Source: an uncultured Candidatus Binatia bacterium (GTDB lineage: Bacteria > Desulfobacterota > Binatia > UBA9968 > JAJDTQ01). Taken from it: a stretch of 64,000 nucleotides of DNA. The stretch spans positions 2,137,515 to 2,201,514 of the forward strand of contig OZ251459.1 in the NCBI GenBank assembly GCA_965242525.1. Direction: 5' to 3'. The notes beneath the pieces were generated by a model. It had not been told where the DNA came from. It made no database searches and worked only from the letters and a program-made list of their open reading frames with translations. Positions 1-64,000 of this stretch are shown piece after piece; within the stretch, counting starts at the first letter, position 1, and every line of letters starts with the position of its first letter. The position numbers and the translations under genes were made by a program.

Positions 1-999
1 CCGCTCATGGAGATCGTCAGCGAGCCGGACATGCGGAGCCCCGACGAGGCCGGCGCGTACCTCAGGACCCTCCGGTCCATCCTCCAATACCTGGAGGTAT
101 GCGACGGCAACATGGAGGAGGGCAGCTTCCGCTGCGACGCCAACGTCTCGCTGCGGGCCCCGGGCGCCGACGCCCTCGGTGTCAAGGTCGAGATCAAGAA
201 CCTCAACTCCTTCAAGGCCGTGGAGAAGGCGTTGGAGTACGAGATCGGGCGGCAGGGCCGGGTGCTGTCGGAAGGGGGGGCGGTGGAGCAGGAGACGCGC
301 CTGTGGGACGCCGACCGGGAGGCCACGCGCCCCATGCGCTCCAAGGAGGACGCCCACGACTACCGCTACTTTCCCGACCCGGACCTGCTGCCCCTGGTCA
401 TCGACGACCGGTGGGTCGAGGAGATCCGCGCCACCCTGCCGGAGCTGGCCCGGAGCCGCCGGGAGCGTTTCCGGGAAGAGTACGGGCTGTCCGCGTACGA
501 CGCCGAGGTCCTCACCCAGCGGCGGGACGTGGCCGACTACTTCGAGGCCGCGGTCCGCGCCCACGCCAACCCCAAGGCCATCTGCAACTGGCTCACGGGG
601 GACCTCTTCCGGGCGCTCAAGGAGCGGAAGCTCGACGCCGCCCTGCGTATCGAAGCATGGCCGGTGCCGGCCGAAGACCTGGCCCGCATGGTGCAAATGG
701 TGGATGGCGGGACCATCAGCGGCAAGCTCGCCAAGACCGTCTTCACCGCCATGCTCGAAACCGGCAGGGACCCGGACGCCGTGGTCAGGGAGAAGGGGCT
801 GGAGCAGGTCTCCGACACCGGCGCCCTGGACGCCGCGGTGGACGAGGTGTTGTCCGCGTGCGCGGCCCAGGCCGCGGAGTTCCAGGCCGGCAAGGAGAAG
901 GTCTTCGGGTTCCTGGTGGGGCAGGTGATGAAGGCCACCCGGGGCAAGGCCAACCCGCAGATGGTCAACGAGATCCTCGGGCGGAAGCTGCGGGGCTGA
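1..999 (+). CDS. gatB: Asp/Glu-tRNA(Asn/Gln) amidotransferase subunit B, C-terminal ~330 aa (5' end outside window)
   Basis: ORF 7..999 stays open in frame to base 1. The translation carries GatB-typical segments (EEGSFRCDANVSLR, YRYFPDPDLLPL) and the YqeY-like tail (GQVMKATRGKANPQMVNEIL). Confidence 0.9.
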   Translation, partial: PLMEIVSEPDMRSPDEAGAYLRTLRSILQYLEVCDGNMEEGSFRCDANVSLRAPGADALGVKVEIKNLNSFKAVEKALEYEIGRQGRVLSEGGAVEQETRLWDADREATRPMRSKEDAHDYRYFPDPDLLPLVIDDRWVEEIRATLPELARSRRERFREEYGLSAYDAEVLTQRRDVADYFEAAVRAHANPKAICNWLTGDLFRALKERKLDAALRIEAWPVPAEDLARMVQMVDGGTISGKLAKTVFTAMLETGRDPDAVVREKGLEQVSDTGALDAAVDEVLSACAAQAAEFQAGKEKVFGFLVGQVMKATRGKANPQMVNEILGRKLRG

Positions 1000-1011
1000 C
1001 CCCGGGGTCAG
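996..1011. terminator. Perfect 16-nt palindrome CTGACCCCGGGGTCAG spanning both convergent stop codons (possible bidirectional hairpin)
   Basis: Read directly. The TGA of gatB (997-999) and the TCA (reverse TGA) of argJ (1008-1010) both lie inside the palindrome. There is no T-tract, so terminator function is uncertain. Confidence 0.25.
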
Positions 1012-2194
1012 GTGCGGTAGTCGGAGTTGATGCGCACGTACTCGTGGCCCAGGTCCGAGGTCCACACCGAGGCCCGGGCGTCGCCCAGGCCCAGACTGAT
1101 GCGCACCGTGAAGGACGGGCGCTGCATCACCCTGGCCGCGGCGTCCTCCCGGGCGCCCACCGCCACCCCCCGGCGCACCACCTTGACGCCCCCCAAGGCC
1201 ACGTCCACGGCCTCTTCCACCACCGGCGCGCCGGCGTTCCCCAGCGCCATCATGAAACGGCCCACGTTGGGGTCCTCGCCGAAGAAGGCTGTCTTCACGA
1301 GCTGGGAGTTGGCCACCGCGAAAGCCACCTTCCTGGCGTGGGCCCCGGTCCGGGCGCCGTCCACGCGCACCTCCACCAGCTTGGTGGCGCCCTCCCCGTC
1401 CGCCACCACCTTCAGCGCCAGATCCTTCATCACCCGGGTCAACGCGCGTTCGAGCGTCTCCTCGTCCGCGCTCCCGGGAGTGACCTCGGGGTTCCCGGCA
1501 AGGCCGTTGGCCATGCACAGCAGGGTGTCGTTGGTGCTGGTGTCCCCGTCCACGGTAATGGCGTGGAACGAGCCGTCCGCGGCCCGGCGCAGCATGGGCC
1601 GCAGGGAGGCCGCGGCAACGGCCGCGTCCGTGAGCACGTAGCACAGCATGGTGGCCATGTTGGGCGCGATCATGCCGGCGCCCTTGGCGAGGCCGGCCAC
1701 GCGCACGGCGCGGCCCCCGAGGCGGCATCGGGCCGCGGCCACCTTGGGGCCGTTGTCGGTGGTCAGGATGGCCTCGGCCGCGTCCCCGAGGCCGTCCGGG
1801 GACAACGCTGGCGCCGCGGCCGCGATGCCCGACTTGACCTTCTCCAACGGCAGCGGCGCCCCGATGATGCCGGTGGAGGACGGCAGGACCTGGCTCGCCG
1901 GGACGCCCAGGAGCCGGGCGGCCTCCTCGCAGACGGCTTCGGCGTCCCGGAAACCGCGGCGGCCCGTGCACGCGTTGGCGTTGCCGCTGTTGACCACCAC
2001 CGCCCGGATGCGCCCCCGGGCCACGCGCCGGCGGCCCGAAACGATGCTGGGGCTCCGGATCCGGTTGCGGGTGAACAACGCCGCGGCGGTGGCCGGGCGC
2101 TCGGATACGATCAGCGCCAAGTCCTTGCGGCCGCTCTCCTTGACGCCGCAGGCCACCCCGGCGAAGCGGAAGCCCGGCACCCTCGGCGGGGGCT

Positions 2195-2210
<16 letters not shown>
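1008..2210 (-). CDS. argJ: Bifunctional ornithine acetyltransferase / N-acetylglutamate synthase
   Basis: 400-aa reading frame from the ATG at 2208-2210 (verified as 'cat' on the + strand). Motifs include [13 protein letters not shown], the autoprocessing site [14 protein letters not shown], and GDTSTNDT. Confidence 0.9.
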
Positions 2211-5674
<3,464 letters not shown>

Positions 5675-5873
5675 GGCTCAAGGATAGCGGCTACGGAGGC
5701 CACATGCAATTTGTGAGGAAGGACGCATCGAAGGGACGGGTCGCCAATGATCGGAGCTAGCCATGGTGGAAAGCGGACCAGTCTCCATGACCTCAGTGGT
5801 CTTGCGGGACGGCTGAAGGATATCGAAACCGAACTTCGGAACGTCGAGAAGGAGGTCGAGTCCGCACGCGACC

Positions 5874-6923
<1,050 letters not shown>

Positions 6924-6989
6924 CGCGCCGCCGCGGTCCGGGACGCGGGCGCCCTCCCCCTCCGACGCCCTTTCCGCCGGGAACCTGAC

Positions 6990-8075
6990 ATGTTGCTCAT
7001 CGACAACGAGACCGTAGAGGAAATCCTCGACATGAAGGGGTGCATCGCGGCCCTGGAGACCGGCTACCGGGACCTGCTGGCGCAGCGTGCGGTGTACCGG
7101 CCCCGCATCGACCTGTACGTGCCCCAGGAAGAGCCCCACCGGATGTACCGTTGGGGCACCATGGAGGGCGCCAGCCGTTCCTTCGGGGTCTTCGCCATCC
7201 GCATGAAGTCCGACATGCTGGAGTGGCCCGAGGGCCGAACCGTGGAGAAATACTGCATGGAGCCCGGGACCTACTGCGGCCTCGTGCTGGTCTTCTCCGC
7301 GCAGAACGCCGAACCCCTGGCCATCATCAACGACGGCGTCATCCAGCACATGCGGGTGGGCGCCTGCGCCGGCCTCGCGGCCCGGTACCTGGCCCGGGAG
7401 GACGCATCGGTGGTGGGGATGCTGGGCTCCGGCGGCATGGCGGAGACCTACCTCCGGGCCTTCGCCGAAGTCCGGGAACTCCGGGAGGTCAAGGTCTATA
7501 GCCCCACCCCCGCCAACCGGGAAGCCTATGCGCGCAAGATGAACGAACTCCTCGGCATACCCGTGACCCCGCGCGAGACCGTGGAGGAAGTGGTGCGGGG
7601 CTCGGACATGGTGGCCACCTGCACCGATTCGGTCAGGGTGGTGGTAGAAGAACCCGGATGGGTGGAGGACGGCGCCTTCCTCACCTGCGTCCGCAGCAAC
7701 GAATGGAACCCGAAGGTCCTCGACCGCTGCGGCCTCACCGTCAAGCTCGGGCGCGGCACCATCCATACTCTGGACGAAGGCATGCAGCGCATCGCCGGGT
7801 ACGCCTCCTACGTGGCCGGCAGCGACCGCGAGACCGCCCGCATCGTCGCTCCCGGAGTCGATCTGTTCGCCGGCCAGTACCCCTTGCTCACCGAGGTCAT
7901 GGACGGCGCCGCCCCGGGCCGGAGCAACGATTCGCAGGTGGCCTTCTTCCTGAACGACGGCACCCAGGGACTGCAATTCGCCTCGGTGGCAGGCTACGTG
8001 GTGCACCGGGCGCGGGATCTCGGGGCGGGCCGGGAGATCCCCAGGGAATGGTTCACCCAGGACATACGCGATTAG
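6990..8075 (+). CDS. Ornithine cyclodeaminase / mu-crystallin family protein
   Basis: 361 aa with Rossmann motif VVGMLGSGGMAETYLRAF and a family-like N-terminus (EEILDMKGCIAALETGY). The substrate cannot be inferred. Confidence 0.7.
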   Translation: MLLIDNETVEEILDMKGCIAALETGYRDLLAQRAVYRPRIDLYVPQEEPHRMYRWGTMEGASRSFGVFAIRMKSDMLEWPEGRTVEKYCMEPGTYCGLVLVFSAQNAEPLAIINDGVIQHMRVGACAGLAARYLAREDASVVGMLGSGGMAETYLRAFAEVRELREVKVYSPTPANREAYARKMNELLGIPVTPRETVEEVVRGSDMVATCTDSVRVVVEEPGWVEDGAFLTCVRSNEWNPKVLDRCGLTVKLGRGTIHTLDEGMQRIAGYASYVAGSDRETARIVAPGVDLFAGQYPLLTEVMDGAAPGRSNDSQVAFFLNDGTQGLQFASVAGYVVHRARDLGAGREIPREWFTQDIRD

Positions 8076-8123
8076 CCGTACGGAAACTCTCGCGGGGGAA
8101 CGGCAATCCAGGGAGAGAGACTC

Positions 8124-9113
8124 ATGCTCAAGGTGATTCCGGTGGAAGAAGCGGTGGGGATGCGCCTGGCCCACGACATTACCGAGATCATACCGGGGGG
8201 CCACAAGGGTCCCCGGTTCAAGCGGGGGCACCTGATCGCCCAAGAGGACGTGCCAAGGCTGCTGGACGTGGGCAAGGCCCACATCTACATCATGGAGCTG
8301 GCCCCGGACGAACTGCACGAAGAAGACGCCGCCCTCCGGCTGGCCCGGGCCGCCGCGGGAGGCGGCCTCAGGCTCTCGGACCCGAGCGAGGGCCGGGTCA
8401 ACCTGGTGGCGGAAGGGGACGGACTGCTGGAGGTGGACCAGGATCGGCTGTTCCGCTTCAACGAGTTGGGGGACCTGATCCTGGCTACGCTGCGTTCGGG
8501 GGAGTTCGTCCGGGAAGGCACGGTGGTGGGAGGCACGCGCACCATCCCGGTGGTGGTGAAGGAAGACTTGGCGGCCCGGGCCGAAGCCCTGTGCAAGGAC
8601 GGGCCCATCGTATCAGTGGCGGCCATGCCCGCACGGAAGGTCTTCCTGCTGGTGACCGGAAGCGAGGTCTTCACCGGCCGCATCGTGGACGGCTTCGAGC
8701 CGGTGGTGCGCAAGAAGGTGGAGCGCATGGGCTCGACCCTGGAGCCCGCGGTCCTGGCCCCGGACGACCCGGACGTCATCGCCGGCCACATCCGGGAGTT
8801 CGCCGCCGGGGGCGCCGACGTCATCCTGGTGAGCGGCGGCATGTCCGTGGACCCTGACGACCTCACCCCCGAAGGCATCCGCCGAAGCGGCGCGGACGTG
8901 GTGTCCCACGGCTTCCCGGTGCTCCCCGGGTCCATGTTCCTCATGAGCTACCTGGGAGACGTGCCGGTCCTCGGCCTGTCCGGGTGCGTCCTCCACGACC
9001 CGATCACCGTCTTCGATTTCATGCTGCCCAAACTGCTGGCGGGCGCCCGTGTCACCCGCTGCGGCATCCTGCGCATGGGCCACGGCGGACTCCAGAAGAA
9101 GCACGACCACTGA
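8124..9113 (+). CDS. Molybdopterin-binding (MoCF-biosynthesis / MoeA-CinA-like) domain protein
   Basis: 329 aa. The C-terminal half resembles the MoCF_biosynth fold (KVFLLVTGSEVFTGRIVDGF, ADVILVSGGMSVDPDDLTPEGI). The assignment is by resemblance only. Confidence 0.55.
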   Translation: MLKVIPVEEAVGMRLAHDITEIIPGGHKGPRFKRGHLIAQEDVPRLLDVGKAHIYIMELAPDELHEEDAALRLARAAAGGGLRLSDPSEGRVNLVAEGDGLLEVDQDRLFRFNELGDLILATLRSGEFVREGTVVGGTRTIPVVVKEDLAARAEALCKDGPIVSVAAMPARKVFLLVTGSEVFTGRIVDGFEPVVRKKVERMGSTLEPAVLAPDDPDVIAGHIREFAAGGADVILVSGGMSVDPDDLTPEGIRRSGADVVSHGFPVLPGSMFLMSYLGDVPVLGLSGCVLHDPITVFDFMLPKLLAGARVTRCGILRMGHGGLQKKHDH

Positions 9114-9131
9114 CACCGGACAGGCGTCAAC

Positions 9132-9158
9132 AAACGTCAATACATCGTATTGACGTTT
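9132..9158. promoter_or_regulatory. Perfect 12-bp inverted repeat (AAACGTCAATAC-atc-GTATTGACGTTT) overlapping a -35-like TTGACG; candidate operator/promoter of the RHH operon
   Basis: Read directly. TTGACG lies at 9150-9155, followed by a 17-nt spacer and TATCCA at 9173-9178. An in-frame GTG at 9186 sits 8 nt after the -10-like hexamer, which would give a near-leaderless mRNA. It could instead be a hairpin ending the upstream gene. Confidence 0.4.
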
Positions 9159-9677
9159 ACCCGTGTTTCCTGTATCCAACTCATCGTGGCGAAGACTGGA
9201 CAGTTGCAGGTTCGCGTCAGTGCGGACGAGAGGGAGCGTATCAGGCAGCGCGCGGAAAACGCGGGCATGACCGTATCCGAATGGGTGCTCAGGCAGTTGC
9301 TGCCGCCCGTCGAGGATGAGTTCCAGGGGCTTTGCCTCGGTCTTGCGGAGCGGCCCGAATTCCGCACCCACGCCCTGGCCCATCTCCATGACTTCTTCCG
9401 GCGTCTGGGCGAACGGGAATTCTCCCTGGCCGTGCGGTACCCGCCGCAGGTGGAGTTGGCGCCGTTCGAGGCAAATTACGTGGCGGCGATGGTGGAGTAC
9501 GCCGCGGTCCTCAAGGGGGCGCCGATGCCGGATTGGACCCGGGACGTGCCGCCCCTGGAGACGCCCTGGTTCGCCGCCCCCGAACGGAGCTTGCGGCTGC
9601 ATCTGCTCACGCAGTCGCCGCCGCCGTTCCGCCGGCGCAACCTGTTCGTGGACGCCAGCGTCGGGAGCCGGGCATGA
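9150..9677 (+). CDS. Ribbon-helix-helix (CopG-like) domain protein, antitoxin-like
   Basis: The N-terminal segment QLQVRVSADERERIRQRAENAGMTVSEWVLRQLL is a typical RHH motif. The stop overlaps the next gene's ATG in an ATGA junction at 9674-9677. The true start may be the GTG at 9186. Confidence 0.6.
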   Translation: MTFTRVSCIQLIVAKTGQLQVRVSADERERIRQRAENAGMTVSEWVLRQLLPPVEDEFQGLCLGLAERPEFRTHALAHLHDFFRRLGEREFSLAVRYPPQVELAPFEANYVAAMVEYAAVLKGAPMPDWTRDVPPLETPWFAAPERSLRLHLLTQSPPPFRRRNLFVDASVGSRA

Positions 9678-10240
9678 CGCCGCTGGCCCGAGAGGACATC
9701 CTCCGTTTGCTGCAACGGCTGAACGACGAGTTGGCGCGCGATGGCGTGTGCGGGGAACTCTACCTGGTCGGGGGCGCGGTGTTGTGCCTTGCCTTCGACG
9801 CTCGCCGGACGACGGTGGACCTCGACGGGTTCTTTCGTCCATCGCGCGAGATGCGTACGGCCGCGCGACGAGTCGCCGCGGCCGAAGGGCTGAACGACGA
9901 CTGGCTGAACGACAGCGCCAAGGGGTTTCTCAGTAGCAAGGGGGACTTCCGACAACATCTGGCGCTGTCCAACCTGCGCGTGCTCACGGCCAGCCCGGAA
10001 TACCTGCTGGCGATGAAGTGTCTGGCCATGCGCCTCGGCGGAGAGTTCCACGACCGGGAGGACGTCAGGTTCCTGCTCCGTTACCTGAACGTCACGCAGC
10101 AGGACGCAGCCCTGGAGATGGTGAGCCGCTACTACCCGCCGGAAAAGATCCCGCAGAAGACGTTCTACGCGCTCGCGGAAATGGTCGAAGACCTGGCGGC
10201 AGCACAGGGTGTTGCACCCGCTTCGACCGGCAAGTGTTGA
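9674..10240 (+). CDS. Minimal nucleotidyltransferase-fold protein (AbiEii/DUF6036-like), toxin-like partner
   Basis: 188 aa from the ATG verified at 9674. LYLVGGAVLCLAFDARRTTVDLDGFF matches the GG...R.T.DLD nucleotidyltransferase signature. It is translationally coupled to the RHH gene. Confidence 0.55.
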   Translation: MTPLAREDILRLLQRLNDELARDGVCGELYLVGGAVLCLAFDARRTTVDLDGFFRPSREMRTAARRVAAAEGLNDDWLNDSAKGFLSSKGDFRQHLALSNLRVLTASPEYLLAMKCLAMRLGGEFHDREDVRFLLRYLNVTQQDAALEMVSRYYPPEKIPQKTFYALAEMVEDLAAAQGVAPASTGKC

Positions 10241-10352
10241 TACTCCGTCAGGTGTAGAGCGTCGTCCGACTACAAGGGTCCGAAAGGCCGAAGTAGTAGG
10301 CGGGCCCGTCCCGTTGAACGGGTCCCTGCGATGCAACCCGGGGCCGAGGTGC

Positions 10353-10358
10353 TATACT
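10353..10358 (+). promoter_or_regulatory. Extended -10 element TGcTATACT upstream of the AAA/PD-(D/E)XK gene
   Basis: TG at 10350-10351 and TATACT at 10353-10358, only 10 nt before the ATG at 10369. No clear -35 was found. Confidence 0.3.
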
Positions 10359-10368
10359 GTTTGTCGCC

Positions 10369-11961
10369 ATGCGCTTCTTCAACACGTCGGGCCCCGTGGT
10401 CGCCGAAGACCACTACCGCATCCCGCCGCTGCAACGGGTGGATCTGGGCGAGGTCCTGGAGTTGATCCGGAGCAAGCGCTACTTCGTGCTCCATGCCCCC
10501 CGACAGACCGGCAAGACCTCCGTCCTGCTCGCCTTGCGGGACCTGCTGAACAGCGGCGCGGAGGGGGATTTCCGTTGCGTTTACGGAAACGTCGAGGCCG
10601 GTCAGGCTGCCCGGGAGGACGTGGGAGAGGCCATGCGCGCCGTCCTGGGCGAACTGGCGTCCAGGGCACTATCCTTGCACGACGAGTTCCCGGACGGCGC
10701 TTGGCCCGACATCCTCGCAAGGTCGGGTCCCCACGGAGCTCTCGGAGAGACCTTGACCCGCTGGTGTCGGGCGGACCCTCGCCCTCTGGTGCTGCTCATG
10801 GACGAGGTCGATTCCCTGGTGGGCGACACGCTCATCTCCGTGCTCCGCCAGTTGCGCGCAGGCTACGACCGGCGTCCCGAGGAGTTTCCGCACAGCGTGG
10901 TGTTGTGCGGCGTGCGTGACGTGCGCGACTACCGCATCCGGTCGAGCTCGGAGAACGCGGTGGTGGCCGGGGGCAGCGCGTTCAACATCAAGGCCGAATC
11001 CCTGCGCCTCGGGGACTTCACGGAAGCCGAAGTGCGCGCGCTGCTCAGCCAGCACACCACGGAGACCGGGCAGGCGTTCACCCCGGCGGCGCTGGATGCG
11101 GTCTGGCGGCAGACCCGCGGGCAGCCGTGGCTGGTCAACGCGCTCTGCCACCAGGCCTGCTTCCGCAACGAGGCCGGGCGCGACCGCTCCCACGCCATCA
11201 CCCACGACGACGTCCTCGACGCCCAGGAACAACTCATCCTGCGCCGGGAGACCCACCTCGACCAACTCGCCGACAAGCTCCGGGAAGACCGCGTCCGCCG
11301 GGTGGTGGAGCCGCTGCTGACCGGCGGCGAGCCCCGGTACGGTTCGCGGGACCTGGAGTACGTGCGCGACCTGGGCTTGGTCACACGGGAGTCCCCGCCG
11401 CGCATGGCCAACCCCATCTACGCCGAGGTGGTGCCGCGGGAACTGTCCCACGTGGTCCAGGACAGCCTGGAACAGGAAGTGGCCTGGTACGTGGACGCCG
11501 AGGGCGGCCTCGACATGGACAAGCTGCTCGCCGCCTTCCAGACGTTCTTCCGGGAACACTCGGAACACTGGCTGGGGCGCTTCGACTACGCCGAAGCCGG
11601 TCCGCAACTCATCCTGCAGGCATTCCTCCAGCGGGTCGTGAACAGCGACGGCCGCGTCGAGCGGGAATACGGCCTGGGAAGGGGACGAACCGACCTGCTC
11701 ATCCTCTGGCCCCGGAAAGGCCGGGAAGCACCGGAACCCGCCGTGGACAAGTTCGTCATCGAGTGCAAGGTCCTGCACAAGAGCCTGGAGCAGAGCATCC
11801 GCGAAGGCCTGGAGCAGACCGCGGGCTACATGGACCGTTGCGCCGCCCAGGCCGGCCACTTGGTGGTCTTCGACCGAAACCCGGACAGGCAGTGGGACGA
11901 AAAGATCTTCCGCCGGGACGAGTCCGTGGACGGGCGGGCGGTTACCGTGTGGGGGATGTAG
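10369..11961 (+). CDS. AAA-type ATPase with C-terminal PD-(D/E)XK nuclease-like domain
   Basis: N-terminus MRFFNTSGPVVAEDHYRIPPLQR, Walker A HAPRQTGKTS, Walker B LVLLMDEVDSL, and a C-terminal GRTDLLILWP...KFVIECKV (D...E.K) motif. Confidence 0.7.
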   Translation: MRFFNTSGPVVAEDHYRIPPLQRVDLGEVLELIRSKRYFVLHAPRQTGKTSVLLALRDLLNSGAEGDFRCVYGNVEAGQAAREDVGEAMRAVLGELASRALSLHDEFPDGAWPDILARSGPHGALGETLTRWCRADPRPLVLLMDEVDSLVGDTLISVLRQLRAGYDRRPEEFPHSVVLCGVRDVRDYRIRSSSENAVVAGGSAFNIKAESLRLGDFTEAEVRALLSQHTTETGQAFTPAALDAVWRQTRGQPWLVNALCHQACFRNEAGRDRSHAITHDDVLDAQEQLILRRETHLDQLADKLREDRVRRVVEPLLTGGEPRYGSRDLEYVRDLGLVTRESPPRMANPIYAEVVPRELSHVVQDSLEQEVAWYVDAEGGLDMDKLLAAFQTFFREHSEHWLGRFDYAEAGPQLILQAFLQRVVNSDGRVEREYGLGRGRTDLLILWPRKGREAPEPAVDKFVIECKVLHKSLEQSIREGLEQTAGYMDRCAAQAGHLVVFDRNPDRQWDEKIFRRDESVDGRAVTVWGM

Positions 11962-11994
11962 ATATCGAGAGGTCAACACAATGACCGACAGGTA

Positions 11995-12023
11995 TTGACA
12001 CTTCACGGAGTATGGAGTATAGG
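11995..12023 (+). promoter_or_regulatory. Sigma-70-like promoter of the low-GC operon (-35 TTGACA, 17-nt spacer, -10 TATAGG)
   Basis: TTGACA at 11995-12000 and TATAGG at 12018-12023, read directly. It lies in the 110-nt gap exactly where GC content drops. Confidence 0.4.
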
Positions 12024-12071
12024 CCCCGACTAACTGATGCTTGGCCGCTTTCCCATGACAGGAGTTGTACC

Positions 12072-13106
12072 GTGACAGAACACCACAAAATGCTCGAGGT
12101 GAATCAAATTGACTTCGACACTGAAAATCCCAGGATAAAAATGGCGTTGGAGAAATACGGTAGCCGTCTGAATGCCGAGCGCATTCATTTTGCCTTGCGC
12201 TCCGCTACCGAAGGTTCCAGCGGTACTTCGTCCTACTCCAGCCTGAGAGATTCAATACGCTCTAGTCATGGGGTCATCGCGCCAATCATCGTAAGACCTA
12301 AAGGCCACAGCTACGTCTGCATCGACGGAAATACCCGCCTGGCGATCTACAAACAGTTTCAAAGAGAAGAAATAGAAGGAGATTGGAGCAAAATCAAAGC
12401 CATTGTTCTCGATCATGCCGAACAGCGCGATATCGAAACCGTCCGTGTATCGGCACACCTGGTTGGCGCCCGAGAATGGCCTGCCTACGAAAAGGCAAGG
12501 TATCTTCATTATCTCCGTAATCAGCAGTGTATGGATTACAGCGAAATGATAGCTCTCTGTGGCGGCAACAAAAACGAGATCGAACGTCAGATCGACGCAT
12601 ACCACGACATGAACTCATATTACCGAGATAAGGTGGACGACACCGCTTTTCGTATCGACCGTTATAGCGGATTCGTAGAACTTCAACGGCCGCAGGTCAA
12701 GCAAGCCATTTTTGACGCAGAATTGGACCTAGAGGATTTTGGCGAGTGGATCCGCGATGGCAAAATATACCGCTTGGAGGATGTCCGCAAGTTGCCGAAA
12801 ATCCTTCGAGACGATGAAGCCAAGCGGGTTTTCCTTGAAGGTGGACCTCGCTCAATAGAAGACGCCATGAAGGTTCTCGATCAGAGAACAGGGATCGGGG
12901 ACTCTACGGACAAGGGGCAGACCAGAGTAGAACATGCCACCATCTACGAACTCGCGGACGCGCTCAGCCGGCGAATCAATGACATGCCCTATTCGCAAGT
13001 ACGGGAATTGCGGGAGAAGACTGACGACGACACGGCAGATCAAATTACGCGATTAGAAGATCTATCCGTCAGGCTACGTAATTTGCTGAACGATGTCACA
13101 GAGTGA
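12072..13106 (+). CDS. ParB/Srx-fold N-terminal domain protein (ParB-like 1)
   Basis: INQIDFDTENPR...PIIVRPKGHSYVCIDGNTRLAIY matches the ParB N-domain pattern (DGN.R...A). The preferred start is the GTG at 12072, preceded by AGGAG 7 nt upstream. The ORF-track ATG at 12012 and the ATG at 12090 are alternatives. It is a paralog of 15008..16051. Confidence 0.7.
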   Translation: MTEHHKMLEVNQIDFDTENPRIKMALEKYGSRLNAERIHFALRSATEGSSGTSSYSSLRDSIRSSHGVIAPIIVRPKGHSYVCIDGNTRLAIYKQFQREEIEGDWSKIKAIVLDHAEQRDIETVRVSAHLVGAREWPAYEKARYLHYLRNQQCMDYSEMIALCGGNKNEIERQIDAYHDMNSYYRDKVDDTAFRIDRYSGFVELQRPQVKQAIFDAELDLEDFGEWIRDGKIYRLEDVRKLPKILRDDEAKRVFLEGGPRSIEDAMKVLDQRTGIGDSTDKGQTRVEHATIYELADALSRRINDMPYSQVRELREKTDDDTADQITRLEDLSVRLRNLLNDVTE

Positions 13107-13536
13107 AACACACAGAAACCTGGTCCTCCAGGTCGCAAGAGCAATTGAGGACCGTTATGCCCAAATATCCGTCATTACCGATTTGCAGCAGAACCCTGGA
13201 GATACAGTGCCACCAATGATCTGCGGCCACCGCCCTGATGTTTACGCCTACGAAGAAGTACAGCGCCTCTGCATCGTTGCAGAGGCCAAGACCGATTCGG
13301 ACCTCGACAATCTTCATACGCAACGCCAGTTGATGGCCTTTATCAACTATCTTAGCGACAGAGAAAAGAGCTTGTTCATCTTGTCGGTAAAGGGCACCAA
13401 GTCCGACCACGGGAAGACTCTGCTGCGGTTCACTCATCGACTTCTGGCTGTAAAGAACGTGCCTCTTGAAATTTTCGATGGTCATGATTTCTGGTCCTTC
13501 AACCTACAGGACGAAACTACGTGGCATTTACTTTGA
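13093..13536 (+). CDS. Small PD-(D/E)XK-like (restriction-endonuclease fold) protein
   Basis: 147 aa. GHRPDVYAYEEVQRLCIVAEAKT fits the D-x(n)-E-x-K arrangement. It overlaps the upstream gene by 14 nt and the downstream gene by 16 nt. Confidence 0.45.
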   Translation: MSQSETHRNLVLQVARAIEDRYAQISVITDLQQNPGDTVPPMICGHRPDVYAYEEVQRLCIVAEAKTDSDLDNLHTQRQLMAFINYLSDREKSLFILSVKGTKSDHGKTLLRFTHRLLAVKNVPLEIFDGHDFWSFNLQDETTWHLL

Positions 13537-15020
13537 GAAAACCACCCAGCCTGGTGGCAAGACACGAAGCCTATGCCTATCAGCTCGATGCTTTAAGAGC
13601 CGTAAAGGCGCTTCCTTATGCCGCCATATTCCACGAGCAAGGGCTCGGTAAAACAAAGATAGCTATTGACTTGATGTTGCTGTGGCTATCCAATGACTTA
13701 GTGGACACTGTATTTGTGATTACAAAAAAGAGCTTGGTTCAAAATTGGTTTGATGAACTTACCTCTCACTCATACGTAACTCCTCGAATTCTTTCCGATA
13801 ACCGTCGCGAGAACAGCCTCGCACTAAACTCACCTGTATTGATCTATATTATGAACTACGAAGCAATCTCGGCAAATCTTCATTTGATCGAGGATTTTCT
13901 CATTACCTGTAGGGTTGGCGCAATCCTTGACGAAAGTCACAAGATCAAAAACCCGCAAGCAAGGGCATCGATCTGCCTTCACTCTATCGCCGACAAATTC
14001 TCGCGTAAGGTGATAATGACGGGAACGCCAGTGGCGAACCGTCCTTATGATCTTTGGTCGCAAGTCAAGTTTTTGGACGGAGGACAGTCTCTCGGGTCTT
14101 CTTTTGCTGATTTCAAAGCAACCTTTGATCTTCCCGGTCAGCCAAGTTGCACACAGGAATACAGTGAACGACTATCCAATATCATTGACAAGATTAGACA
14201 TTTCTCGGTGCGAGAGACAAAGCGTACCGTAGAATTGAGCCTACCCGACAAGACAATACTAACTCATTTCGTGAACATGGCGCCTCGCCAAGCGGTAATA
14301 TATGACTCCTACGTGACCGAAGCGGCCTACGAGATCAACCTTGGGGACGACCTGATTCTGGACAACGCCGAAGACATCCTGAAACGCCTGTTACGCCTGG
14401 TGGAGTGCGCCTCTAATCCTTTCTTGGTTGACAAGAGATACTCTGAGGTGCCAGGGAAGTTCTCCGAACTCTTGAAGCTTCTCCAGGAAATTGACTTACG
14501 AGCACATAAAGTGGTTTTGTGGACAGGGTTTGTTGATAATGTAGAATGGATAACTGCCCAATTGAAGGAGTTTTCGCCCTTGAAGGTTCATGGTCGTATG
14601 TCCATTGAGCAACGGAACCAGTCCATAAGCAGATTCAAAACCCACCAGAAACACCGTGTCTTTGTAGCCACGCCTGGCTCTGCAAAGGAAGGCTTAACTT
14701 TGACAGTAGCCAATCATGCTGTTTTCTACGATCGAAGCTTCAGTCTTGATGATTACCTCCAGGCGCAAGACCGAATTCATAGAATCTCTCAAACTGAAGA
14801 CTGCTATGTACACAACTTGATCGCCAAACAAACCGTGGATGAGTGGGTGGATGCTTTGCTAAACGCAAAACATATCGCTGCACAGCTATCTCAAGGTGAT
14901 ATTTCTCAAGCTGAGTTTGAGTCTTCCTTTACCTTCAATTTAGCCGAAATACTGGCAGACATATTAACTTCCAGGTCGCTCGCTTCCAGGAGTCAGGAGA
15001 ACGGAAAATGGCCGAAATAA
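13521..15020 (+). CDS. SNF2-family ATPase/translocase (core-only, 499 aa)
   Basis: Motif I HEQGLGKT, motif II ILDESHKIKN, motif III MTGTPVANRPYDLWS, and motif VI YLQAQDRIHRISQT. GTG start at 13521. Confidence 0.85.
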   Translation: MAFTLRKPPSLVARHEAYAYQLDALRAVKALPYAAIFHEQGLGKTKIAIDLMLLWLSNDLVDTVFVITKKSLVQNWFDELTSHSYVTPRILSDNRRENSLALNSPVLIYIMNYEAISANLHLIEDFLITCRVGAILDESHKIKNPQARASICLHSIADKFSRKVIMTGTPVANRPYDLWSQVKFLDGGQSLGSSFADFKATFDLPGQPSCTQEYSERLSNIIDKIRHFSVRETKRTVELSLPDKTILTHFVNMAPRQAVIYDSYVTEAAYEINLGDDLILDNAEDILKRLLRLVECASNPFLVDKRYSEVPGKFSELLKLLQEIDLRAHKVVLWTGFVDNVEWITAQLKEFSPLKVHGRMSIEQRNQSISRFKTHQKHRVFVATPGSAKEGLTLTVANHAVFYDRSFSLDDYLQAQDRIHRISQTEDCYVHNLIAKQTVDEWVDALLNAKHIAAQLSQGDISQAEFESSFTFNLAEILADILTSRSLASRSQENGKWPK

Positions 15021-16051
15021 AGATCCTCAAGGAATCGGTGCAGGTAGTCAAGGAAGACTATGTGCATATCTACGAACTGAAGTTCCTGAAAGACAACCCT
15101 CGCGTATACGCGTGTACACATGAGTACCCGAATTTCGATGACTTGATGGAAGAGCAACAGCAAGACGTCATTTTCGATAAACTAAAGGAAGAGACGAGCG
15201 TCAAAAATCTCCGTCCTGAGATAGAACGGCATGGGGGCCTTATGGAGCCGATACTGGTTCGGCTCGATACACGCCAAGTCATTGAAGGCAATTCTCGCCT
15301 CGCTGTATACCGCCTGCTGTACGAAGGGACGAGGGAGAGCGACTGGGAATATATTCCGTGCAGCATGGTAAGTGGGCTAACAGAGCGTCAACAGGCCGCT
15401 TTTCTCAACGAAGTCCATGTGAAGGGCAAGACTCAATGGTCCCCCTACGAAAAGGCCAACTTCGCCTATGTCCGCAGGGAACGAGGTTGGAGTCTCAGTG
15501 ACATCGCCGAACTTTTCGGAGAGTCAGTAAATACGATTAGAACCCGAGTAAAGGTCATTGAAACCATGAAAGGGAACTCGGATGGCACAAAATCTCATTT
15601 CAGTCATTACGATGTACTAGTTCGAATACCTGCTATAGAGAAGGAGCTTTCTCAAAATGACGAGCTGCGCAATCTTCTTTACGCGGAGATCAAGAAGATC
15701 GATCCCAGAGACGACAAGAGCGCGAATGAGGACGAAACTGGCGAAGAGGACGAAAGCGGTTTCACCGCGCAGGAACTCAGGAGGAAACTGCCCGCGATCA
15801 TCGAGAAACCTAAGGTTTTGCGAAAATATATCGAAGGTGAAATAGATTTGGACGAAGGCTACCAGCGTGCGAAGATCAGCAACGCGGAAACCCGAGTTCG
15901 GAAAGCAAAAGGACTTTTGGAGGACGTTTCTCGAGAAGAGGTGACAAGGCTCGAACAGAATCGCTTCAATGCGTTCAAACAGGATGTACGGAGGATATCC
16001 CGCGTAGTGGAGCGCCTCAATGAGATCACAAAGGACCGTGAGACACCATGA
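15008..16051 (+). CDS. ParB/Srx-fold N-terminal domain protein (ParB-like 2)
   Basis: LKFLKDNPR...PILVRLDTRQVIEGNSRLAVYRLL. It aligns with ParB-like 1 beyond the N-domain (W.YEKA..., HTH-like SLSDIAELFGESVNTIRTRV). The ATG at 15008 is preceded by GGAGA. Confidence 0.7.
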   Translation: MAEIKILKESVQVVKEDYVHIYELKFLKDNPRVYACTHEYPNFDDLMEEQQQDVIFDKLKEETSVKNLRPEIERHGGLMEPILVRLDTRQVIEGNSRLAVYRLLYEGTRESDWEYIPCSMVSGLTERQQAAFLNEVHVKGKTQWSPYEKANFAYVRRERGWSLSDIAELFGESVNTIRTRVKVIETMKGNSDGTKSHFSHYDVLVRIPAIEKELSQNDELRNLLYAEIKKIDPRDDKSANEDETGEEDESGFTAQELRRKLPAIIEKPKVLRKYIEGEIDLDEGYQRAKISNAETRVRKAKGLLEDVSREEVTRLEQNRFNAFKQDVRRISRVVERLNEITKDRETP

Positions 16052-17688
16052 TTCCGTACAATGTACTGCTAGTCGAGCCCGGATACTTCAACAAGTATCC
16101 GCCGCTTGGGTTAATGAAGTTGGCAGCATATCATGGCGCTCGCGGTCGTGGCGACCGGGTCCGCTTCGTCAAAGGTGAGGATCGTGAAGTGTCGCTGGAG
16201 TCGTGGGATCGAGTTTATGTAGCTACATTGTTCAGTTTTGAATGGGCGCGTACTGCCGCGGCAATTGATTTTGCCATCCGGACCGTGCGCGGCCAGACAG
16301 AACGGGTATTTGTAGGCGGCATCGCCGCATCGCTTATGCATGAGCACTTTGAGAACGAACCACGATGGTCGGGTGTCCGTTTTATTAAAGGACTATTGAC
16401 TGATCCGCCGGCAGTTGCGCTGCGTTTATCAGCAGAAGATTGTGATTTTGGCTTTGACGACCACCAGGGACCCCCTATCGAGGAGTTGATTCCAGACTAC
16501 TCCATTCTCGATCAGATCGAATATTCCTATCCTGTCCGAGACGCCTACTTTGGATACGCTTCACGTGGTTGCGTTCGGAAATGTGCGTTCTGTGGCGTTC
16601 CTAAACTGGAAGGCGCTCAGCGCGAAATGCCTTCCCTTACTTCCTTGGTCAAAGGAATCGAAGATGCATACGGACCCAAGAAGGACCTGGTGTTGATGGA
16701 TAATAACGTCACGGCATCCCTGCGATACAAGGAGATAATTGCTGAAATCCGGGATCTCGGCTTCACGCCAGGCGCTAGGCTCGAACGCAGTGGGCGACCG
16801 CCGATCAAGCGACGCGTGGATTTCAATCAAGGCGTTGACGCGAGGATTCTTGCCAAGTCCCCGCTCTTTCTTAGGGAAATGGCAAAAATCTGTATCAGTC
16901 CTCTTCGTATCGCCTTTGACCACCTTGGGGTACGAAAAGTATATGAGACTTCTGTTCGAATGGCAGCACACCACGGAATCACCTCCTTATCAAACTATAT
17001 GCTCTATAACTTTATGGACACTCCCGCAGATCTATACGACCGCATGCGTTTGAATATTACCCTCAATAACGACTTGGGCATCCGTATTTGGTCATTTCCG
17101 ATGCGTTATCAGCCAGTCTATCTCAAGGACCGTTCCCACGTAGGCAAAAATTGGACGAGATACCAACTACGCTCCTTTCAGATTATGCTGCAGGCGACTC
17201 GAGGGGTTGTTAGCGGCAACCCTTCCTTCTTCATGCGGGCTTACGGAGAAGACAAACGCGACTTCGAACAACTTTTGAGTTTGCCACATGCTTTCATTTT
17301 TCACCGTGATTACTACGAGAGAGGACCAGGACGAGGCATCCGAGATGACTATGAGACGGCACGACGGCGCCTTTCCAAGTCTCAAGAACAGGAATTGCTT
17401 GGTTTGCTGGAAGGCTCGGACAGTGTACCGGGTTTTCGAAGGGATCGGCTTCGCTCTTTGGTAGCCGACCCTGGCATTGACACATCTATTCGTAGAGTCA
17501 TTCGATTTCACTTGCTGGATACAAAAGAGAAACCGCAGAACCCCATTCTGCCGCTCTTCCCCGACCTTAATCCTGATCCAGCTTTCCCTGACGACGATGA
17601 ACTTGTCGAGGACGCCGGACTCTTTGATCACGAACACGCCTTGGAACAATCTGAAAAGGCCATCAAAGGAAACCATCATGGTCAATGA
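16048..17688 (+). CDS. Radical SAM protein with B12-binding-like N-terminal domain
   Basis: ASRGCVRKCAFCGV contains the CxxxCxxC motif. The N-terminus VLLVEPGYFNKYPPLGLMKLAAY resembles the B12-binding-domain radical SAM class. ATGA overlap with the upstream gene at 16048-16051. Confidence 0.8.
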   Translation: MIPYNVLLVEPGYFNKYPPLGLMKLAAYHGARGRGDRVRFVKGEDREVSLESWDRVYVATLFSFEWARTAAAIDFAIRTVRGQTERVFVGGIAASLMHEHFENEPRWSGVRFIKGLLTDPPAVALRLSAEDCDFGFDDHQGPPIEELIPDYSILDQIEYSYPVRDAYFGYASRGCVRKCAFCGVPKLEGAQREMPSLTSLVKGIEDAYGPKKDLVLMDNNVTASLRYKEIIAEIRDLGFTPGARLERSGRPPIKRRVDFNQGVDARILAKSPLFLREMAKICISPLRIAFDHLGVRKVYETSVRMAAHHGITSLSNYMLYNFMDTPADLYDRMRLNITLNNDLGIRIWSFPMRYQPVYLKDRSHVGKNWTRYQLRSFQIMLQATRGVVSGNPSFFMRAYGEDKRDFEQLLSLPHAFIFHRDYYERGPGRGIRDDYETARRRLSKSQEQELLGLLEGSDSVPGFRRDRLRSLVADPGIDTSIRRVIRFHLLDTKEKPQNPILPLFPDLNPDPAFPDDDELVEDAGLFDHEHALEQSEKAIKGNHHGQ

Positions 17689-19186
17689 AGCAAGTGCTAT
17701 GACGACGACGACACGGCAGTCACTTGACTCGATTGGCAGCGACATTCTCAACCTAATTACCCTTGGAATGTACAATAACCCTCTTGCCATCTATCGCGAG
17801 TACATCCAAAACGCTGCGGATGCGCTTGCACGTTCTGGAAGTCGCACTGACGGCCAAGTGGCAATCCATTTTGACAAGTCCGCATCGTCCATAACGATTC
17901 GAGACACCGGACCAGGCCTATCACCGAAGTCCGCAAGACGCGCACTTTTGCCCATTGCCAAGAGCGAAAAGGAATTCCAGGCTGAACGCGGTTTTCGCGG
18001 CATCGGTCGCTTGTCCGGACTGGCTTTCGGCAAATCCGTCACCTTTCTTACGCGAGCACGAGGAGACCAGCCAGCAACAAGTGTCAAATGGGACGGACTG
18101 AAACTTCGGACAAACATTGACCAGCGCAAACCGATTGAACGGGTACTCAAGGAAGCTGTTACGGTAGAACCGCTAACAAGACCAGATTTCCCGCCACACT
18201 TCTTCGAGGTCCAAGTGAACGGTATCGCGCGACACGCAGCGGGACTGATACTCAATCGAGACGCGGTCCGGACGTACATTGGCGAAGTATGTCCTGTCCC
18301 TATTTCCCGATCCTTCCCCTTTGCAACCCGGATCCTCGCTTTATTCCAAGCGGAAGCTCCTTTATTCGCGCTGAACCTTGTCTTGGATGGCACCCCCGGC
18401 CCTGTCACACGCCCCTTTGACGACGCGATTCGATTTTCGGATGACAAGCTAGACAAGTTCACGGAGTTTCAGGAAATCAGGATCCCATCGGTAGACCGAG
18501 AAGGACATGCGGCAGTTGGCTGGATTGCACATTCAAATTATTTGGGCGCTATTCCCAAGGAACACGCCATTCGAGGTGTTCGAGCACGTGCGGGCAACAT
18601 ACAGATTGGGAACGAAGCTGTCTTTGATCACCTTTTTTCTGACGATCGCTTTAATCGCTGGTGTGTTGGCGAACTCCATATCATGGACTCGCGTATCATC
18701 CCCAATGCTCGCCGTGACTACTTTGAGCCGGGTCCACACATCCGAAACCTGGAGAACCAGCTTATCGCTGTATTTCGAGAAGTAGTTGCGCGATGCAGGA
18801 AGGCATCCGCAGAACGCAACAGGGAACGAAGGTTGCAGTCCGGATTGCGGGAAATCGAGGATGCTTATCACTTGGCACAATCCGGCTATTTGTCCATGGG
18901 AGATTCTCAAGCCTTGATCGCGCGCGGTCTCAACCGTCTCCAAGACTTCCGGAACAACTGGAGCGAGATGAACGCCTGTGCAAAGACGGAATTGGAAAAC
19001 CTTGAATCGAACCTTCAAAAATTCCAGCCTTCACATAGTCATCTACCCGTGGCTAATTTGTCAAAGTTGGAAGCGGCAACGTACAGAAAGCTTTTTCACG
19101 CTTTGGTAGAGACGTCCCCTTCCCCGCGCATTGCCAAAGAAACAATCGAAGCTGTCCTTGTCCACCTACAGCGCAGGGTCGCATGA
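17678..19186 (+). CDS. GHKL-superfamily ATPase (HATPase_c_3 / MORC- or Hsp90-like)
   Basis: 502 aa from the ATG verified at 17678. N-box REYIQNAADAL, G1 IRDTGPGL, G2 ERGFRGIGRLSGLAFG. It overlaps the radical SAM gene by 11 nt. The ORF-track start at 17477 is rejected because it lies inside the radical SAM gene. Confidence 0.75.
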   Translation: MVNEASAMTTTTRQSLDSIGSDILNLITLGMYNNPLAIYREYIQNAADALARSGSRTDGQVAIHFDKSASSITIRDTGPGLSPKSARRALLPIAKSEKEFQAERGFRGIGRLSGLAFGKSVTFLTRARGDQPATSVKWDGLKLRTNIDQRKPIERVLKEAVTVEPLTRPDFPPHFFEVQVNGIARHAAGLILNRDAVRTYIGEVCPVPISRSFPFATRILALFQAEAPLFALNLVLDGTPGPVTRPFDDAIRFSDDKLDKFTEFQEIRIPSVDREGHAAVGWIAHSNYLGAIPKEHAIRGVRARAGNIQIGNEAVFDHLFSDDRFNRWCVGELHIMDSRIIPNARRDYFEPGPHIRNLENQLIAVFREVVARCRKASAERNRERRLQSGLREIEDAYHLAQSGYLSMGDSQALIARGLNRLQDFRNNWSEMNACAKTELENLESNLQKFQPSHSHLPVANLSKLEAATYRKLFHALVETSPSPRIAKETIEAVLVHLQRRVA

Positions 19187-19199
19187 GAGGAAACGGCGT

Positions 19200-20681
19200 T
19201 CAGAGTTTCTCTACGCGGCTTGCCCTCGAACGCAGAAAGTTGAAATCGGCGTCGTCACCGACATCCGGCATCGCGAGCAAGCGTTCGATAAAAGTCTCCG
19301 GCTGACGCTGCTTCCGCTGTGTCTTCAAGCCGCCCCGCCATTCCAGCAGGACGACTTCTTCTCGAAGCTGTTCGCCGGTCACCGTCGAAGGGCGTGTCCG
19401 AAAGAGGTCGATGCCCATGACCCGGTAGTGCAACGACCGGGCCAAGTCGGCCAGGAGTCGGCCCGTGGGGATACGGACCCGCAGATACGACGCCTGGTCG
19501 CCGACCACGTAGGCGAGCCTGGCCCCCGGCTTGAGGACGGCGCGGAGCGACGCGAGGTGTTTCGCCATGCCGCCGAAGTAGAGCCGCGTGACGCGCGGAT
19601 ACAACCGCTCGAAGCCGGAGGTCTTGCCCAACTCGATACGGCGCTTCTCGATGGCTTCGGCGATGTCCCGTATCTCGGCATGGTCGGCAACCTCACGATC
19701 GTCCGTGTCCGCCTTATAGACGCCCCGGGTGTTGGACCGGATCAGGTTCCGTTTCATGGACCGCAATTCCTGCCGGTCGCGCACCAGTCCCAGGATGACG
19801 GACTCCAACCGTGTGGTGCGCGTGTAGTCCTTTTCGTTGGGATACGGCGGGGAGGTGATCACGGTATCGACGGACCCCGGCTCCAGCGCTCGATGGATCG
19901 CGCGGGCGTCCGCCTCCACGACCCGGGACGGCGCGTCCGTCCGGCCCTTGAGGAGTTCCAGGTCGCCGACGATGGTTCGGAAGCAGTCGAGCCAGGCGTC
20001 GACGGCCGGCGCGTCGTCCTTGATCCGGCCCACGCCGACTTCGGGACCGAACTTCAGGTTCCCGATGCGCAGCACCAGCGCGTTGGCAAGCGCCAGGCGG
20101 CCATAGGGCCGCAGTTGCGGCCGGTCGTGCCGGTCCATGGCGTCCAGCAGGGTCAGCGTCTTGTGGAGGGGCAGCGGACTGATGGAGTCCTTCAGCAGCA
20201 GTTTCGACCGGTCGGGGGGAAGACCCTGCAACACGGGTGGTCCGCTCCCGTTCGCGGCGAAGAGCGGAAGCCCCGCGGCCTCCCGGATGCCCTGCCGTTC
20301 CAGCGTCCTTCGCGCCGCCGCCGCAACCCGACGGGAATAGTCCGAAAGCGCCGCCGGGTCGGCCGACCAATCGACCTTCACCGAACTCGCAAAAGACCCC
20401 ATGGGGTTCGACTCGACGCCCACGCTGGGAATGCCGAGTTTCTTGCACTCCACCAACGTCGTGCCCGTGCCGCAGAAGGGGTCCAGGACCGTATGGGAGC
20501 GGTCCACGCCGAGCCGTTCCATGTAGTCCCTTACCAAGTGGGGCGGGAACGACAGGACGAACCGATACCATTGATGGGCCGGACGGTCTTCAGGCCGCAG
20601 CCTGTTCCGGTCGCCTTGGGTTCCGCCGGTGTCGGCAACCGCGGCCCGGCCGCTGCGCGTATCGGAAATCAGATCCGCCAT
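19200..20681 (-). CDS. DNA methyltransferase (motif I before motif IV SPPY; N6-adenine or N4-cytosine type)
   Basis: LDPFCGTGTTLVECKKLG (AdoMet-binding motif) and VDTVITSPPYPNEKDY (catalytic motif). The ATG at 20679-20681 is verified as 'cat'. The gene has host-like high GC and its stop lies 13 nt from the GHKL gene's stop. Confidence 0.75.
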   Translation of the reverse strand: MADLISDTRSGRAAVADTGGTQGDRNRLRPEDRPAHQWYRFVLSFPPHLVRDYMERLGVDRSHTVLDPFCGTGTTLVECKKLGIPSVGVESNPMGSFASSVKVDWSADPAALSDYSRRVAAAARRTLERQGIREAAGLPLFAANGSGPPVLQGLPPDRSKLLLKDSISPLPLHKTLTLLDAMDRHDRPQLRPYGRLALANALVLRIGNLKFGPEVGVGRIKDDAPAVDAWLDCFRTIVGDLELLKGRTDAPSRVVEADARAIHRALEPGSVDTVITSPPYPNEKDYTRTTRLESVILGLVRDRQELRSMKRNLIRSNTRGVYKADTDDREVADHAEIRDIAEAIEKRRIELGKTSGFERLYPRVTRLYFGGMAKHLASLRAVLKPGARLAYVVGDQASYLRVRIPTGRLLADLARSLHYRVMGIDLFRTRPSTVTGEQLREEVVLLEWRGGLKTQRKQRQPETFIERLLAMPDVGDDADFNFLRSRASRVEKL

Positions 20682-20745
20682 CGGAGTTCCTGGCCGAACG
20701 GGTCGAGGGAGTCCAGCCTTTCCATGGCAACACGTGCGAGAACCG

Positions 20746-21459
20746 TCAGTCCACCGGAACGCAGGTGACCTCCACCCGTCCGTCACCGTGCAGTCGAACC
20801 GCGTTGACCGTGCCGGCGTAGGTCGGAGACCCCGAGTAGTAGGCGGGCACCCCGTCTTCGCCCACGCGCACGGCGCGGTTCCAGTGGCCCAGAGCCACGT
20901 AGTCGGCGCGGCTGGCGGCCAAGTTCTCCTGCCGGATCAGCCACGAGCCCAGCAGCAGGCCCGCCCGGGGCGCGTCCTCCACGTAATGGCCGTGGGCCAC
21001 CGCCAACTGCCAGCGGGTGCGCCGCTCGGGCGGCTCGGGCAGGGGCATCATGTCCAGGTAGTCCACGTGGGGACGGCCCCATACCTCCAGGTCCAGCTCG
21101 GGGAAGCCGCTCCGGTCCTCGGTGAGGCCCAGCACGCGCACGTTACCCGCGCCGGCGAACTCGGACCGGCGATAGACCGAATCAGGAGTCAGGGGGTCGT
21201 GGTTGCCCGGCAGGACCACGATGGGGAGGCCGGAGTCGGCCATGACTCCGGCCGCGTCCTCGATGAACCGGGGACCCTGGCGGTTGTGGTCGAAGGTGTC
21301 CCCCGCCAGGATCACCAAGTCGGCGCCCTGGGCGCTCGCAATCGAGAGCACCTGTTGCAGCACCGGCAGGTTGCCGGAATCGTCTTCGTTCAGGACGCTG
21401 TCCGCGCCCAGGTGGAGGTCCGATGTGTGGACGACGAGGACTTCACGCGGTGCGTTCAT
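20746..21459 (-). CDS. Calcineurin-like metallophosphoesterase (SbcD/Mre11-like fold)
   Basis: VVHTSDLHLG, LILAGDTFDH, VVLPGNHD and AVAHGH motifs. Start verified at the ATG at 21459. Confidence 0.75.
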   Translation of the reverse strand: MNAPREVLVVHTSDLHLGADSVLNEDDSGNLPVLQQVLSIASAQGADLVILAGDTFDHNRQGPRFIEDAAGVMADSGLPIVVLPGNHDPLTPDSVYRRSEFAGAGNVRVLGLTEDRSGFPELDLEVWGRPHVDYLDMMPLPEPPERRTRWQLAVAHGHYVEDAPRAGLLLGSWLIRQENLAASRADYVALGHWNRAVRVGEDGVPAYYSGSPTYAGTVNAVRLHGDGRVEVTCVPVD

Positions 21460-21661
21460 GCTGGCGGTTTCTCCCTTCCCGGTGCGCCGCGGCCTGCGGG
21501 GACGCGGCTCCGCGGGCCGCAAGCGCGTCCGTCCCGGGGGCCTGGACCCGCCGGACACCGAGGGCCTGCCGGACGGAGGCGCCCTCTTCCAACGGCATGT
21601 GGTCGGGAGCCCTGGCGCCGGCTGCGGGACGGAAACCGCTGCGGAAGGCCTGCGGCCCGGG

Positions 21662-22684
21662 CTACTTCATCAACTCGGCGTTGATCCGGTCGAGTTGGAG
21701 CTGGGACGGCTGCACCGCGTCCTGGGTCAGATACGCCAGGGGCGTGTCGCAGAGGTTCAGGTCCTCCACGAACTCCGGCCGCTCTTCATCCAGGTAGATG
21801 AGGCCGGTCAGGAACTTGCGCTCGGCCACCGCGGCGTGGAGCGCCGTCACCGCCTGCATCCGGTTGGTGGGGTCGTAGTTGCGTCCGAGCTTGTGCAGCG
21901 TCACGCGGGAACCGTCGTGGAGCGTGACCTCCTGGTCGGTCCCCTCCTCGTAGTCCACCTCGATGTTCTCGTACGGCGGAATGAAGTCGATGTCGTGGAG
22001 CGGGTCCAGGTGCTCCCGGATGTACTTGAGGCTCTTGGTGGAGCCGTGATGGTCGTTGAACGTGACGCAGGGGCTCAGCACGTCGAGGATGGCGCTCCCC
22101 TTGTGGGCCACCGCGCCCTGGATCAGGGGCGCGAGCTGCTTCCGGTCCCCGGAGAAGCTCCGGGCCACGTAGGTGGCGCCCAGGGTGATGGCCAGCTCGC
22201 ACAGGTCGATGGCGGGCATGTCGTTGATCTTGCCGCCCTTCATCACCGTGCCCTCGTCCGCGGTGGCCGAGAACTGGCCCTTGGTCAGGCCGTACACGCC
22301 GTTGTTCTCGATGACGTAGGTGATATTCACGTTGCGGCGCATCATGTGGCAGAAGTTCCCCAGCCCGATGGCCGAGGTGTCGCCGTCGCCGGAGATGCCC
22401 AGAGGGATCATCCCGTGGTTGGCCACGTTGGCCCCGGTGGCCACCGACGACATCCGCCCGTGCACCGCGTTGATGCCGAAGGCCTGGTTCATGAAGTAGT
22501 TGGGGGTCTTGGACGAGCAGCCGATGCCGCTCAGCTTGATCACGTTGCGCGGGTCCACGCTGCTGGCGAAGAACGCGCGCATGATGGACGCGGAGATGGC
22601 GTCATGGCCGCAGCCGCGGCACATGGTGGATTCCGCCCCCTTGTAGTCCTTTTCCGTCAGATCGACGCGATTTGCTTTTGCCAT
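21662..22684 (-). CDS. korB: 2-oxoglutarate/2-oxoacid:ferredoxin oxidoreductase, beta subunit
   Basis: CRGCGHDAI, a TPP-binding ISGDGDTSAIGLGN motif, and YVIENNGVYGLTKGQ. Confidence 0.9.
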   Translation of the reverse strand: MAKANRVDLTEKDYKGAESTMCRGCGHDAISASIMRAFFASSVDPRNVIKLSGIGCSSKTPNYFMNQAFGINAVHGRMSSVATGANVANHGMIPLGISGDGDTSAIGLGNFCHMMRRNVNITYVIENNGVYGLTKGQFSATADEGTVMKGGKINDMPAIDLCELAITLGATYVARSFSGDRKQLAPLIQGAVAHKGSAILDVLSPCVTFNDHHGSTKSLKYIREHLDPLHDIDFIPPYENIEVDYEEGTDQEVTLHDGSRVTLHKLGRNYDPTNRMQAVTALHAAVAERKFLTGLIYLDEERPEFVEDLNLCDTPLAYLTQDAVQPSQLQLDRINAELMK

Positions 22685-24507
22685 GGCTCGTCCACCTTCG
22701 TTTCGATTTCCTCTTCGGTCGTCTCCCGATGCTCCCGGATCTGCCGGACGATCTCGCCCGCGGTGGCGGGGAGGCCGTCGTAGATCAGCACGCTCACGAT
22801 CCTCGTGGCGAACTCCGGGTACTCCTCCTTGAAGATCGCCGCCATCTGCGCGTCCCGGTTCTGCTCCATGAGATAGACCACCTCATGCGACGCCAGGAAC
22901 TCCCCGACCTCTTCCGTCAGGGGCAACGCCCTGAGCAGCAGGTGGTCGGTCTCCACCCCCGCAGCCCGAAGCCGGTCCCGGGCCTCCCGCACCGCCTCGT
23001 AGCTCGACCCGAAGCAGACCACGCCGGTGTTCACGCCCGGGCGGCTCTCCACCCACGGCTTGGGCACGAAACCGCGGGCGGTCTCGTGCTTGAGCCGCAG
23101 CCGGTCCAGGGTCTCCTTGTAGTCCTTCTCGTCTTCCGAGTAGCGCGCCTGGGCGTCATGCCCCGAGCCCCGGGCGAAGTAGGCCGCCTGGGGATGGCGG
23201 TTGCCGGGGATGGTGCGCTGGGGCACGCCGTCGCCGTCCACGTCCCGGTACCGCCCGAACCCTCCCTGCTTCTCGATGTCCTCGGCGCTCACGAGCTTGC
23301 CCCGGTCGAAGGGCTCCTGCAGCAGTTCCAGCGGGTCGGAACCCCAGAGGTTCATGCCCAGGTCCAGGTCCATCATGACGAACACCGGGGTCTGGAACCG
23401 GTCCGCCAGGTCGAAGCTCCGGCGCCCCAGGTCGAAGCACGACTTCATGTCGTGGGGGATCAGGACGATGTGGCGCGTGTCGCCGTGGGAGGCCAGGTGC
23501 ATCAGGTGGATGTCGGCCTGCTGGGTGCGGGTGGGAAGCCCGGTGGAAGGGCCGCCGCGCTGGATGATGAAATAGACTCCGGGGATCTCGGCGAAGTACT
23601 GGAGGCCGATGGTCTCGTTCATCAGCGACAGGCCGGGGCCGGAGGTGGAGGTCATGGCCCTGGCGCCCATCCAGCCCGCGCCCGCCACCATGTTGGTGGC
23701 GCTGATCTCGTCCTCGGCCTGGATCACCGCATAGGTGGCCTTGCCGTCGTCGTCCTTGCGCAACCGCGGCAGGTACCGTTCCAGCGCCTCGGCCAGGGAG
23801 CTGGACGGGGTGATGGGGTACCAGGCCACGAACGTGACCCCGCCGTAGATGGCCCCGATGGCGCAGGCGGTGTTGCCCTCGGTGACGATCTTCCCCTTGT
23901 TGCCGTCCGGGATCTGCTCCAGCATGGCGATGGACTGGCTCGAACCGTTGTCGCGCATGTGGTCGTAACCGAGCTCGATGCAGAGCAGGTTGGACTCGAT
24001 GACCGCGGGCTTGTTGCCGAAGGTGTCGCTCAACACCGCGCGGATGGTCTCCATGTCGATGCCGAACAGGTAGGCCAGCGCTCCCACATAGACCATGTTG
24101 CGCTGCTTGGCCCTGAGCGGACCCGCCTCCACGTGTTTCTGCACGAGGCCGTTGGCCGGGACCCCGAGGTACTGCACGCCGCCGCGCTTCAGGGAGTCGG
24201 GCAACGGCTTGGTGTCGTCGTAGAGGATCAGGCCGCCGTCCCGGACCCGGTAGATGTCCTTGTCCGCGGTGTCGTCGTTGAACATCACCATGACGTCGAT
24301 CACGTCCTTCCGCCCGAGGTAGCCGTCGGCGTTGGCCCGGATCTGGTACCAGGTGGGCAGGCCCTGGATGTTGGACGGGAACATGTTCTTGGAGGAGCAC
24401 GGGATCCCCATCTTGAATATGGACTTGAACAGGATGTTGTTGGACGAAGCGCTTCCCGAACCGTTGGCGGTAGCGACGCAGATGCTGAGATCGTTGACCA
24501 CGGGCAT
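22657..24507 (-). CDS. korA: 2-oxoglutarate/2-oxoacid:ferredoxin oxidoreductase, alpha subunit (gamma-alpha fused type)
   Basis: 616 aa with N-terminus ANGSGSASSNNILFKSIFKMGIPCSSKNMFPSNIQGLPTWYQIR and, later, AWYPITPSSSLAE. It overlaps the korB start by 28 nt. Confidence 0.9.
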   Translation of the reverse strand: MPVVNDLSICVATANGSGSASSNNILFKSIFKMGIPCSSKNMFPSNIQGLPTWYQIRANADGYLGRKDVIDVMVMFNDDTADKDIYRVRDGGLILYDDTKPLPDSLKRGGVQYLGVPANGLVQKHVEAGPLRAKQRNMVYVGALAYLFGIDMETIRAVLSDTFGNKPAVIESNLLCIELGYDHMRDNGSSQSIAMLEQIPDGNKGKIVTEGNTACAIGAIYGGVTFVAWYPITPSSSLAEALERYLPRLRKDDDGKATYAVIQAEDEISATNMVAGAGWMGARAMTSTSGPGLSLMNETIGLQYFAEIPGVYFIIQRGGPSTGLPTRTQQADIHLMHLASHGDTRHIVLIPHDMKSCFDLGRRSFDLADRFQTPVFVMMDLDLGMNLWGSDPLELLQEPFDRGKLVSAEDIEKQGGFGRYRDVDGDGVPQRTIPGNRHPQAAYFARGSGHDAQARYSEDEKDYKETLDRLRLKHETARGFVPKPWVESRPGVNTGVVCFGSSYEAVREARDRLRAAGVETDHLLLRALPLTEEVGEFLASHEVVYLMEQNRDAQMAAIFKEEYPEFATRIVSVLIYDGLPATAGEIVRQIREHRETTEEEIETKVDEPWQKQIASI

Positions 24508-24554
24508 TTCCTTCTCCAGGGTTGTTTCGGGAGACAGATTCTTGACGGGTCCCT

Positions 24555-24583
24555 ATTGTACCAACACAACGTAGCCTTAACAA
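24555..24583 (-). promoter_or_regulatory. Sigma-70-like promoter for korAB (-35 TTGTTA, 17 nt, extended -10 TGgTACAAT)
   Basis: Read on the minus strand: taacaa at 24578-24583 and attgta at 24555-24560 on the + strand. It lies ~48 nt upstream of the korA ATG, and GGAGAAGG precedes that ATG. Confidence 0.4.
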
Positions 24584-24655
24584 GGACTTAACCGTTGCCC
24601 CGAGGACTTTGCCGCTCCTCGGGCCGGGGGATGCGGCGACCCGACGGCCTCCTCC

Positions 24656-25516
24656 CTATCCCGGCGTGTAGTTCTGGTCGGACTCCCAGAACTCCTCGAT
24701 CTCCTTCCATGCCTTGCGCACCACGTCGTCGATGTCGAGCGCCTTGGCGTACTGGAGCACGTCGCCCATGGTCACGATGCCGGTCAGGTCGCCGCCCTCG
24801 CCGGCCACCGGCATGTGCCGGAACCCGTTGTCGCGCATCTTCGCCAGCACTTCCTGGACCGGCGACGCGGGGGCCATGACCAGCGGGTCGGGCGTCATCA
24901 CCTCGGCCACCGGCACCTGCCCCATGTCCCTGTCTTCCAGGGCGACCCGGGTGAGCACGTCCCGCTCGGTGAAGATGCCGCGGACCTTGCCCTCCGCGGA
25001 GACCATGACGCAACCCGTCCGGCCGCGCGCCAGCCTGTCGATGACCTCGGTCACCGGCGTGCCCGCGTCCACCGTGGGCACCGCGCCGGACACCACCTCC
25101 CCCACCGTCCGGGTGTCGCGCAGGTCGGCGCCCAACTCCACCACCAGGTTGAGTATCCGCCGCATGGAGACCAGGCCCGCGGTGCGGCGATCGTCGTCAT
25201 AGACCAGCAGGTGCCGGGACCGGCCCTTGTACATCATGCCCAGCACATCGACGATGGGCGTCCGCTCCGGCACCCCGGGAAGCGGCGTGGTCATGACCCG
25301 GCGCACGGGGGTCTTGTGGACGTCGAGGGTCCGGTTCATCACCCGCCGCAGGACGTCCTGCTCGGTGAAGATGCCGGACGGCTCGTCGCCCTCGGTGACG
25401 ACCACGCGCCCCACCCGGCGATCCACCATGAGCCGGGTCGCTTCCCGTACGGTGCTCGACGGCTCGGCCGTGATGATCGAGCGCGTCATGATCTCGCTTA
25501 CCCTGTTGGTCAGCAT
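24656..25516 (-). CDS. CBS-domain protein (four CBS repeats / two Bateman modules)
   Basis: Four repeats of the IMT..(V/I)...P...V.E....M......H.PV pattern. Confidence 0.85.
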   Translation of the reverse strand: MLTNRVSEIMTRSIITAEPSSTVREATRLMVDRRVGRVVVTEGDEPSGIFTEQDVLRRVMNRTLDVHKTPVRRVMTTPLPGVPERTPIVDVLGMMYKGRSRHLLVYDDDRRTAGLVSMRRILNLVVELGADLRDTRTVGEVVSGAVPTVDAGTPVTEVIDRLARGRTGCVMVSAEGKVRGIFTERDVLTRVALEDRDMGQVPVAEVMTPDPLVMAPASPVQEVLAKMRDNGFRHMPVAGEGGDLTGIVTMGDVLQYAKALDIDDVVRKAWKEIEEFWESDQNYTPG

Positions 25517-25595
25517 GGAAAACCTCCTTGGCGCCCTGCGCGGCCCCGCGGTCGCCGGGGACCGAAGCGTTGCCTCCGGCCGCGTATCATACTAA

Positions 25596-25789
25596 GGAAC
25601 CTCTGGACAATCGGTACAGGCGACATGAGCGCGTCCTTCGACTCCGCTTCGCTACGCTCAGGACGAACGGGGATAGCTCCGCTTCGCTCAGGACGAACAG
25701 GGAGAGATCCTCTACGCTCAGGACGAACGGGGATAGGAGTGTCAGGGTGAGGGAATCCATCCTGGATGTCTCGATTCTTCACAGGCTCC
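25596..25789 (+). mobile_element. MITE-like element, copy 1 (194 nt), with ~23-bp terminal inverted repeats and three internal ~30-nt subrepeats
   Basis: Left TIR GGAACCTCTGGACAATCGGTACA (25596-25618) and right TIR TGTCTCGATTCTTCACAGGCTCC (25767-25789). CGCTCAGGACGAAC recurs at 25655, 25685 and 25715. Confidence 0.6.
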
Positions 25790-25856
25790 CTGATTGTAGT
25801 GCCCATCGCGCGCGACGCCAAGCATAAACACGGCAAGCCGTCTTCCGCAATTTCCC

Positions 25857-27011
25857 ATGGAACCCTTCTCGCTCTACGTCCACATCCCCTACTGCGTCAG
25901 CAAGTGCCCCTACTGTGACTTCAACTCCCACGTGGCCGCCCGCATCCCCGAGGGGGAGTACACCGGCGCCGTGGCCCGGGAGCTGCGCCATCATGCCGGT
26001 TCGGAGCGGTGGGCCAACCGGTCCGTCAGGACGGTCTTCTTCGGCGGCGGCACGCCTTCGACCTTCCACGGGGACAGCATCGCCGCGCTGCTCGACCAGG
26101 CCGCCGGGCTGTTCCGCTTCGAGGAGCGGATGGAGGTCACGCTGGAAGCGAACCCCGGGGCCGCGGACGCCGGCCGGTTCCGGGACTACCGGGGCTGCGG
26201 CGTCAACCGCATCAGCGTCGGCGCCCAGACCTTCGACCCCGGGCTGCTGCGGTTCCTCGGCCGCAGCCACGGGGCCGCGGAGACGCGCCGCGCGCTGGAG
26301 GGCGTCCGGGACGCAGGCTTCGACAACTTCAGCCTCGACCTGATCTACGCGGTCCCGGGGCAGACCGTGGACGGCGTGGACCGGGACCTCAAGCTGGCCC
26401 TGGAAAGCCGGCCGCCCCACCTGTCCGCCTACAACCTCACCATCGAGGAAGGGACGCCCTTCCACGCCCGCTACCGCCAGGGCCGGCTGCGCCCGCTGGA
26501 CGAAGAGACCGAGGTCGAGATGGCCCGGCGCATCGACCTCACCCTCGCCCGGGCCGGGCTGCGGCGGTACGAGATCTCCAACTACGCGCGCCCGGGCTTC
26601 GAATCGCGCCACAACGTCAACTACTGGGAGGGCGGCGACTACCTCGGCGTGGGCGCCGGCGCCCACAGCCATTACCGAAGGCCCGGAGACCCCCTGGGCG
26701 AGCGCTGGCAGAACGAGCGGTCCCCCGCGGCCTACATGCAGCGCACGCGCGAAGACGGCCACGCGGTCACCCAACGCGAGCGTCCGGGACCGCGCCAGGC
26801 CATGGCGGAACACCTGTTCACCGGGCTGCGGATGATCGAAGGGGTCCCGGTCCCCGCCTTCCGGCGCCGTTTCGGGACCACGCCCCGGGACGCTTTCCCC
26901 GCGGTCGGGGAGTGGCTCGGCGACGGCCTCCTGGCCGAAGAAGGCCAACGCCTCCGCTTCGCGCCCGAAGGGCTGCTGCTGGCGGACGAACTCTTCCTTC
27001 GACTCGTGTGA
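25857..27011 (+). CDS. hemW: Radical SAM heme chaperone HemW (HemN-like, oxygen-independent coproporphyrinogen oxidase family)
   Basis: LYVHIPYCVSKCPYCDFNS, FFGGGTPS, and HemN_C-like tail. Confidence 0.85.
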   Translation: MEPFSLYVHIPYCVSKCPYCDFNSHVAARIPEGEYTGAVARELRHHAGSERWANRSVRTVFFGGGTPSTFHGDSIAALLDQAAGLFRFEERMEVTLEANPGAADAGRFRDYRGCGVNRISVGAQTFDPGLLRFLGRSHGAAETRRALEGVRDAGFDNFSLDLIYAVPGQTVDGVDRDLKLALESRPPHLSAYNLTIEEGTPFHARYRQGRLRPLDEETEVEMARRIDLTLARAGLRRYEISNYARPGFESRHNVNYWEGGDYLGVGAGAHSHYRRPGDPLGERWQNERSPAAYMQRTREDGHAVTQRERPGPRQAMAEHLFTGLRMIEGVPVPAFRRRFGTTPRDAFPAVGEWLGDGLLAEEGQRLRFAPEGLLLADELFLRLV

Positions 27012-27094
27012 ACGGAGGCTCGCCGGTCATCCGGCCGGGCGGCAACGCGCGTCCGGGCGGAAGCCGCTGCCGGGGGCCGTCAGGCGCCCACCCG

Positions 27095-28369
27095 TCACGT
27101 GCCCATCTCCCAGGAGGACAGGTAACGCTTCTGTTCCCGGGTGAGCTTGTCGATCCGGGCGCCCATGGCGGCGAGCTTGAGGCTCGCCACCCACTCCACC
27201 AGGGACGAGGGGACGTCATGGACCCGGGCCGACAGCTCGTCCCCCTGCTCGACCGCCCATTCGGAGGCCAGGGCCTGGGTTGCGAAGCTCATGTCCATGA
27301 CCGAGGCCGGATGGCCTTCGGCCGCGGCCAGGTTCACCAGTCGGCCTTCGCCGAGCAGGAACAGGCGCTTCCCCCCGGGCAGGGTGTAGCAGTCCACGTG
27401 GTTCCTCACGTTGCGCTCGCGCTTCACCGCCATCTCGGTGAGGCCCTCGATGTCGATCTCGATGTCGAAGTGGCCGGAGTTGCAGATGACGGCGCCGTCC
27501 TTCATGGCCCGCAGGTGCTCCTTGCGGATCACGTGCATGTCCCCGGTCAGGGTGATGAAGAGGTCGCCGGTCCGGGCGGCATCCTTCATGGGCATCACGT
27601 CGAAGCCGTCCATGGACGCCTCCAGGGCGCGCACCGGATCCACTTCGGTGACCGCCACCCTGGCCCCCATGCCCCGGGCCCGGGACGCCACGCCCCGGCC
27701 GCACCAGCCGTAGCCGGCCACCACCACCCGTTTGCCGGCCAGCAGCACGTCCGTGGCCCGGATGACGCCGTCGATGGTGGACTGGCCGGTGCCGTAGCGG
27801 TTGTCGAACAGGTGCTTGGTGGCGGCGTCGTTGACCGCGATGATGGGGATCCTGAGGGCCCCGTTGGCCTCCAGGGCGCGCAGCCGGATGACCCCGGTGG
27901 TGGTCTCCTCCATGGACGCCACCATGCCGGAGGCCAGGTGGGCGTACTCCTGGTGCAGCATGGACACCAGGTCGGCGCCGTCGTCCATGGTGATGACGGG
28001 CCGGTGGTCCAGCGCCGCCCGCAGGTGCCGGTAGTAGGTGTCGTGGTCCTCGCCGCGCACCGCGAACACCGGCACGCGCTCCTTCTTCACAAGGGCCGCG
28101 GCCACGTCGTCCTGGGTCGAAAGCGGGTTGGACGCGCACAGCGCCACGTCCGCGCCCCCGGCCTTCAACGTGCGCACGAGGTTGGCGGTCTCCGCGGTGA
28201 CGTGGAGGCAGGCCGAGAAGCGCAGGCCCTTCAGGGGCTTCTCCTGCTCGAACCGGGCGCGCACGCTCCGCAGCACCGGCATCTCCTGGTCCGCCCACAG
28301 CACCCGCTTCCAACCGTCCGCGGCAAGGCCCGGGTCCGCCACGTCGAACTGCAACTTCGATCTCGCCAT
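27095..28369 (-). CDS. ahcY: Adenosylhomocysteinase
   Basis: 424 aa with FDVADPGLAADGWKRVLWADQEMPVL, CASNPLSTQDDVAAAL, and NAD-binding site VVVAGYGWCGRGVA. Confidence 0.95.
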   Translation of the reverse strand: MARSKLQFDVADPGLAADGWKRVLWADQEMPVLRSVRARFEQEKPLKGLRFSACLHVTAETANLVRTLKAGGADVALCASNPLSTQDDVAAALVKKERVPVFAVRGEDHDTYYRHLRAALDHRPVITMDDGADLVSMLHQEYAHLASGMVASMEETTTGVIRLRALEANGALRIPIIAVNDAATKHLFDNRYGTGQSTIDGVIRATDVLLAGKRVVVAGYGWCGRGVASRARGMGARVAVTEVDPVRALEASMDGFDVMPMKDAARTGDLFITLTGDMHVIRKEHLRAMKDGAVICNSGHFDIEIDIEGLTEMAVKRERNVRNHVDCYTLPGGKRLFLLGEGRLVNLAAAEGHPASVMDMSFATQALASEWAVEQGDELSARVHDVPSSLVEWVASLKLAAMGARIDKLTREQKRYLSSWEMGT

Positions 28370-28451
28370 GTTCCTCTCCCTCTCCGGCGGCCCGCGCGCA
28401 CCGGGGCCGCCCGACGGTCACCGCCGGAAGGGCGCCGGGTGGGTCTCCAGC

Positions 28452-29627
28452 CTATTCTTCGAGTCCGCTCTTCAGGCCCGCCGCCCGGTCGGTCCGTTCC
28501 CACGTGAACAGGCCGTCCTCCGGGTTGCGGCCGAAATGGCCGTAGGCCGCGGACTTCTGGTAGATGGGCGCTCGCAGCTTCAGGGCTTCGATGATCCCCT
28601 TGGGGGTGAGCTCGAAATGCTCCCGCACCAGCCTCGCGATCTCGCGGTCCGGGGCCACGCCGGTGCCGAAGGTGTCGATGGCGATGGACACCGGCTCCGC
28701 CACGCCGATGACGTAGGCGAGCTGGATCTCGCAACGCCGGGCGAGGCCCGCGGCCACCACGTTCTTGGCCACGTAGCGGGCCACGTAGGCCGCGCTCCGA
28801 TCGACCTTGGAAGGGTCCTTGCCCGAGAACGCGCCGCCGCCGTGGCGCCCCATGCCGCCGTAGGTGTCCACGATGATCTTGCGTCCCGTAAGGCCGCAGT
28901 CGGCCTGGGGGCCTCCGATCTCGAAGCTGCCGGTGGGGTTCACCAGGAACTGCGTGCGGTCGTCCAGGTATCCGGCCGGCACCACCGCCCGGACGACGCT
29001 GTCGATGATGGTCTCCCGGAGCTTGTCGTAGGGGACCTCCGGGACGTGCTGGGTGGAAACCACCACGTTGCTGACCCGGTGCGGCCTGCCGTCCCGGTAC
29101 TCGACGCTGACCTGGGACTTGGAATCGGGCCGAAGGAAAGGCGCCTCCCCCGACTTCCTGACCTTGGCCAGGTAGCTCACCAGGTTGTGGGCGAGCTGGA
29201 TCGGCAGGGGCATCAACTCATCGGTGTCGTCGCAGGCGTAGCCGAACATCATTCCCTGGTCGCCCGCGCCCTGCTCCTTGAACAGCCCCTGGCCTTCCGT
29301 GACCCCCTGGGAGATGTTGGGGGACTGGCGCTCCAAGTGCACGAGGACCTTGCACGTGTTGCCGTCGAAGCCCTTGGCCGGGTCGTCGTAGCCGATGTCC
29401 AGCGCCACCCGGCGCGCCACGCTCTCGTAATCCACCTTGCCCTTGCTGGTGATCTCCCCGGCGATGACCACCAGGTCGTTCTTGACCAGGGTCTCGCATG
29501 CGACCCGGCTGTCGGGGTCCTCCGCCAGGTGGGCGTCGAGGACCGCGTCCGATATCTGGTCGCACATCTTGTCGGGGTGCCCCTCCGAGACCGATTCCGA
29601 GGTAAAGACAAAATCTTTGTTCGTCAT
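28452..29627 (-). CDS. metK: S-adenosylmethionine synthase
   Basis: [37 protein letters not shown] and [19 protein letters not shown]. Confidence 0.95.
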
Positions 29628-29666
29628 GGATGTTCCCTGTCCGGCCCTTCCTTCCCGGAAGGGCCG

Positions 29667-29948
29667 CTAGTCACTCTCGCGAAACTTGTCGTCGATGAGC
29701 TGCTCGATGGCGAGCATCGCTTCCCGGGCGTCGTCCCCCCTGGTCTCGACGCGGATCTTGCTCCCCTTGGCGGCTCCCAGAGTCAGCACGCCCATGATGC
29801 TGCGCGCGTCCACCACGTTGTCGTCCTTGGAGATCTTCACCTCCGAGGAGAACCGGTTCACGGTCTGCACCAGCAACGCGGACGCCCGGGCGTGCATCCC
29901 GAGGCGGTTCTTTATCTCGATCCTCTTCTTGACGCGGTGCATGGGCAT
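29667..29948 (-). CDS. ptsH: HPr-family phosphocarrier protein
   Basis: IKNRLGMHARASALLV contains the active-site His context, and SIMGVLTLGAAKGSKI matches the regulatory-Ser region. The start is taken at ATG 29948; the ATG at 29942 is equally possible. Confidence 0.8.
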   Translation of the reverse strand: MPMHRVKKRIEIKNRLGMHARASALLVQTVNRFSSEVKISKDDNVVDARSIMGVLTLGAAKGSKIRVETRGDDAREAMLAIEQLIDDKFRESD

Positions 29949-30030
29949 GGGCCAGCGTCCCGGCTCCCCGGCCGGGCGCGCCGCGGCCTCCAACCCACTA
30001 GCAAAAAACCGGGCGGGAAGAAACCGCGGG

Positions 30031-30492
30031 TCACAGGTCCCGTTCCTTCTCCTCGATCAGGCTCACCACTTCCTCCGGGGTCTCCACGCGCATGAGGCGT
30101 TCCCGCAGCCCGGCGTCCTTCACCAGCCGCGACACCCGCGCCAGGGCGTTGAGGTGCTCGGAAGTCGATCCTTCGGGCGCAACCAGCAGGAAGAAGATGT
30201 GGGTCGGGGCGCCGTCCTGGGCGTCGAAATCGACCCCTTCCGCACTGCGGGCGAAGGCGACGAACAAGCGCTCCAGCCCCGGGAGCTTGCCGTGGGGTAT
30301 GGCGACTCCTTCCCCGATGGCGGTGCTGCATATCCTCTCCCGGGCACGGATCACCTCGAGCAGCCGCTGCGAGTCCTCGAACCCGTAGTGCCTCGACACC
30401 CGGGTCACCATCTCTTCCAGGACAGCGCCCTTGTCCCGCGCCCGGAGGCTCGGAATCACCGCTTCCGGGTCCAGAACGTCCGTGATTCGCAA
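30031..30492 (-). CDS. ptsN: PTS IIA-type nitrogen regulatory protein
   Basis: STAIGEGVAIPHGKL is the IIA-Ntr active-site His motif. The TTG start at 30492 is preceded by AAGGAGG 7 nt upstream (read from the reverse complement). Confidence 0.8.
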   Translation of the reverse strand: MRITDVLDPEAVIPSLRARDKGAVLEEMVTRVSRHYGFEDSQRLLEVIRARERICSTAIGEGVAIPHGKLPGLERLFVAFARSAEGVDFDAQDGAPTHIFFLLVAPEGSTSEHLNALARVSRLVKDAGLRERLMRVETPEEVVSLIEEKERDL

Positions 30493-30536
30493 CCGCCACC
30501 CTCCTTTCCGGGGCTGCCGCGCCCGGCCCGCCGGCG

Positions 30537-31979
30537 TCAGCCGGAGCGGACCCGACGGCTCGCCAACGGCTCCCGTCTCCGGGACGAAGGCAGAATCCCC
30601 AGTTGGTCCCGATATTTTGCCACCGTACGGCGCGCAATGTCGATGCCGAGGTCCGCGAGCGCGCCCGCGATCTCCTGGTCGCTCAGGGGCTTCCCGGGGT
30701 CCTCGGACTCCACCATCGTCTTGATCCGGTCCCGGACCGACTCCGAGGAGACCACACCGGAGCCCCCGTTGTGGGGTATCCCGCTCTGGAAGAAGAACTT
30801 CAACTCGAAGACGCCCTGGGGGGTGAACGCGTACTTGTTGGAGGTGGCGCGGCTGACCGTGGACTGGTGCATGCCGATCTCCGCGGCCACGTCGCGCAGC
30901 ACCAGCGGCCTGAGACGGGCGACGCCGTGGTCCAGGAACTCGCGCTGGAAGCCGAAGATGCTCTCGCTCACGCGGTAGAGGGTCTGCTGGCGCCAGTGGA
31001 CGCTCTTGATCAACCACATGGCCGCCCGGACCTTCGCCTCCAGGTATTCCCTGGCCTTGCGCGCCTCTTCCCCCTTCTCCCGGGCCAGGCGCCGCACCAG
31101 CGGACTCACCCGCAAGGGCGGGACGCCGTCGTCGTTCAGGGAAACCGCGTACTCGCCTCCCACCTTCTGGACCACCACGTCGGGGACGATGGCGCGGACC
31201 TCGCCGTCGTCGAACCCGCGAGCCGGCTTGGGCTCCAGGCAGGCGATGAGGCGGGCCGCCTCCACCACCTGGTCCAGGCTCGCCCCGAGGCCGTCGGCGA
31301 TCCTCTCGTACTGCCGGTACTCCAACTCGTGCAGGTGGTTCGCCACCATGCGGGCGGCCAGGCCGTCCTTCATTCCGGCGTTGCGGAGCTGCGCCAGCAG
31401 GCACTCGCGCAGGTCCCGGGCGGCGATGCCCACCGGGTCGAAGGACTGGACACGGGCCAGGACGTCCTCCACCGCGCCGGGGTCCGCCCGAGCCAACTCG
31501 CCGACCTCCTCCACGGACGCCTCCAGGTAGCCCCGTTCGTCCAGGTTGCCGATGATGAACATCCCGATGCTCTCGCCCGCGTGGTCCAGCCCGGCCATGC
31601 GGAGTTGCCACAACAGGTGCTCCTGCAGCGTCTCCTTGCGGGTGACGGTGTCCTCCAGCGACGGGAAGTCCTCGTCCTCCCGGGCCGCCTCGGGACTCCC
31701 CATGTCGTGGCGCGAGTTGGCGTTCAGGTAGTCCTGCCACTCCAGGATGCGGTCGGTGACCGTGGCGTCGGGGGTCGATTCGGGCTCCCGGACCATTTCC
31801 GGGGCGCCGTCGTCCTCGCCGGGGGCTTCCTCCAGGGCGGGGTTCTCCTGCAACTCCTGGGAGACCCGCTGCTGGAGGTCGAGATGGGACAACTGGAGCA
31901 GCTTGATGGCCTGCTGCAACTGGGGCGTCATCACCAGTTGCGGCGCGAGCTTCTGGGAGAGCTTGATCTCGAGCGCCAT
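30537..31979 (-). CDS. rpoN: RNA polymerase sigma-54 factor
   Basis: N-terminal LSQKLAPQLVMTPQLQQAIKLLQLS, HTH HQSTVSRA, and RpoN box ARRTVAKYR. Confidence 0.95.
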   Translation of the reverse strand: MALEIKLSQKLAPQLVMTPQLQQAIKLLQLSHLDLQQRVSQELQENPALEEAPGEDDGAPEMVREPESTPDATVTDRILEWQDYLNANSRHDMGSPEAAREDEDFPSLEDTVTRKETLQEHLLWQLRMAGLDHAGESIGMFIIGNLDERGYLEASVEEVGELARADPGAVEDVLARVQSFDPVGIAARDLRECLLAQLRNAGMKDGLAARMVANHLHELEYRQYERIADGLGASLDQVVEAARLIACLEPKPARGFDDGEVRAIVPDVVVQKVGGEYAVSLNDDGVPPLRVSPLVRRLAREKGEEARKAREYLEAKVRAAMWLIKSVHWRQQTLYRVSESIFGFQREFLDHGVARLRPLVLRDVAAEIGMHQSTVSRATSNKYAFTPQGVFELKFFFQSGIPHNGGSGVVSSESVRDRIKTMVESEDPGKPLSDQEIAGALADLGIDIARRTVAKYRDQLGILPSSRRREPLASRRVRSG

Positions 31980-31997
31980 CCCGGTGTCCCGCCTCCG

Positions 31998-32720
31998 CTA
32001 CAGGCTGAACCCCTCGCCCAGATAGACCTTGCGGGCCTCGTCGCTGGAAGCGATGTGGCCCGGGGTCCCCTCGGCGAGCACCACCCCCCGGCTCAGGATG
32101 TAGGCCCGGGTGCAGAGCCGGAGGGTCTCCCTGACGTTATGGTCCGTGATGAGTATGCCGATGCCGGACTCGGTGAGCCGCCGGATGACCGACTCGATGT
32201 CCGCCAGGGCGATGGGGTCCACCCCGGTGAAGGGCTCGTCCAGGAGCACGAAGAAAGGCGACAGCACCAGCGCCCGGGCGATTTCCACGCGCCGCCGCTC
32301 GCCGCCGGACAGGGTGTCGGCCCTCCGGTCGGCCAAGTGGACGAGGCCGAACGTCCCCAGGAGCCGGCGGCTCCGTTCCTCCTCCTCTTCCTTGCCGAGC
32401 CGCAGGGTCTCCAGTATGGCCAACAGGTTCTGCCTGACCGTCAGGCCCCGGAACACCGAAGACTCCTGGGGCAGGTAGCTGATGCCGGCCCTGGCCCGAC
32501 GGTAGATGGGCGCCGCGGTCAGGTCGGTCCCGTTGAGGGCGACCTTCCCTTCGTCGGCCCGGACCAGGCCGATCACGATGTGGAACAGGGTGGTCTTGCC
32601 CGCCCCGTTGGGACCCAGGAGCCCCACGACCTCGCCACCGTGGACCTCCAGCGTGACCCGGTCCACCACACGCCGCCCCTGATATGCCTTGACGATTCCT
32701 TCCGCGTTGAGAACGCTCAT
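31998..32720 (-). CDS. lptB: LPS export ABC transporter ATP-binding protein
   Basis: Walker A GPNGAGKTT, signature LSGGERRRVEIARAL, and Walker B FVLLDEPF. It sits between lptA and rpoN. Confidence 0.9.
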   Translation of the reverse strand: MSVLNAEGIVKAYQGRRVVDRVTLEVHGGEVVGLLGPNGAGKTTLFHIVIGLVRADEGKVALNGTDLTAAPIYRRARAGISYLPQESSVFRGLTVRQNLLAILETLRLGKEEEEERSRRLLGTFGLVHLADRRADTLSGGERRRVEIARALVLSPFFVLLDEPFTGVDPIALADIESVIRRLTESGIGILITDHNVRETLRLCTRAYILSRGVVLAEGTPGHIASSDEARKVYLGEGFSL

Positions 32721-32741
32721 GGGGGAGCTACCCGGCGGGCC

Positions 32742-33326
32742 TCAACGGTTCCACTGGCCGGGAAAGATGACCGCCTTGACCCGTCCGCCGCGGTTCTCGA
32801 CGACGCTGCGGTCCTCTTTCAGGTAGATGGTGACGCGGCCGCCCGAGACGCTGTTGTCGCCGTCGCGCATGACCGTGTTCCCGGACACGGTGATGGTCTC
32901 GTTCGAGTCGTCGAAAACCGCCTTGTCGCCGGTCATCTCGCGGGCGCCCTGGCTCACCCGCACCTTCCCTTCGGCCACCACGGTCTTCAACGATCCGTCC
33001 CCGGGGTCGTAGCGCGCCGACAGGACGTCGCTGCGGATCTTCACGTCGCCCCGCTCCGCCAGCACGTTCCCCCTATAGACGATGAGGTTCTCCTTGCGGC
33101 GGAGCTCCATGCGGTCCGCGGTGATCACCAGGGGCGACTCCCGGTCCGGGGCGGCGCGGCCCGGGGCCGGCTTCGGGGCGTCCGGGCCGTCGTCCGCGGC
33201 CCAGCCCGCGGGACCCGCGGCGTGGAGCGCAACCAGCACCGCAAGACACGCCAACCGCCATCGCCGTCCCGGGCCGGACGGCTTCCCGTGAGGGACCTCC
33301 GTTCCGTGAGTCGTGGGGCGCTTCAT
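32742..33326 (-). CDS. lptA: LPS transport periplasmic protein LptA (OstA-like domain)
   Basis: Signal-peptide-like N-terminus followed by OstA-type beta-jellyroll repeats (ITADRMEL...VYRGNV...GDKAVFD...). Its position between lptC and lptB supports the call. Confidence 0.75.
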   Translation of the reverse strand: MKRPTTHGTEVPHGKPSGPGRRWRLACLAVLVALHAAGPAGWAADDGPDAPKPAPGRAAPDRESPLVITADRMELRRKENLIVYRGNVLAERGDVKIRSDVLSARYDPGDGSLKTVVAEGKVRVSQGAREMTGDKAVFDDSNETITVSGNTVMRDGDNSVSGGRVTIYLKEDRSVVENRGGRVKAVIFPGQWNR

Positions 33327-33348
33327 GGAGCCGTACCCGGTCCTCCGG

Positions 33349-33942
33349 TCAACTCCCGGCCACGTTCGCCAGGACCGGGCGCCGCGGCGGAAGGGTGGTC
33401 CTGACCGCGCCCCGGACCTCCAGGACCTCGTCCCGGAGCGAATAGCTCATGTCCCGGCCCTCGAACTCCACCCCGTCCACCCTGGCCCGGAACTTGCCGG
33501 GGCAGACCACCCGCTCCTCGGCGTGGAGGTAGATGAGCCGGTCGGCCCGGAACCGCGCGTTGTCGTAGGTCACGTCCACCGGACCTTCCAGCACCGCCCG
33601 TCCCAGTCGGCCGCGGGGAAGGAACACTTTCCCCTCCGGGCTCGCGGCTTCCAGGGTCTTGCCGTCCGGATGGTGGAACACCAGTTCCGGGCGCACGATC
33701 ACCGCCCTTTCCTCGGACTCGTACCAGGCGCCTTCGGCGCCCTTGACCTCCCAGGTCTTCCGTCCGTCCTCGATCATGCTCCGATGGAAGTCCTTGACGT
33801 GCAGGGCCGCTCCCGGGGTGAGTTGCAACAGGGCCCGGGGATCCGGAAGCGCCTGCCCCCGCATGTGCCGCGCGACCTCGACGACCACGAAGGCCACGCC
33901 CAGAGCCGTGGCCAGCAAGAGTCCTGTCCTTACGGACCGCAT
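33349..33942 (-). CDS. lptC: LPS export system protein LptC
   Basis: 197 aa from the ATG verified at 33942. It has an N-terminal TM helix (LLLATALGVAFVVV) then a beta-rich domain. The call rests on synteny upstream of lptA. Confidence 0.65.
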   Translation of the reverse strand: MRSVRTGLLLATALGVAFVVVEVARHMRGQALPDPRALLQLTPGAALHVKDFHRSMIEDGRKTWEVKGAEGAWYESEERAVIVRPELVFHHPDGKTLEAASPEGKVFLPRGRLGRAVLEGPVDVTYDNARFRADRLIYLHAEERVVCPGKFRARVDGVEFEGRDMSYSLRDEVLEVRGAVRTTLPPRRPVLANVAGS

Positions 33943-34085
33943 ACGTTCGACCTGCGGGCATTCCCCCGCACGACGCCCTGCCGGTTTCGGGATAACAGTT
34001 CCGCGGTGGAGTGTAAAGCAACGGGCATGGGAACGGGCATGGAATTTGCTTGAACGCCCCGGGTCCGCGGGCGGCGCCCGGGGGG

Positions 34086-35072
34086 TCAGACCACGCCGGC
34101 CTTGAGGAGGTCGTGGAGGTGGATGATCCCCTGGGGCCGGTCCGAGTCGGGAGCCTTGACGAAGAGGGAGGTGATGGAGAACCTTTCCATCAACGCCACC
34201 GCTTCCGCGGCCAGCGCCTCGCCGCCGATGGTCTTGGGGTCCCGGGTCATGATCTCCCCGGCCGTGCAGTCGAGGACGTCCGCCTTGCCGCCGCTCCGAG
34301 CGAGGCAGCGTCTCAGGTCCCCGTCGGTGATGATCCCCGCCAGCGCGCGGTTTCGGGTCACGACCCCGGTGACCCCCAGGCGCTTGGACGTGATCTCCAG
34401 CAGCACGTCCCTGAGCGGCGTGTCTTCGCCGACCAGGGGTATTTCCTCGCCCCGATGCATCAGGTCCCCGGTGCGAAGGAGCAGCTTCCGGCCCAACGCG
34501 CCGCCGGGGTGCCGGAGCAGGAAGTCCTCCTTCCCGAACCCCCGGCGCTCCAGCAGCACCACCGCAAGGGCGTCCCCCATGGCCAGGGCCGCGGTAGTGC
34601 TCGCGGTGGGCGACAGCCCCAGGGGGCAGGCTTCCTCGGGGACCCCCACGTCCAGGACCACGTCCGCGGCCAAGGCCAGGGCCGAACGTCCGTTGCCGGT
34701 CATGGCGATGAGCTTGAGTCCCCAACGCTTGACGAAGGGCAGGACCTTCAGCACCTCTTCGGACTCGCCGCTGTTGGACACCGCCAGGACCACGTCGTCC
34801 CGCATGATCATGCCCAGGTCCCCGTGGCTGGCTTCCCCGGCGTGGAGGAAGAAGGCGGGGGCGCCGGTGCTCGCCAGCGTGGCGGCGATCTTGCGGCAGA
34901 CGAGGCCCGACTTGCCCACGCCCGTCACGATGACCTTGCCGGGACAGCCGCGGAGGATCTCCACCGCCCGGGCGAACTCTTCGCCCATGCGGTCCCTGGC
35001 CGCGGCGATCCCGCGGATCTCCATGTCCAGCACGTCACGGGCCTTGCGGACCGCGTCCGGCGCCCCGCCCAT
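34086..35072 (-). CDS. kdsD: Arabinose-5-phosphate isomerase (SIS + tandem CBS)
   Basis: VTGVGKSGLVCRKIAATLASTGAPAFFLHAGEASHGDLGM, with a C-terminal CBS pair. Confidence 0.9.
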   Translation of the reverse strand: MGGAPDAVRKARDVLDMEIRGIAAARDRMGEEFARAVEILRGCPGKVIVTGVGKSGLVCRKIAATLASTGAPAFFLHAGEASHGDLGMIMRDDVVLAVSNSGESEEVLKVLPFVKRWGLKLIAMTGNGRSALALAADVVLDVGVPEEACPLGLSPTASTTAALAMGDALAVVLLERRGFGKEDFLLRHPGGALGRKLLLRTGDLMHRGEEIPLVGEDTPLRDVLLEITSKRLGVTGVVTRNRALAGIITDGDLRRCLARSGGKADVLDCTAGEIMTRDPKTIGGEALAAEAVALMERFSITSLFVKAPDSDRPQGIIHLHDLLKAGVV

Positions 35073-35073
35073 G

Positions 35074-35906
35074 TCATCCGCTCCCGTGTTGCTTGACCCG
35101 GCGGTCGATGTCCTTGACGGTCCGCAGCAACTCGTCCAGGCCGGACAGGGGGAAGGAGGTGGGGCCGTCGCTCAGCGCCCGATCCGGGTCTTCGTGCACT
35201 TCCATGAAGAGGCCGTCCACCCCCACCGCCACCCCCGCCCGGGCGAGGGGCGCGATGAACCGCCGGTCGCCGCCCGACGCCCGGCCCAGGCCGCCGGGAA
35301 GCTGCAAGCTGTGGGTTGCGTCGAAGACCACCGGGAAACCCGTGTCCCGCATGATGACCAGCGAGCGCATGTCCGACACCAGGTTGTTGTAGCCGAAGGA
35401 GGCCCCGCGCTCGGTCAGCAGCACGTTGGCGTTGCCCGCGGCCACGATCTTGGCCGCCACGTTCTCCACGTCCCAGGGAGCGAGGAACTGGCCCTTCTTC
35501 ACGTTGACGACCTTGGCGGCCCGGGCCACTCCCGCGACGAAGTCGGTCTGCCGGCAGAGGAACGCGGGGATCTGGACCACGTCCGCCACTTCCGCGGCCG
35601 GCCCCACCTGGTCGGGCTCGTGCACGTCCGTGAGCACCGGGACCCCCAACTCCCGCTTCACCTCCTGCAGTATGCGCAACCCTTCGTCGAGGCCCGGACC
35701 CCGGAACGATTCCAGCGAAGTGCGGTTGGCCTTGTCGTAGGACGACTTGTAGATGAACGGGATGTCCAGGCGCCGGGTCAGCTCGCGCAGGTACGACGCG
35801 TGCCGGAACGCCGAGTCCCGGTCCTCGATGACGCACGAACCGGCGATCAGGGCCAGCGGCCGGCCGCCGCCCACCCGGACCTCGCCGATGCGGACCTCGC
35901 CGGCGC

Positions 35907-35910
<4 letters not shown>
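35074..35910 (-). CDS. kdsA: 3-deoxy-8-phosphooctulonate synthase
   Basis: [25 protein letters not shown] and [12 protein letters not shown]. The ATG at 35908-35910 was verified and forms an ATGA overlap with the pyrG stop. Confidence 0.9.
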
Positions 35911-37557
<1,647 letters not shown>

Positions 37558-37565
<8 letters not shown>

Positions 37566-38313
37566 GGCCCTCACTCGCCCGGACTCGGCTCCAGTAGGCC
37601 TCCGCCCGTTCCAGGTCCTCCGGCGTATCGACTTCCACCCCCGTCTCCGCGGCGTCCACGACCCGGATGCGGAAACCGTAGTGCAGGACGCGCAACTGCT
37701 CCAACCCCTCGGCCAGCTCCGCCGCCGCCGCGGGCATGGAGGCGATGCGCAGCAGGAACTCCCGCCGATAGACGTAGATGCCCAGGTGGCGATGGCCCCA
37801 GCATACGGGCTCCGCGGGCGGCGTCCGGGGCCAGGGGATCGGCGCCCGGGAGAAATAGCACGCGAAGCCGTCCCGGTCGGTCACCACCTTGACCACGTTC
37901 ACGTCGCGGAACTCGCGCTCCGAGGCGATGGGGGTGCGCGCGGTCGCCATGGGCGCGGCCGGGTCCCGCACCAGGCAATCGACGCTCTCGCGGATGGTCT
38001 CCGTCCGAATGAACGGAAGGTCCCCCTGGACGTTGACGATCCACTCCGCCCGGAGGTCTCCGGCGACCTCGGCCAGGCGGTCGGTGCCGCTCGCGTGGTC
38101 CCCGGATGTCATTACCGCCTCTCCGCCAAAGCCCCGCACCGCGTCCAGGATGCGCGGGTCGTCGGTGGCCACCAGGGTGCGGCGGACCAGGGGCGCGTTG
38201 GCCGTGCTCTCGTACACGTGCTGGATCATCGGCTTGGCGCCGATCCTGGCCAGGGGTTTTCCGGGGAACCGCGTCGATCCGTAACGCGCCGGTATGATCG
38301 CTACGACGGACAT
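37558..38313 (-). CDS. kdsB: 3-deoxy-manno-octulosonate cytidylyltransferase (CMP-Kdo synthetase)
   Basis: [20 protein letters not shown] and [15 protein letters not shown]. The ATG at 38311-38313 was verified. Confidence 0.9.
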
Positions 38314-38416
38314 GGGGTTCGACGCGACGGCAGGCAGCGAGGGGACGCCCCGACGCCGGATACGCCGATGGTCCGCGGCATCATATCCCCGGCCCGTGGA
38401 AACTGTCAAACCGAAG

Positions 38417-38573
38417 GAGCCGGTAACGACCGAGACATCCGGGATGGATCCCCTCCCCCTGGCCTTCCTGTCCCCGTTCGTCCTGACACTCCTATTCCCG
38501 TTCGTCCTGAGCGTAGCGAAGCGAAGTCGAAGGACGCGCTCATGCCCCCTGTCCCGATTGTCAAGAGGTTTCC
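38417..38573 (-). mobile_element. MITE-like element, copy 2 (157 nt, inverted orientation)
   Basis: It contains CCGTTCGTCCTGAGCGTAGCGAAGCGAAGTCGAAGGACGCG (the reverse complement of the copy-1 core) and ends in TGTCCCGATTGTCAAGAGGTTTCC. The left end ...CGACCGAGACA is a degenerate TIR. Confidence 0.6.
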
Positions 38574-38733
38574 GAAGTCCGCCCGGAGGTCCGGGCGCGG
38601 GGAATCAACTTGATTTCGACGCGGATTTTCTATATCGTGCCGCCATCCGTCAACTTGCCGGGTGGCGCGGGGGCGGGGCGGTTTGCAAAGACTCCCGTGC
38701 ATGGTCGGCGCGCGCTGCCAAGGAGGAGTGGAG

Positions 38734-38916
38734 ATGGAATTGCCGAAATGTCAGAAATGCGGCAATGGCACGTTGATCCCCCTGTCGGACTATGGCCAGG
38801 ACGGCGCTTCCGTGATGTACAAGGCCTGGGTCTGCACCATGCCTGATTGCGGGTTCTCCCTCAGGATAGACAAGGGCGAGGTCAGCTTCGGGCGCAAGAT
38901 CGACCTGAAGCGCTAG
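38734..38916 (+). CDS. Small zinc-ribbon protein (60 aa)
   Basis: CQKCG...CTMPDCG form two CxxC pairs. The ATG at 38734 is preceded by AAGGAGGAG. Confidence 0.4.
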   Translation: MELPKCQKCGNGTLIPLSDYGQDGASVMYKAWVCTMPDCGFSLRIDKGEVSFGRKIDLKR

Positions 38917-38976
38917 TGCGGGACGGCGCGCCGGACGGGGGCGCCCCGCGGCGCCGAACCGTCAGCACCCGGATCG

Positions 38977-39699
38977 TCAGCCCTTGTCCCGGCTCGCGAA
39001 GAAGTTCGCCAACCGCGTAACCCCGTACTGCGCCGCGGCGCCGGTGGACCACTCCGCGGTGTCCCGGAAGAACGCCTTGGCGGCCCGGAGGCCCTGTAGG
39101 TCGCGGCTCGCCAGGGTCTCCATCCAGCGCCGCTTCTCCTCCGCCAGCCGCTCCGGCGGCGCCACCCGGTTCACCAGGCCTTGCCGCTCGGCCTCCTGTG
39201 CGCTGACCTCGCCTCCGGTCAGGACCAGTTCCAGGGCCTTCTTCCGGTGCATCCATCGGCTCAGGTAGGACATGACCACGGTGGGCGGGAACCCGGCGCG
39301 GATCTCCGGGAACGCGAACCTCGCGTCGTCCGCGGCAAGTGTCACGTCGCTCTGCACCGCCAGTCCGCAGCCGAACCCGAAGGCCTTGCCCCGGACCACC
39401 GCCAGGCTGACGCCCGGGAACGATTGCAGCAACTCGTTGACGCGGACGATCCGACCGAGGGCTTCCGCCCACTGGGCGGCGTTTTCGGGCCTGGGCGCGT
39501 CCGGCTCGCGCCCGGAGCAGAAGTGGTCTCCCCTCCCCTCGATGACCAGGAGCCGGAGCCCCTTGTCCGCGGCCGCCTCGGCCAGGCTCTCCGTCAGCAG
39601 GGCCATGGTCTCGGAGTCCACCGCGTTGCCCTCGTCCGGACGGTTCAGAGTGAGGCTCGCCGCGTCGCCCGTCTTCTCCAGGATCACCTTGTCGGACAT
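38977..39699 (-). CDS. Enoyl-CoA hydratase/isomerase (crotonase) family protein
   Basis: 240 aa with LTLNRPDEGNAVD, GRGDHFCSGRE, FGFGCGLAVQSDVTLAADDARFAFPEIRAGF. Confidence 0.8.
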   Translation of the reverse strand: MSDKVILEKTGDAASLTLNRPDEGNAVDSETMALLTESLAEAAADKGLRLLVIEGRGDHFCSGREPDAPRPENAAQWAEALGRIVRVNELLQSFPGVSLAVVRGKAFGFGCGLAVQSDVTLAADDARFAFPEIRAGFPPTVVMSYLSRWMHRKKALELVLTGGEVSAQEAERQGLVNRVAPPERLAEEKRRWMETLASRDLQGLRAAKAFFRDTAEWSTGAAAQYGVTRLANFFASRDKG

Positions 39700-39710
39700 G
39701 GGGGGTCTCC

Positions 39711-42143
39711 CTATCCGGCCGCGCCGCGGCTCGCGCCCCGGGCCTCCCGGATGAGCGACCAGAGGTACTGCGGCGTGAGCGGGAGGCGGCGGACGGCGAC
39801 GCCCAGGGGCTTGAGCGCGTCCTCCACCGCGTTGGCCAGCACCGCGGGCGGCCCCACCGTGCCGGTCTCGCCGGCGCCCTTGAAGCCTCCGGGCGTGAAG
39901 GGGTTGGGGGTCTCGATGTGCTCCAGCACCAGCTCGGGGATCTCCATGGCCGTGGGCAGGAAATAGTCCTTGAAGCTCGCCGCCATGGGCTGGCCCTCTT
40001 CCGTGTAGGGCAACTCCTCGTAGAGCGCCCCGCCGAAACCGTGGGCCAGGGCGCCCACGTGCTGGCCCCTCACGATGAGCGGGTTCAGCATGTTGCCGCA
40101 GTCGTGGACGGAGACGAACTTCAATATCTTCAACAGGCCGGTGTCCGGCTCCACTTCCACCGCCGCGGCTTCGGCGTCGTAGGGGAAGCTGCTGAACATG
40201 GCCACGCGGCCGCGCTCGTCCGCCTCGAACTCGATGTTGGGGTCGCGGAAGTGGTACAGCACCTCCAGCCCCGGGTCCATGCCCTCGGGCAACTGGAACG
40301 GGTAGAAATAGGCGGTGCGGGCGACCTCCGACAGGGACACGGCCCGGTCCGGGCGGCCTTCGACGCACACCCCGCCGGCGGAGAACTCCAGGCCGCCCGG
40401 AGGATGCCGCAGCATGACCGAAGCGATCCCGGTGATCTTCTCCCGCAGCGCCCGCGCGGCCAGGGTCACCGCGGTGGTCCCCACCACGGAGAAGCGGCTG
40501 GAGTACGAGCCGGAGCCGTAGGGACAGGCGAGGCTGTCCCCCTCCACCACCATGACGTCGTGGAAGGAGACCCGGAGCTCGTCCCCCACGAGCTGGGAGA
40601 TGGAGGTGGCGTGGCCCTGGCCGTCGTCGCTGCCGCTCGGGAACACGTAAACCCTGCCGTTGGGGTCCATGCGCATGCGGACGCTGTAGTAGCCCGCGTT
40701 GTAGGAACCCATGCGGGTGGAGCTCGACGGCTCGATGACCAGGCAGGTCCCGACGCCCACGTAGCGCCCCCGGGCCGCGAGCTCCGCCCGGACCTTGCGC
40801 CAGTGGTCGTAGTCCAGCAGCTCCAGCGCCTTGTCCAACGCTTCCCGGTAGCGGCCGCTGTCGTAGCGCGGGCCGGTGACGGAGCGGTAGGGGAAGGCGT
40901 CCGGGGGGATGAAGTTGCGCCGCCGCACCTCCACCGGATCCATGTCCAGGCGCGCGGCGATGCGGTCCACCAGCCGTTCGATGACGAAGCAGGCTTCCGA
41001 CTTCCCGAAGCCCCGGTGCGCGCCGTAGGGGGTCTTGTTGGTGACCACCCCCAGCACCTCCCCCTGGTAGTTCTCGATGCGGTAGGCGCCGGGCACGAAC
41101 ATGCCGGTGGTGACGATGGAGGCCAGGCCGCCGGTGGGATAGGCGGCGCCGATGTTGGCCACGATCCGGTCCTTCACCCCGAGTATGGCGCCGTCCCGGC
41201 GCACCGCGGCCTCGATGTGGTGGGTCTGCTCCCGGGCGTGGATGGTGCCGGTCATGTGCTCGCTCCGGGTCTCCACCCACTTGACCGGACGGTGGGTGAG
41301 GATGGACAGCAGCGGCAGCAGGATCTCCTCCGGGTAGAACGCCCACTTCTGCCCGTAACCGCCGCCGATGCGCCGGAACATCACGTGGACCTTCAGGTCC
41401 GGGAGCGCGATGGTGTTCTCGATCAGCGTTCCGATGACGTGCCCGATCTGGGTGGTGCTCCACACCCTCAGCGTCTTGCCGCCGGCGTCGTAGCTGGCCG
41501 CCACCGCCCGGGTCTCGATGGGCGTGCCGGTGAAGCGGCCGCTGTGGATCTCTTCCCGGACGATGACGTCCGCCTCCCGGAACGCGGCCTCCACGTCCCC
41601 GCCGGACACGCGGAACGTCAGCATGACGTTGTCGTCCCAGTCCTCGTACAGGCGCTCGGCTTGGGGCTCCAGGGCCGCGGCGGAATCCACCACCGGCGGC
41701 AGGGGCTCCAGGTCCACCTCCACCAGGTCCAGGGCGTCCTCCGCCACGTAACGGTCCACCGCGGCCACCGCGGCCACGGGCTCGCCCACGAACCGCACCT
41801 TGTCCCAGGCGAGGCAGTAGTGGTCGAAGAACTTGATGGTGGGGTTGCCCCGGCGGAACGGGTCTCGGCTCTGGAACGGGAAGGGCGACAGCGGGTTGAC
41901 GTAACCGAGCCGCCGCACCTGCTCGCCGGTCAGGCCCGCCACCACGCCGGGCAACTCCAGCGCCCGGGAGAGGTCCACTCGCCGTATCCTCGCGTGGGCG
42001 GCCGGACTCCGATAGACGGCCACGTGGAGCATGTCCGGCAGGTCCACGTCGAAGGTGTAACGGGCCTCGCCCCGGAGGATGTCCGGGTCTTCCTTGCGCA
42101 CCAGGGGTTGGCCCACGAGGGGCGGGCGCTCTGCGGAGCTCAT
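39711..42143 (-). CDS. Xanthine dehydrogenase / aerobic CO dehydrogenase family, molybdopterin-binding large subunit
   Basis: 810 aa from the ATG verified at 42143. Motifs include GQPLVRKEDPDILRGEARY and GGGYGQK. Neither CODH signature I remember (AYRCSFR, AYRGAGR) is present; the corresponding segment reads YGAHRGFGKSEA. Confidence 0.85.
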   Translation of the reverse strand: MSSAERPPLVGQPLVRKEDPDILRGEARYTFDVDLPDMLHVAVYRSPAAHARIRRVDLSRALELPGVVAGLTGEQVRRLGYVNPLSPFPFQSRDPFRRGNPTIKFFDHYCLAWDKVRFVGEPVAAVAAVDRYVAEDALDLVEVDLEPLPPVVDSAAALEPQAERLYEDWDDNVMLTFRVSGGDVEAAFREADVIVREEIHSGRFTGTPIETRAVAASYDAGGKTLRVWSTTQIGHVIGTLIENTIALPDLKVHVMFRRIGGGYGQKWAFYPEEILLPLLSILTHRPVKWVETRSEHMTGTIHAREQTHHIEAAVRRDGAILGVKDRIVANIGAAYPTGGLASIVTTGMFVPGAYRIENYQGEVLGVVTNKTPYGAHRGFGKSEACFVIERLVDRIAARLDMDPVEVRRRNFIPPDAFPYRSVTGPRYDSGRYREALDKALELLDYDHWRKVRAELAARGRYVGVGTCLVIEPSSSTRMGSYNAGYYSVRMRMDPNGRVYVFPSGSDDGQGHATSISQLVGDELRVSFHDVMVVEGDSLACPYGSGSYSSRFSVVGTTAVTLAARALREKITGIASVMLRHPPGGLEFSAGGVCVEGRPDRAVSLSEVARTAYFYPFQLPEGMDPGLEVLYHFRDPNIEFEADERGRVAMFSSFPYDAEAAAVEVEPDTGLLKILKFVSVHDCGNMLNPLIVRGQHVGALAHGFGGALYEELPYTEEGQPMAASFKDYFLPTAMEIPELVLEHIETPNPFTPGGFKGAGETGTVGPPAVLANAVEDALKPLGVAVRRLPLTPQYLWSLIREARGASRGAAG

Positions 42144-42637
42144 GGAGTCCCTCCCTCGCCGCCGGCCTTCCGCCCCCGGGCCGCGGCCTCCACCGCTTCC
42201 ACCACCGGCAGGTATCCGGTGCAGCGGCACAGGTTGCCGATGATCCCCCGGCGTATCTCGTCCCGGGAGGGGTTCGGGTTCCGGGCGAGCAGCGCATGGG
42301 CGGACATGACCATGCCGGAAGTGCAGAAGCCGCACTGGAGCGCGTGGGCCTCCTGGAACGCGGCCTGCAGGGGATGGAGCCCGCCTTCCGCGGCAAGGCC
42401 CTCGATGGTGGTGAGCTCGCGCCCGTCCGCCTGCACCGCCAGGAAGGTGCAGGACTTGGCGCTCCTGCCGTCCATCACCACCGTGCACGAGCCGCAGTTG
42501 CTGGTGTCGCACCCGTAGCGCGTGCCCTTGAGGCCGATGACGTCCCGGACGTAGTCCACCAGCAGCATGCGCGGCTCGGCCTCGCCCTGGTGGAGCCTTC
42601 CGTTGACCGTGACCGAGATCTTCCGCCTAGCGGACAT
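42140..42637 (-). CDS. (2Fe-2S)-binding small subunit of the molybdoenzyme
   Basis: GCDTSNCGSCTV and ALQCGFCTSGM...GNLCRCTGY cluster motifs. ATGA overlap with the large subunit. Confidence 0.9.
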   Translation of the reverse strand: MSARRKISVTVNGRLHQGEAEPRMLLVDYVRDVIGLKGTRYGCDTSNCGSCTVVMDGRSAKSCTFLAVQADGRELTTIEGLAAEGGLHPLQAAFQEAHALQCGFCTSGMVMSAHALLARNPNPSRDEIRRGIIGNLCRCTGYLPVVEAVEAAARGRKAGGEGGTP

Positions 42638-43529
42638 GCCCTCCCTCCACCGTTTCGCCTCGATGGCGCCGCAGGGCCACGTCCACCGCCTTCCGGAACA
42701 ACGCGCCGCATACGGCCCGCTTGTAGTCGCTCGAACCGCGGACGTCGGCCAGGGGGCTCGCGGCGTCGCGGACCTGTTGGGCCGCGGCCTCCACCACGTC
42801 CGGGTCCATGCCCTGGCCCCGGAGGGTCTCCTCGGCCGCGGTCGCCCGGATGGGCGTGAGTCCGGCCGCGCCCAGGGCCACGCCGGCGTCCCGGCAGCGC
42901 CCGGACTCGTCCAGGCCGAGCTGGACCGCCACGCTGGCCACCGCGAAATCCCCGGCCCGACGCTCCAGCTTGAGGTAGGCGCCCGCGCTGCCGGCCGGCG
43001 GCAAAGGCGCCCGGACTTCCGTAATCAACTCGTCGTCGGCCAGGACCGTGGTGTAGGCATCCACGAAGAACTCCCCGGCGTCCACCACCCGGCTCCCGCG
43101 CGGTCCGACGCACACCACCTGCCCCCGCAGGGCCTGCACCACCGGACCCCAGTCCCCCGCGGGGTCTGCTTCGGCCAACGCCCCGCCCAGGGTCCCCCAA
43201 CCCCTCACCTGGGCGTCGCCGATGACTCCCGCGGCCTCGGCCATCAACCCCAGCTTCTCGCGGACCACGGGGGACGCGCCCACCTGCGCGTGCGTGGCCA
43301 GGGCGCCCACCAGCAGGAGGCCCGCGGCCTCGTCTTCCCGCACGTGCGCCAGCCCGGGAACCCGTCCGATGTCGATGACCCGGGTCGGCCGGACCAGCCG
43401 CAGCTTCATGAGCGGCACCAGGCTCTGCCCGCCGGACAGCAGCTTGGCCCCTTCTCCCGAACCCTGGAGCAGGTCGATGGCGTGTTCCACAGAATCGGCG
43501 ACGGCGTAGTCGAAGGAGGCGGGGTACAT
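42627..43529 (-). CDS. FAD-binding medium subunit of the molybdoenzyme (CoxM/CutM-like)
   Basis: FDYAVADSVEHAIDLL...KLLSGGQSLVPLMKLRL. Confidence 0.85.
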   Translation of the reverse strand: MYPASFDYAVADSVEHAIDLLQGSGEGAKLLSGGQSLVPLMKLRLVRPTRVIDIGRVPGLAHVREDEAAGLLLVGALATHAQVGASPVVREKLGLMAEAAGVIGDAQVRGWGTLGGALAEADPAGDWGPVVQALRGQVVCVGPRGSRVVDAGEFFVDAYTTVLADDELITEVRAPLPPAGSAGAYLKLERRAGDFAVASVAVQLGLDESGRCRDAGVALGAAGLTPIRATAAEETLRGQGMDPDVVEAAAQQVRDAASPLADVRGSSDYKRAVCGALFRKAVDVALRRHRGETVEGGHVR

Positions 43530-43752
43530 GGTGCGAGGACCTGACGTGAGAGACGCGACGTTGATAGCCCAACGCTACCCGTGAGTCAAACCAGGCAGGC
43601 GCAGGCCACGGAGAAAGACGCCTTCCATTGCGAACATGGTGACCGGCATCCTCCGTCCACCGGCTCGACCGGGACAGGAAGACGTGCTAAGCAGGAACCT
43701 GCGGTGGCGGGATGGACCGGGCGGGCCGTCATCGTGAGGAGGCCGAACATTC

Positions 43753-44022
43753 ATGGAAAACATGGAAGACAGAGAGCTATTGAAACGCATCGAATTGAAT
43801 CCAGGGGTGATGGGAGGGAAGGCCGTCATCAAGGGCACACGTTTGACGGTGGAACACATCCTCAACCTGCTCGCCCACGGCGAGACCGTTGAAAAGATCA
43901 CGGCGGAGTACGACGGAATCGCCCAAGAAGACGTTTTGGCCTGCGTCCTGTTTGCCGCGAAAGCCCTGGGGGACACCACCTTCGCACCGTTGGCTGCAGA
44001 GACGCCTGGATGCGGTTCCTGA
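43753..44022 (+). CDS. DUF433-family antitoxin-like protein
   Basis: IELNPGVMGGKAVIKGTRLTVEHILNLLAHGETVEKITAEYDGIAQEDVLACVLFA matches the DUF433 pattern as I remember it. Confidence 0.75.
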   Translation: MENMEDRELLKRIELNPGVMGGKAVIKGTRLTVEHILNLLAHGETVEKITAEYDGIAQEDVLACVLFAAKALGDTTFAPLAAETPGCGS

Positions 44023-44363
44023 TAGACGAATGCGTTGGCCCCACGGTAGCGCAGTGGTTGCGACAAGAAGGGCACGACGTATTCTCCGTCTTCGAGGAGG
44101 CGCGCGGCGCAACCGACGAAGAACTCGTTCGCAAAGCGCACCGGGAGAACCGAATTCTCCTGACGACCGACAAGGATTTTGGCGAGAAAGCATTCCGAGA
44201 ACGCAGGTCGCACAGGGGGATTGTCTTGCTGAGGCTGCAAGACGAACGCCCAATGAACCAAGTGAGGGTCATTCGGCGCCTCCTACAGCTTTACGAAAAT
44301 CAACTGCCGGATCGATTCTCGGTAGTCACGGAGGCTGGCGTTCGGTTCGCCATGAACATGTAG
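44010..44363 (+). CDS. DUF5615-family PIN-like (Mut7-C-like) toxin candidate
   Basis: MRFLIDECVG...ATDEELVRKAHRENRILLTTDKDFGE. It overlaps the DUF433 gene by 13 nt. Confidence 0.7.
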   Translation: MRFLIDECVGPTVAQWLRQEGHDVFSVFEEARGATDEELVRKAHRENRILLTTDKDFGEKAFRERRSHRGIVLLRLQDERPMNQVRVIRRLLQLYENQLPDRFSVVTEAGVRFAMNM

Positions 44364-44520
44364 CGAGGCGCGTCCGATCGGATTTGCCTGAGCCGTTGAC
44401 GGCGTGCCGGGGCCGAGCCGTCCCGCGCAACGCGGCGCCATCTCTTCGTACCCGCCCGGCGAGGCAGGGGTAGCCGCCGCTCACCGGCCGGCGGTCTCGC
44501 CGCCGGCCGGTGAAAACCTC

Positions 44521-45186
44521 ATGATCGACGTCCGGTCACTTTCCGTCACGGGGATGCAGTGGCGGGCGGGCCGACTGTGGCTTGCGTCCGCGGACGAGTC
44601 CCTGGTGGCAGCCTACGACCCCGCAAGCGGGTCGTGCGACGAGGTCCTTTCGTTTCCGGGGGTCCGGCACGCCTGCCCGTCCAACGAAGGCCTCTGGCTC
44701 ATCACCGCCGGCGGACGGCTGGGGCAACAGTTGCTCCTGTGGTCCCTCGAAACCAACCGGGTGACCCGGCGTTTCGACTGCCCTGACGGCGCCGCGTCCG
44801 GCGTCACCGTGCTGAACGACAAGCTGTGGCTGAGCCACCGGCGCAACCGCAAGCTGTTCTGCATGGACCCGCAGAGCGGCCGCCCACTGTGGACCATCCG
44901 CACCGAGAACCAGATCCTCAACCCCACTTCGCACCAGGGCGAGCTCTGGTTCGTCGAATGCGACCCCGGACCCTTGGGAGACTGGAGCGACGAGAGCCAG
45001 GCGGGGTACTCGTTCCTCCGTTACGACCCCGTGCGCGAACTGGCGGCGGAGCGTCTCCCCGTGCCCTTTCGCCCGACGTGCCTGGCTCTGGACGGGGAGC
45101 GTTTCTGGTACGCCGTGCAGGACGAGCCCGGCCTCCGTGTTCGGAGCCGGAGGGCGCTGCTTCCCCGCAGACGGATGCTCGACTGA
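44521..45186 (+). CDS. Hypothetical protein, beta-propeller-like repeats
   Basis: 221 aa from the ATG at 44521, with recurring L/GxLW(L/F) strands (GRLWLAS, EGLWLIT, DKLWLSH, GELWFVE, ERFWYAV). No family is assigned. Confidence 0.35.
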   Translation: MIDVRSLSVTGMQWRAGRLWLASADESLVAAYDPASGSCDEVLSFPGVRHACPSNEGLWLITAGGRLGQQLLLWSLETNRVTRRFDCPDGAASGVTVLNDKLWLSHRRNRKLFCMDPQSGRPLWTIRTENQILNPTSHQGELWFVECDPGPLGDWSDESQAGYSFLRYDPVRELAAERLPVPFRPTCLALDGERFWYAVQDEPGLRVRSRRALLPRRRMLD

Positions 45187-45396
45187 CCGTCCGGGGCTCC
45201 CGCCCAGTCAGGCACGACTGCGTGGGATGCTGTTGCTCAGCCGGCCTCCCTTGATGAGCCTCTTCCCCGCCAAGCACGGCTACATCCTTACCCTGGCCGC
45301 CACGTGGGCGGGAAGCATCGGAGGGCAGGGGATAGCTGCCAACGGACCGTCTCCTTGACACGACTCGAAATGTAAAGCAGGATTTCACAACCGAAA

Positions 45397-45450
45397 GGAA
45401 CCACTGAACAACGATCCTCGTTCATCCTGAGCGAAGGCGAAGGTCGCGCC
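45397..45450 (-). repeat. Degenerate fragment of the MITE-like family
   Basis: GGAACCACTGAACAACGATC (TIR-like) followed by CGTTCATCCTGAGCGAAGGCGAAGGTCGCG (a diverged core in inverted orientation). Confidence 0.4.
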
Positions 45451-45677
45451 TTTCCATAGGGAGAAGGAACTCAAGCCGAGTTGGATCAGACGGTCCAAAA
45501 GGCAACCAGAGATCTTGCCATGGTCACATCCACGATTACCCTAAGGGCAGACCACGCTGCCCGGCTTCGATCCGTTGCGACAGCTATCCATGGCCGACGG
45601 ACCTTACAGCTACCAGACCGACGCGGATTCCTGTGCACGGACCACCAGCAGACTGAACGCGCGAAGGAGGTCTTGTC

Positions 45678-47024
45678 GTGGACGCGAGAGAACTGATCTT
45701 GCAGGACGTACGCTGCTTCCAGGACGAACAGCGTGGCCGCTTGCGGCCCGTCACGCTGCTCGTGGGCGAGAACAGTACCGGCAAGACGACCTTCCTGGGC
45801 TGTTACAGGGTGTTGCATGGGATGTTTTCCAATCCAGGGATCGGCGAATTCCTGGATTTCAACGGAGAGCCTTTCGTCATGGGTTCGTTCCGCGACATCG
45901 TCCGGTCACGACGCGGCCCGAGCGGCCGTATCGACGAGTTCAAGATCGGGGTCCGAGTCGATCGATCGCCAGACGACGTCATGTCACCGTGTGAGCTGTC
46001 GGTTGCTTTTCGCGAGAAAGGCTCGGAACCGGTGGTCTCGTCCTTGCGTTTCCAGTTCGATTCCGATGCGTTCCTAGAGATGAGTTCAGATGAGGAAGGA
46101 ACCATCGTGCAGATTCCAGGCCTTACCGAGCACGCCAAGGGTGTTCCGCTTGTTCGCACGATGGCCATGTTGGACTTCGTGATCCGCGATCCCGATTTTT
46201 GGGGAATGCCCCCCGGATGGTCAAACTTGGAAACCAGCTTCGAGTATCTCCATGGCCTGTTCTTCCGCCGAGGAGCCGCAAAGAGAAAACACACCGAACT
46301 TCAATGGCCTTTCGACGACGAGCTCCCGCGTTTGCCCGACCTGATTCCGGTCGCACCGCTTCGTTCCAAGCCCAAACGTACCTACGATCCGATACGCGAG
46401 ACCGCTTCCCCGGAAGGGGAACATGTCCCGATGCTGATGATGAGGCTGGATCGCACGGACACGCCGCACTGGAAATCGCTGCACAACGACCTCGTGAAGT
46501 TCGGCCAGGGTTCCGGGCTATTCGCCGACATCAAGGTGAAACGCCACGGCAAGCAGATGAGCGACCCTTTTCAGTTGCAGGTCAAGGTACGATCCGGACC
46601 TCATTCGAACCTCATGGACGTCGGTTACGGCGTCAGCCAGAGCCTGCCGATTCTCGTGGATGTGCTGAAAGGGTCCAGCAGCGGACGCAAGTGCGAGTTC
46701 CTGCTCCAGCAGCCGGAGGTTCACCTGCACCCTCGAGGCCAGGCGGAACTCGCCAGTCTGTTCGTCCAAGCGTTCAAGCAGAGTGGAAACCGGTTCCTGA
46801 TCGAGACCCACAGCGACTACATCATCGACCGCGTGCGCATTTCGGTCCGAAAAGGGCTGCTGAAGCCCGACGACGTGTCCCTTCTCTACTTCGAACCCAA
46901 GAGCAACGCCGTCGAGATCCACAACATGACCCTGGACGAGCATGGAAACCTCCTTGGCGCGCCGAGGGGATACCGTGACTTCTTCCTGAAGGAAACCGAC
47001 AGACTGCTGGGGTTCACGGACTGA
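45678..47024 (+). CDS. ABC/OLD-type AAA ATPase (AAA_15/21-like with DUF3696-like C-terminus)
   Basis: Walker A LVGENSTGKTT, signature-like GYGVSQSLPIL, Walker B FLLQQPEVHLHP, and H-loop IETHSD. The GTG start at 45678 is preceded by GAAGGAGG. Confidence 0.75.
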   Translation: MDARELILQDVRCFQDEQRGRLRPVTLLVGENSTGKTTFLGCYRVLHGMFSNPGIGEFLDFNGEPFVMGSFRDIVRSRRGPSGRIDEFKIGVRVDRSPDDVMSPCELSVAFREKGSEPVVSSLRFQFDSDAFLEMSSDEEGTIVQIPGLTEHAKGVPLVRTMAMLDFVIRDPDFWGMPPGWSNLETSFEYLHGLFFRRGAAKRKHTELQWPFDDELPRLPDLIPVAPLRSKPKRTYDPIRETASPEGEHVPMLMMRLDRTDTPHWKSLHNDLVKFGQGSGLFADIKVKRHGKQMSDPFQLQVKVRSGPHSNLMDVGYGVSQSLPILVDVLKGSSSGRKCEFLLQQPEVHLHPRGQAELASLFVQAFKQSGNRFLIETHSDYIIDRVRISVRKGLLKPDDVSLLYFEPKSNAVEIHNMTLDEHGNLLGAPRGYRDFFLKETDRLLGFTD

Positions 47025-47036
47025 GGGCCACCGAAG

Positions 47037-47516
47037 ATGTGCATCATCGTGGACGCCAACAAGCTCGATGTCTTTCTCGCCGACCCGGCCGACGAGAATT
47101 CCAGGCCGATACGCAGGTGGCTAAGTCAGGGCGCGGGGAGCATCGTGTATTCGACGGAAGGCAAGTTTGCGCAGGAGATCCGAGGTCGAGCCAAGGCCAA
47201 GCTGGCCGATTACGTTCGAGCCGGCAGAGCGAAGCACGTCCCCGCGAGCCTGTTCGCCGACGAAGAACGCAAGCTGGAAACTCACGCAGACCTCCGCTCC
47301 GATGATCCGCACGTGCTCGCGTTGGCGAGAGCGACCGGTGTACGTCTCCTGTACACCGCAGACGGGAAACTCACGTCGGACTTCAAGAACAAGAACATCA
47401 TCGACCGGCCGAGGGGCAAGGTTTATTCCGGCGCAGGCAATGCCAATCTGCTGACCCCCTCGGCATGTGCGTCGTCATGGCCAAGGTCTGCTTCGAAATC
47501 ATGGCCGACTTCATAG
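47037..47516 (+). CDS. PIN-like domain protein (predicted nuclease partner of the ATPase)
   Basis: MCIIVDAN... and SDDPHVLALARATGVRLLYTADGKL resemble PIN acidic-residue motifs. It starts 12 nt after the ATPase stop. The assignment is tentative. Confidence 0.45.
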   Translation: MCIIVDANKLDVFLADPADENSRPIRRWLSQGAGSIVYSTEGKFAQEIRGRAKAKLADYVRAGRAKHVPASLFADEERKLETHADLRSDDPHVLALARATGVRLLYTADGKLTSDFKNKNIIDRPRGKVYSGAGNANLLTPSACASSWPRSASKSWPTS

Positions 47517-47586
47517 ACACCGGCATCGCCGGGAACCTGAAGCGTCCGGGATCCAGCAATTGAGGACAGGATCGAGAAATCCGGCA

Positions 47587-49347
47587 ATGCGGTTCAGCGA
47601 CGCGGACATCGAGCACCGGTTGCGCTTGGGCGAGGACAGCGCCTGGGAGTTCAAGCAGGTCGAGTTCGCCGGGAACCGTCCGAGCCGCCCGAGCCGGGAC
47701 GACTGGGCGGACGAGATCGCGGCGTTCGCCAATGCGCGCGGCGGCGTGTTGCTCTGCGGCGTCAGCGACGATGGACAGGCGCAGGACATGTCGCGGGAGC
47801 AGATGGCCGCACTGGATGCCTTGCTCGTGGAAGTCAGCACCGATTCCATCAAACCGCCGGTACGCGTCCAGACATGGCACAGGATGCTGCCGGAGGGCAG
47901 GCGGGTGCTGCTGCTCGAAGTCCCGGAGAGCGACTCGCAGCACGACAGCCCTGGCGGAAGCTACCTTCGAGTAGGCGCCTCGAAGCGCAGGATGACGAAC
48001 GACGAGCGATTGCGTCTGGCGCAGCGGCGGGGACAGGCGCGGTTCCGCTGGTTCGACGAACAGACCGTCCCGAATACGGGCTTCCGAACGCTGGACGAGT
48101 CCCTGTGGCGGCATCTGCTCAGCGCCGAGGGCGCGGCGAATCCCGAGGCGGCGCTTGAAAAACTGGCGCTCCTGGCGCCCGACGAGGCCGGGGTCATGCG
48201 GGCAACCGTGACCGGCGTGTTGCTGTGCACCCGGAACCCGGAGGAGCGGCTGCCCAACGTCGGCATTACGGCGACGCACTATCGGGGAAGGGACCGCGCC
48301 TCCGGCCAGATCGACGCACGCGAGATCGGCGGCCCGCTGGACCAGCAGGTTGCGGACGCGATGGTCTTCGTGGCGCGGAACATGCGGGTGGCGGCGCGCA
48401 AGGAGCCGGCCCGCGTGGACGTGCCGGAATACAGCGACCGTGCGCTGTTCGAAGCCCTGGTCAACGCAGTGGCGCATCGCGACTATTCCATGCGCGGCAG
48501 CCGCATCCGGCTTTCCATGTTCGAAGACCGCCTGGAGATCCAGTCGCCCGGCTCGCTGCCGAACAACCTGACGGTGGACAGCATGGCGACGCGGCAAGCC
48601 GCCCGCAACCAGACGTTGACCTCCGTGCTCGGGCGCATGCCGGTGGGAGGAATCCGGGGTTCCGAGGAAAGACGGTATTTCATGGAACGGCGCGGGGACG
48701 GCGTTCCGATCATCCTGCGCGAAACCCGGGGGCTTTGCGGGAGACCGCCCGAATACCGGGTGATCGACGACGCGGAAGTCTGCCTCGTCATTCCCGCGGC
48801 GCCGCAGGAGCCGAGCCCCGTCCGCGCCGTCGTCAGCGTGCAGTGCGCCGGGAAGCCGCTGGCGGATGTGGACGTGCTGGCGCTGTTTCCCAACGACACA
48901 TGGAAACGCGCCGCCACCGACGAACACGGAGAGGCGCGCCTGGAACTGCACTCCGGCCGTCTGCCGATGACGGTGTTCGCCGCGGCAACGGGTTTCTCCG
49001 CCCATGTCCGTCTCGACTGGCTGCCCGCGGAGGAGGGCCGTCTCCGTCTCGAACTGGATGCCTTGCCCGGCGGCGGCGCAGTCATCCTCACCGAGGACAC
49101 CGGCGCGCTCCCGGGGCTCAAGGGAACGTTGAATCCCGTCCGCGACGCCCTCGACCGCACCTGGCTGTACGCCTCCAACATCGCCGTCAACCAGGGCCAG
49201 CCCCAGCCCGTGCACTTCATTCCCGGCGAAGACCTGCGCCTCACGGACGCCGACGGAAACGAGGCGTGGGCGCGTATCGTCGCCGTCACCGGCAGGTCGT
49301 CGCTGGTGGAGTACCGCCCGGCGGCGAAGCAGGGTCAAGTGAAGTAG
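47587..49347 (+). CDS. Schlafen/AlbA_2 DNA-binding domain + HATPase_c_4-like protein with C-terminal beta-rich extension
   Basis: EDSAWEFKQVEF...IAAFANARGGVLLCGVSDDG (AlbA_2 pattern) and LFEALVNAVAHRDYSMRGSRIRLSMFEDRLEIQSPGSLP (HATPase_c_4 pattern). Start verified at ATG 47587. Confidence 0.65.
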   Translation: MRFSDADIEHRLRLGEDSAWEFKQVEFAGNRPSRPSRDDWADEIAAFANARGGVLLCGVSDDGQAQDMSREQMAALDALLVEVSTDSIKPPVRVQTWHRMLPEGRRVLLLEVPESDSQHDSPGGSYLRVGASKRRMTNDERLRLAQRRGQARFRWFDEQTVPNTGFRTLDESLWRHLLSAEGAANPEAALEKLALLAPDEAGVMRATVTGVLLCTRNPEERLPNVGITATHYRGRDRASGQIDAREIGGPLDQQVADAMVFVARNMRVAARKEPARVDVPEYSDRALFEALVNAVAHRDYSMRGSRIRLSMFEDRLEIQSPGSLPNNLTVDSMATRQAARNQTLTSVLGRMPVGGIRGSEERRYFMERRGDGVPIILRETRGLCGRPPEYRVIDDAEVCLVIPAAPQEPSPVRAVVSVQCAGKPLADVDVLALFPNDTWKRAATDEHGEARLELHSGRLPMTVFAAATGFSAHVRLDWLPAEEGRLRLELDALPGGGAVILTEDTGALPGLKGTLNPVRDALDRTWLYASNIAVNQGQPQPVHFIPGEDLRLTDADGNEAWARIVAVTGRSSLVEYRPAAKQGQVK

Positions 49348-49364
49348 AGGGGAGAGATTTCGCC

Positions 49365-49598
49365 ATGCTCACGTCCGCGATTACCTCGAAGGGCCGGACG
49401 ACGCTGCCCAAACCGGTTCGGGAGGCCCTTGGAGTGGGGGCCGGAAACCGTGTGCGCTACGTCATCCTCGACAACGAGGTTCGGGTTCTGCCCATGCGGC
49501 CCATCGGGCGGTTGTTCGGCGCACTGAAGCACGACGGCCCGCGGGTTACGGTGGAGGACATGGAACGCGCCATCACGGAAGGGGCGTGCGAGGAATGA
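49365..49598 (+). CDS. AbrB/SpoVT(MazE)-family antitoxin
   Basis: 77 aa. MLTSAITSKGRTTLPKPVREALGVGAGNRVRYVI is the swapped-hairpin motif. Its stop forms an ATGA junction with the next ATG at 49595-49598. Confidence 0.75.
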   Translation: MLTSAITSKGRTTLPKPVREALGVGAGNRVRYVILDNEVRVLPMRPIGRLFGALKHDGPRVTVEDMERAITEGACEE

Positions 49599-50926
49599 GC
49601 GCGTTGGACACCAACTCCGCAGCCAGTAGAAAACCGCCGGCTAGCTGGCTCTATCGTCCACTGTTTCCGGCTCATTGGGAGCGCAGGCCACTTTACTCCA
49701 TGGCGCAATGGGTCAACGGACTGGCCTATCGGAATATCGAGTTCAGTGCGGCGGGACGCCCGATTATCAAGATCGCAGAGATCAAGGGCGGCATCTCGGA
49801 TCAAACCAGGTTTACATATCAAAACTTCGACGAATCGGTACGCGTGCGTGCAGGCGACCTATTGTTTTCCTGGTCTGGACAGCCGGAAACTTCCATTGAT
49901 GCGTTCCGGTGGCGTGGTCCGGAAGGCTGGTTGAACCAACATATCTTTCGTGTCACTCCCGCCGCCGGAATCGATGCCACCTTCTTTTTCTATCTCTTGC
50001 GATACCTGAATGCTCATTTCGTTGCCATTGCACGGAACAAGCAGACGATAGGTCTCGGACACGTCACAAAGCACGACCTGGAAAATATCGAGGCGGCTCT
50101 ACCCGACCGCCAGGAGCAACGCGCCATCGCTCACATCCTGGGCACGCTGGACGACAAGATCGAGTTGAACCGGCGCATGAACGAGACGCTGGAGGCCATG
50201 GCGCGGGCGCTGTTCCAGTCATGGTTCGTCGATTTCGATCCCGTGCACGCCAAGATGGAAGGCCGTGATACCGGCCTCCCCAAGCCAATCTCCGACCTCT
50301 TCCCCGATCACCTCGTGGATTCCGAGCGTGGCGAGATCCCCGAGGGATGGAAAATCAAGTCCCTGAGAGAATGTTTCCGTCTTACGATGGGGCAATCACC
50401 CCCGGGCAACACCTACAATGACCGTAGCGACGGGTTGCCTTTCTTTCAGGGACGAACTGACTTCGGGTTTCGATTTCCCGAGAATCGGAAATTCTGCACT
50501 GCTCCAACGCGGGTCGCTCAACCTGGGGATACGCTTGTCAGTGTCAGAGCGCCCGTGGGAGACATCAACATGGCATGGGAAGAATGCTGCATTGGACGCG
50601 GCGTTGCCGCACTCCGGCACCAGTCGGGTTCAAGCTCGTTCACCTATTACTCGGCTTGGGCAGTACAGAACAAAATCAGAGAGTATGAGGACACGGGTAC
50701 GGTGTTCGGAGCCATCAATCGAAAACAATTTGAAGCACTCCAGACGCTGGAACCCTCACCGGATATTGTCAATGCGTTCGACGCCCAAGCTGGACCGGTA
50801 GATGTCCGCATCAGGAACAACGTAACCGAGTCCCGAATCCTTACGACCCTGAGAGAAATCTTGCTGCCCAAGTTGATCTCCGGCGAAACCCGCCTCCGAG
50901 ACGCCGCGGAGCAGGCGGATTTGTAG
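49595..50926 (+). CDS. hsdS: Type I restriction-modification specificity subunit (orphan), with vapC-like first codons
   Basis: Two target-recognition domains separated by the conserved spacer LPDRQEQRAIAHILGTLDDKIELNRRMNETLEAMARALFQSWFVDFDP, plus the distal conserved helix TTLREILLPKLISGE. The N-terminus MSALDTN resembles a PIN/VapC start. No hsdM or hsdR occurs in the window. Confidence 0.85.
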   Translation: MSALDTNSAASRKPPASWLYRPLFPAHWERRPLYSMAQWVNGLAYRNIEFSAAGRPIIKIAEIKGGISDQTRFTYQNFDESVRVRAGDLLFSWSGQPETSIDAFRWRGPEGWLNQHIFRVTPAAGIDATFFFYLLRYLNAHFVAIARNKQTIGLGHVTKHDLENIEAALPDRQEQRAIAHILGTLDDKIELNRRMNETLEAMARALFQSWFVDFDPVHAKMEGRDTGLPKPISDLFPDHLVDSERGEIPEGWKIKSLRECFRLTMGQSPPGNTYNDRSDGLPFFQGRTDFGFRFPENRKFCTAPTRVAQPGDTLVSVRAPVGDINMAWEECCIGRGVAALRHQSGSSSFTYYSAWAVQNKIREYEDTGTVFGAINRKQFEALQTLEPSPDIVNAFDAQAGPVDVRIRNNVTESRILTTLREILLPKLISGETRLRDAAEQADL

Positions 50927-51127
50927 GCCATCCCATGAAAAACCAATCGAAGTATTCCAGTTCCGAGACCATCGCCGAGACTTTTCGATATCTGGGACTT
51001 GACGATCCAAAACTGCGCAGTCGATTACGAGGGTTCTCCAAACCGGGGATATCGCCTCCTCGAGTCGAGAGACGCAGCAGCAAACTTGTCACTCGGAACA
51101 ACACCGCGCCAGATCAAGGAGACGATC

Positions 51128-51854
51128 ATGCCCAACTGGAATCAACTACTTGACGAGATTCGCGCCGCTGGCAGCATGTATGATGTGGTTCGCCGTCGGT
51201 ATCTGTCCAGGATCCATGAACTGACCGGTCGAAATGTGATAGTCTATTCCTCAGGTTGGCTTCAAAGAGGCAACTTGCCGGGCGTAGAGATCAACGATGA
51301 TGACAAGAACGGATTCATGACCGTCATTCATCAGATGAAGCGCGATATCGGCCTCGATCTTGTCTTGCACACCCCTGGCGGCGATGCGGCTGCCATCGAA
51401 TCCATCGTCGATTACCTGCGCTCCATGTTTCAAACAGACATACGGGCGCTCGTGCCACAGCTCGCCATGTCCGGCGGTACGATGATTGCATGCGCATGCA
51501 AGGAAATATTCATGGGAAAGCAGTCGAGTCTCGGTCCGATTGATCCTCAATTGGGAGGTATTCCAGCCCATGGCTTGGTGGAAGAGTTCAACCGCGCCAA
51601 ACTTGTCCATCGAACGATGCCGGGAGATGGGCCTGAAGGTCACCGAACTCGAAAAGAGTCAAGAGCTACAGGACGCGGTACTTTCATTGCACCATGCTTG
51701 CATGCTCACATTTACAGCTACTTCGGCCTTCAAGATCATCGAAAATCATAGGGGAATTGCATTCATCAAGATGGCACAGCCGGTCCTGGTCTCCGGGGCG
51801 CCGACCGGCAACCCGGAGCCAAGCAGGGCGCCACTGGAGCAACCGGAGAAGTGA
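51128..51854 (+). pseudogene. SDH-family (ClpP-fold, SppA-like) serine protease, disrupted by frameshift/internal deletion near 51600
   Basis: The N-part in one frame (VLHTPGGDAAAIESIV..., LAMSGGTMIACACKEIFMG, GPIDPQLGG) loses similarity after EEFNRAK. The C-part (LSIERCREMGLKVTELEKSQELQDAVLSLHHACMLTF) continues in another frame from ~51603. Confidence 0.55.
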
Positions 51855-51905
51855 TCGCCTTGGGGAATCGCAAAGCGGCGCTTCGGCAATCCCGGAGATG
51901 GTACA

Positions 51906-53147
51906 ATGATCCCGATGATCCCACAGCCCCATGAACCACCGCGCGTCCAGCGCTTGAAAGTCCGTAACTTCCGCGCCTTGCGGGAGGTCGAGATCAGGAA
52001 CCTGACGCCGATGACGGTGCTGCTCGGTCCCAATGGCAGCGGCAAGTCCACCGTGTTCGACGTGTTTGCGTTCCTCTCGGAGTGCTTCGCATCCGGACTT
52101 CGGCGCGCATGGGACCGTCGCGGCCGGGCCAGGGAGATCAGGACCCGCGACGCCGAAGGGCCGATGACGATCGAGCTTCAATACCGCGAGCAGCCGAAAC
52201 CGCCGCTCATCACCTACCACTTGGAAGTGGACGAGCACCGGGGCGCGCCGGTGGTCGTCCACGAATGGCTGCAATGGACGCGGGGCAGAGCAGGGAAGCC
52301 GTTCCGTTTCCTCGAATACCGGAACGGCTTGGGCAAAGCGACCAGCGGCGAGGCGCCCGATGCGGAAGACGAGAGGCGGGAGATCCCGCTCAAATCGCCT
52401 GATCTGCTGGCGGTCAACGCGCTTGGGCAGTTCCAGGAACACCCGCGCGTGGCGGCGCTTCGCGACTTCATCATGGGCTGGCACGTTTCGTACCTCTCCG
52501 CAGACAGTGCGCGCGGCCAACCCGAAGCGGGGCCGCAGGAACGGTTGACCACCACCGGCGACAACCTCGCCAACGTGGTCCAGTACCTGAGCGAGCAGCA
52601 TCCGGCGCGGCTCGACGCCGTCTTCGAGACGCTGCGCAGGCGCGTGCCTCGTATCGATCGCATGTGGACCGAGCTCATGCCGGACGGCCGGCTGTTGCTG
52701 CAAATCAAGGACGCCCCGTTCAGCCACCCGGTTCTGTCGCGCTTCGCCTCCGACGGCACACTGAAGATGCTGGCCTACCTGGTGCTGCTGCACGACCCGG
52801 AACCGCCGCCGTTCATCGGTATCGAGGAGCCGGAAAACTTCCTGCACCCGCGGTTGCTTCCCGAGTTGGCGGAGGAGTGCCGCGCGGCCTGCGAGCGCAC
52901 GCAGTTGATGGTCACTACCCACTCGCCGTTCTTCCTGAACGCGCTGAGACCCGAGGAAGTCCGCGTCCTGTGGCGCGACGAAGCGGGCCATACGCGGGTG
53001 CAGCGGGTCGCCGACCTGGACCGTGTCCGTGCTTTCGTGGATGAAGGCGCACTGCTCGGCGATCTGTGGATGGAAGGCCAGTTCGGCGTGGGCGATCCGT
53101 TGACCCGGCATGGAGCTCCGGCGCGCGGCAGCGGAGATCGTCGATGA
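51906..53147 (+). CDS. ABC/OLD-type AAA ATPase (AAA_15/21-like)
   Basis: [10 protein letters not shown], Walker [12 protein letters not shown], signature-like [11 protein letters not shown], Walker [15 protein letters not shown], and H-loop VTTHSP. Confidence 0.8.
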
Positions 53148-53761
53148 CGGCCGCGCGGCACCTGGAGTTCCTGGTCGAAGAACAGTCGATGGAGGCTTTT
53201 CTGCGAGGACTGCTACCGCGCCTGCTTCCCGAAGGCTGCACGTTCGAAATTCGTGTATTCCAAGGCAAACGCGATCTGATGCGACGACTCGATAGTCGTC
53301 TGCGCGGCTACAGACACTGGCTGTCCGATGAATACCGGCTCGTGGTGATGGTCGATTGCGACCGTGACGATTGCCGAACGCTCAAGGCGCGGCTCGAAGA
53401 TGCGGCAGCCGGTTCGGGACTGCACACTCGTTCGCGAGCCGAAGATGACCGCTGGCAGGTGCTCAACCGCATCGTGATCGAAGAACTGGAGGCGTGGTAT
53501 TTCGGCGATTGGGAAGCTGTGCGCAACGCCTTTCCCCGAGTGTCTTCCACAATCCCGAATAAACCGCGTTACGGGAAACCCGACGCGATCCCGGACACAT
53601 GGGAGGAATTCGGGCGCATACTGAAAAAGCACGGATACCACAGGGCCGGGCTGCGCAAGATCGAAGCCGCACGGCTCATCGCGCCGAAGATCAATCCGGC
53701 GCGCAACCGTTCGCCGAGCTTTGCGGCCTTTCGCGATGTCCTCGCCGAGGCGACCGCATGA
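53144..53761 (+). CDS. DUF4276-like (Toprim-related) protein, partner of the ATPase
   Basis: [23 protein letters not shown] and an acidic cluster [15 protein letters not shown] overlap with the ATPase stop at 53144-53147. The family is assigned from memory of its consensus. Confidence 0.65.
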
Positions 53762-53840
53762 GGCGCCTGCCGACCGGGAGCGGCGGCGCATAACGGGACG
53801 ACGGGCGGCGCGGCACAGGGACGGCGCAAGGACAGAATCG

Positions 53841-55439
53841 ATGACACAATCGGAAACGGGTTCGGACCCGCGCGCAGCGCGGCGGAAACTCCCCATCGGT
53901 ATCCAGACCTTCCGCGAGATCCGCGAAGACGGCTGCTACTACGTGGACAAGACCGCCTACGTCCAGCGGCTGGTGGACGAAGGCAAGCACTACTTCCTGT
54001 CGCGTCCGCGACGCTTCGGCAAGAGCCTCCTGGTGGACACCATCAAAGAGCTGTTCGAAGGCAACGAGCCGCTGTTTCGGGGTCTCGCCATCCACGACAG
54101 GTGGGACTGGTCCGCTCCTCGTCCCGTGCTGCGCTTCGACTTCGGGGACGGCGGCTATGACGAACCCGGCCTCGTGCACAAGGAGGCCGCGGCGCGCCTG
54201 GGCGCCCTGGAGCGGGGGTTCGCGGTCGCCCCCCACGACGACATCGCCCCGGCCCGTTTCCGGCACCTGTTGCAGACGCTGCACGAACGCACCGGCCGGC
54301 GGGCCGCGGTGCTGATCGACGAATACGACAAGCCGATCCTGGACGCGCTGAGGTCGCCGGAGACAGCCCGCGCCAACCGCGACTTTCTGCACGGGTTGTA
54401 CTCCGTCATCAAGTCCGCGGACGCACACGTCGAATTCACCCTGCTCACCGGGGTGAGCAAGTTCTCCAAGGTCAGCCTGTTCTCGGGCTTGAACAACCTC
54501 AAGGACATCACCCTGGACCCGCGCTACTCCGCCATCTGCGGCTACACCGAGGCGGACCTCGACACGGTGTTCGCCCCGGAGTTGCTGGGACTGGACCGGG
54601 GCGAGATCCGCCGCTGGTACAACGGCTACGGCTGGCTCGGCGACGAGAAGGTCTATAACCCCTTCGACATCCTCCTGCTCTTCGACACCCGACGGTTCAA
54701 GGCATGGTGGTTCGAGACCGGCACGCCGACGTTCCTCATCGACACGCTGCTGGAGCGGGGGGTCGGCTCGCTGGCCCTCGAGGACATGCTCGGCGACGAT
54801 GCCTTGCTGTCCGCCTTCGACGTGGGCGCCATCGCCACCGAGGCGCTGCTGTTCCAGACCGGCTACCTCACCATCCATGACGAACGGGACGTGGGCGGAG
54901 AGGCCGCTTACCGGCTGGGCTATCCCAACCGGGAGGTGCGCCAGAGCCTGAACCGGAGCCTGTTGAGCCGCCTCGCGGACGATCCATCCGGCCCGACAGG
55001 GCACCGCGTCCGGCTGTACGACCTGTTGCGGGACAACGATTTCGACGGCATGGAGGCGCTGCTCAGGGCATTCTTCGCCGGGATTCCGTACCAGTGGCAT
55101 ACGAAGAACGACATCGCCGACTACGAAGGCTACTACGCGAGCGTGTTCTACGCCCTGTTCGCGTCCGCGGGGCTGGACATGACGGTGGAAGACAGCAGCA
55201 GCCGCGGGCGGGTGGAACTCACGGTGCGCCTCGACGGCAGCGTGTACCTGTTCGAGTTCAAGGTGGTGGACCCGGCCCCCCCGGGGTCGTCGGCGCAGCA
55301 AAGCGCCGCGATGACCCAGTTGCGCGAGCGGGGCTATGCGGACAAGCACCGGAGTTCCGGCCGGCCGATCCACCTGATCGCAGTGGAGTTCAGCAAGGAG
55401 ACCCGCAACCTGGCCGTGTTCGAGGCAGCGCCGGCCTGA
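53841..55439 (+). CDS. AAA-ATPase_like (PF09820-type) + PD-(D/E)XK (PDDEXK_9-type) protein
   Basis: LPIGIQTFREIREDGCYYVDKTAYVQRLVDEGKHYFLSRPRRFGKSLL is the classic N-terminus of this family. The C-terminal GRVELTVRLDGSVYLFEFKV is nuclease-like. Confidence 0.8.
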   Translation: MTQSETGSDPRAARRKLPIGIQTFREIREDGCYYVDKTAYVQRLVDEGKHYFLSRPRRFGKSLLVDTIKELFEGNEPLFRGLAIHDRWDWSAPRPVLRFDFGDGGYDEPGLVHKEAAARLGALERGFAVAPHDDIAPARFRHLLQTLHERTGRRAAVLIDEYDKPILDALRSPETARANRDFLHGLYSVIKSADAHVEFTLLTGVSKFSKVSLFSGLNNLKDITLDPRYSAICGYTEADLDTVFAPELLGLDRGEIRRWYNGYGWLGDEKVYNPFDILLLFDTRRFKAWWFETGTPTFLIDTLLERGVGSLALEDMLGDDALLSAFDVGAIATEALLFQTGYLTIHDERDVGGEAAYRLGYPNREVRQSLNRSLLSRLADDPSGPTGHRVRLYDLLRDNDFDGMEALLRAFFAGIPYQWHTKNDIADYEGYYASVFYALFASAGLDMTVEDSSSRGRVELTVRLDGSVYLFEFKVVDPAPPGSSAQQSAAMTQLRERGYADKHRSSGRPIHLIAVEFSKETRNLAVFEAAPA

Positions 55440-55465
55440 AGCGCCCGGCCGTACGGCACGCAACG

Positions 55466-56431
55466 TCACCGCCGCCGCACGTGCGGGTCCAGGGCGTCGC
55501 GCAGGCCGTCGCCCATGTAGTTCACGCTCAGGACCGTGAGCGAGATGGCGAGACCCGGCCAGAGGACCCGGGCGGGGGTGATGCCGAGGAAGGGCACGCC
55601 ATCGTAGAGCAACCGGCCCCAGGTGGGGAAATCGGACGGGAAACCGAGGCCCAGGAAGCTCAGGGCGCTCTCGGTGATGATGGCATGGGCGATGCCGAGG
55701 GTGGCCGCCACCGTGATGGGGTTCAGGGCGTTGGGGAGGACGTGCTTCACGATGACGTGGTGCGGCCCCGCGCCCATGCCGCGGGCGGCGAGTACGAACT
55801 CCCGCTGCTTGACCGAGAGCACCTCCCCGCGAACGATGCGCGCGGTCTGCATCCAGCTCGTCATGCCGATGACCGCGACCACCAGGACGAATATCCCGAG
55901 CTCCGGTCCCAGGGCGGCGCGCAGCGGGTCCCGGAACAGCATGATGGCCACCAGCAGCAGCGGCAGCACCGGCAGGGCCAGGAACAGGTCGGTGAGCCGC
56001 ATGAGCGGACCGTCGAGCCTCCGGAAGAAGCCTGCGGTGACGCCGGCGAACGTCCCCAGTGTCAGTGACAGCACCATTGCGCCGACTCCCACCGCGAGCG
56101 AGACCCGCCCGCCCGCCAGCACCCGGGCCAACATGTCGCGGCCCAGGTTGTCCGTGCCCATGGGGTGGGCCAGCGACATGCCCCGGTTCCGGGCCGCGTA
56201 GTCGAGGTATTGCGGATCCACGCCGTGGACCGCGGACCCGAGCAGCACCGCCAACGCGACCACCGAGAACACCGCGGCGCCGGCCAGGGCGCCCTTGTGT
56301 CGCAGGAACTGGCGCCACACGTCCCGGGCCGGCGAGGGGCGCGCCGGCGCCGCGGCCGGTCTCCGGTCGAGCGAGGGGCCTCCCGATCCCGCGGCCGGTT
56401 CCCGGGCGGACTCCGGAACCCCGTCAGTCAT
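55466..56431 (-). CDS. ABC transporter permease (DppC/OppC-like)
   Basis: Multiple TM segments and a binding-protein-dependent transport motif region (ESALSFLGLGFPSDFPTWG). Confidence 0.85.
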   Translation of the reverse strand: MTDGVPESAREPAAGSGGPSLDRRPAAAPARPSPARDVWRQFLRHKGALAGAAVFSVVALAVLLGSAVHGVDPQYLDYAARNRGMSLAHPMGTDNLGRDMLARVLAGGRVSLAVGVGAMVLSLTLGTFAGVTAGFFRRLDGPLMRLTDLFLALPVLPLLLVAIMLFRDPLRAALGPELGIFVLVVAVIGMTSWMQTARIVRGEVLSVKQREFVLAARGMGAGPHHVIVKHVLPNALNPITVAATLGIAHAIITESALSFLGLGFPSDFPTWGRLLYDGVPFLGITPARVLWPGLAISLTVLSVNYMGDGLRDALDPHVRRR

Positions 56432-56535
56432 GCCGGTCCCTCGAGTCCGGCGCGCCGCGGCGGCATCCGCCTCCGGATGGAACGCCGTGACCGGCGCCGC
56501 GAAGAGGAACCCCGGGAACGCCGCCGTCCAAGACG

Positions 56536-57549
56536 TCAGTCATACCGGATCCTCGGGTCCAGCACGCCGTAGAGGACGTCCGCTGCCAGGTTGAACGCCA
56601 CGATCAGCACCGCGAAGAGGAAGGTCACGGTCTGTACGGTGGGGATGTCCGCGCTCTCGATGGCGCCGATGAGCAACTGGCCCACGCCGTTGATGCGGAA
56701 TATCTGCTCGGTGATGATGGCCCCTGCGAAGGTGGACGGCAGCCCCAGGGCCGCCACCGTGACCACTGGGATCATGCTGTTGCGCAGCACGTGGACCAGG
56801 ACCACCACCGGCTCGGCCAGCCCCTTGGCCCGGGCCGTGCGCACGTAGTCCCGGTTGAGGTTCTCCAGGACCGCGGAGCGCGTGAACCGGCTGAGTTGCG
56901 CCGCGTTGAACAGGCCCAGCACCGTCACCGGCATGATCATCTGCTTGACCTGGTAGCCGAAGCTCTCCAGGTCCGTCACTCTATGGGTGGTGTCGTAGAT
57001 GGACGGCAGCCAGTCGAGGCCGACGCTGAAGACCACGATGAGCACCGTTCCGGTGAAGAACGTAGGGATGGAGAAACCCACCATGGTGACGAAGGCGCCC
57101 ACCTGGTCGAAGACCGAATACTGCCGGTAGGCGGAGAAGACGCCCACCGGCACAGCCAGGACCAACGCCGCCAGGTAGGAGAGGCCCACCACGGTCAGGG
57201 TCTGCGGCAGCCGCTCCGCGATCAGGTCCACCACCGGCGCCCGGGTGGACCAGGAGCGCACGCGCAGGCGCTCCGCGGAGTCGCCGACCTCGATCCCCCA
57301 CAGTCGCTCGACGAGGTTGAGGGGCTCGTTGACCATGAACTGGCCGAGCCACCTGAAATAGCGCACGTGGAACGGTTGCCCGAGCCCCAGGCTCTCCCGG
57401 ATGGCTTCCCGGGTCTCCGGAGGGATCGTCAGCGGGAGCCGGGCCGTGGGGTCGTTGGGGGCGAGGTCGAGCAGGGCGAAGACGATGAAGCTGATGGCCA
57501 GCAGCGTCGGGACCGAGAACAGCAAGCGTCTGGCCGCGTACCTGGACAT
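56536..57549 (-). CDS. ABC transporter permease (DppB/OppB-like)
   Basis: MSRYAARRLLFSVPTLLAISFIVFALLDLAPNDP and RTARAKGL motifs. Confidence 0.9.
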   Translation of the reverse strand: MSRYAARRLLFSVPTLLAISFIVFALLDLAPNDPTARLPLTIPPETREAIRESLGLGQPFHVRYFRWLGQFMVNEPLNLVERLWGIEVGDSAERLRVRSWSTRAPVVDLIAERLPQTLTVVGLSYLAALVLAVPVGVFSAYRQYSVFDQVGAFVTMVGFSIPTFFTGTVLIVVFSVGLDWLPSIYDTTHRVTDLESFGYQVKQMIMPVTVLGLFNAAQLSRFTRSAVLENLNRDYVRTARAKGLAEPVVVLVHVLRNSMIPVVTVAALGLPSTFAGAIITEQIFRINGVGQLLIGAIESADIPTVQTVTFLFAVLIVAFNLAADVLYGVLDPRIRYD

Positions 57550-57614
57550 GGACGGGACCCGTGCGCCCTACCGGCCGGGGAGGGCGCGGGAGGAGTTGCC
57601 GTGCGGGTCCCGGA

Positions 57615-59342
57615 TCAGCGCGGCGGCCGGCGATGCCACTCCTGGACGTTCCACAGGGTTGCGTCCCAGGCGTTGTGGCGCACCCCTCCGAGGGACAGCG
57701 CCCGGGCCGCCACCTCGCCCCGGTGGACCAGCGGGATCACCGCCCCGTCGCCCACCAGCATGTCGTTCATGCGCTTGGCGATTTCGGCGCGCCTCCCGAT
57801 CCCCGGAGTCTTGGCAAGCAACGCCGCGAGTTCGTCGTACTCCGGGTTGCAGTAGCGTGAGATGTTGCGGCCGATCCACTGGTTCCCGGGCGCCGGGATC
57901 TCCTCGCACAGCCAACCCTGCAGGTATGCCTGGGGATCGGTGCCGTCGAAGTTGTTGGTGTACATCTGGATGTCCGCGTAGAACTTCTGGTAGGTGTCCG
58001 GGCTCGCCGGATCGCTGCCGAAGAACACCGACCCGCTGATGTTCTTCAACTCGGTCTCGACGCCGATCTCCCGCCACATCTGCTTGACCAGGGCCTGGGT
58101 GCCCTGGCGGACCGAATTGGTGGAGGTCTGGTAGAGGATCGAAAGCCGCACCCCGTCCCTGGCGCGGACCCCGTCCGGGCCGCGCGCCCAGCCGGCTTCG
58201 TCCAGCAGCCGGTTGGCCCCGGCCACGTCCCGGGTCCTGCACCAGTCGTTGGCCGCGGAGGCATAGACCGGCGGGGCCGGGAGCACGTTGCAGGTGACCC
58301 GACCCGCGGGGCCGTAACCCGCGTCCACCAGGACCTCCCGGTCGATGGCCATGGACAGGGCGCGCCGCACCGCGGGGTCCGAGAGGAAGGGGTGGGGGTT
58401 CCTGCCGTCCTGATAGGTGGAACGCTTGGCGCCCAGGGCCGGATCGGGGTTGGTGAGCTGCACCACCAGGCGCTCCACCAGGGTGCCGAAAGCGGACAAC
58501 ACTTCGCCCTTGCCCGCCTTGGCCATGACGGCGAGGATCTCCGGCTCCACCTGCAGGTTCCAGCCATAGTCGAACTCGCCGGTCTCCAGCACCGCCCGAG
58601 CCGACGAGACCGCGTCTCCACCGCCCTTCAGCAGGACCGAGGAGAAGGCCGGGCGGTCAGGGTCTCGGTAGCGGTCGTTGAGTACGTAGCGGACCACGTC
58701 GTTGGCCCGGAACTCCTGCACCTCGAAGGGGCCGGTGCCCACGGGACCGAAGTTCTCCTCCGTGCACTCCGGCGCCCTGGCGCCCATGCACTTCTCGAAC
58801 TGCTTCTTCTGGAGGACCGGACAGACCGAGCCGGCGAACGGGGCATAGGGGAACGGCATGGGGACGGCGAAGGAGATCCGCACCGTGTGGTCGTCCACCG
58901 CCTCCACGGACGCCACGTTCTGGAACCGGCTGGCCGCGTTGCAGCCGCCCTCGGGATGCATGCAGTAAGCCGCGGTGAAGGCCACGTCCGCGGCGGTGAA
59001 CGGCGTGCCGTCCGACCACACCACGTCCTTTCGGAGCTTCCAGGTGATGGACTTGAGATCCGCGGCGACTCCGCGGTTGGCCACGGTGGGGATCTCCGAC
59101 GCCAGGGCCGGCGACATGACGCCGTTCTCGTCGTAGCGCACCAGCGGCTCCAGGACCAGGGCGGCCGCGTGGATGTCCTTGGTCCCCCCCGACAGGAGCG
59201 GGTTCAGGATCGACGGCGCCTGCCAGTAGAGCAGCTTCAACTCGCCGTCCGCGCCGCGCCCGGCTTGCGCCGGGGACGCCAACGCCGCCAGAGCCGCCGC
59301 GGCCGCGATGAACAGTCCGAGCAATCGCATCTTCGCCCTCAT
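57615..59342 (-). CDS. ABC transporter substrate-binding protein, family 5 (peptide/nickel type)
   Basis: 575 aa from the ATG verified at 59342, with a signal peptide MRAKMRLLGLFIAAAAALAALASPAQA and family-5-like ITWKLRKDVVWSDGTPFTAADV. Confidence 0.85.
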   Translation of the reverse strand: MRAKMRLLGLFIAAAAALAALASPAQAGRGADGELKLLYWQAPSILNPLLSGGTKDIHAAALVLEPLVRYDENGVMSPALASEIPTVANRGVAADLKSITWKLRKDVVWSDGTPFTAADVAFTAAYCMHPEGGCNAASRFQNVASVEAVDDHTVRISFAVPMPFPYAPFAGSVCPVLQKKQFEKCMGARAPECTEENFGPVGTGPFEVQEFRANDVVRYVLNDRYRDPDRPAFSSVLLKGGGDAVSSARAVLETGEFDYGWNLQVEPEILAVMAKAGKGEVLSAFGTLVERLVVQLTNPDPALGAKRSTYQDGRNPHPFLSDPAVRRALSMAIDREVLVDAGYGPAGRVTCNVLPAPPVYASAANDWCRTRDVAGANRLLDEAGWARGPDGVRARDGVRLSILYQTSTNSVRQGTQALVKQMWREIGVETELKNISGSVFFGSDPASPDTYQKFYADIQMYTNNFDGTDPQAYLQGWLCEEIPAPGNQWIGRNISRYCNPEYDELAALLAKTPGIGRRAEIAKRMNDMLVGDGAVIPLVHRGEVAARALSLGGVRHNAWDATLWNVQEWHRRPPR

Positions 59343-59413
59343 GCCCCCGCCCTCCGGGTCTCTTCCGGAACCTCCGGTCAATTCCGGCTCGACGTGTTTC
59401 TCCCTGTGAAAAA

Positions 59414-59475
59414 GCGCGTCCTTCGACTTCGCTACGCTACGCTCAGGACGAACGGGGCAATCGTTCGGGGTTTCC
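59414..59475 (+). repeat. Truncated copy of the MITE-like family (core + right TIR-like end)
   Basis: GCGCGTCCTTCGACTTCGCTACGCTACGCTCAGGACGAACGGGG followed by CAATCGTTCGGGGTTTCC. Confidence 0.5.
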
Positions 59476-59497
59476 TTCGGCAAGGCCCGGTCCGCGG

Positions 59498-60349
59498 TCA
59501 ACTGAACAGGACCTTGGCCATCTCCGACCGGTACCGGTCCGCCAACTCGCTTCCCGGCCCCAGGACCTCGAAGATCCGGACCATCGCCTTGCGGGCGCCG
59601 TCGTCCTCGAAGGCGCGGTCTTTGCGCAGCACCGCCAGGAACTCTTCCAACGCGGCCTCGTAGAGCTCTTCCGCGGCAAGGGCCTGGGCCAGCCGGAAAC
59701 GCAACTCCACGCTGTCCGGGGCCGACGACAACCGCTGCCTGAGGGAATCCACGTCCGCGCCGTCCCCCTGGCTCAACTGCTGCCGGGCGATCAGCCGGTC
59801 GGCCTCCCTGCGCTCGGGCGAGCCCGGGGGCACCCGCTCGAGCAGCGCCAAGCCGCGCTCCGCATCCGTACCGAGCAGGATGCGTCCCATGCCGAGCAGC
59901 GCCCCCGCGTGGGGCGGCGACTCGTCCAGCACCTGTTGGTAGATTTTCGATGCCCCTTCCGCGTCGCCCCGGGACCACAACCCGTCCGCCTCGGCCGCCA
60001 TCTCGTCCTGACGCGAGGGCGCCACCGAACCCAGGACCTCGCGGACTCCGGCTTCGGGAAGCGCCCCGGTGAACTCCGCGGCAACGGCGCCGTCCTTGAA
60101 GACCTTGACCGCGGGGATCCCCTGTATGCCGAAGCCGGACGCAAGCCCGGGGTTCTCGTCCACGTTGACCTTGGCCAGGAGGAGCTTGCCCTCGTATTCC
60201 TCCACCACCCGCTCCAGCACCGGACCCAGGACCCTGCACGGGCCGCACCACGGCGCCCAGAAGTCCACCGCCACCGGCGTTTCTTCGGAACGCTTCAGCA
60301 CTTCCGCTTCGAACTCGGCGTCGCCAACGTCGAAAACCAGCGATTCCAT
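59498..60349 (-). CDS. Thioredoxin-domain protein with C-terminal TPR-like domain (YbbN/CnoX-like)
   Basis: 283 aa from the ATG verified at 60349, with VDFWAPWCGPCRVLGP and a TPR-like tail. Confidence 0.85.
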   Translation of the reverse strand: MESLVFDVGDAEFEAEVLKRSEETPVAVDFWAPWCGPCRVLGPVLERVVEEYEGKLLLAKVNVDENPGLASGFGIQGIPAVKVFKDGAVAAEFTGALPEAGVREVLGSVAPSRQDEMAAEADGLWSRGDAEGASKIYQQVLDESPPHAGALLGMGRILLGTDAERGLALLERVPPGSPERREADRLIARQQLSQGDGADVDSLRQRLSSAPDSVELRFRLAQALAAEELYEAALEEFLAVLRKDRAFEDDGARKAMVRIFEVLGPGSELADRYRSEMAKVLFS

Positions 60350-60405
60350 GATGTTCCGGGACCTTTCCGCAGGGCCGGACCGGGTACGGGCGAGAGCCCG
60401 GCCCG

Positions 60406-60891
60406 CTATTCCCCGAGCGGGTCGAAGTCCGACCCGTTGAGGGTGAACCGACGCTCCACCGGGGTGGGCTTCAGGATCGTCTGCATGACGTAGCACCCGT
60501 TCTCGGCGTTGCGGACCACTGCGGCCACCCGCTCCGCGGGCTCGTCGGACTCCAGGTCCAGCCTGGTCTCGAACCCGACCCCCTGGGCCTCCACGGTCTC
60601 CCGCAGCACCGACCCCTGGCTCTTGAAACGCCCGGTCACGTGGACCCGGGCCTTGCCGATCTTCACCTTCATCATTTCCCCGTACCGGGAAACCTGGGTC
60701 AGCAGTCAGAACCCCAGGGAAAGCGCGAAGTACGCCAACGGCGGCGGCGCGCTGTTGTCGCCGCCGGTCCGCTCGGCCTCGTCGCACAGGACGGTGAACC
60801 CCCGGGCCTCGCCGCTCTTCTTCTGCCGTTCCAGGGCCGCGGCGTCGGCCTCGATCACGATCTCCCGCTTGACGGTCACGTCTTCGGCCAT
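60406..60891 (-). CDS. OsmC/Ohr-family peroxiredoxin-like protein with in-frame TGA (candidate selenocysteine) at codon 62
   Basis: ORFs 60706..60891 and 60406..60675 are in the same frame and separated only by the TGA at 60706-60708. The joined product reads ...PPPLAYFALSLGF[TGA]LLTQVSRYGEMMKV...AENGCYVMQTI. The TGA aligns with the first conserved OsmC Cys, and the second Cys is present. Confidence 0.55.
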
Positions 60892-60923
60892 ATATCAACC
60901 TCCAGGGTTTGGTTTGCGAAACA

Positions 60924-61163
60924 GGAACCTCCGAACGATCGGGACAGGGGGCAAGGCTTCCTTCGACTTCGCCTCGCGTCCTTCGACTCCGCTTCGCTAC
61001 GCTCAGGACGAACGGAGATGGGAGTCCACGCTCAAGGCGAACGGGGATGGGAGCGCAACCCTTCCCAACCGACTCGTGCTGGTCACCCATGTTCAAGGCG
61101 AACGGGGATGGAGTGTCAGGGCGAGGGAGTCCATCCCGGATGCCTCGATCGTTCAGCGGTTCC
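60924..61163 (+). mobile_element. MITE-like element, copy 3 (240 nt)
   Basis: TIRs GGAACCTCCGAACGATCGGGACA (60924-60946) and TGCCTCGATCGTTCAGCGGTTCC (61141-61163), with an internal core plus diverged ..CAAGGCGAACGGGGATGG.. subrepeats. Confidence 0.6.
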
Positions 61164-61229
61164 AAAGGTAACCCATCAGCCGGAGACCGTCAATCGACCC
61201 GGCTGCACGAAGCACCGTCAAGCACCGTC

Positions 61230-61730
61230 ATGGCCCGGCGACACGCAGCCCTGATCCCGCTTTCACGCGACCATCACCAGGGGTTGACCCTGGCCTTGCG
61301 CTGCCGCAAGCACGCCCTCGGGCAGCTCAACCCCGGCGACGCCGCATCCCTGGAGGCATGCGCCGCGGAAGCCTCCCGTTTCTTCGGCGAGAGCCTGACG
61401 CCCCACTTCGAGGCCGAAGAGAAGGTCCTGTTCCCGCTGATGGCGGAATACCGGGAGAGCCGGGAGCTCGTGGCCGAGCTCCGGGGCGAGCACCGGGAGT
61501 TCCACCGTCTGCTGGCGCGGGCCGGGGATCCCCGCGGGCTGCGGAAGTTCCTGTTCGACTTCGGCGACCTGCTGGAGCGGCACATACGGAGCGAAGAGCG
61601 CGGCCTCTTCCCCGCCTTCGAGAGGCTCGTGCCGCAGGAGGAAGCCGACCGGGCCGGCCGGGAGTTGCGGCAAACCCTGGAAGGGAGCCGTGGGGCGTCC
61701 CGAGACCCCGAACTGCCGGAGTCGTCATGA
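61230..61730 (+). CDS. Hemerythrin-like (HHE cation-binding) domain protein
   Basis: 166 aa with H...E and H...E spacing in LTPHFEAEEKVLFPL, LRGEHREFHRLL and LLERHIRSEERGLFP. Confidence 0.65.
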   Translation: MARRHAALIPLSRDHHQGLTLALRCRKHALGQLNPGDAASLEACAAEASRFFGESLTPHFEAEEKVLFPLMAEYRESRELVAELRGEHREFHRLLARAGDPRGLRKFLFDFGDLLERHIRSEERGLFPAFERLVPQEEADRAGRELRQTLEGSRGASRDPELPESS

Positions 61731-61749
61731 CGAAACCCCGAACGGCCCT

Positions 61750-61793
61750 CCCCGTTCGTCCTGAGCGCAGCCGAAGCCGAGTCGAAGGACGCG
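61750..61793 (-). repeat. Isolated core of the MITE-like family (inverted orientation)
   Basis: CCCCGTTCGTCCTGAGCGCAGCCGAAGCCGAGTCGAAGGACGCG. Confidence 0.5.
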
Positions 61794-61804
61794 TAGCGTA
61801 GTAT

Positions 61805-61901
61805 CCTGTAACAGTGTCCAAGTCACTGGCATGGAGTATCTTGTCATGCACGGAAAACATGTCTTGCGCCGCATCCCCGCTGACAGAGCGAATGTTACAG
61901 G
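61805..61901. repeat. 97-nt element E1 bounded by 9-bp inverted repeats CCTGTAACA / TGTTACAGG
   Basis: Read directly. It is homologous to E2 (shared blocks AGTCACTGGC, TCATGCAC, AACATG, ATCCC, GTTACAGGGTAG). Confidence 0.55.
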
Positions 61902-61904
61902 GTA

Positions 61905-62045
61905 GAAACCTCTGAACAATCGGGACAGAGAGCATGGGCGCGTCCTTCGACTTCGCTTCGCTACGCTCAGGACGAACGGGAATAGGGGCGTCAGGGTGAG
62001 GGAATCGGGAATCCATCCTGGATGTCTCGATTGTTCAGAGGTTTC
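61905..62045 (+). mobile_element. MITE-like element, copy 4 (141 nt; best-preserved TIRs)
   Basis: GAAACCTCTGAACAATCGGGACA (61905-61927) versus TGTCTCGATTGTTCAGAGGTTTC (62023-62045): 22 of 23 positions are complementary. It has a single core subrepeat. Confidence 0.7.
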
Positions 62046-62055
62046 GGTAGTAGTT

Positions 62056-62154
62056 CCCTGTAACAGCGACCGAGTCACTGGCGTGGAACATTCCATCATG
62101 CACCGCGAACATGGCTCGCGCTGTATCCCTGATGATAGAGTAACTGTTACAGGG
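62056..62154. repeat. 99-nt element E2 bounded by perfect 11-bp inverted repeats CCCTGTAACAG / CTGTTACAGGG
   Basis: Read directly. It is a second copy of the E1 family in the same orientation. Confidence 0.55.
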
Positions 62155-62163
62155 TAGTAGTTT

Positions 62164-62205
62164 CCCGTTCGTCCTGAGCGAAGCGAAGCGAAGTCGAAGG
62201 ACGCG
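62164..62205 (-). repeat. Isolated core of the MITE-like family (inverted orientation)
   Basis: CCCGTTCGTCCTGAGCGAAGCGAAGCGAAGTCGAAGGACGCG. Confidence 0.5.
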
Positions 62206-62242
62206 CTTTCCCAAGGGAGAGCCGGCATTGAACGGACGTTCC

Positions 62243-62452
62243 ATGAACACCAAGACCGCGATCCTGTCCATCGACGGCCTGACCCCCGACACCGCAGCCG
62301 AGCTGTCGAAGACGCTCCGGGATGTCACGGGCGTCACCGAAGTCGATTTCTCGCTGGAACGAAAGGTAGTCGTGGTGGAGTTCGACCCGGAGGCCGCAAG
62401 CGTGGACGGGCTCACGCGCGTGGTCCTGTCCAACGGCTACAAGGTCCTCTGA
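62243..62452 (+). CDS. Small HMA-fold-like protein lacking the CxxC metal site
   Basis: 69 aa. AILSIDGLTPDTAAELSKTLRDVTGVTEVDFSLERKVVVVEFD follows the ferredoxin-like HMA pattern, but the usual GMTCxxC is replaced by GLTPDTA. Confidence 0.45.
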   Translation: MNTKTAILSIDGLTPDTAAELSKTLRDVTGVTEVDFSLERKVVVVEFDPEAASVDGLTRVVLSNGYKVL

Positions 62453-62515
62453 CCCGCGGGGGTGAAACTCCCGTCCACGAGATGCGGACGGGGCCTTCGC
62501 CGTCTCGTTGGCCGG

Positions 62516-64000
62516 CTACTTGGTCACGTTGCGGTAATAGACCTGGTCGAAGTTCGAGCCGGCCACGAACCCCCGGACGTTGCGGCGGCGCGCGAACTGC
62601 TCGCTCTGCTGGAACATGACCACGTAGGGTCCCTCGGTCTGGAGACGCTCCTGTAGTTGCAGGTAGAGCTGCCTGCGCTTGGCCGGATCCATCTCGTCGC
62701 GGGCCTGCACCACCATGGCGTTCAGGTCGTCCTGCGCCCATGCGTTGCGCCATGCGAGCACGCCGGTGAGCCCGGCCTCGGGGCGGTTGTCCGGGTTGTG
62801 CGCGAAGGAGTCCGCGTTGGAGTGCGGGTCCACGTAGTCCGGCGACCAGTGGGCCAGGATCAACTCGTGCTTGCGCCCCCGGTACCTGGGCCACAGGACC
62901 TTGCCTTCCCGGGCCACGACCCGGGCCTTGACGCCGACCCGCGCGAGGGTCGCCTGGACCGACCGCGCGATCAGTGGGAACGGCGGCGTGGTGAGGGTAT
63001 CGATGCGCACTTCGAACCCGTCGCCGTGGCCTGCCTCGGCCAGCAGCGACTTGGCTTTCTCCACGTCGAGCCGGTACGGCGTCCCGGTATAGGCCGCCCA
63101 CAGCCCCCTGGGCCAGAACGCCTGGTGCACCATGAACTGGCCCGCCAGGAAGGACTCCGCCATGCCCCGGTAGTCCACCGCGTGCCGCAGGGCCTGCACC
63201 ACCTTGGCCTTGCCGAGGATCGGGTGCGATGCGTTGGCCGCCATATAGACCACCGTGCCGGTGGGAGAGCCGTCGATGGCCACGTCCGGGCGGCCCTCCA
63301 CGGCCTTGATCTGGTCGGAGGTGAGGTTGCGCGCCAAGTCGATGTCGCCCTGCTCCAGCATCCGCCTCTGGGCGGAGGACTCGGGCACGTGGCGCAGGAC
63401 CACGCGCCGGGTCCCCGGAGGTCCCCGGCGGTAGTCGGGGTTGGCTTCGAGCGCCACCGACTCGTTGGCGGTCCAGCTATCGAGCCGGAACGGACCGGAG
63501 CCCGCGCTGTGGGACTTCAGCCACTCGTGGCCCAGGTCCCCGTCCTTCTCGTGGGCGAGCGCGAGTCGTTTGTCCACCACCGAGCCGACGCCGGCCGAGA
63601 GCACGTTCAACACGAGACCCGGGGAGAAGTCCTCCACGATGGTGACGCGCACGCGGCGTTGGTCCACCACCTGGACCAGGTCCTCTACGTTGTCCGCGTT
63701 CCAGCCCAACTGGGTGAGGATGAAGGCCGGGGTCTTGTCGAGTTTCACCACCCGCTCCAGGGAGAACTCCACGTCCTCGGGACGCACCGGGTTGCCGGAG
63801 TGGAACCTGAGACCCTGCCGGATCCGGAAGGTGACGGTCTTGCCGTCGGCGCTCACCGTGTGGCTCTCGGCGACGCCGCCCACGAGCCTGTCCGGGGCCT
63901 CGGGCTCGAACGTCATGATGCGGTCGTAGATGTTGGCCAGGAGCTCGCCGGCGGTGAACTCGAAGGCTTCGGCCGGGTCCAGGGTAACCATGTCGGCCAT
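62516..64000 (-). CDS. ABC transporter substrate-binding protein, family 5 (N-terminus outside window)
   Basis: LDPAEAFEFTAGELLANIYDRIMTF...KTVTFRIRQGLRFHSGNPVRPEDV are family-5 motifs. No signal peptide is present, so the gene runs off the window edge. Confidence 0.8.
   Translation of the reverse strand: MADMVTLDPAEAFEFTAGELLANIYDRIMTFEPEAPDRLVGGVAESHTVSADGKTVTFRIRQGLRFHSGNPVRPEDVEFSLERVVKLDKTPAFILTQLGWNADNVEDLVQVVDQRRVRVTIVEDFSPGLVLNVLSAGVGSVVDKRLALAHEKDGDLGHEWLKSHSAGSGPFRLDSWTANESVALEANPDYRRGPPGTRRVVLRHVPESSAQRRMLEQGDIDLARNLTSDQIKAVEGRPDVAIDGSPTGTVVYMAANASHPILGKAKVVQALRHAVDYRGMAESFLAGQFMVHQAFWPRGLWAAYTGTPYRLDVEKAKSLLAEAGHGDGFEVRIDTLTTPPFPLIARSVQATLARVGVKARVVAREGKVLWPRYRGRKHELILAHWSPDYVDPHSNADSFAHNPDNRPEAGLTGVLAWRNAWAQDDLNAMVVQARDEMDPAKRRQLYLQLQERLQTEGPYVVMFQQSEQFARRRNVRGFVAGSNFDQVYYRNVTK

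Follow-up and report, generated by a model that had tools for sequence, protein, structure and literature searches.

The window, that is, the whole 64,000-nt stretch of DNA analysed here, contains a cassette of six genes whose composition departs sharply from that of its surroundings, and it raises the question of whether these genes form a named system and, if not, what they might do. GC content per 1 kb bin is 0.47–0.53 across 12001–19000 and 0.64–0.73 in the flanks on either side, and the switch spans ~200–300 bp, at 11.9–12.1 kb on the left and at 19.1–19.4 kb on the right. The abrupt change described in an earlier note on this DNA was thus borne out, and the horizontal acquisition that it had proposed was verified. 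As it had also stated, no tRNA lies near the cassette (there is none anywhere in the window) and no repeats flank it. The cassette and its surroundings comprise the following features.

10369–11961: AAA ATPase with host-like GC, outside the cassette
11995–12023, plus strand: weak candidate promoter, TTGACA-17 nt-TATAGG, read from the sequence
12060–12064, plus strand: Shine-Dalgarno-like AGGAG, 7 nt before GTG 12072, read from the sequence
12072–13106 (mechanical ORF 12012–13106), plus strand: gene A, ParB/Srx-like protein 1, with NPR and DGNTR motifs
13093–13536, plus strand: gene B, stand-alone PD-(D/E)XK nuclease domain of 147 aa, with D30, P48-D49, E64-A-K66 and Q79
13521–15020, plus strand: gene C, core-only SNF2 ATPase/translocase, with GLGKT, DESH and QAQDRIHRISQ
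15008–16051, plus strand: gene D, ParB/Srx-like protein 2 with HTH, a paralog of A, with NPR and EGNSRLA motifs
16048–17688, plus strand: gene E, radical SAM enzyme, with CVRKCAFC (C175, C179, C182)
17678–19186, plus strand: gene F, Hsp90-like GHKL ATPase domain, with E41, N45, D48; D76xGxG; G105xRGxGR
19200–20786: methyltransferase with host-like GC, outside the cassette

The six ORFs share one strand and overlap at every junction, by 14, 16, 13, 4 and 11 nt from A to F, just as the earlier note had read them; all six of its domain calls were verified, and every catalytic or family motif that it named was found in the translated products. For gene A, GTG 12072, preceded by AGGAG, is the probable start rather than the mechanical one, ATG 12012, which runs into the proposed −10; read from the GTG, the product has 344 aa, as in most close orthologs. 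The near-consensus promoter that had been placed at the GC break stood up in part: the hexamers are there, in the 110 nt that separate gene A from the host gene upstream, but TATAGG has no T at −7 and so fails the criterion of a consensus scan, and the region shows no excess of promoter-like sites (6 found, 6.5 expected from shuffles). The methyltransferase and the AAA ATPase were both rejected as cassette members, since their GC is host-like and, across 82 related loci, neither was found adjoining the cassette; the methyltransferase is unrelated to it.

The products of A and D, which group in one cluster, match ParB-like PHROG profiles (phrog_3264 at 1.3e-8 and phrog_1033 at 4.2e-10, respectively). 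The Pfam ParB_N match of A is sub-threshold (1.6e-3), and the family profile of D aligns with Spo0J (1vz0) across the N-domain plus HTH with an E-value of 0.02, its motifs being kept in 30 orthologs. B carries the motif RPD...EAK in a restriction-nuclease fold and resembles catalytic-only subunits, such as the small subunit of R.BspD6I and the FokI cleavage domain; nothing in PADLOC-DB v2 matches it. C is recognized by Pfam as SNF2-rel_dom (5.2e-30) and Helicase_C (5.2e-16), matches phrog_62 at 5.7e-89 and, in PADLOC-DB v2, has generic SNF2 matches only (ZorD, DpdE, DrmD).

The radical SAM protein, E, consists of a Rossmann/B12-binding-like N-domain, a radical SAM core and a helical C-terminal region with a VEDAGLFD tail. 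Its best structural matches, TsrM, CysS, TokK and MgmA among them, are Class B (cobalamin-binding domain) radical SAM enzymes, which have the same two-domain layout of a Rossmann-like N-domain and a radical SAM barrel. E matches phrog_9298, 'radical SAM domain protein', at 7e-38; its Pfam Radical_SAM match is sub-threshold only, and PADLOC-DB v2, the sole defence-model library searched and one that may not hold viperin models, gives no match. F carries EYIQNAADA, DTGPGL and GIGRLSG, and the motif residues listed above for its ATPase domain are invariant across 30 orthologs. F matches Pfam HATPase_c_3 at 9.5e-12, and its family profile matches the HtpG N-domain at 2.9e-13, limited to residues 16–137. 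Beyond the ATPase domain lie ~360 aa of unassigned fold, for which no relative was detectable; PADLOC-DB v2 gives one marginal match for F (REase_II). The catalytic motifs of B, C, E and F are all intact.

No name for the cassette was found in the PDB, nor in PADLOC-DB v2, NCBIfam r20 or full-text literature, where, as in RefSeq annotation (generic names only for cassette genes in cultured hosts), the earlier view that no named system with such a gene set is known was upheld. All NCBIfam r20 matches of the cassette proteins lie far below their cut-offs. Like the cassette, the Dpd (7-deazaguanine) system is a multi-gene island with a modifying enzyme, a ParB-superfamily NTPase (DpdB) and, in its restriction arm, an SNF2-type helicase (DpdE); DpdB is a ParB-like ATPase required for DNA modification by DpdA (PMC10164549, PMC12839542). 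C matches DpdE models (up to 5e-37 in PADLOC), DndB-like partners of E in relatives match the PADLOC DpdB model (4e-18 and 7e-11), and the logic that we propose below, self marked and the rest restricted, would be alike. However, the window's own A and D give no DpdB match, C scores 34.9 bits against an NCBIfam DpdE cut-off of 500, the Dpd restriction arm has eight genes to the cassette's four, and the cassette lacks DpdA (TGT) and DpdC, its candidate modifier being the radical SAM protein with the GHKL ATPase.

Dnd/Ssp phosphorothioate systems likewise join a conserved modification module to interchangeable restriction modules, and orphan modification modules are possible there, as for E–F; they have an accessory ParB-superfamily protein, DndB (DGQHR), and PF14072 matches occur in partners of E in relatives. 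The cassette lacks a cysteine desulfurase, PP-loop DndC/SspD and SMC-like DndD/SspC, and its chemistry would differ. DISARM, type I Zorya and BREX-related defence operons couple an SNF2 ATPase to a nuclease, as the cassette does, and C matches ZorD at 2e-47 and DrmD at 5e-20 in PADLOC, but the generic SNF2 core alone is held in common: NCBIfam equivalog scores are far under cut-offs, and ZorA/B, DrmA/B/C, PglZ, BrxC and methyltransferases are missing from the cassette. F shares with the GHKL/MORC ATPases linked to RM genes (BbrUII/HgiDII) a Bergerat fold, intact N-box, G1 and G2 motifs and a nuclease-containing operon, but its match to NCBIfam restrict_BbrUII is weak (1.6e-6, 27 bits against a cut-off of 550) and the similarity is confined to the ~130 aa ATPase domain, which is nearest to HtpG. 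No description of a GHKL ATPase paired with a radical SAM protein was found in the literature searched.

E has matches in 390 of 185,579 species genomes, a patchy distribution. Among these, the 80 closest are MAGs from at least ten phyla, largely sponge-symbiont lineages, with E 64–75% identical, well above A–D and F (25–70%). Cultured Alphaproteobacteria carry the cassette too, on conjugative or large plasmids; pNL1 and p187_1 have copies, and there is a Bradyrhizobium version. In 77 of 84 loci the AT content of the cassette exceeds that of its flanks. What lies in the flanks varies widely, with CBASS cyclases, AbiE, AriA, PDC-S01 and REases among the genes there; defence genes are a minority, and many flanks hold housekeeping genes. 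Low GC, presence in at least ten phyla at ~70% identity, plasmid copies and varied flanks are signs of a horizontally mobile island.

The co-occurrence in other genomes supposed by the earlier note is there as well: 37 of those 80 genomes keep the order A–F, which persists at a locus (L169) where the radical SAM protein is just 45% identical. E and F, adjacent in 85 of 86 loci, form a near-constant pair, the conserved core. A–D are present in 56 of the same 80: upstream in 37, which is the arrangement of the window, downstream in 15, inverted in 2 and split in 2; their order is kept in all 72 loci anchored on B, with A first in every case. A radical SAM gene of the E family accompanies ABCD in 44 of the 46 loci with adequate flanks. 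One exception (L240) is broken by an IS element. At the other (L212), ABCD is embedded in a DpnII methylase/endonuclease operon, with two DNA methyltransferases on one side and the DpnII endonuclease on the other, and a methyltransferase stop overlaps the start of A; at this single locus, DNA-modifying enzymes fill the radical SAM position.

The gene set, order and recurrence of the six-gene unit thus stand, but it is not indivisible: two modules, ABCD and EF, make it up and can be separated. Besides ABCD, E–F has other partners: a DndB+Swt1-HEPN protein; PIN_8 and a second GHKL; or a second GHKL alongside a weakly NurA-like protein and one of 565 aa. Such partner swapping is typical of conflict systems. 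E–F has no partner module at all in L040 and L016; L040 and L045 have a common downstream flank, with homology beginning ~98 nt upstream of E and ABCD in L045 only. Genomes can therefore tolerate E–F by itself, as they would an orphan modification enzyme. In variants from gut and rumen the radical SAM protein is short and GHKL is absent, which indicates that GHKL is dispensable for whatever the radical SAM enzyme does. Phages carry hundreds of short E homologs, in replication and DNA-modification regions, and the 120 genes neighbouring them include 9 DNA methylases and 4 PAPS reductases.

Most likely, the cassette is an undescribed defence system against foreign DNA. We see an even chance that it is a horizontally mobile, two-module system resembling RM, in which E–F marks self DNA and ABCD attacks unmarked DNA. 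This reading draws on the linkage of E–F and ABCD from both the radical SAM and the nuclease sides; on partner swapping, E–F alone, the higher conservation of E and phage E homologs near DNA methylases; and on the intact catalytic motifs, the restriction-nuclease fold of B and the signs of a mobile island. Against it count the failure to detect a reader domain for modified bases, the HEPN or PIN domains of some alternative partners, the gut and rumen variants that lack GHKL, the single locus behind the methyltransferase replacement and the minority share of defence genes in the flanks.

Defence without marking of self seems unlikely. Here E, with F, would make or alter a nucleotide or small molecule on infection, like viperins and Ophion, or damage invader nucleic acid, the ParB-like, SNF2 and GHKL NTPases would be sensors, and the PD-(D/E)XK, HEPN and PIN proteins would be abortive-infection or direct effectors. 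HEPN and PIN domains are usually RNA cutters in abortive-infection systems, and as partners of E–F they would sit more easily with such a sensor/effector scheme than with a mark on self DNA. Prokaryotic viperins and Ophion also have a radical SAM enzyme as signature component of an anti-phage system, but E is set apart by its B12-binding-like N-domain and GHKL partner and, with no PADLOC match, has no tie to the radical SAM defence families modelled there. In Ophion the radical SAM protein is joined by a PHP protein and a PRTase (bioRxiv 10.1101/2025.09.30.679545), and both of these partners are missing from the cassette. The tight association of E–F with DNA-directed proteins, its replacement by DNA methyltransferases in L212 and the DNA methylases around phage E homologs also argue against such a role. 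The survival of E–F alone in some genomes is neutral in this respect.

It is quite unlikely that the cassette serves the element carrying it, whether by modifying element DNA to evade host restriction or as an addiction or partition-like cassette stabilising plasmids and islands, with the ParB-like proteins acting in element maintenance. The two ParB-like genes would suit such a module; plasmid copies lie beside leading-region-type genes (ArdC-like, DUF736, DUF1173, SRAP), ICE or prophage genes adjoin the cassette in L169, copies occur in contigs classed as viral, and short E homologs are common in phages among anti-restriction-type genes. Most copies, however, lie in chromosomes and have no genes for mobility, replication or partition (ParA) next to them, partition has no need of a nuclease and SNF2 module, and swapped nuclease effectors are the architecture of a defence system. 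In RM-like systems, addiction and defence are compatible. Highly improbable, and already disfavoured, is a housekeeping operon for DNA repair or nucleoid organisation that merely looks foreign, with an SNF2 remodeller, ParB-like clamps, a GHKL ATPase and a radical SAM enzyme that repairs DNA in the manner of spore photoproduct lyase, a precedent for a DNA-acting radical SAM enzyme: each component has relatives in chromosome biology, but the patchy distribution, anomalous GC, ~70% identity across phyla, variable insertion sites, plasmid-borne copies, modules present or absent between related genomes and the IS-disrupted cassette all speak against it, and E itself, in agreement with the earlier note, was rejected as a housekeeping family, having no equivalog, an island location and GC below the flanks in those 77 loci.

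If, as we prefer, E–F marks self and ABCD restricts the rest, the first module would use radical SAM chemistry to mark the DNA of its own cell, and DNA would be the substrate of E. The GHKL ATPase, plus a ParB-like NTPase where present, would load or hold the radical SAM enzyme on DNA, as DpdB for DpdA; in some relatives, a DndB/DpdB-like ParB-superfamily protein does accompany E and F. The second module would be the restriction arm, in which the ParB-like A and D would bind or clamp DNA, the SNF2 protein C would translocate, and the catalytic-domain-only nuclease B would be delivered to DNA that lacks the mark.

Most 1 kb bins of the window have a GC content of 64-73%, with a dip to 0.55-0.63 at 45-52 kb. 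In seven 1 kb bins, from 12001 to 19000, GC content falls to 0.47-0.53, and at 200 nt resolution the edges of this block lie at 11.9-12.1 kb (fall) and 19.1-19.4 kb (rise). The block is filled by six plus-strand ORFs, A-F, which make up the cassette and overlap at their junctions by 14, 16, 13, 4 and 11 nt. An earlier note, made by a model from the sequence alone, had described the GC break and the five overlaps, and both were reproduced; every motif that it quoted was also found in the translations of the six ORFs. Its proposed promoter stood in part: the plus-strand TTGACA-17-TATAGG is present at 11995-12023, but it fails a consensus scan, having no T at -7. A promoter/terminator scan found promoter-like sites no commoner in the cassette region than in shuffled sequence. 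The likeliest start of gene A is GTG 12072, 7 nt past an AGGAG; it gives 344 aa, as in most close orthologs. The alternative, ATG 12012, would overlap the proposed -10. There is no tRNA across the whole window, and no direct or inverted repeat marks an insertion around the cassette; the note had likewise seen no tRNA and no flanking direct repeat. Rfam matched no family, and specifically no cobalamin or SAM riboswitch.

The host-GC flanks of the cassette, 9533-11961 and 19200-21558, look defence-related, and a second defence-like stretch of lower GC (0.55-0.63) lies at 45678-55439. These regions contain the following genes.

9533-10240, AbiEii-like nucleotidyltransferase (weak match), host GC
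10369-11961, AAA_22 ATPase, upstream neighbour of the cassette, host GC
19200-20786, minus strand, N6_N4 methyltransferase, downstream neighbour of the cassette, host GC
20746-21558, minus strand, metallophosphoesterase overlapping the N6_N4 methyltransferase, host GC
45678-47024, AAA_15/AAA_21 and DUF3696 ATPase, second defence-like stretch
47467-49347, Schlafen AlbA_2 and HATPase_c_4 protein, second defence-like stretch
49586-50926, type I restriction-modification specificity subunit HsdS, second defence-like stretch
51906-53147, AAA_21 ATPase, second defence-like stretch

None of the flanking genes is kept beside the cassette elsewhere. We considered the methyltransferase and the AAA ATPase that adjoin it as members and rejected both, as they have host GC and lie beside the cassette in 0 of 82 related loci.

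Protein E (16048-17688) carries a CX3CX2C [4Fe-4S]-binding motif inside a partial TIM barrel, and thus belongs to the radical SAM superfamily. Its N-domain is B12-binding-like; class B radical SAM enzymes, of which E is a candidate member, are defined by an N-terminal Rossmann domain that binds cobalamin. Weak RimO matches raised the possibility of a methylthiotransferase, which we rejected because the N-domain lacks the conserved cysteines that a second cluster would need. Run against BFVD as a fold search, the predicted model of E gave low-TM matches only, to phage radical SAM proteins. In the variable, low-confidence C-terminal tail of E, residues 520-527 (window 17605-17628) form a conserved acidic peptide, VEDAGL[F/Y][D/E]. 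Sponge, soil and plasmid orthologs have this peptide, and the most divergent orthologs lack it. F, a ParB-like partner or a host factor may dock there.

Protein F (17678-19186) has the Bergerat fold of GHKL ATPases, with an N-box (ExxxNxxD), G1 (DxGxG) and G2 (GxxGxG). These motifs are invariant in 30 orthologs, PF13589 matches at 45.5 bits (cut-off 25), and the ATPase domain is nearest to the HtpG N-domain (profile 2.9e-13); the ~360 residues that follow it have no detectable relative. Protein B combines the alpha-beta-beta-beta-alpha-beta core and the D...(D/E)xK catalytic residues of PD-(D/E)XK nucleases. Close relatives of B, of E and of the C-terminal part of F are missing from the PDB, and searches of it with single sequences of E and B and with a B profile returned nothing useful. 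Protein C is a core-only SNF2 family ATPase, with Walker A and DExH in the N-lobe, motif VI in the C-lobe (motifs GLGKT, DESH and QAQDRIHRISQ) and matches to PF00176 (105 bits, cut-off 24.9) and PF00271 (59 bits, cut-off 23.5; Pfam 5e-30 and 5e-16).

Proteins A and D are paralogs that fall in one BLAST cluster. The ParB/Srx superfamily is recognized by an N-terminal domain with an NPR-type box and a GxxR(xxA) NTP-binding box, and conserved motifs of this type are found in both (NPR and DGNTR in A, NPR and EGNSRLA in D). ParB-like PHROGs match A and D at 1e-8 and 4e-10, a D profile matches Spo0J weakly (E 0.02), and Pfam ParB_N gives a sub-threshold match to A and none to D. Judged from these sequence matches, both are likely members. 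A DNA-level trace of the paralogy is a 22 nt stretch at 12475-12496 in A (AATGGCCTGCCTACGAAAAGGC) that is 86% identical to 15435-15456 in D (AATGGTCCCCCTACGAAAAGGC) and codes for a common W-x-x-YEKA motif.

More than 7000 homologs of protein E passed a word filter; the best 120 are 68-97% identical, with none carrying a name. A scan restricted to a single genome from each species gave 390 E-positive genomes. The 80 closest are all metagenome-assembled and cover at least 10 phyla, largely in typical sponge-symbiont lineages; they include Dehalococcoidia, Binatia, Nitrospirales, Latescibacterota, Poribacteria, Gemmatimonadota, Acidobacteriota, Thermodesulfobacteriota, and Alpha- and Gammaproteobacteria. 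Some record titles name sponge-specific taxa, such as Ca. Spongiihabitans and Ca. Poriferihabitaceae. Across phyla, E remains 64-75% identical among these genomes, which implies horizontal transfer. As judged from lineages and titles, the distribution suggests that the cassette is shared across one habitat.

To compare gene content, we mapped the six proteins onto related loci (numbered L### here) and clustered all the ORFs found there. In 85 of 86 loci E lies next to F. A-B-C-D is also present in 56 of the 80 closest genomes, lying upstream as in the window (37 genomes), downstream as EF-ABCD (15), inverted (2) or split (2). The earlier note had asked whether the gene set co-occurs elsewhere, and the 37 genomes with the A-B-C-D-E-F order answer that it does. 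Eleven of the 80 carry a second architecture, in which a 360 aa protein (weak NurA match), a 565 aa protein and a second GHKL lie upstream of E-F; in 7 a single ~770 aa protein with DndB and Swt1-like HEPN parts adjoins E-F; and in 6 E-F stands alone or beside a GHKL and 335 aa pair. This pair, a ~625 aa GHKL ATPase and a ~335 aa protein without a Pfam or PADLOC match, recurs beside the cassette in Chloroflexota/Dehalococcoidia (L018 at 17.3-20.4 kb, L019, L030, L032, L035, L036, L042, L045 and L054). Whether an accessory module or an independent system of two genes, it forms a 3.6 kb insertion in L045 relative to L040.

Cultured Alphaproteobacteria carry a further arrangement on plasmids, namely PIN_8, GHKL, DndB-like ('DGQHR'), radical SAM and GHKL. 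Examples are pNL1 (Novosphingobium aromaticivorans DSM 12444) and p187_1 (Bradyrhizobium sp. 187), and Rhizobium and Mesorhizobium plasmids are among the cultured carriers of the system; p187_1 additionally has an inverted ParB-nuclease-SNF2 module, and the RefSeq names of the plasmid cassette genes are generic throughout. The DndB-like partners match the PADLOC DpdB model at 4e-18 and 7e-11. More distant loci keep the same arrangements: an 807 aa radical SAM protein, 45% identical to E, stands in A-B-C-D-E-F order with integrative-element (ICE) or prophage genes adjoining (L169), and a 49%-identical one occurs in the second architecture (L168). The architecture of the cassette survives deep divergence, and the cassette is a real, widespread gene system with a radical SAM and GHKL core.

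We also ran the comparison in reverse, with a metagenome scan anchored on nuclease B instead of E. The order A>B>C>D was kept in 72 of 72 loci, and a radical SAM gene of E's family was present in 44 of the 46 loci whose flanks were long enough to judge. It took one of two forms: a long form with a GHKL neighbour, or a short form of 445-470 aa, found in gut and rumen contigs directly upstream of A and with no GHKL (L224 at 7643-8980, L230 at 7436-8842, and ~25 further contigs). The short form keeps the CX3CX2C and N-terminal motifs, and together with A-B-C-D it is a five-gene form of the system. One exception (L240) has a DDE transposase in the expected place of A and the radical SAM gene. The other (L212, 4654-11052) has no radical SAM gene: its module is set within a DpnII-type restriction-modification operon, in the order Dam-class methyltransferase, N6_N4 methyltransferase, A-B-C-D, DpnII endonuclease, with a methyltransferase stop overlapping the start of A and an nSTAND NTPase upstream. 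Two related Dehalococcoidia genomes have E-F and the downstream flank in common at 77% nucleotide identity; their homology begins ~98 nt upstream of E, and ABCD is present in one of the two. Taken with the swapping of partners, these exceptions and this genome pair indicate that the cassette consists of two separable modules, E-F and A-B-C-D. The ATGA overlap had suggested grouping D with E-F, which we rejected because D always accompanies A-B-C, even where E-F is elsewhere or inverted.

The earlier note knew of no named system with this composition, and we found none in PADLOC-DB v2 (2023) or NCBIfam r20 (2026), which have models neither for B or E nor for the whole set, in the PDB, or in openly accessible full text, where searches gave no description of the gene set. 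Dpd is closest in logic and parts, with a ParB-like NTPase, a modifying enzyme and an SNF2-containing restriction arm. It is defined by DpdA (a TGT-like transglycosylase), DpdB and DpdC; PADLOC gave no DpdA or DpdC match among the cassette proteins, DpdB-like proteins occur in cassette relatives only, and the match of DpdE to C is generic (34.9 bits, NCBIfam cut-off 500). Dnd/Ssp systems share DndB with the cassette family, as well as the idea of separate modules for modification and for restriction, but not the sulfur machinery: none of the six proteins matches PADLOC or NCBIfam models of DndA/IscS, DndC (PP-loop), DndD (SMC-like), DndE or SspABCD.

With DISARM, Zorya, BREX-related systems and Hma, only the SNF2 core is in common. 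DISARM comprises the DrmA helicase, DrmB (DUF1998), DrmC (PLD) or DrmD, and a methyltransferase; C matches DrmD at 45.5 bits (cut-off 950), and there is no DrmA, DrmB or DrmC. Zorya type I comprises the ZorA/ZorB motor, ZorC and ZorD; C matches ZorD over the SNF2 core only (79 bits, NCBIfam cut-off 1500), and ZorA, ZorB and ZorC have no matches in the cassette. For Hma/MADS, defined by HmaA-C or by mad1-8 including a dedicated methyltransferase, the helicase C-lobe of C gives only a generic match to HmaA (1.9e-16); the flanking methyltransferase matches mad2 at 1e-8, and is absent from 82 of 82 related loci. Viperin systems are defined by a viperin-family radical SAM protein, and Ophion by a radical SAM protein together with PHP and PRTase proteins. 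E has no match at E 0.01 in PADLOC, the only defence-model library used, which may lack viperin models, and a Pfam-level domain search found neither PHP nor PRTase in the operon; Ophion, compared by its description (bioRxiv 10.1101/2025.09.30.679545), shares only the radical SAM superfamily with E. Gene content or scores thus disagree with Dpd, Dnd/Ssp, DISARM, Zorya, BREX, Hma, MADS, viperin and Ophion as the identity of the cassette. It is apparently unnamed, though a name may exist in subscription-only papers or in newer DefenseFinder or PADLOC releases.

In 77 of 84 loci the cassette has a lower GC content than its flanks; the mean difference is -0.087, and in no locus is the cassette higher by more than 0.03. 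The flanks differ between genomes. Many of the 114 flanking genes are housekeeping genes; others are of defence type (PDC-S01 (4), CBASS cyclases (2), AbiE, AriA, mad3/mad8 and HEC-01), restriction enzymes or transposases. Nine viral-classed contigs carry the full cassette, and ~360 carry short (~300 aa) phage homologs of E, 25-32% identical to it; the radical SAM family comprises 263 clusters at 50% identity (E-value at most 1e-30). The domains seen most often in 120 genes that lie within three genes of these homologs are DNA methylases (9 in all), PAPS reductase (4), DnaB (4) and integrase (4), and in LoVEphage the E homolog lies between PAPS reductase and Dam. In Marinitoga camini virus 1 (L086, 4995-8821), a 360 aa E homolog (29% identity) adjoins a HerA helicase and a gene whose annotation is single-stranded exonuclease associated with the Rad50/Mre11 complex, on the opposite strand; NurA-like is a candidate reading of this gene. 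This neighbourhood recalls the weakly NurA-like partner of the second architecture.

The earlier note's overall reading, an undescribed multi-gene system of defence type, is supported: the system recurs and has no named match. We class the cassette with the known multi-gene modification/NTPase/nuclease defence islands, and its role is probably one of conflict or defence, whatever the mechanism. Whether its logic resembles restriction-modification, with E-F marking host DNA and A-B-C-D cutting unmarked DNA, we consider evenly balanced. We infer this logic from a pattern: a highly conserved enzyme pair, E-F, can stand alone; its partner modules, which contain nucleases, can replace one another; there are accessory proteins of ParB/DndB/DpdB-like type; phage homologs of E lie among DNA-modification genes; and at one locus DNA methyltransferases take the radical SAM enzyme's place. 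E would put the mark on host DNA, aided by F and, where present, by the DndB-like NTPase, for which DpdB, a helper of DpdA in DNA modification (PMC10164549; PMC12839542), offers a model. A-B-C-D would locate and cut DNA without the mark, the ParB-like proteins binding or clamping DNA, SNF2 translocating and B cleaving. The fuller proposal is tentative: that E-F writes a chemically new, radical-SAM-dependent DNA mark, possibly a cobalamin-dependent C-methyl or other carbon-centred one, as the self label of a restriction-modification-like immunity with interchangeable restriction arms (PD-(D/E)XK and SNF2, HEPN, PIN, NurA-like), the short phage homologs acting as counter-defence.

The HEPN and PIN partners of E-F in relatives, and the precedents of viperin and Ophion, favour the main rival reading, a defence in which E makes or alters a nucleotide or small molecule, or is part of a sensor, and the nucleases are abortive effectors; we think this unlikely. 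A role serving the mobile element itself, in anti-restriction, addiction or maintenance, seems more doubtful still, and a housekeeping role is highly improbable.

If E-F does write a DNA mark, this would be the first defence system in which a radical SAM enzyme places the epigenetic mark on DNA itself. Radical SAM chemistry would then join methylation, phosphorothioation and 7-deazaguanine in the labelling of self DNA, probably with a new modified base or backbone as well, and hundreds of unannotated phage radical SAM genes would be explained as counter-defence or self-protection. The cultured carriers (pNL1, p187_1 and the Rhizobium/Mesorhizobium plasmids) make the proposal directly testable. 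The spread of the cassette at ~70% protein identity through 10 or more phyla, most of the lineages being sponge symbionts, would amount to a habitat-wide sharing of immune genes.

Follow-up and report, generated by a model that had tools for sequence, protein, structure and literature searches.

What do two ParB-like proteins do in a bacterial operon in which they bracket a SNF2 motor and a candidate nuclease, and which encodes no ParA? We addressed this question for ParB-A and ParB-B, encoded in a stretch of 64,000 nt from an uncultured Candidatus Binatia bacterium (the window), and for their relatives in other genomes. A preliminary description had placed two ParB-like ORFs on either side of a nuclease and a SNF2 gene, and both were found at those sites (Table 1), the nuclease being a 147-aa protein that is a candidate by its motif.

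Table 1. Cassette features and their positions in the window.
Feature	Position	Strand	Characteristics
Low-GC island with six-gene cassette	11962..19199		~49-52% GC vs genome 67-70% GC; composition profiles
ParB-A, 344 aa	12072..13106	+	Predicted ParB/Srx NTPase fold, HTH, helical C-terminal region
Small protein, 147 aa	13093..13536	+	PD-(D/E)xK-type motif: RPD 13231-13239, EAKT 13282-13293
SNF2-family ATPase/translocase, 499 aa	13521..15020	+	GLGKT 13641-13655, DESH 13929-13940, QAQDRIHR 14760-14783
ParB-B, 347 aa, paralogue of ParB-A	15008..16051	+	HTH; acidic disordered insert, residues 235-249
Radical-SAM-type enzyme, 546 aa	16048..17688	+	CxxxCxxC 16570-16593; N-terminal B12-binding/flavodoxin-like region
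GHKL (Hsp90/MutL-type) ATPase, ~495-502 aa	17678 or 17699 (start uncertain)..19186	+	EYIQNAADA 17798-17824, DTGPG 17903-17917
NPR motif	12126-12134 (ParB-A), 15095-15103 (ParB-B)	+	Invariant, both families
GN(T/S)RLA	GNTRLA 12327-12344 (ParB-A), GNSRLA 15287-15304 (ParB-B)	+	Invariant, both families
H..G...W..YEKA block	HLVGAREWPAYEKA 12456-12497 (ParB-A), HVKGKTQWSPYEKA 15416-15457 (ParB-B)	+	Alignment of both families

The island and its operon

The 7.2-kb island that holds the cassette is bounded precisely by the stops of two host genes, one for an AAA/PD-ExK protein and the other for a DNA methyltransferase, and a search for att-like repeats flanking it gave none. GC3 of the cassette ORFs is 0.50–0.59, versus 0.8–0.96 in the neighbours. 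Six translationally coupled genes are present, in the order ParB-A, PD..ExK-motif protein, SNF2, ParB-B, radical SAM and GHKL ATPase, and because overlaps of 4–16 nt occur at every junction they constitute one operon. A TTGACA-17 nt-TATAGG element lies 5' of ParB-A at 11995–12023, to which a consensus promoter scan gave no score, and comparison of the 250 nt preceding 43 cassettes revealed no common DNA motif or conserved loading site. The operon had been called defence-like, a view with which its make-up and surroundings agree: cassette neighbours are of the defence-island type (AbiEii, RHH, SocA/Panacea, Fic, IS elements and methyltransferases, as well as toxin-antitoxin and Abi genes). Within the cassette itself, neither a methyltransferase nor any other enzyme known for self-marking is conserved.

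ParB-A and ParB-B are ancient paralogues

ParB-A begins at a GTG codon preceded by AGGAG, has a length matching that of its orthologues and belongs to a family for which 821 homologues were found. Its similarity to ParB-B is significant both in pairwise alignment (BLASTP, 28% identity over 128 aa, E 6e-14) and between profiles of the two orthologue families (probability 98.5%, E 2.3e-15, 235 columns), the latter spanning residues 6–258 of ParB-A and 20–269 of ParB-B. The blocks said earlier to be shared (N-domain core, Trp segment, W..YEKA and helix-turn-helix) proved real when both families were aligned: Trp 105 of ParB-A is among the invariant blocks, as is the helix-turn-helix that follows W..YEKA, and the H..G...W..YE.A block includes an invariant His (H129 in ParB-A, H137 in ParB-B). 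At the DNA level, 19 of 22 positions of the W..YEKA block are identical between the two genes. The ParB-A HTH is near-invariant across phyla, and the Glu of YEKA is lost in gut ParB-A orthologues, which have YAKA. Since the shared invariant residues are all kept in both proteins, neither looks dead.

Identities are 36–69% among ParB-A copies and 27–58% among ParB-B copies, and 17–23% between A and B. ParB-A and ParB-B are true, ancient paralogues, in keeping with the earlier proposal of a duplication followed by divergence. The same proposal located these events within one operon, but the duplication was not local, as A and B form separate orthologous lineages in distant cassette versions, each with orthologues of its own in sponge-associated MAGs, gut Firmicutes and rhizobial plasmids; the gene was therefore duplicated before the system spread.

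A ParB layout with an altered P-motif

The ParB/Srx fold attributed to both N-terminal domains was recovered in AlphaFold models, which match ParB, Noc and KorB over an N-terminal NTPase fold and an HTH domain. For ParB-A, the AF2 model has a pLDDT of 75, and Foldseek retrieved ParB, Noc and pNOB8 ParB at E 3e-5 to 5e-4. In both models the last 90 residues form helices, whose boundaries are the same. As modelled, each protein has the full ParB layout, in which a ParB/Srx nucleotide-binding fold is followed by a KorB/Spo0J-like HTH and then by C-terminal helices. Both also match PHROG families of ParB-like partition proteins (E 1e-8 for ParB-A, 4e-10 for ParB-B). With the Pfam ParB_N model (PF02195), ParB-A scored 18.9 bits, under the gathering cut-off of 26.3, and ParB-B had no match; one gut ParB-A orthologue has an unmarked PF02195 match. 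Neither protein matched the NCBIfam DGQHR model TIGR03187.

The NPR motif of both proteins stands at the position that we take to be that of QPR in canonical ParB. It had been suggested that GN(T/S)RLA replaces the GxxR box. That suggestion does not hold, because G-N-T/S-R is itself GxxR: the Box II P-motif is present and invariant in both families (G86-N-T-R89 in ParB-A, G94-N-S-R97 in ParB-B), and in an HMM alignment to solved ParBs ieGNsRLA falls on iaGERRLr. Relative to GERR, the Gly and the last Arg are retained, whereas Asn replaces Glu and Thr or Ser replaces the first Arg. The Asn residues (N87 of ParB-A, N95 of ParB-B) align with E93 of Myxococcus xanthus ParB, which is Ala in entry 7o0n (E93A); the catalytic Glu has therefore been lost. 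In a survey of ParB folds, GxxR was a nearly invariant P-motif whose R-to-A mutant was the non-binding control, and sequence did not predict nucleotide specificity (PMC12704722).

The partner proteins

In 28 orthologues of the small protein, H7, D30, P48, D49, E64 and T67 are invariant and K66 almost so. The motif P48-D49 ... E64-x-K66 makes it a candidate nuclease of the restriction-endonuclease fold, an assignment made from the motif only, as Pfam, PDB, PHROG and PADLOC gave no match. The motifs of the SNF2 protein are intact and conserved across 64 orthologues; it matches Pfam SNF2-rel_dom (E 5e-30) and Helicase_C (E 5e-16) and resembles the helicase parts of ZorD, DpdE and DrmD in PADLOC, ZorD models being best (E 2e-47).

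The cluster cysteines of the radical SAM enzyme (C175, C179 and C182) are invariant. This protein matches a PHROG radical SAM family (E 7e-38) and belongs to a family of 1634 cluster representatives; with Pfam Radical_SAM the window protein scored 19.1 bits, under the 29.5 cut-off that its relatives reach. Its similarity to RimO/MiaB is weak, and none was detectable to viperin. The GHKL protein, whose N-box is EYIQNAADA and whose orthologues have 471–503 aa, matches Pfam HATPase_c_3 (E 1e-11), an HSP90-like NCBIfam model and HtpG in the PDB (E 9e-5). In cassettes on alphaproteobacterial plasmids, the gene directly upstream of radical SAM encodes a DGQHR protein of 350 aa (TIGR03187, 152 bits; DpdB, E 3e-17), which showed no profile similarity to ParB-A or ParB-B. 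DpdB is a ParB-like ATPase needed for the DNA modification made by DpdA (PMC10164549).

Two modules in a mobile cassette

Carriers of the cassette include sponge-associated MAGs from many phyla, Firmicutes of the gut and plasmids of rhizobia. Of 78 genome loci compared, 60 contain both paralogues; ParB-A, small protein, SNF2 and ParB-B are contiguous in 55, and 45 have all six genes in canonical order. Distance matrices correlate at r 0.79–0.89 within the set of ParB-A, small protein, SNF2 and ParB-B and at r 0.93 between radical SAM and GHKL, and at only 0.61–0.75 between the two sets. The former four proteins constitute a first module, which is inherited and evolves as a block and is usually joined to radical SAM and GHKL. 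Gene order, co-evolution and split operons define this module and a second one of radical SAM and GHKL, with DGQHR where present. In Roseomonas mucosa p2-AD3 the two modules are convergent operons, and on Novosphingobium pNL1 DGQHR, radical SAM and GHKL are present without the ParB unit. Radical SAM and GHKL lie upstream of ParB-A in L053 and L075/76, and in gut contigs behind a different helicase/DUF1998/NERD module that is DrmA/DrmB-like. The borders of the modules are not absolute, since in three loci (L026, L032 and L059) ParB-B accompanies radical SAM and GHKL, not SNF2.

The cassette as a whole is a horizontally mobile island. Some copies are on conjugative plasmids, most are chromosomal islands without plasmid or phage backbones, and many are decayed. 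Genes of ICE or prophage type (such as DUF932, RadC, ERF and ParA) lie beside some copies, and SPL-like or radical SAM genes lie upstream in L082-86. No cassette examined contains a ParA gene, and no member of the ParB-A family is present among 50,697 phage records.

Comparison with known systems

ParB-A and ParB-B share with the ParB/Spo0J, Noc and KorB clamps, their best structural matches, the GxxR P-motif and an N-terminal ParB fold followed by an HTH. Unlike those clamps, they have no ParA partner and no parS-like site in 43 loci, GN(T/S)R takes the place of GERR with its catalytic Glu, H..G...W..YE.A takes that of the Box III ENLQRE, and two fixed paralogues flank a candidate nuclease and a SNF2 motor.

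The Dpd 7-deazaguanine system (DpdA/DpdB/DpdC plus DpdD-K) is likewise large and multi-gene and combines a ParB-superfamily NTPase with an SNF2-type helicase, DpdB acting on the DNA-modification side and SNF2-type DpdE on the restriction side (PMC10164549). The cassette SNF2 matches DpdE models, and the plasmid versions have the DpdB-like DGQHR protein. However, the cassette lacks TGT/DpdA, DpdC and preQ0 genes, the role of candidate modifier falls to a radical SAM enzyme that is uncharacterised and accompanied by a GHKL ATPase, and ParB-A and ParB-B do not belong to the DGQHR/DGQQR type. Dnd/Ssp phosphorothioation systems (DndB regulator, SspE, DndFGH) also contain ParB-superfamily proteins, which couple nucleotide binding to DNA marking or mark sensing, in modules that can uncouple (PMC10853773), but the cassette is without DndA, DndC, DndD, DndE and SspABCD, and TIGR03187 misses ParB-A and ParB-B. 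As in DISARM and Zorya (ZorD), an SNF2 motor accompanies a nuclease of the restriction-endonuclease fold, here a candidate one, and the gut contigs add the link to a DrmA/DrmB-like module; only the helicase core matches, though, ZorABC, DrmABC and DrmM are absent and the candidate nuclease is a separate protein. PADLOC-DB v2 (Zorya, Dpd, DISARM, PD-Lambda-5 and PDC-M38) found no full component set in the cassette and no model matching the system; its matches were to the SNF2 domain and, weakly, to the ParB domains (PDC-M38A, E 2e-6; PD-Lambda-5_A, E 5e-5), with none for the radical SAM or small protein. No description of this cassette was found in the literature searched, and it looks like a new anti-invader or DNA-marking system.

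Proposed function and alternatives

Our preferred reading, to which we assign a probability of about 45%, is that ParB clamps turn the SNF2 motor and nuclease on foreign DNA and that a DNA mark or an effector comes from the radical SAM module. ParB-A and ParB-B would be DNA clamps gated by NTP, each forming a homodimer or the two together an A/B heterodimer, and would load on DNA via their HTH domains. Nucleotide hydrolysis is probably slow, or another nucleotide is used, because the catalytic Glu of GERR is Asn. Loaded clamps would recruit or license the SNF2 translocase and small nuclease, and DNA recognised as foreign would be destroyed. The radical SAM/GHKL unit would be an exchangeable partner that most likely marks host DNA, by analogy with DpdA/DpdB and DndB-E. 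We regard a more specific version as unlikely: the second module, including DGQHR where present, would write a radical-SAM-dependent covalent mark on host DNA, and a heterodimeric, NTP-gated ParB-A/B sliding clamp would read its presence or absence and license SNF2 and the small nuclease. Were it true, the mark would be a previously unknown one, and ParB clamps and radical chemistry, rather than methyltransferases, would provide the logic of a restriction-modification system spread over sponge symbionts, gut Firmicutes and rhizobial plasmids.

Less likely than host-DNA marking is that radical SAM and GHKL are the effector. The ParB pair would then sense infection, and the effector would make a toxic or chain-terminating nucleotide, in the manner of viperins, or cause radical damage to nucleic acid. 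Among the cassette proteins, radical SAM is conserved best (mean pairwise distance 0.33, and 0.48–0.53 for ParB-B, small protein and GHKL), as a universal small-molecule substrate would produce, it is joined with GHKL to at least two unrelated helicase modules, and radical-SAM defence effectors are already known, such as the Ophion system (bioRxiv 10.1101/2025.09.30.679545). In addition, five loci (L007, L055, L060, pNL1 and pR132505 of R. leguminosarum WSM1325) encode a further GHKL protein, a paralogue from the same family, paired with a PIN-like protein of nuclease type; GHKL may therefore control effectors in general, and the pairing fits radical SAM as effector equally well as modifier. 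We nevertheless regard this role as unlikely: the DpdB/DndB-like protein before radical SAM on the alphaproteobacterial plasmids is a partner type known from DNA-modification modules, the ParB unit has candidate effectors of its own in the SNF2 motor and nuclease, and the enzyme lacks detectable viperin similarity, its RimO/MiaB-like matches being weak.

It is distinctly unlikely that ParB-A, ParB-B or both are enzymes instead of clamps, either nucleases, like Osa and the pNOB8 ParB N-domain, or NTP-consuming toxins, like ToxB. An invariant His and a conserved acidic residue of H..G...W..YE.A do replace canonical Box III, and ATPase toxin activity is documented for ParB folds (bioRxiv 10.64898/2026.05.05.722872). 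However, the HTH and long C-terminal helical region resemble those of clamp-forming ParB, Noc and KorB and are lacking in ToxB, Srx and SerK, a dedicated candidate nuclease and motor are encoded between the two proteins, and the YEKA Glu is not retained in the gut orthologues. That one or both serve only as KorB- or DndB-type transcriptional regulators of the operon is very unlikely. The ParB superfamily does include regulators (KorB, VirB and DndB), the operon starts with ParB-A and the TTGACA element lies right upstream, but this element went unscored in the promoter scan, the 43 upstream regions share no motif despite the near-invariant ParB-A HTH, and regulation would not need two proteins that almost all copies retain and that co-evolve with SNF2 and the small protein. 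We find it equally hard to credit that the cassette is not immune at all, its ParB-like proteins handling DNA in a maintenance, repair or epigenetic module of mobile elements. Its presence on plasmids and beside ICE/prophage-type genes would suit such a module, as would radical SAM chemistry, which the DNA-repair enzyme SPL also has, and the SPL-like or radical SAM genes upstream in L082-86. Against it, the cassette encodes no ParA, most copies are chromosomal islands without mobile-element backbones, the phage records lack the ParB-A family, the neighbours are typical defence-island genes, and many copies are decayed, as expected of costly accessory immunity.

Two ParB-fold paralogues with conserved motifs

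The two ParB-like proteins of the window, referred to here as ParB-A and ParB-B, had been proposed to be paralogues in the preliminary description, and this was confirmed, at the positions given there, at both the pairwise and the family level. BLASTP aligned them with 28% identity over 128 residues (E 6e-14), and a profile-profile comparison of 35 ParB-A with 36 ParB-B orthologues aligned 235 columns at a probability of 98.5% (E 2.3e-15). A joint alignment of the two families revealed the same invariant residues in both, namely N-P-R, G-N-x-R-L-A, a tryptophan (W105 of ParB-A), H..G...W..Y-E-x-A and a glycine of the helix-turn-helix (HTH), and the secondary-structure layout of the two models agrees through to the C-terminus. 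Neither paralogue looks degenerate, since both retain the entire set of shared motifs. The DNA encoding the W-x-x-Y-E-K-A block is identical at 19 of 22 positions between the two genes (12475-12496 and 15435-15456), despite an overall protein identity of ~20-28%.

Across the different versions of the cassette, identity is 36-69% among ParB-A proteins, 27-58% among ParB-B proteins and 17-23% between the two. Judged by these sequence comparisons, the ParB duplication is older than the spread of the system, because identities within each family exceed those between them even in distant versions. Mirror-tree analysis gave a partial r of 0.52 for ParB-A with ParB-B and of 0.57 for ParB-A with the SNF2 protein of the same cassette; as there was no ParB-A/ParB-B signal beyond that of their four-gene module, the mirror-tree says nothing on a heterodimer.

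Fold comparison was required to place the proteins, as profile searches of the PDB were weak or empty: the ParB-A and ParB-B family profiles returned nothing useful, and a merged N-terminal profile gave only a weak ParB match (E 0.04-0.7). Pfam ParB_N was below threshold at the sequence level for both proteins, and both were matched by PHROG "ParB-like partition protein" families (E 1e-8 and 4e-10). The ParB/Srx fold that had been expected was found in both AlphaFold models (pLDDT 75 for ParB-A, 87 for ParB-B), which matched ParB, Noc, KorB and Spo0J chains spanning the N-terminal NTPase fold and the HTH (Foldseek E ~1e-5, probability 1.0). The fold table, whose figures are unlabelled, lists sulfiredoxin (9.6), the pNOB8 ParB N-domain (9.4), KorB (9.3), the KorB DNA-binding domain (7.7) and Spo0J (7.5).

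The GxxR box of canonical ParB had been described as replaced in both proteins, which is not literally so. In the HMM alignment ieGNsRLA falls on iaGERRLr of solved ParBs, GN(T/S)R on GERR, so that the GxxR P-motif is, as aligned, retained in both. What does stand is the loss of the arginine-rich, catalytic form of the box: the first Arg of GERR is Thr or Ser, and the Glu altered in the Myxococcus xanthus E93A structure is Asn. The GxxR motif is nearly invariant in the ParB fold, its Arg mutant serves as a non-binding control, and nucleotide specificity is not readable from sequence (PMC12704722).

A six-gene island in a defence neighbourhood

ParB-A and ParB-B lie in a cassette of six co-directional genes whose neighbouring ends overlap by 4-16 nt (table). 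Composition profiles identified 12.0-19.2 kb of the window as a low-GC island (~49-52% GC, GC3 0.50-0.59) in surroundings of 67-70% GC and GC3 0.8-0.96. Its borders are sharp (11962-19199; ~50% GC versus 68% for the genome), and it sits exactly between the ends of two host genes; together these features point to recent horizontal acquisition. The island contains no att-like repeats, integrase or tRNA, a search of its ends for direct att-like or inverted repeats found short chance-level matches only, and megablast of the whole island against plasmids gave no match. Promoter and terminator signals were not above shuffled expectation.

Coordinates of the cassette genes, their neighbours and an associated gene pair
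Feature	Location	Position	Remarks
AbiEii-like gene	window	9533-10240	upstream of island
AAA ATPase	window	10369-11961	C-terminal PD..ExK-like motif (DLLILWP...IECK)
ParB-A	window	12072-13106	344 aa, length as in orthologues; GTG start after AGGAG
Small protein	window	13093-13536	147 aa
SNF2 helicase	window	13521-15020	
ParB-B	window	15008-16051	
Radical-SAM-type protein	window	16048-17688	
GHKL ATPase	window	about 17678-19186	
DNA methyltransferase	window	19200-20786	N6/N4-type; opposite strand
PIN-like/GHKL-paralogue pair	L096 (pNL1)	4090-7643	
PIN-like/GHKL-paralogue pair	L097	12218-15734	

The adjoining genes (9533-11961 and 19200-20786) are at host GC, and the island appears to have landed in a pre-existing defence spot. 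At other loci the neighbours include AbiEii, RHH, SocA/Panacea, Fic and DUF4926/DUF433 proteins, IS elements and methyltransferases. The cassette is both horizontally mobile and set in a defence-island context. Defence-type genes also fill a second lower-GC stretch of the window (45678-53147), which encodes an AAA_15/AAA_21 protein that has DUF3696, a Schlafen AlbA_2/HATPase_c_4 protein, a type I restriction S subunit, an SDH-type ClpP-like protease and another AAA_21 ATPase. The gene secA lies ~6 kb upstream of the cassette in the window (2195-5674) and directly downstream of it in a deltaproteobacterial MAG (L082-L084, 16225-19035), which could be coincidence or a common insertion neighbourhood.

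Partner proteins

The SNF2 protein has intact helicase motifs and is similar to ZorD, DpdE and DrmD in their helicase cores. In the small protein H7, D30, P48-D49, E64 and T67 are invariant and K66 is nearly so, forming a PD..ExK pattern; searches against PDB profiles, Pfam (28 members), PHROGs and PADLOC gave no significant match, and the protein is a candidate nuclease.

The radical SAM protein has an invariant CxxxCxxC motif, no second conserved Cys triad and only weak RimO/MiaB-like similarity; in a relative, the N-terminal region is B12-binding-like. Its family comprises 1,634 cluster representatives. The C-terminal extension of longer relatives was considered as a fused GHKL domain and found not to be one. 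Two unrelated lineages carry a different radical SAM gene, spore-photoproduct-lyase-like or other, directly upstream of ParB-A (L082-L084, 7834-8922; L085/L086, 7876-8844). The GHKL protein has an N-box and a DxGxG motif and resembles HtpG-type ATPase domains.

Two modules and their associates

Distance matrices of the six proteins, compared across 41 complete cassettes and the window, were correlated at r 0.79-0.89 within the set of ParB-A, small protein, SNF2 and ParB-B, at r 0.93 between radical SAM and GHKL, and at r 0.61-0.75 between the two sets. The cassette is composed of two modules, a split also seen in how the genes are arranged. On Roseomonas mucosa p2-AD3 the four genes from ParB-A to ParB-B form one operon and a trio of DGQHR, radical SAM and GHKL genes another, convergent with it, on Rhizobium leguminosarum pR132505 all seven form a single row, and Novosphingobium pNL1 has only the trio, facing a 769-aa DGQHR protein. 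The genes concerned are RLEG_RS34150-34120 in R. leguminosarum WSM1325 (pR132505) and SARO_RS17520-17530 in N. aromaticivorans (pNL1). Radical SAM and GHKL genes lie upstream of ParB-A in L053 and L075/76 (L-numbers denote loci in other genomes, contigs or plasmids), and five-gene versions without GHKL exist. Exceptions to the split are L026, L032 and L059, in which ParB-B remains with radical SAM and GHKL. The four-gene unit is coupled in modular fashion to the radical SAM/GHKL pair, which may or may not be accompanied by DGQHR.

In gut Firmicutes contigs (L089-L091 and L093-L094, ~1-12500), radical SAM and GHKL end a different operon, which encodes a UvrD-like helicase, a 347-aa protein, a 1150-aa DEAD helicase, a DUF1998/MZB protein and a NERD helicase. 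In this DISARM/Druantia-like module, radical SAM occupies a place in which one might expect a methyltransferase. The 347-aa protein was evaluated as a ParB relative and is not one.

The 350-aa DGQHR protein of the plasmids gives a TIGR03187 match of 152 bits and is similar to DpdB (E 3e-17); it has no detectable sequence-level similarity to the ParB-A/ParB-B profile. A larger DGQHR/DndB-domain protein (~770 aa) adjoins the cassette or radical SAM module in L022, L024, L048, L075, L085/86 and pNL1 and may be an additional component of the system. The hosts are unrelated. Most copies are 55-86% identical (L024, ~30%), and those of pNL1 and L085/L086 lie at L096 12183-14492 and L085/L086 16187-18499. 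A PIN-like protein (~640 aa) and a GHKL paralogue (~29% identity to the cassette GHKL) occur together, adjacent to the system, in L007, L055, L060, pNL1 and pR132505, a pair that parallels radical SAM/GHKL.

Distribution and decay

Homologues were detected for both ParB-A (821) and ParB-B (622). A scan of one genome per species with clade-specific peptide patterns, by which habitat bias is partly built in, yielded 78 loci, nearly all in MAGs. Many belong to lineages whose names derive from sponges or which are known from them (Poribacteria, Poriferihabitaceae, Spongiihabitans), the other hosts being Nitrospirales, Latescibacterota, Binatia, Acidobacteriota, Gemmatimonadota, Nitrospinota, Chloroflexota, Thermodesulfobacteriota, Bdellovibrionota and Alpha- and Gammaproteobacteria. 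Their ParB-A proteins share 42-71% identity with that of the window, most of them 50-71%. Both paralogues are present at 60 of the 78 loci, the four genes from ParB-A to ParB-B are contiguous at 55, and all six occur in canonical order at 45. Two full-length ParB-fold paralogues with P-motif and HTH retained are fixed with SNF2 and a small conserved protein. Close relatives (L004-L081) are almost confined to MAGs whose lineages, distributed over at least 12 phyla, are associated with sponges or corals, a bias that is partly technical, and this spread suggests habitat-wide gene exchange.

The six genes were also identified, as more distant copies, in gut Firmicutes contigs, among which one radical SAM cluster has 1,704 member sequences, and on plasmids of Rhizobium, Mesorhizobium, Bradyrhizobium and Roseomonas. 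The RefSeq labels of the plasmid genes are generic (hypothetical protein, ParB N-terminal domain-containing protein, DEAD/DEAH box helicase, radical SAM protein, ATP-binding protein). Several loci carry decayed copies, with a lone ParB-A, a split ParB-B or the small gene lost, and no member of the ParB-A family was found in the phage collection. Together with the defence-type neighbours, these features read as those of a mobile accessory immune island. Decaying cassettes include L082-L084 (10035-13021) and L015, L031, L033, L043, L044, L061, L063 and L064, which have either lost the small gene and carry ParB-B in two ORFs or keep ParB-A only; in L036 an internal deletion has left ParB-A fused next to the GHKL gene.

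Known systems and proposed mode of action

ParB-fold proteins are now viewed as a general class of nucleotide-gated switches, few of whose roles beyond chromosome segregation have, to our knowledge, been worked out. The nearest known counterparts of the cassette are the ParB-CTPase clamps, by fold and layout, the Dpd and Dnd/Ssp systems, in which an NTPase of the ParB superfamily is coupled to DNA marking and to SNF2/nuclease restriction, and the SNF2-nuclease modules of Zorya and DISARM; the defining component sets of all these systems are absent from it. No PADLOC-DB v2 model covers the system. Within the openly accessible literature searched, which included a 2025 survey of ParB-fold diversity, no gene set that combines two ParB paralogues with SNF2, radical SAM and GHKL is described.

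By analogy with ParB, Noc, KorB and DpdB, the last a ParB-like ATPase on which DNA modification depends (PMC10164549), the ParB pair would act as nucleotide-gated DNA clamps that bring the SNF2 motor and the candidate nuclease to target DNA. A role for ParB-A as a simple autoregulator, or at a cassette-borne parS, is argued against by its HTH being near-invariant across phyla while the 250 nt upstream of 43 cassettes contain no conserved parS- or operator-like motif, k-mers being common only to close relatives. For the radical SAM unit we favour the supply of self-marking, because radical SAM has a DpdB/DndB-like partner. Alternatively, the unit may supply the effector activity, a possibility supported by the extreme conservation of radical SAM and by the PIN-like/GHKL parallel.

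If radical SAM marks DNA, as we favour, both the DNA modification and the form of self/non-self discrimination would be of a new type; if it is the effector, the system would represent a new radical-SAM immune mechanism. Either way, two full-length ParB paralogues fixed beside a motor and a candidate nuclease offer a natural test of whether ParB clamps can act as heterodimers. The radical SAM and GHKL family to which they are coupled is uncharacterised and very large (>1,600 sequence clusters). Human-gut Firmicutes commonly carry the system, it has spread among many phyla of sponge-associated bacteria, and its occurrence on plasmids of cultivable rhizobia and Novosphingobium makes it directly testable.

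Relatives of the radical SAM protein are also encoded by phages, at ~22-40% identity (MT836743.1; KP836355.1, Marinitoga camini virus 1; MW660583.1, Bacteroides LoVEphage), the cassette protein itself matching PHROG 9298 (E 7e-38). These relatives could be a defence carried by the phages, or serve to counter the host by copying its mark.

Follow-up and report, generated by a model that had tools for sequence, protein, structure and literature searches.

The window, namely the whole stretch of 64,000 nucleotides analyzed here, contains a low-GC island of 7.2 kb (positions 12000–19190), in which composition profiles give a GC content of ~44–55% versus ~65–72% in the flanks. Genes of high GC content adjoin the island, one for an AAA ATPase and one for a DNA methyltransferase, and the island holds a cassette of six genes, A to F, all of which overlap start-to-stop: a ParB-like protein, a small PD-(D/E)xK-like protein, an SNF2 helicase, another ParB-like protein, a radical SAM enzyme, and a GHKL ATPase. 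In related loci also, the mean GC content of the cassette is 55% versus 62% in the flanks. When the edges of the island were searched, no tRNA and no flanking direct repeats that we judged convincing were found, and matches to promoter and terminator consensus sequences were about as frequent as chance predicts. Both the upstream AAA ATPase and the downstream N6/N4 DNA methyltransferase (19200–20786) were considered as members of the system and discarded, as neither recurs in any of the related loci; furthermore, across those loci the cassette retains neither a methyltransferase nor any other enzyme that would be a candidate for marking.

All six genes lie on the + strand. Gene A (12012–13106; 364 aa, with an uncertain start codon) opens the accessory module and encodes a ParB_N-type protein, which gives weak matches to Pfam ParB_N and NCBIfam Noc/ParB, hits ParB-like PHROGs, and retains the boxes L..SI....G...PI.V, GNTR, and H.VG.R.W..Y.KA among 52 homologues. 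Gene D (15008–16051; 347 aa) encodes a second ParB_N-type protein, a paralogue of the first (28% identity, E 6e-14) with matches to ParB-like PHROGs and the conserved boxes NPR, EGNSRLA, and H..G...W..YE.A; its stop codon overlaps the start of the radical SAM gene (ATGA). Between these two, gene B (13093–13536; 147 aa) matched no family in Pfam, NCBIfam, PADLOC, or PHROG profile searches and has a PD-(D/E)xK-like motif set with conserved PD...ExK residues: H7, D30, R47-P48-D49, E64, H75-T76, Q79, and F83 are invariant among its homologues, and K66 is nearly so. Its product is hence a candidate nuclease, and its position between genes A and C holds without exception in the related genome and metagenome loci. 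Gene C (13521–15020; 499 aa) is an SNF2-family helicase/translocase core without a fused nuclease (Pfam SNF2-rel_dom, 105 bits; Helicase_C, 59 bits), in which the GLGKT and DESH motifs are intact and conserved across homologues; in PADLOC, it best matches ZorD and DpdE, in both cases over their helicase portions.

Gene E (16048–17688) is present as in the initial annotation, namely with an ATG start and a product of 546 aa, and is a real gene rather than a chance reading frame as it has over 7000 homologues and, at 50% clustering, 2013 representatives. The CxxxCxxC motif for a [4Fe-4S] cluster, GCVRKCAFCGV (C175-x3-C179-x2-C182; 16570–16593), aligns with the cluster loop of RimO/TM_1862, and its three Cys residues are invariant in 51 homologues, the alignment of which has a mean column identity of only 21%. 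A first AlphaFold model based on 30 close homologues reached a pLDDT of 65, and this was raised to 89.9 by the 51-sequence alignment with distant representatives. In the latter model, the N-terminal segment that had been called Rossmann-like is predicted to be a beta-alpha Rossmann domain of the B12-binding-like type (residues 1–120; 16048–16407) with a highly conserved beta1-alpha1 loop, EPxYxNKYPPLGLMK, and is followed by a radical SAM barrel, a helical C-terminal domain (residues 370–490), and a disordered acidic tail. The protein thus has the TIM-barrel core (partial or full beta/alpha) of the radical SAM superfamily and also the class B architecture, in which an N-terminal Rossmann domain of the B12-binding type is fused to that core. 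As for the tail, the earlier description as acidic stands, and the region around VEDAGL is disordered in the model as well; the tail is nonetheless not merely of low complexity, as it carries a conserved E-[IV]-VEDAGLFD at residues 518–527. Within this segment lies the short linear motif V520-E-D-A-G-L-F-D527 (17605–17628), of which V520, E521, D522, G524, and L525 are invariant in the alignment of close homologues.

In terms of family assignment, the gene E product scores 19.1 bits against Pfam PF04055 (Radical_SAM), for which the cut-off is 29.5 bits, and two of its relatives pass (P0133, 35.1 bits; P0137, 31.0 bits). No curated family in Pfam, NCBIfam, or PADLOC names the protein, PADLOC gives nothing for the radical SAM or the GHKL protein, an exact-sequence look-up returned no match, and the members of its sequence cluster are without names. 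Assignment to a known metabolic radical SAM subfamily would have spoken against the initial annotation, and none lays claim to it; the NCBIfam matches, with E ~1e-3 at best, are far under the cut-offs. A sequence search of the PDB gave RimO/TM_1862 alone, with an E-value of 0.02 and around the cluster loop. When the predicted structure was compared, however, both domains were matched by MgmA (the top match), TsrM, CysS, and TokK and equally well by AprD4, RimO, and MiaB; residues ~1–110 also resemble isolated cobalamin domains. PF02310 has no match in the protein and a weak one in a single family member (P0219); to our knowledge, class B enzymes share no common cobalamin-binding sequence motif. 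The gene E product may use cobalamin, as its predicted fold suggests. The class B methylases MgmA, TsrM, CysS, and TokK are just 12–17% identical to the gene E product, and known class B members act on peptides, proteins, and small molecules in biosynthetic clusters, whereas gene E sits amid genes for DNA proteins. Methylation is also only one option among several for its chemistry, because the equally good structural matches include AprD4 (a diol dehydratase) as well as RimO and MiaB (methylthiotransferases), which have the same two-domain fold and, as far as we know, neither use cobalamin nor are cobalamin-dependent methylases. AprD4 furthermore belongs to an aminoglycoside cluster context, which is missing around gene E. 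Judging from its sequence and the model, gene E encodes a radical SAM enzyme that is divergent yet intact and that has a Rossmann domain of the B12-binding-like type.

Gene F (17678–19186; ~502 aa), the first 11 nt of which also form the end of gene E, encodes a GHKL ATPase of the Hsp90/MutL/MORC type. The protein matches Pfam HATPase_c_3 with 45.5 bits, its best PDB sequence match is the N-domain of HtpG, and its N, G1, and G2 boxes are intact, with E..QN..D, D.GpGL, and RG.GRL conserved in 80 homologues. Weak NCBIfam matches were found to the HSP90 family and to the BbrUII/HgiDII restriction enzyme; gene F thus weakly resembles the GHKL/paraMORC proteins of restriction-modification contexts and has, like them, a complete Bergerat-fold ATPase, but it scores far under the cut-offs of those families and has no recognized nuclease domain. 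The radical SAM gene has the GHKL gene next to it in 79 of the 80 related genome loci (counts uncorrected for phylogeny), and gene F is its obligate partner. Also, we noticed that a relaxed form of the tail motif is present in 85 of the 87 homologues with a GHKL gene directly downstream versus two of the 74 without it, again uncorrected for phylogeny. The VEDAGL tail is therefore proposed, from this sequence pattern, to be a docking peptide for the GHKL partner.

The initial annotation emphasized that the neighbours of gene E are DNA-acting proteins, and this description holds well beyond the window. The five neighbours are two paralogous ParB_N-type proteins, a PD...ExK protein, an SNF2 helicase, and a GHKL ATPase, and among the six cassette genes there is no biosynthetic enzyme or obvious peptide precursor. 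The DNA-centred context is no local accident, being conserved in ~160 loci from more than ten phyla in sponge, soil, peat, and freshwater, although the co-occurrence statistics across these loci are uncorrected for phylogeny. SNF2-seeded loci from soil, peat, and freshwater metagenomes retain the order A-B-C-D, and the radical SAM–GHKL pair accompanies this module in all 21 such loci with at least 5.5 kb of flank on each side, a limited sample uncorrected for phylogeny; the side and the strand of the pair vary. The two modules are hence separable, and within the same limited and phylogeny-uncorrected sample (21/21) the A–D nuclease module never occurs without the pair. In other loci, alternative accessory modules take the place of A–D beside the pair, namely a NurA-like protein with a 565-aa protein and a second GHKL protein, a 772-aa DndB/DGQHR protein with a HEPN protein, and a PIN_8 protein with GHKL and DGQHR proteins.

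Just ahead of the radical SAM gene, 40 of 42 metagenome loci encode a ParB-superfamily protein, mostly in an overlapping frame; it is gene D-like in 14 of the 42 and of the DGQHR type in 26, and the remaining two upstream genes match no reference protein. Seven further metagenome loci, beyond the 42, had no qualifying upstream ORF, and where the pair lies ahead of the A–D module, no conserved gene was found upstream of the radical SAM gene. The DGQHR partner matches TIGR03187 with 154 bits, and its sole PADLOC match is DpdB; on the plasmid pNL1, the upstream partner is likewise a true DGQHR protein, of which DpdB is the nearest defence family. The upstream partner in the window itself is of the ParB_N type, not DGQHR.

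Of all components, the radical SAM enzyme varies least (median identity, 64–68% versus 31–56% for the others), and it remains 55–75% identical across phyla while its partners change between subtypes. The closest relatives (64–75% identical) are encoded in metagenome-assembled genomes (MAGs) of more than ten phyla, several of these MAGs having sponge-derived names; this degree of identity across phyla points to an intense horizontal exchange of the cassette in the sponge-linked community. Other relatives are on conjugative plasmids such as pNL1 of Novosphingobium aromaticivorans DSM 12444 (SARO_RS17520–17530) and on plasmids of Rhizobium (R. leguminosarum WSM1325, NC_012854, being one natural carrier), Mesorhizobium, and Bradyrhizobium. 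The cassette has clearly been acquired horizontally.

Given these observations, we tentatively propose, with a confidence somewhat short of even, that the products of genes E and F are the invariant core of a widespread and mobile two-module system that acts on DNA and marks that of the host. From the gene context, we infer DNA as the substrate of the radical SAM enzyme and, likewise, methylation and self/non-self marking, both of which the initial annotation had suggested. Because a DpdB-like DGQHR partner is so frequent, a role at the level of DNA is the most parsimonious interpretation. In the proposed scheme, which would work like the modification-restriction systems Dnd and Dpd, the ParB-like protein and an ATP-driven GHKL clamp would deliver the radical SAM enzyme to DNA, with the VEDAGL tail peptide tethering the enzyme to the GHKL protein. 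The [4Fe-4S] cluster would then cleave SAM, and a radical-dependent mark would be put on host DNA; the mark would most likely be C-methylation if the Rossmann domain holds cobalamin. The variable nuclease/translocase module (in the window, ParB, PD-(D/E)xK-like, SNF2, and ParB proteins) would in turn find and destroy unmarked incoming DNA. The high conservation of the radical SAM enzyme fits this scheme, as restriction-modification systems usually vary less in the enzyme that modifies than in the rest. Against a marking function, no target recognition domain was recognized besides the HTH parts of the ParB-like proteins, and many defence systems with translocases and nucleases, Zorya, Lamassu, and Wadjet among them, do not mark self DNA.

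Among known systems, Dpd (DpdA/DpdB/DpdC plus DpdD–K) has the same two-module layout. In relatives of the cassette, the DpdB-like DGQHR gene overlaps the start of the radical SAM gene; the other module has an SNF2-type helicase, and DpdE is among the best PADLOC matches of gene C. The ATPase DpdB is required for DpdA to modify DNA (PMC10164549). The cassette nonetheless lacks a TGT-family DpdA, DpdC, and the preQ0 pathway, and its candidate marker is the radical SAM enzyme with the GHKL protein; the subtype in the window, furthermore, has ParB_N-type proteins instead of DGQHR. Dpd proper was accordingly rejected, as no cassette gene has a TGT domain. Dnd and Ssp are similar in that a ParB-superfamily accessory protein (DndB is a DGQHR protein) accompanies an Fe–S-dependent DNA-modifying machinery, and also in their separable modification and restriction modules and horizontal spread (PMC10853773). 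DndC and SspD are, however, PP-loop (PAPS-reductase-like) enzymes outside the radical SAM superfamily (PMC10853773), and the cassette has neither a cysteine desulfurase nor a DndD/SMC-like ATPase. Precedents for radical SAM enzymes in DNA chemistry or defence are phage M6 gp53, spore photoproduct lyase, prokaryotic viperins, and OpnA of Ophion, and gp53 is the precedent for action on the DNA polymer (PMC8989533). In the literature searched, we found no description of the gene E enzyme or of this gene combination, nor of any GHKL ATPase paired with a radical SAM enzyme.

A bolder form of this proposal, which we regard as possible but doubtful, is an immune system, widespread among bacteria, that marks its own DNA through a radical SAM enzyme, maybe cobalamin-dependent, that is loaded by ParB/DGQHR proteins and a GHKL clamp. 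The mark could then be a C-methyl or another radical-installed group on a base, sugar, or the backbone.

Alternatively, the system might defend without marking, for example by abortive infection, with the radical SAM enzyme being an effector triggered once the ParB, SNF2, or GHKL proteins detect foreign DNA; we consider this rather unlikely. Such an effector might attack the foreign DNA itself, abstracting hydrogen from deoxyribose and so causing strand breaks or lesions, or might convert a nucleotide to an antiviral analogue in the manner of viperins acting on CTP. Prokaryotic viperins are radical SAM effectors of defence, and ParB-family proteins bind CTP or NTP. The lack of an evident target-recognition domain is also in favour of an effector, as is the joining of the core pair with several nuclease/translocase modules, which fits one effector with many sensors; the GHKL ATPase could then be a switch instead of a loader. 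Gene E is itself not a viperin (pVip), for which a single-domain fold with a nucleotide-binding C-terminal extension would be expected. Another radical SAM defence effector is OpnA of Ophion, a system that also comprises the PHP protein OpnB and the PRTase OpnC (bioRxiv 10.1101/2025.09.30.679545). The cassette is not Ophion, as genes for PHP and PRTase proteins are missing from it and from the related loci.

It appears improbable that the cassette serves a mobile element, where the radical SAM–GHKL pair and the ParB-like protein would hypermodify plasmid, phage, or island DNA against host restriction or exclude rival elements. Horizontal acquisition and the close relatives on conjugative and other plasmids are in favour of this possibility, and the wider family extends to phages: residues 5–370 of gene E match PHROG 9298 (“radical SAM domain protein”; E 7e-38), with which the Rossmann-plus-barrel core is shared, at least 495 matches to this family are on viral contigs, and the phage copies sit among DNA methyltransferases (Dam/Dcm) and PAPS-reductase-family genes, a setting that we also count in favour of the main proposal. 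These phage forms are, however, shorter (~290–360 aa), have neither the helical C-terminal domain nor the VEDAGL tail or GHKL partner, and may serve another function. In the window and most MAG loci, moreover, the cassette is chromosomal, amid housekeeping and metabolic genes and without an integrase, tRNA, or att repeats, and its full six- or seven-gene form with a nuclease and a translocase resembles a restriction arm, not an escape function.

It is about as improbable that the enzyme modifies a protein or RNA, such as its GHKL or ParB partner or a tRNA or rRNA, and thereby regulates DNA proteins. In favour of this, RimO and MiaB rank high in the structural comparison, the weak sequence matches are limited to RimO around the cluster loop, and MgmA, the top structural match, methylates a protein residue; the tail peptide is also taken as an intimate contact with the GHKL protein. 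Nevertheless, C175, C179, and C182 are the only invariant Cys residues, and no conserved Cys is present in residues 1–170, which leaves no UPF0004 three-cysteine site; the C-terminal domain is all-helical with no TRAM domain, and the NCBIfam RimO score is 18.6 bits, for which the cut-off is 357. Without the N-terminal triad and the TRAM domain, therefore, gene E is not a methylthiotransferase. Genes related to RNA or encoding peptide precursors are not conserved nearby, and the near constancy of the enzyme (55–75% identity) with varying partners argues against a partner-specific substrate other than the GHKL protein. Finally, an ordinary metabolic radical SAM enzyme placed beside DNA genes by chance is highly improbable: the sub-threshold Pfam Radical_SAM score says little about function by itself, but the conserved context with overlapping reading frames in ~160 loci and more than ten phyla contradicts such a coincidence, and no metabolic family matches.

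In conclusion, we have described a radical SAM family with thousands of members that are linked to DNA loaders, translocases, and nucleases, and which is thus a concrete candidate for a new DNA mark or a new antiviral effector. Radical SAM chemistry on DNA was previously known only for spore photoproduct lyase, in repair, and phage M6 gp53 (PMC8989533). The VEDAGL motif, which tracks the GHKL partner, offers a direct handle on complex formation, and genetics and nucleoside mass spectrometry are feasible because cultivable bacteria carry the family on plasmids. If the marking of host DNA is correct, this radical SAM enzyme would become the first known cellular “writer” of a DNA mark of its kind, and the mark would represent a new chemical class of self/non-self label. 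The enzyme may write or attack DNA by radical chemistry in an undescribed bacterial defence system.

The radical SAM gene (E; 16048-17688, 546 aa) lies in an island at about 12.0-19.2 kb, where the composition profile gives a GC content of 44-55% against about 65-72% in the rest of the window. The island holds a cassette of six genes, all on the + strand and with every stop overlapping the next start: namely, A (12012-13106, 364 aa) and D (15008-16051, 347 aa), both of the ParB N-terminal type, B (13093-13536, 147 aa) with a PD-(D/E)xK-like motif pattern, C (13521-15020, 499 aa) with an SNF2 helicase core, E itself, and F (17678-19186, about 502 aa), a GHKL ATPase. The initial annotation had described the neighbours of E as DNA-binding proteins, translocases or nucleases, and family and motif analysis bore this description out. 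Indeed, A and D are paralogous (28% identity, E-value 6e-14) with conserved motifs (box I-like, GN(T/S)R, and H..G..W..YE.A), while the helicase motifs of C are intact, and C most closely matches ZorD and DpdE in their helicase parts. F has intact N, G1, and G2 boxes, is nearest to the N-domains of Hsp90/HtpG, and also shows weak similarity to restriction enzymes of the BbrUII/HgiDII family. B has no family match; the pattern invariant among its homologues (H, D, RPD, E-x-K, HT, and Q..F) is typical of PD-(D/E)xK nucleases and hints, at the motif level, at such an enzyme.

The window scan found ordinary chromosomal genes around the island, such as those for SecA, pyruvate:ferredoxin oxidoreductase, and AdoHcy hydrolase. 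We also noticed that the cassette is inserted amid other conflict-type genes (9533-11961 and 19200-21558): a weak AbiEii-like nucleotidyltransferase (9533-10240) and a high-GC AAA_22/AAA_35 ATPase (10369-11961) upstream, and a high-GC N6/N4 DNA methyltransferase (19200-20786, - strand) overlapped by a calcineurin-like phosphoesterase (20746-21558, - strand) downstream. None of the four recurs beside the cassette in related loci, and the AAA ATPase and the methyltransferase were therefore ruled out as parts of the unit. Further away, a second defence-like island of lower GC (45678-55439) carries an ATPase with AAA_15/AAA_21 and DUF3696 (45678-47024), a protein that combines Schlafen AlbA_2 with HATPase_c_4 (47467-49347), the specificity subunit of a Type I R-M system (49586-50926) with neither HsdM nor HsdR among the scanned neighbouring ORFs, an AAA_21 ATPase (51906-53147), and an AAA-ATPase_like + PDDEXK_9 protein (53721-55439).

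Sequence models recognize E poorly. E reaches 19.1 bits for Pfam Radical_SAM, where the cut-off is 29.5, the best NCBIfam matches (RimO and a B12/radical SAM lipid enzyme) have E-values of about 1e-3 with cut-offs above 350 bits, PADLOC gives no match, and a search of PDB sequences hits only RimO/TM_1862 (E-value 0.02), confined to the cluster loop. An HemN-like radical SAM gene 8 kb from E (25857-27011) scores 87 bits for Radical_SAM and also matches HemN_C, showing that the standard models do detect an ordinary radical SAM enzyme here. More than 7000 homologues of E were scored; the best 120 (68-97% identity, about 540-550 aa) include no named protein, and nearly all miss a precomputed Pfam match. 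In an exhaustive profile search, the family comprised 2013 representatives at 50% clustering (E-value ≤1e-3), of which 364 reach ≤1e-30. P0133 (35.1 bits) and P0137 (31.0 bits), both distant members, do exceed the Radical_SAM threshold, and one distant member has a weak B12-binding domain match. Other distant members are long (P0142, P0158, P0180, P0181, and P0190, about 805-824 aa; P0218, 791 aa); their C-terminal (about 350 aa) or N-terminal (about 310 aa) extensions have no Pfam match and might reveal a substrate or partner.

The CxxxCxxC motif initially noted is present as C175-x3-C179-x2-C182 within GCVRKCAFCGV, and E does start with the β-α segment that had been likened to a Rossmann fold. 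Because these three are the sole invariant cysteines in an alignment of 51 sequences (21% mean column identity), the family has one cluster site and lacks both an auxiliary-cluster domain and an N-terminal triad of cysteines. The AlphaFold model built from this alignment (pLDDT 89.9, pTM 0.89) consists of a Rossmann domain (residues ~1-120) followed by a linker, a radical SAM barrel (~166-365), a helical domain (~370-490), and a disordered tail, so that, as far as the fold goes, the label "B12-binding-like radical SAM enzyme" is correct. From such a fold, E may possibly use cobalamin. AprD4, nonetheless, has the same fold and is not known to use cobalamin, and the corresponding domain of the methylthiotransferases RimO and MiaB serves an Fe-S cluster, for which E lacks the cysteines. 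The β1-α1 loop (EPxYxNKYPPLGLMK) is among the best-conserved stretches in the alignments and appears compatible with a ligand of some kind bound there. The net charges of the barrel (+11) and the helical domain (+5) are also compatible, albeit weakly, with nucleic-acid binding.

Loci related to the cassette were then collected with sequence patterns as seeds, rather than as a census, and the counts of co-occurrence given below are not independent of phylogeny. A scan for E in genomes, with one genome per species and patterns favouring close relatives, gave 80 loci (L001-L080; 64-75% identity) in MAGs of more than 10 phyla, including Poribacteria, Latescibacterota, Dehalococcoidia, Binatia, Nitrospirales, Gemmatimonadota, Acidobacteriota, Alpha- and Gammaproteobacteria, Ca. 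Poriferihabitaceae, and Ca. Spongiihabitans. In NCBI annotation, relatives carry no more specific name than "radical SAM protein", "DGQHR domain-containing protein", or "ATP-binding protein". In 79 of the 80 loci, E has F as its immediate neighbour, and the mean GC content is 55% in the cassette versus 62% in the flanks. Judging from taxon names (Poribacteria, Ca. Poriferihabitaceae, Ca. Spongiihabitans, Latescibacterota, and others), many of these organisms would be sponge symbionts, and the distribution suggests that horizontal transfer of the cassette is rampant in such a community, the habitat being read from the names only.

The A-B-C-D module accompanies the E-F pair in approximately two-thirds of the genome loci, either upstream, downstream, or inverted, and is elsewhere replaced by other modules. 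One of them, in about 20 loci (L002, L018, L019, L022, L034, L065, L075, and others), combines a 362-aa NurA-like protein (Pfam NurA, E-value 0.006, a weak assignment), a 565-aa protein with no Pfam match, which we suspect from its sequence to be HerA/FtsK-like, and a second, paralogous GHKL protein. In Marinitoga camini virus 1 (L085, 7113-9821), an E homologue adjoins genes annotated as HerA and Rad50/Mre11-associated exonuclease. Another replacement is a DndB/DGQHR-HEPN protein of 770-772 aa (L047, 7636-9954; L083, 12183-14492) with a C-terminal Swt1-like HEPN domain and an N-terminal region that, on reading, looks like a restriction-endonuclease fold; this protein might on its own constitute the effector arm of the same core. 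The remaining replacements are GHKL with a 336-aa protein and, on rhizobial plasmids and the Novosphingobium aromaticivorans conjugative plasmid pNL1, PIN_8 with GHKL and DGQHR.

Reciprocally, when the SNF2 gene was used as the seed in JGI metagenomes, 80 loci were obtained with contig names suggesting varied, mostly non-sponge samples. The order A-B-C-D is invariant in them, and the E-F pair is present, on either side and either strand, in every one of the 21 loci that extend at least 5.5 kb to each side. A ParB-superfamily gene lies directly upstream of E in 40 of 42 metagenome cases: a D-type ParB in 14 and, in 26, a DGQHR protein that is 42-59% identical to that of pNL1 and usually overlaps E by 8 nt. 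The pNL1 protein scores 154 bits for TIGR03187 and matches nothing in PADLOC except DpdB. In median identity to the window proteins, E is the highest (64-68%), the values for the others being 37-54% (A), 32-40% (B), 51-56% (C), 31-41% (D), and 35-49% (F). These results establish a two-part system, in which an invariant core of a ParB-superfamily protein, radical SAM enzyme, and GHKL protein is joined to an exchangeable nuclease/translocase arm.

The C-terminal tail of E had been called long, acidic, and of low complexity. It is indeed acidic (net charge -9) and disordered in the model, but within it residues 518-527 are conserved as E-[IV]-VEDAGLFD, a motif whose V520, E521, D522, G524, and L525 are invariant in close homologues. 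Among 161 homologues, a relaxed form occurs in 85 of the 87 with a GHKL gene directly downstream versus 2 of the 74 without (Fisher p = 9e-41, uncorrected for shared ancestry, these counts being phylogenetically non-independent). The motif may serve as a peptide by which E docks to its GHKL partner.

We tentatively favour a scheme, by analogy with Dnd and Dpd modification-restriction systems, in which E would place a protective mark on host DNA by radical chemistry, and the variable arm would restrict DNA without the mark. The ParB-like protein and a GHKL clamp would deliver E to DNA, with the tail peptide as a tether. This marking scheme is favoured because the cassette resembles Dnd/Dpd in its two-part layout, in having a DpdB-like partner, in lacking any other candidate for the marking enzyme, and in its pattern of conservation; in Dpd, the DGQHR protein DpdB gives the ATPase activity required for DNA modification by DpdA (PMC10164549). 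The charge of E and the precedent for radical SAM chemistry on a DNA polymer (phage M6 gp53, PMC8989533) are weaker points in its support.

Alternatively, the E-GHKL unit might serve mobile elements in anti-restriction hypermodification or exclusion, given that relatives of E occur on plasmids and phages; as a main role this is unlikely, since the chromosomal, integrase-free contexts and the nuclease arms speak against it. Residues 5-370 of E match phrog_9298, a family of phage proteins labelled "radical SAM domain protein" (E-value 7e-38), and the short phage and plasmid members of that family (about 290-340 aa; L086-L089, viral L119-L169) have no GHKL partner and neighbour Dam/Dcm methyltransferases, PAPS-reductase-family genes, thymidylate synthase, and DUF5131, which hints that they act on their own in the DNA metabolism of mobile elements, possibly in counter-defence. 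A protein or RNA substrate, as the structural neighbours RimO, MiaB, and MgmA might suggest, is improbable because E misses the defining methylthiotransferase features and no RNA-related partner is conserved. That E is a metabolic enzyme adjoining DNA genes by coincidence is excluded for practical purposes by the conserved context.

The literature searched holds no description of a radical SAM-GHKL-ParB/DGQHR combination, and PADLOC v2 lacks a model of the core. We would class the cassette as a defence system that is modular, targets DNA, and follows a modification-restriction-like logic; radical DNA marking by E, if true, would be a categorically new chemistry.

Follow-up and report, generated by a model that had tools for sequence, protein, structure and literature searches.

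A fast-changing cluster of conflict genes in a Candidatus Binatia chromosome holds an intact, uncatalogued ABC ATPase and PIN-nuclease gene pair

Main finding

The cluster of about 12 kb on the plus strand at 43530-55465 of the window, the whole 64,000-nucleotide stretch of DNA from an uncultured Candidatus Binatia bacterium that was analysed, is real and fast-changing, and it holds an intact copy of an uncatalogued, widespread gene pair for an ABC ATPase and a PIN nuclease. The interval is very probably a chromosomal hotspot of conflict genes with two variable sites, its cargo being of the toxin-antitoxin, the restriction and, as candidates, the abortive-infection kinds. As a defence island the cluster is ordinary: its flanks are conserved, its cargo varies, some relatives have an empty site, and two or more of its systems are of the defence type, the word "defence" being suggested at the level of the gene families.

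Gene content and the two variable sites

The interval lies between two metabolic operons of the minus strand, and the limits given to it in the sequence-only reading were exact, the coxM-like gene starting at 43529 and the OppC-like permease gene ending at 55466, both on the minus strand. All the gene families named in that reading were found in their places, and their assignments held in the profile searches with Pfam and PADLOC (Table 1). The cargo is divided between site Y, between the beta-propeller-like gene and coxM, with the putative DUF433-DUF5615 toxin-antitoxin pair, and site X, between the beta-propeller-like gene and oppC, which carries in order the NsnB-like ABC ATPase with its PIN partner, the Schlafen/AlbA_2 protein, an orphan AbrB-type regulator, hsdS, a dead SDH protease, the HEC-01 pair and the AAA + PD-(D/E)XK protein.

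Table 1. Features of the interval between the coxM-like and OppC-like genes, in window positions
Feature	Position	Strand	Evidence
DUF433 protein, putative antitoxin of a type II pair	43753-44022	+	Pfam DUF433, E 5e-21
DUF5615 / PIN_10 / Mut7-C-like protein, putative toxin	44010-44363	+	Pfam, E 4e-25
Small beta-propeller-like protein	44521-45186	+	PQQ_2, 28.2 bits against a cut-off of 27.6, marginal
Non-coding debris: degenerate REP-like intergenic repeat copy (45430-45478) and 57-nt AbrB 5'-end relic (45508-45562)	45430-45562	none	
NsnB-like ABC ATPase, first gene of the two-gene module	45678-47024	+	AAA_15/AAA_21; PADLOC NsnB 2.3e-43
Stand-alone VapC-fold PIN protein, second gene of the module	47037-47516	+	Start 12 nt past the ATPase stop; fold matches VapC
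Schlafen SLFN_AlbA_2 + HATPase_c_4 protein	47587-49347	+	Pfam, E 5e-17 and 3e-18
AbrB/MazE-fold small protein, putative orphan antitoxin or regulator	49365-49598	+	Pfam MazE_antitoxin 2e-7; TIGR01439 (AbrB) 2e-6
hsdS, full-length, two target-recognition domains	49700-50926	+	PADLOC Specificity_I 5e-76
SDH-type (ClpP-like, S49) serine protease pseudogene	51128-51854	+	Pfam SDH_protease, positions 75-178 of 286 only
HEC-01A, ABC ATPase (AAA_21)	51906-53147	+	PADLOC HEC-01A 7e-160, full length; Pfam AAA_21 3e-29
HEC-01B, DUF4276 (TOPRIM-like)	53144-53761	+	PADLOC HEC-01B 7.5e-83; Pfam DUF4276 3e-31
AAA-ATPase_like (PF09820) + PDDEXK_9 (PF08011) protein	53841-55439	+	Pfam 1.3e-60 and 7.7e-19

The beta-propeller-like gene is a conserved resident and no island cargo, being found by tblastn at the same position, with 70-85% amino acid identity, in L001, L005, L006, L009, L010, L012, L013 and L016; its GC3 is 0.865. 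Since it stands in every Binatia relative, two adjacent variable sites have to be recognised instead of one island, and thus the sequence-only reading was correct on the presence of this gene and wrong on its membership of the island. At site Y, the DUF433 and DUF5615 domains lie in small genes that overlap by 13 nt, as would be expected of a toxin-antitoxin pair. The DUF433 gene (GC3 0.70, z = -10 against the core genes) is present in L081 and L092 and absent from L001 and L086, and in L081 it stays alone, the stretch with the toxin gene (44024-44372) being precisely missing. On the other side of the resident gene, the AbrB relic is 82% identical by blastn to 49353-49409, and the REP-like repeat has blastn matches to copies at 59385-59433 and 62187-62220. 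The same relic is found in L081; in L001 and L086 just 133 nt stand at that position.

Comparison with the loci of relatives

The comparison of syntenic loci, covering at least eight related Binatia loci, defined a variable hotspot: in eight of them the flanks are collinear and the cargo differs. Where flank identity is about 80% (L005, L006, L009, L010, L012, L013 and L016), the coxMSL and oppBC flanks are retained with zero cargo, so that the gene order is not a conserved part of the core genome. Thus neither of the two refuting conditions named in the sequence-only reading, conserved core gene order and failing family assignments, was borne out. In L012 and L013 site X is empty (about 55-100 nt), and in L005, L006, L009, L010 and L016 it consists of one TPR gene. 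The strain-level relatives (94-98% nucleotide identity: L001, L081, L086-88 and L092) carry different subsets of the cargo. Thus, L081 is without 50916-53820 besides the toxin, and its AAA-PDDEXK gene (532 aa) directly follows hsdS; L086-88 are without 52018-55453 and keep an intact SDH gene and roughly 110 nt from the 5' end of HEC-01A; in L001 the genes PDC-M02A/B replace 49995-55454; and in L092 the first 21 codons of AbrB are fused in frame to an hsdS with a third allele of the first target-recognition domain (TRD1). The backbone genes of the island show 84-90% nucleotide identity where the flanks show 92-97%.

In these pairwise comparisons, deletion in the relatives probably accounts for the differences better than insertion in the present genome does. 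Turnover between close strains proceeds through precise deletions, replacement of cassettes beside hsdS and recombination of the hsdS target-recognition domain, and not through site-specific integration of one mobile element. The sequence-only reading of a defence island built by repeated insertion and decay stands as to decay and variability; however, what the direct comparisons reveal is deletion and replacement in the relatives, with no datable insertion here.

Composition and signatures of mobility

The unevenness of GC content noticed by eye, with hsdS and the protease lower than their neighbours, was borne out: GC is 0.54-0.69 in the island versus 0.68-0.74 in the flanks, and against a GC3 of 0.929 +/- 0.022 in 22 core genes the lowest values are those of the SDH gene (0.61) and hsdS (0.66), followed by 0.69-0.74 in the toxin-antitoxin pair, the ATPase and the PIN gene, and by 0.90, close to the host value, in the AAA-PDDEXK gene. 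Insertion at this place would be indicated by this compositional mosaic only. There is no tRNA or Rfam match in the whole window, there are no flanking repeats around the interval, and no unassigned gap exceeds 500 nt and could hold an integrase, in agreement with the earlier reading, which had seen neither integrase nor tRNA. An integrase-mobilised genomic island was considered and rejected, with no integrase, tRNA, att site or flanking direct repeats.

The NsnB-like ATPase and PIN module

The ATPase and PIN genes are adjacent in all nine contexts examined (9/9), several of which have metabolic genes only around the pair, and they constitute a self-contained two-gene module with obligate pairing. 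The ATPase covers positions 4-343 of 345 of the PADLOC NsnB model and matches also PDC-M55A (4e-38), all of its Foldseek matches are ABC ATPases (the AF2 model being poor, pLDDT 57), and its C-terminal tail is DUF3696-like at 20.8 bits, below the Pfam cut-off of 22. The motifs Walker A GENSTGKT, the GYG signature, the Walker B "LLQQPE" and ETHSD are invariant in 30 homologues; QQ replaces the D-E dyad of Walker B, and hence ATP hydrolysis may be impaired or non-canonical.

The PIN protein is a single domain of 159 aa with the PIN fold and four conserved acidic residues, and D6, E47, D90, D109 and D115 are invariant. At 50% identity its family falls into about 1,200-1,750 clusters, and the pair is spread across uncultured, GC-rich environmental bacteria. 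The family has no significant Pfam match (best 0.09, PF01850) and no NCBIfam match, none of 10 members matches any PADLOC v2 model, the window protein has no PADLOC match at E <= 1, and the plasmid, phage and IMG/VR collections contain no member of the family. In L001 the PIN gene carries a 313-bp deletion.

Tentatively, and as a possibility that falls a little short of being probable, the pair may be an independent, uncatalogued two-gene abortive-infection system. It would then be related to Menshen as a sensor-less, minimal or ancestral form, the PIN protein that the DUF3696 tail clamps acting as the nuclease itself. The same mechanism may be proposed for both ATPase pairs of the interval, by analogy to Septu, PARIS, Menshen and HEC-03: an ABC ATPase oligomer would keep its nuclease inactive, the DUF3696 tail holding the PIN protein in the first pair and the nuclease of HEC-01 being the TOPRIM protein; the ATPase would sense a phage component and release or activate the nuclease, which would then cleave RNA (PIN) or DNA (TOPRIM), with the infection being aborted. 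The anti-phage function, the ATPase-nuclease complex and the trigger are all suggested by this analogy.

HEC-01 and the other genes of site X

The second ATPase pair had been described earlier as an ABC-type ATPase with a DUF4276-like protein; both families are present, and by its adjacent profile matches the pair is the PADLOC candidate HEC-01. In HEC-01A a Walker motif (10 residues) and a second 10-residue motif are intact, and the start of HEC-01B overlaps the HEC-01A stop (ATGA). The anti-phage function of HEC-01 is putative, because a representative gave no protection against any phage in the only published test, that of its authors (bioRxiv 10.1101/2024.01.29.577857).

The hsdS gene, earlier called an orphan, is full-length (residues 30-442 cover positions 3-402 of 403 of Specificity_I), and neither hsdM nor hsdR was found among the profile-searched ORFs (the island, the flanks and the low-GC block at 10-21 kb), where the only methylase fragment is of the N6_N4 type (19200-20786); within that scope it is an orphan, and the type I restriction-modification system was rejected. 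TRD1 differs between the window and L081, L086/88, and L092, and TRD2 is common to all. The protease had been taken for a decayed gene, and it is a pseudogene because of a 230-bp internal deletion, accompanied by a frameshift at 51600/51601, relative to an intact homologue (P0121, 318 aa, 98% identical); the corresponding blastn gap in L086 runs from 8473 to 8704. Together with the 57-nt AbrB relic, it makes the several gene remnants of the earlier reading real. The Schlafen protein has a C-terminal extension of about 150 aa without domain assignment, matches in PADLOC only the Schlafen-containing parts of the pAgo/Aga models, and is conserved in L001, L081 and L092 and truncated in L086. The AbrB gene has no cognate toxin downstream, and the AAA-PDDEXK protein, whose gene is absent from L001 and L086-88, has no PADLOC match. 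No PADLOC system was assigned to the Schlafen, AbrB and AAA-PDDEXK proteins, and neither the Schlafen nor the AAA-PDDEXK gene is established as a defence gene.

Alternative explanations

The right half of the interval, from AbrB to AAA-PDDEXK, could be the wreck of a type I restriction-modification operon after the loss of hsdM and hsdR, with HEC-01 here and PDC-M02 in L001 as cassettes once embedded in it, which we consider rather unlikely. Such an origin would agree with a full-length hsdS whose TRD1 is replaced allelically between strains, and with two different cassettes of the embedded type standing directly after hsdS in two relatives, the HEC and PDC families being defined by their embedding in Hma, BREX, DISARM and type I restriction-modification systems. 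However, neither hsdM nor hsdR nor any recognisable fragment of them was found in the island or in the locus of any relative, and the ongoing TRD1 exchange suggests an hsdS that may still serve partners encoded elsewhere instead of being a wreck. This origin is compatible with a hotspot of conflict genes and would refine it.

It is less likely still, and on the whole improbable, that selfish addiction modules and decaying passengers have piled up in a permissive gap between operons with no phage-defence benefit to the host. The many remnants (the SDH pseudogene, the AbrB relic, the toxin lost in L081 and the PIN gene lost in L001), the toxin-antitoxin pair and orphan antitoxin among the cargo, and the negative published test of HEC-01 are consistent with it, but the catalytic and nucleotide-binding residues of the ATPase-PIN pair are invariant across many 50%-identity clusters, the architecture of this pair matches the validated HEC-03 and Menshen, and the occurrence of different hsdS TRD1 alleles in genomes that are 96-98% identical is suggestive of diversifying selection. 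If the interval were one integrated mobile element (genomic island, ICE or prophage remnant), this would account for its lying on the other strand from both flanking operons and for the lower GC, but such an origin is already contradicted by the evidence and extremely improbable: besides the lack of integrase, tRNA and direct repeats, a conserved host gene lies inside the interval, the breakpoints in the relatives are many and internal instead of two common ends, the PIN family is missing from the collections of mobile elements named above, and the composition is a non-uniform mosaic. The reading as a chromosomal hotspot of conflict genes with two variable sites is preferred.

Comparison with known systems

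With chromosomal defence islands and hotspots the cluster shares conserved flanks, variable cargo, an empty site in relatives, a mixture of candidate systems and toxin-antitoxin pairs, remnants and atypical composition; it differs in having zero mobility genes, in being split in two by a conserved gene and in that most of the changes are deletions or replacements. The HEC-01 pair shows no structural difference from its family, both proteins being full-length matches with overlapping genes and intact motifs, and it is related to the AbiL, PARIS, Gabija and OLD architectures.

Unlike type II VapBC, the PIN gene of the first pair has no adjacent VapB-type antitoxin, and an ABC ATPase of about 450 aa stands upstream instead. 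HEC-03, a pair of ABC ATPase and PIN genes, gives a phage protection that depends on both of them (bioRxiv 10.1101/2024.01.29.577857); the two-gene architecture is common to the window pair, with the ATPase gene adjoining the PIN gene, and the logic is probably alike, the ATPase regulating a VapC-like PIN effector. However, the sequence family is different: the window ATPase matches the HEC-03 model over its C-terminal 170 residues only (260-430, 7.5e-23), and with its PIN partner outside the PADLOC profiles the pair was not assigned to HEC-03.

Menshen membership (NsnA-NsnB-NsnC) was likewise rejected. No NsnA gene (ParB-DUF262 + ParBDB) occurs in any of nine contexts, with only the AbrB relic and the propeller gene upstream of the window ATPase, and the window locus, L081, L082-85, L086, L090, L091, L092 and L093 are all free of DUF262 genes. 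Whereas NsnC joins an inactive PIN-like domain at its N-terminus to a separate C-terminal nuclease, the partner here is a stand-alone PIN protein of 145-160 aa with D-E-D-D conserved. The window ATPase is nevertheless a full-length NsnB match: GxG takes the place of the ABC signature, Walker B is non-canonical, and the DUF3696-like tail scores just under the cut-off. Its downstream partner has the PIN fold, the kind of domain that NsnB binds through DUF3696 and is predicted to clamp (PMC12065111).

Gene content and composition of the interval

The sequence-only reading had placed a mosaic defence island of about 12 kb between a coxMSL-like operon and an ABC-importer (opp) operon, and its bounds, 43530-55465, proved exact with respect to the two flanking genes (Table). 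All substantial coding-looking ORFs inside lie on the plus strand, and the families named at that stage were all upheld in Pfam, PADLOC and NCBIfam searches. The unevenness of GC seen by eye was borne out by the GC profile and by GC3, which is 0.929 +/- 0.022 in 22 core genes of the window (overall GC about 69%) and 0.61 to 0.90 across the island genes. The reported absence of tRNA and integrase holds as well, since the whole window gave no tRNA or Rfam match and no unassigned gap in the interval is long enough for an integrase; the search for repeats flanking the interval found none, and the promoter and terminator scan gave counts at or below shuffle expectation. The defence-island interpretation is supported overall, with "defence" suggested at the level of gene families, except for the propeller as cargo, the single hotspot and the documented insertions. 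The island itself is ordinary and of a kind already known.

Table. Features of the interval, its borders and further elements of the window
Feature	Position	Strand	Support or remark
coxM-like FAD-binding subunit	42627-43529	-	start is the left bound
DUF433	43753-44022	+	profile search
DUF5615/PIN_10	44010-44363	+	profile search
PQQ_2-like (beta-propeller-like)	44521-45186	+	marginal profile match
AbrB relic	45508-45562
ABC ATPase	45678-47024	+	profile search
159-aa PIN partner of ATPase	47037-47516	+
SLFN_AlbA_2 + HATPase_c_4	47587-49347	+	profile search
AbrB 5' segment (first ~60 nt)	49353-49409
AbrB/MazE	49365-49598	+	profile search
hsdS	49700-50926	+	profile search
SDH protease fragment	51128-51854	+	profile search
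HEC-01A	51906-53147	+	E 7e-160
HEC-01B/DUF4276	53144-53761	+	E 7.5e-83
AAA-ATPase_like + PDDEXK_9	53841-55439	+	profile search
OppC-like permease	55466-56431	-	stop is the right bound
REP-like repeat copies	25628-25760, 38497-38540, 59367-59483, 60975-61015, 61749-61793, 61938-61982, 62164-62242
REP-like repeat, degenerate copy	45430-45478

A second atypical block of the window (12000-19200, about 50% GC vs 69%) encodes a ParB_N-like protein, a 147-aa ORF, an SNF2 helicase (PADLOC ZorD, 2e-47, and DpdE, 5e-37), a 347-aa ORF, a radical-SAM-like 546-aa protein and an HATPase_c_3 (MORC-like) protein. The adjoining genes are for an AAA_22 ATPase (10369-11961) and for part of an N6_N4 methylase (19200-20786), and the block resembles a further island of defence or DNA modification, possibly a more unusual one. 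The intergenic sequences of the window also contain a family of REP-like repeats, whose core spans about 45 nt (...CGCTCAGGACGAACGGGG...). Several of its copies coincide with a low-GC stretch at 61500-62400 (0.565); the family showed no folded structure beyond shuffled controls and occurs also in the relatives' loci L001, L086 and L087.

Two variable sites around a resident propeller gene

Exact-protein look-ups of two flanking window genes gave no match, and the relatives were obtained from a genome-contig scan with the OppC-like protein, in which the closest were uncultured Candidatus Binatia MAGs. The flanks of L001 (OZ241979.1), the closest complete-genome relative, are 92-96% identical to the window at the protein level. 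The companion matches of the scan include Entotheonella, Thalassobaculaceae and Granulosicoccaceae MAGs, which we read as sponge-symbiont lineages suggestive of a sponge-associated community.

The oppB-oppC and coxM-S-L flanks are kept in eight Binatia loci, among which the gene order of the island is not conserved across distant relatives, in line with its proposed non-core status. The beta-propeller-like gene, formerly counted as island cargo, is found at the same position in all eight (70-85% aa identity) and is therefore a resident core gene, so that one island has to be replaced by two hotspots separated by it. Site X, the oppC/propeller interval, holds 10.3 kb in the window and a single TPR gene in L005, L006, L009, L010 and L016, and is empty (about 55-100 nt) in L012 and L013, which provides the empty site sought by syntenic comparison. 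Site Y, the propeller/coxM interval, carries the DUF433-DUF5615 pair in the window; in L001 it measures 357 nt, which include a REP-like repeat that is likewise present in the otherwise empty site Y of L086. In the relatives of about 80% identity, site Y encodes a ParA-like P-loop/TPR protein (KGGVGR motif; PDC-M28B match, 3e-34) and an MqsA-type antitoxin pair, namely an MqsA-like zinc-ribbon HTH antitoxin and a 118-aa partner (L005 13859-16651, L010 13280-15062, L013 11637-14432); the conflict genes recruited at this hotspot therefore differ among lineages.

The backbone genes of the island, like the propeller gene, reach 84-90% identity, against 92-97% for the flanks, and so diverge or recombine more quickly than the sequence around them. 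At the nucleotide level, the propeller gene shows 87-89% identity to strain-level relatives whose cox/opp flanks show 95-97%, and thus diverges at the same pace as the island cargo.

Turnover of the cargo among near-identical strains

Metagenome contigs of one sample series (PANK22-1) provide relatives whose flanks are 94-98% identical to the window in nucleotide sequence. In locus L092 (98%), the genes follow the window order as far as AbrB, of which codons 1-21 run in frame into an hsdS whose first target-recognition domain (TRD1) is not that of the window. Locus L081 (96-97%) is devoid of exactly 44024-44372 (the DUF5615 toxin) and 50916-53820 (the SDH remnant and HEC-01), so that hsdS abuts the AAA-PDDEXK gene. 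In L086-88 (about 92-95%), hsdS is followed by an intact 318-aa SDH protease and then by oppC; this hsdS has a third TRD1 and an N-terminal nucleotidyltransferase-like extension (MNT/MTPAP-like, about 110 aa; L086 6213-7811, L088 1968-3566). L001 (about 92-95%) has the ATPase, SLFN, AbrB and hsdS 5' end in common with the window; its PIN gene was removed by a 313-bp deletion, and PDC-M02A (DUF4365, 8e-52) and PDC-M02B (1e-119), a PADLOC candidate system, replace window 49995-55454. The PDC-M02 genes (L001 11021-12645), for a DUF4365 protein and a 374-aa partner, adjoin a half-length hsdS.

Repeated insertion and decay had been proposed as the origin of the island, and the strain comparisons support decay and replacement but not documented insertions. 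A gap of 230 bp at 51600/51601 is the only interruption when the SDH gene is aligned with its intact homologue in L086-88; it proves the window copy to be a pseudogene and, together with the AbrB relic, confirms the gene remnants described earlier. The comparison with L081 could be read as an insertion of HEC-01 in the window; at the ends of 50916-53820 only short, imperfect microhomology was found in place of a target-site duplication, and the window/L086 alignment runs on past the intact SDH gene for about 110 nt into the HEC-01A gene. The insertion was rejected on the latter ground, which implies that 52018-55453 was deleted in the L086 haplotype and points to independent deletions in the relatives. 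On the whole, the fullest version is that of the window, and the relatives are best explained as differing deletions or replacements of it. The AbrB 5' segment, which recurs as the relic upstream of the ATPase and is also the breakpoint of the AbrB-hsdS fusion in L092 (10788-10850), appears to be a recurrent recombination junction bracketing the ATPase-PIN-SLFN block.

The hsdS gene is full length and an orphan within the window, profile searches of ORFs in the island, its flanks and the 10-21 kb block having detected neither hsdM nor hsdR. Among strains 94-98% identical it occurs with three TRD1 alleles on a common TRD2, which suggests ongoing diversification, and hsdM and hsdR may lie at other places in the genome. 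A decayed or dispersed type I restriction-modification locus may also have given rise to the right half of the island; the HEC and PDC families are defined by being embedded in modification-based systems, and two cassettes of this type lie directly 3' of hsdS in different strains, which makes such an origin reasonable. HEC-01 of the window is complete and intact for its family, with ATGA-overlapped genes, Walker motifs and an E...DxD TOPRIM-type motif as read in the HEC-01B translation; the representative assayed in the literature protected against none of the phages tested (bioRxiv 10.1101/2024.01.29.577857). The SLFN/AlbA_2 protein, AbrB and AAA-PDDEXK received no defence-system assignment in profile searches. 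The locus gives a clear, well-resolved picture of defence-cargo turnover among near-identical strains of an uncultured lineage, which proceeds through deletions resolved to the base pair, replacement of cassettes next to hsdS and three TRD1 alleles on a common TRD2, with no mobility genes.

The ATPase and PIN pair and its relation to known systems

The part of the island that is worth follow-up and holds practical value is the ABC ATPase with its PIN partner. The ATPase matches the PADLOC model of NsnB (Menshen) over its full length (2.3e-43) and the candidate PDC-M55A (4e-38), on which a literature search found nothing; its DUF3696 tail scores just under the Pfam cut-off. Walker A, the GYG signature and the H-loop are invariant, and Walker B reads LLQQPE, with QQ replacing the D-E dyad. 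The AF2 model is poor (pLDDT 57), and a fold search on it confirms only the ABC class. For the partner, Pfam gave nothing significant (best PF01850 PIN, E 0.09, below cut-off), and PADLOC and NCBIfam gave no match; in a 32-sequence alignment D6, E47, D90, D109 and D115 are invariant. Its family is nonetheless well conserved; it comprises at least 418 clusters at 90% identity and 1,757 (E <= 1e-3) or 1,228 (E <= 1e-10) at 50% identity, and gave no matches in 72,556 plasmids, 50,697 phages or IMG/VR. Membership of the partner in PDC-M55 or HEC-03 was rejected, as 10 family members had no matches. The AbrB-like small gene that precedes the ATPase was likewise rejected as a third member of the module; it is confined to window-lineage loci and frameshifted, and so is a relic.

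Both genes are adjacent, 0-13 nt apart, in all nine genomic contexts examined, including one with an ATPase only 37% identical; in several the pair stands alone among metabolic genes, and in none is there an NsnA (DUF262) gene. By analogy with Menshen and HEC-03, we infer that the pair is an abortive-infection module of two genes: the ATPase would restrain an active PIN RNase and then release it.

For the Menshen system, DUF3696 of NsnB is predicted to serve as the clamp that holds the inactive-PIN domain of NsnC (PMC12065111); the NsnB-type ATPase is common to both systems, whereas the present module has no NsnA. The Menshen survey was seeded on NsnA homologues (PMC12065111), so that pairs devoid of NsnA fell outside it. 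HEC-03, an ABC ATPase and PIN pair that protects E. coli and requires both genes (bioRxiv 10.1101/2024.01.29.577857), has the same architecture but is an unrelated pair. The module falls outside both systems by their membership tests. It exposes a gap in the profile sets that defence finders currently apply to environmental bacteria, and it connects two lines of published work, the NsnB-PIN clamping of Menshen and the validated ATPase and PIN pair of HEC-03. The module would be a simpler system of two genes, with the PIN domain itself as the putatively regulated nuclease.
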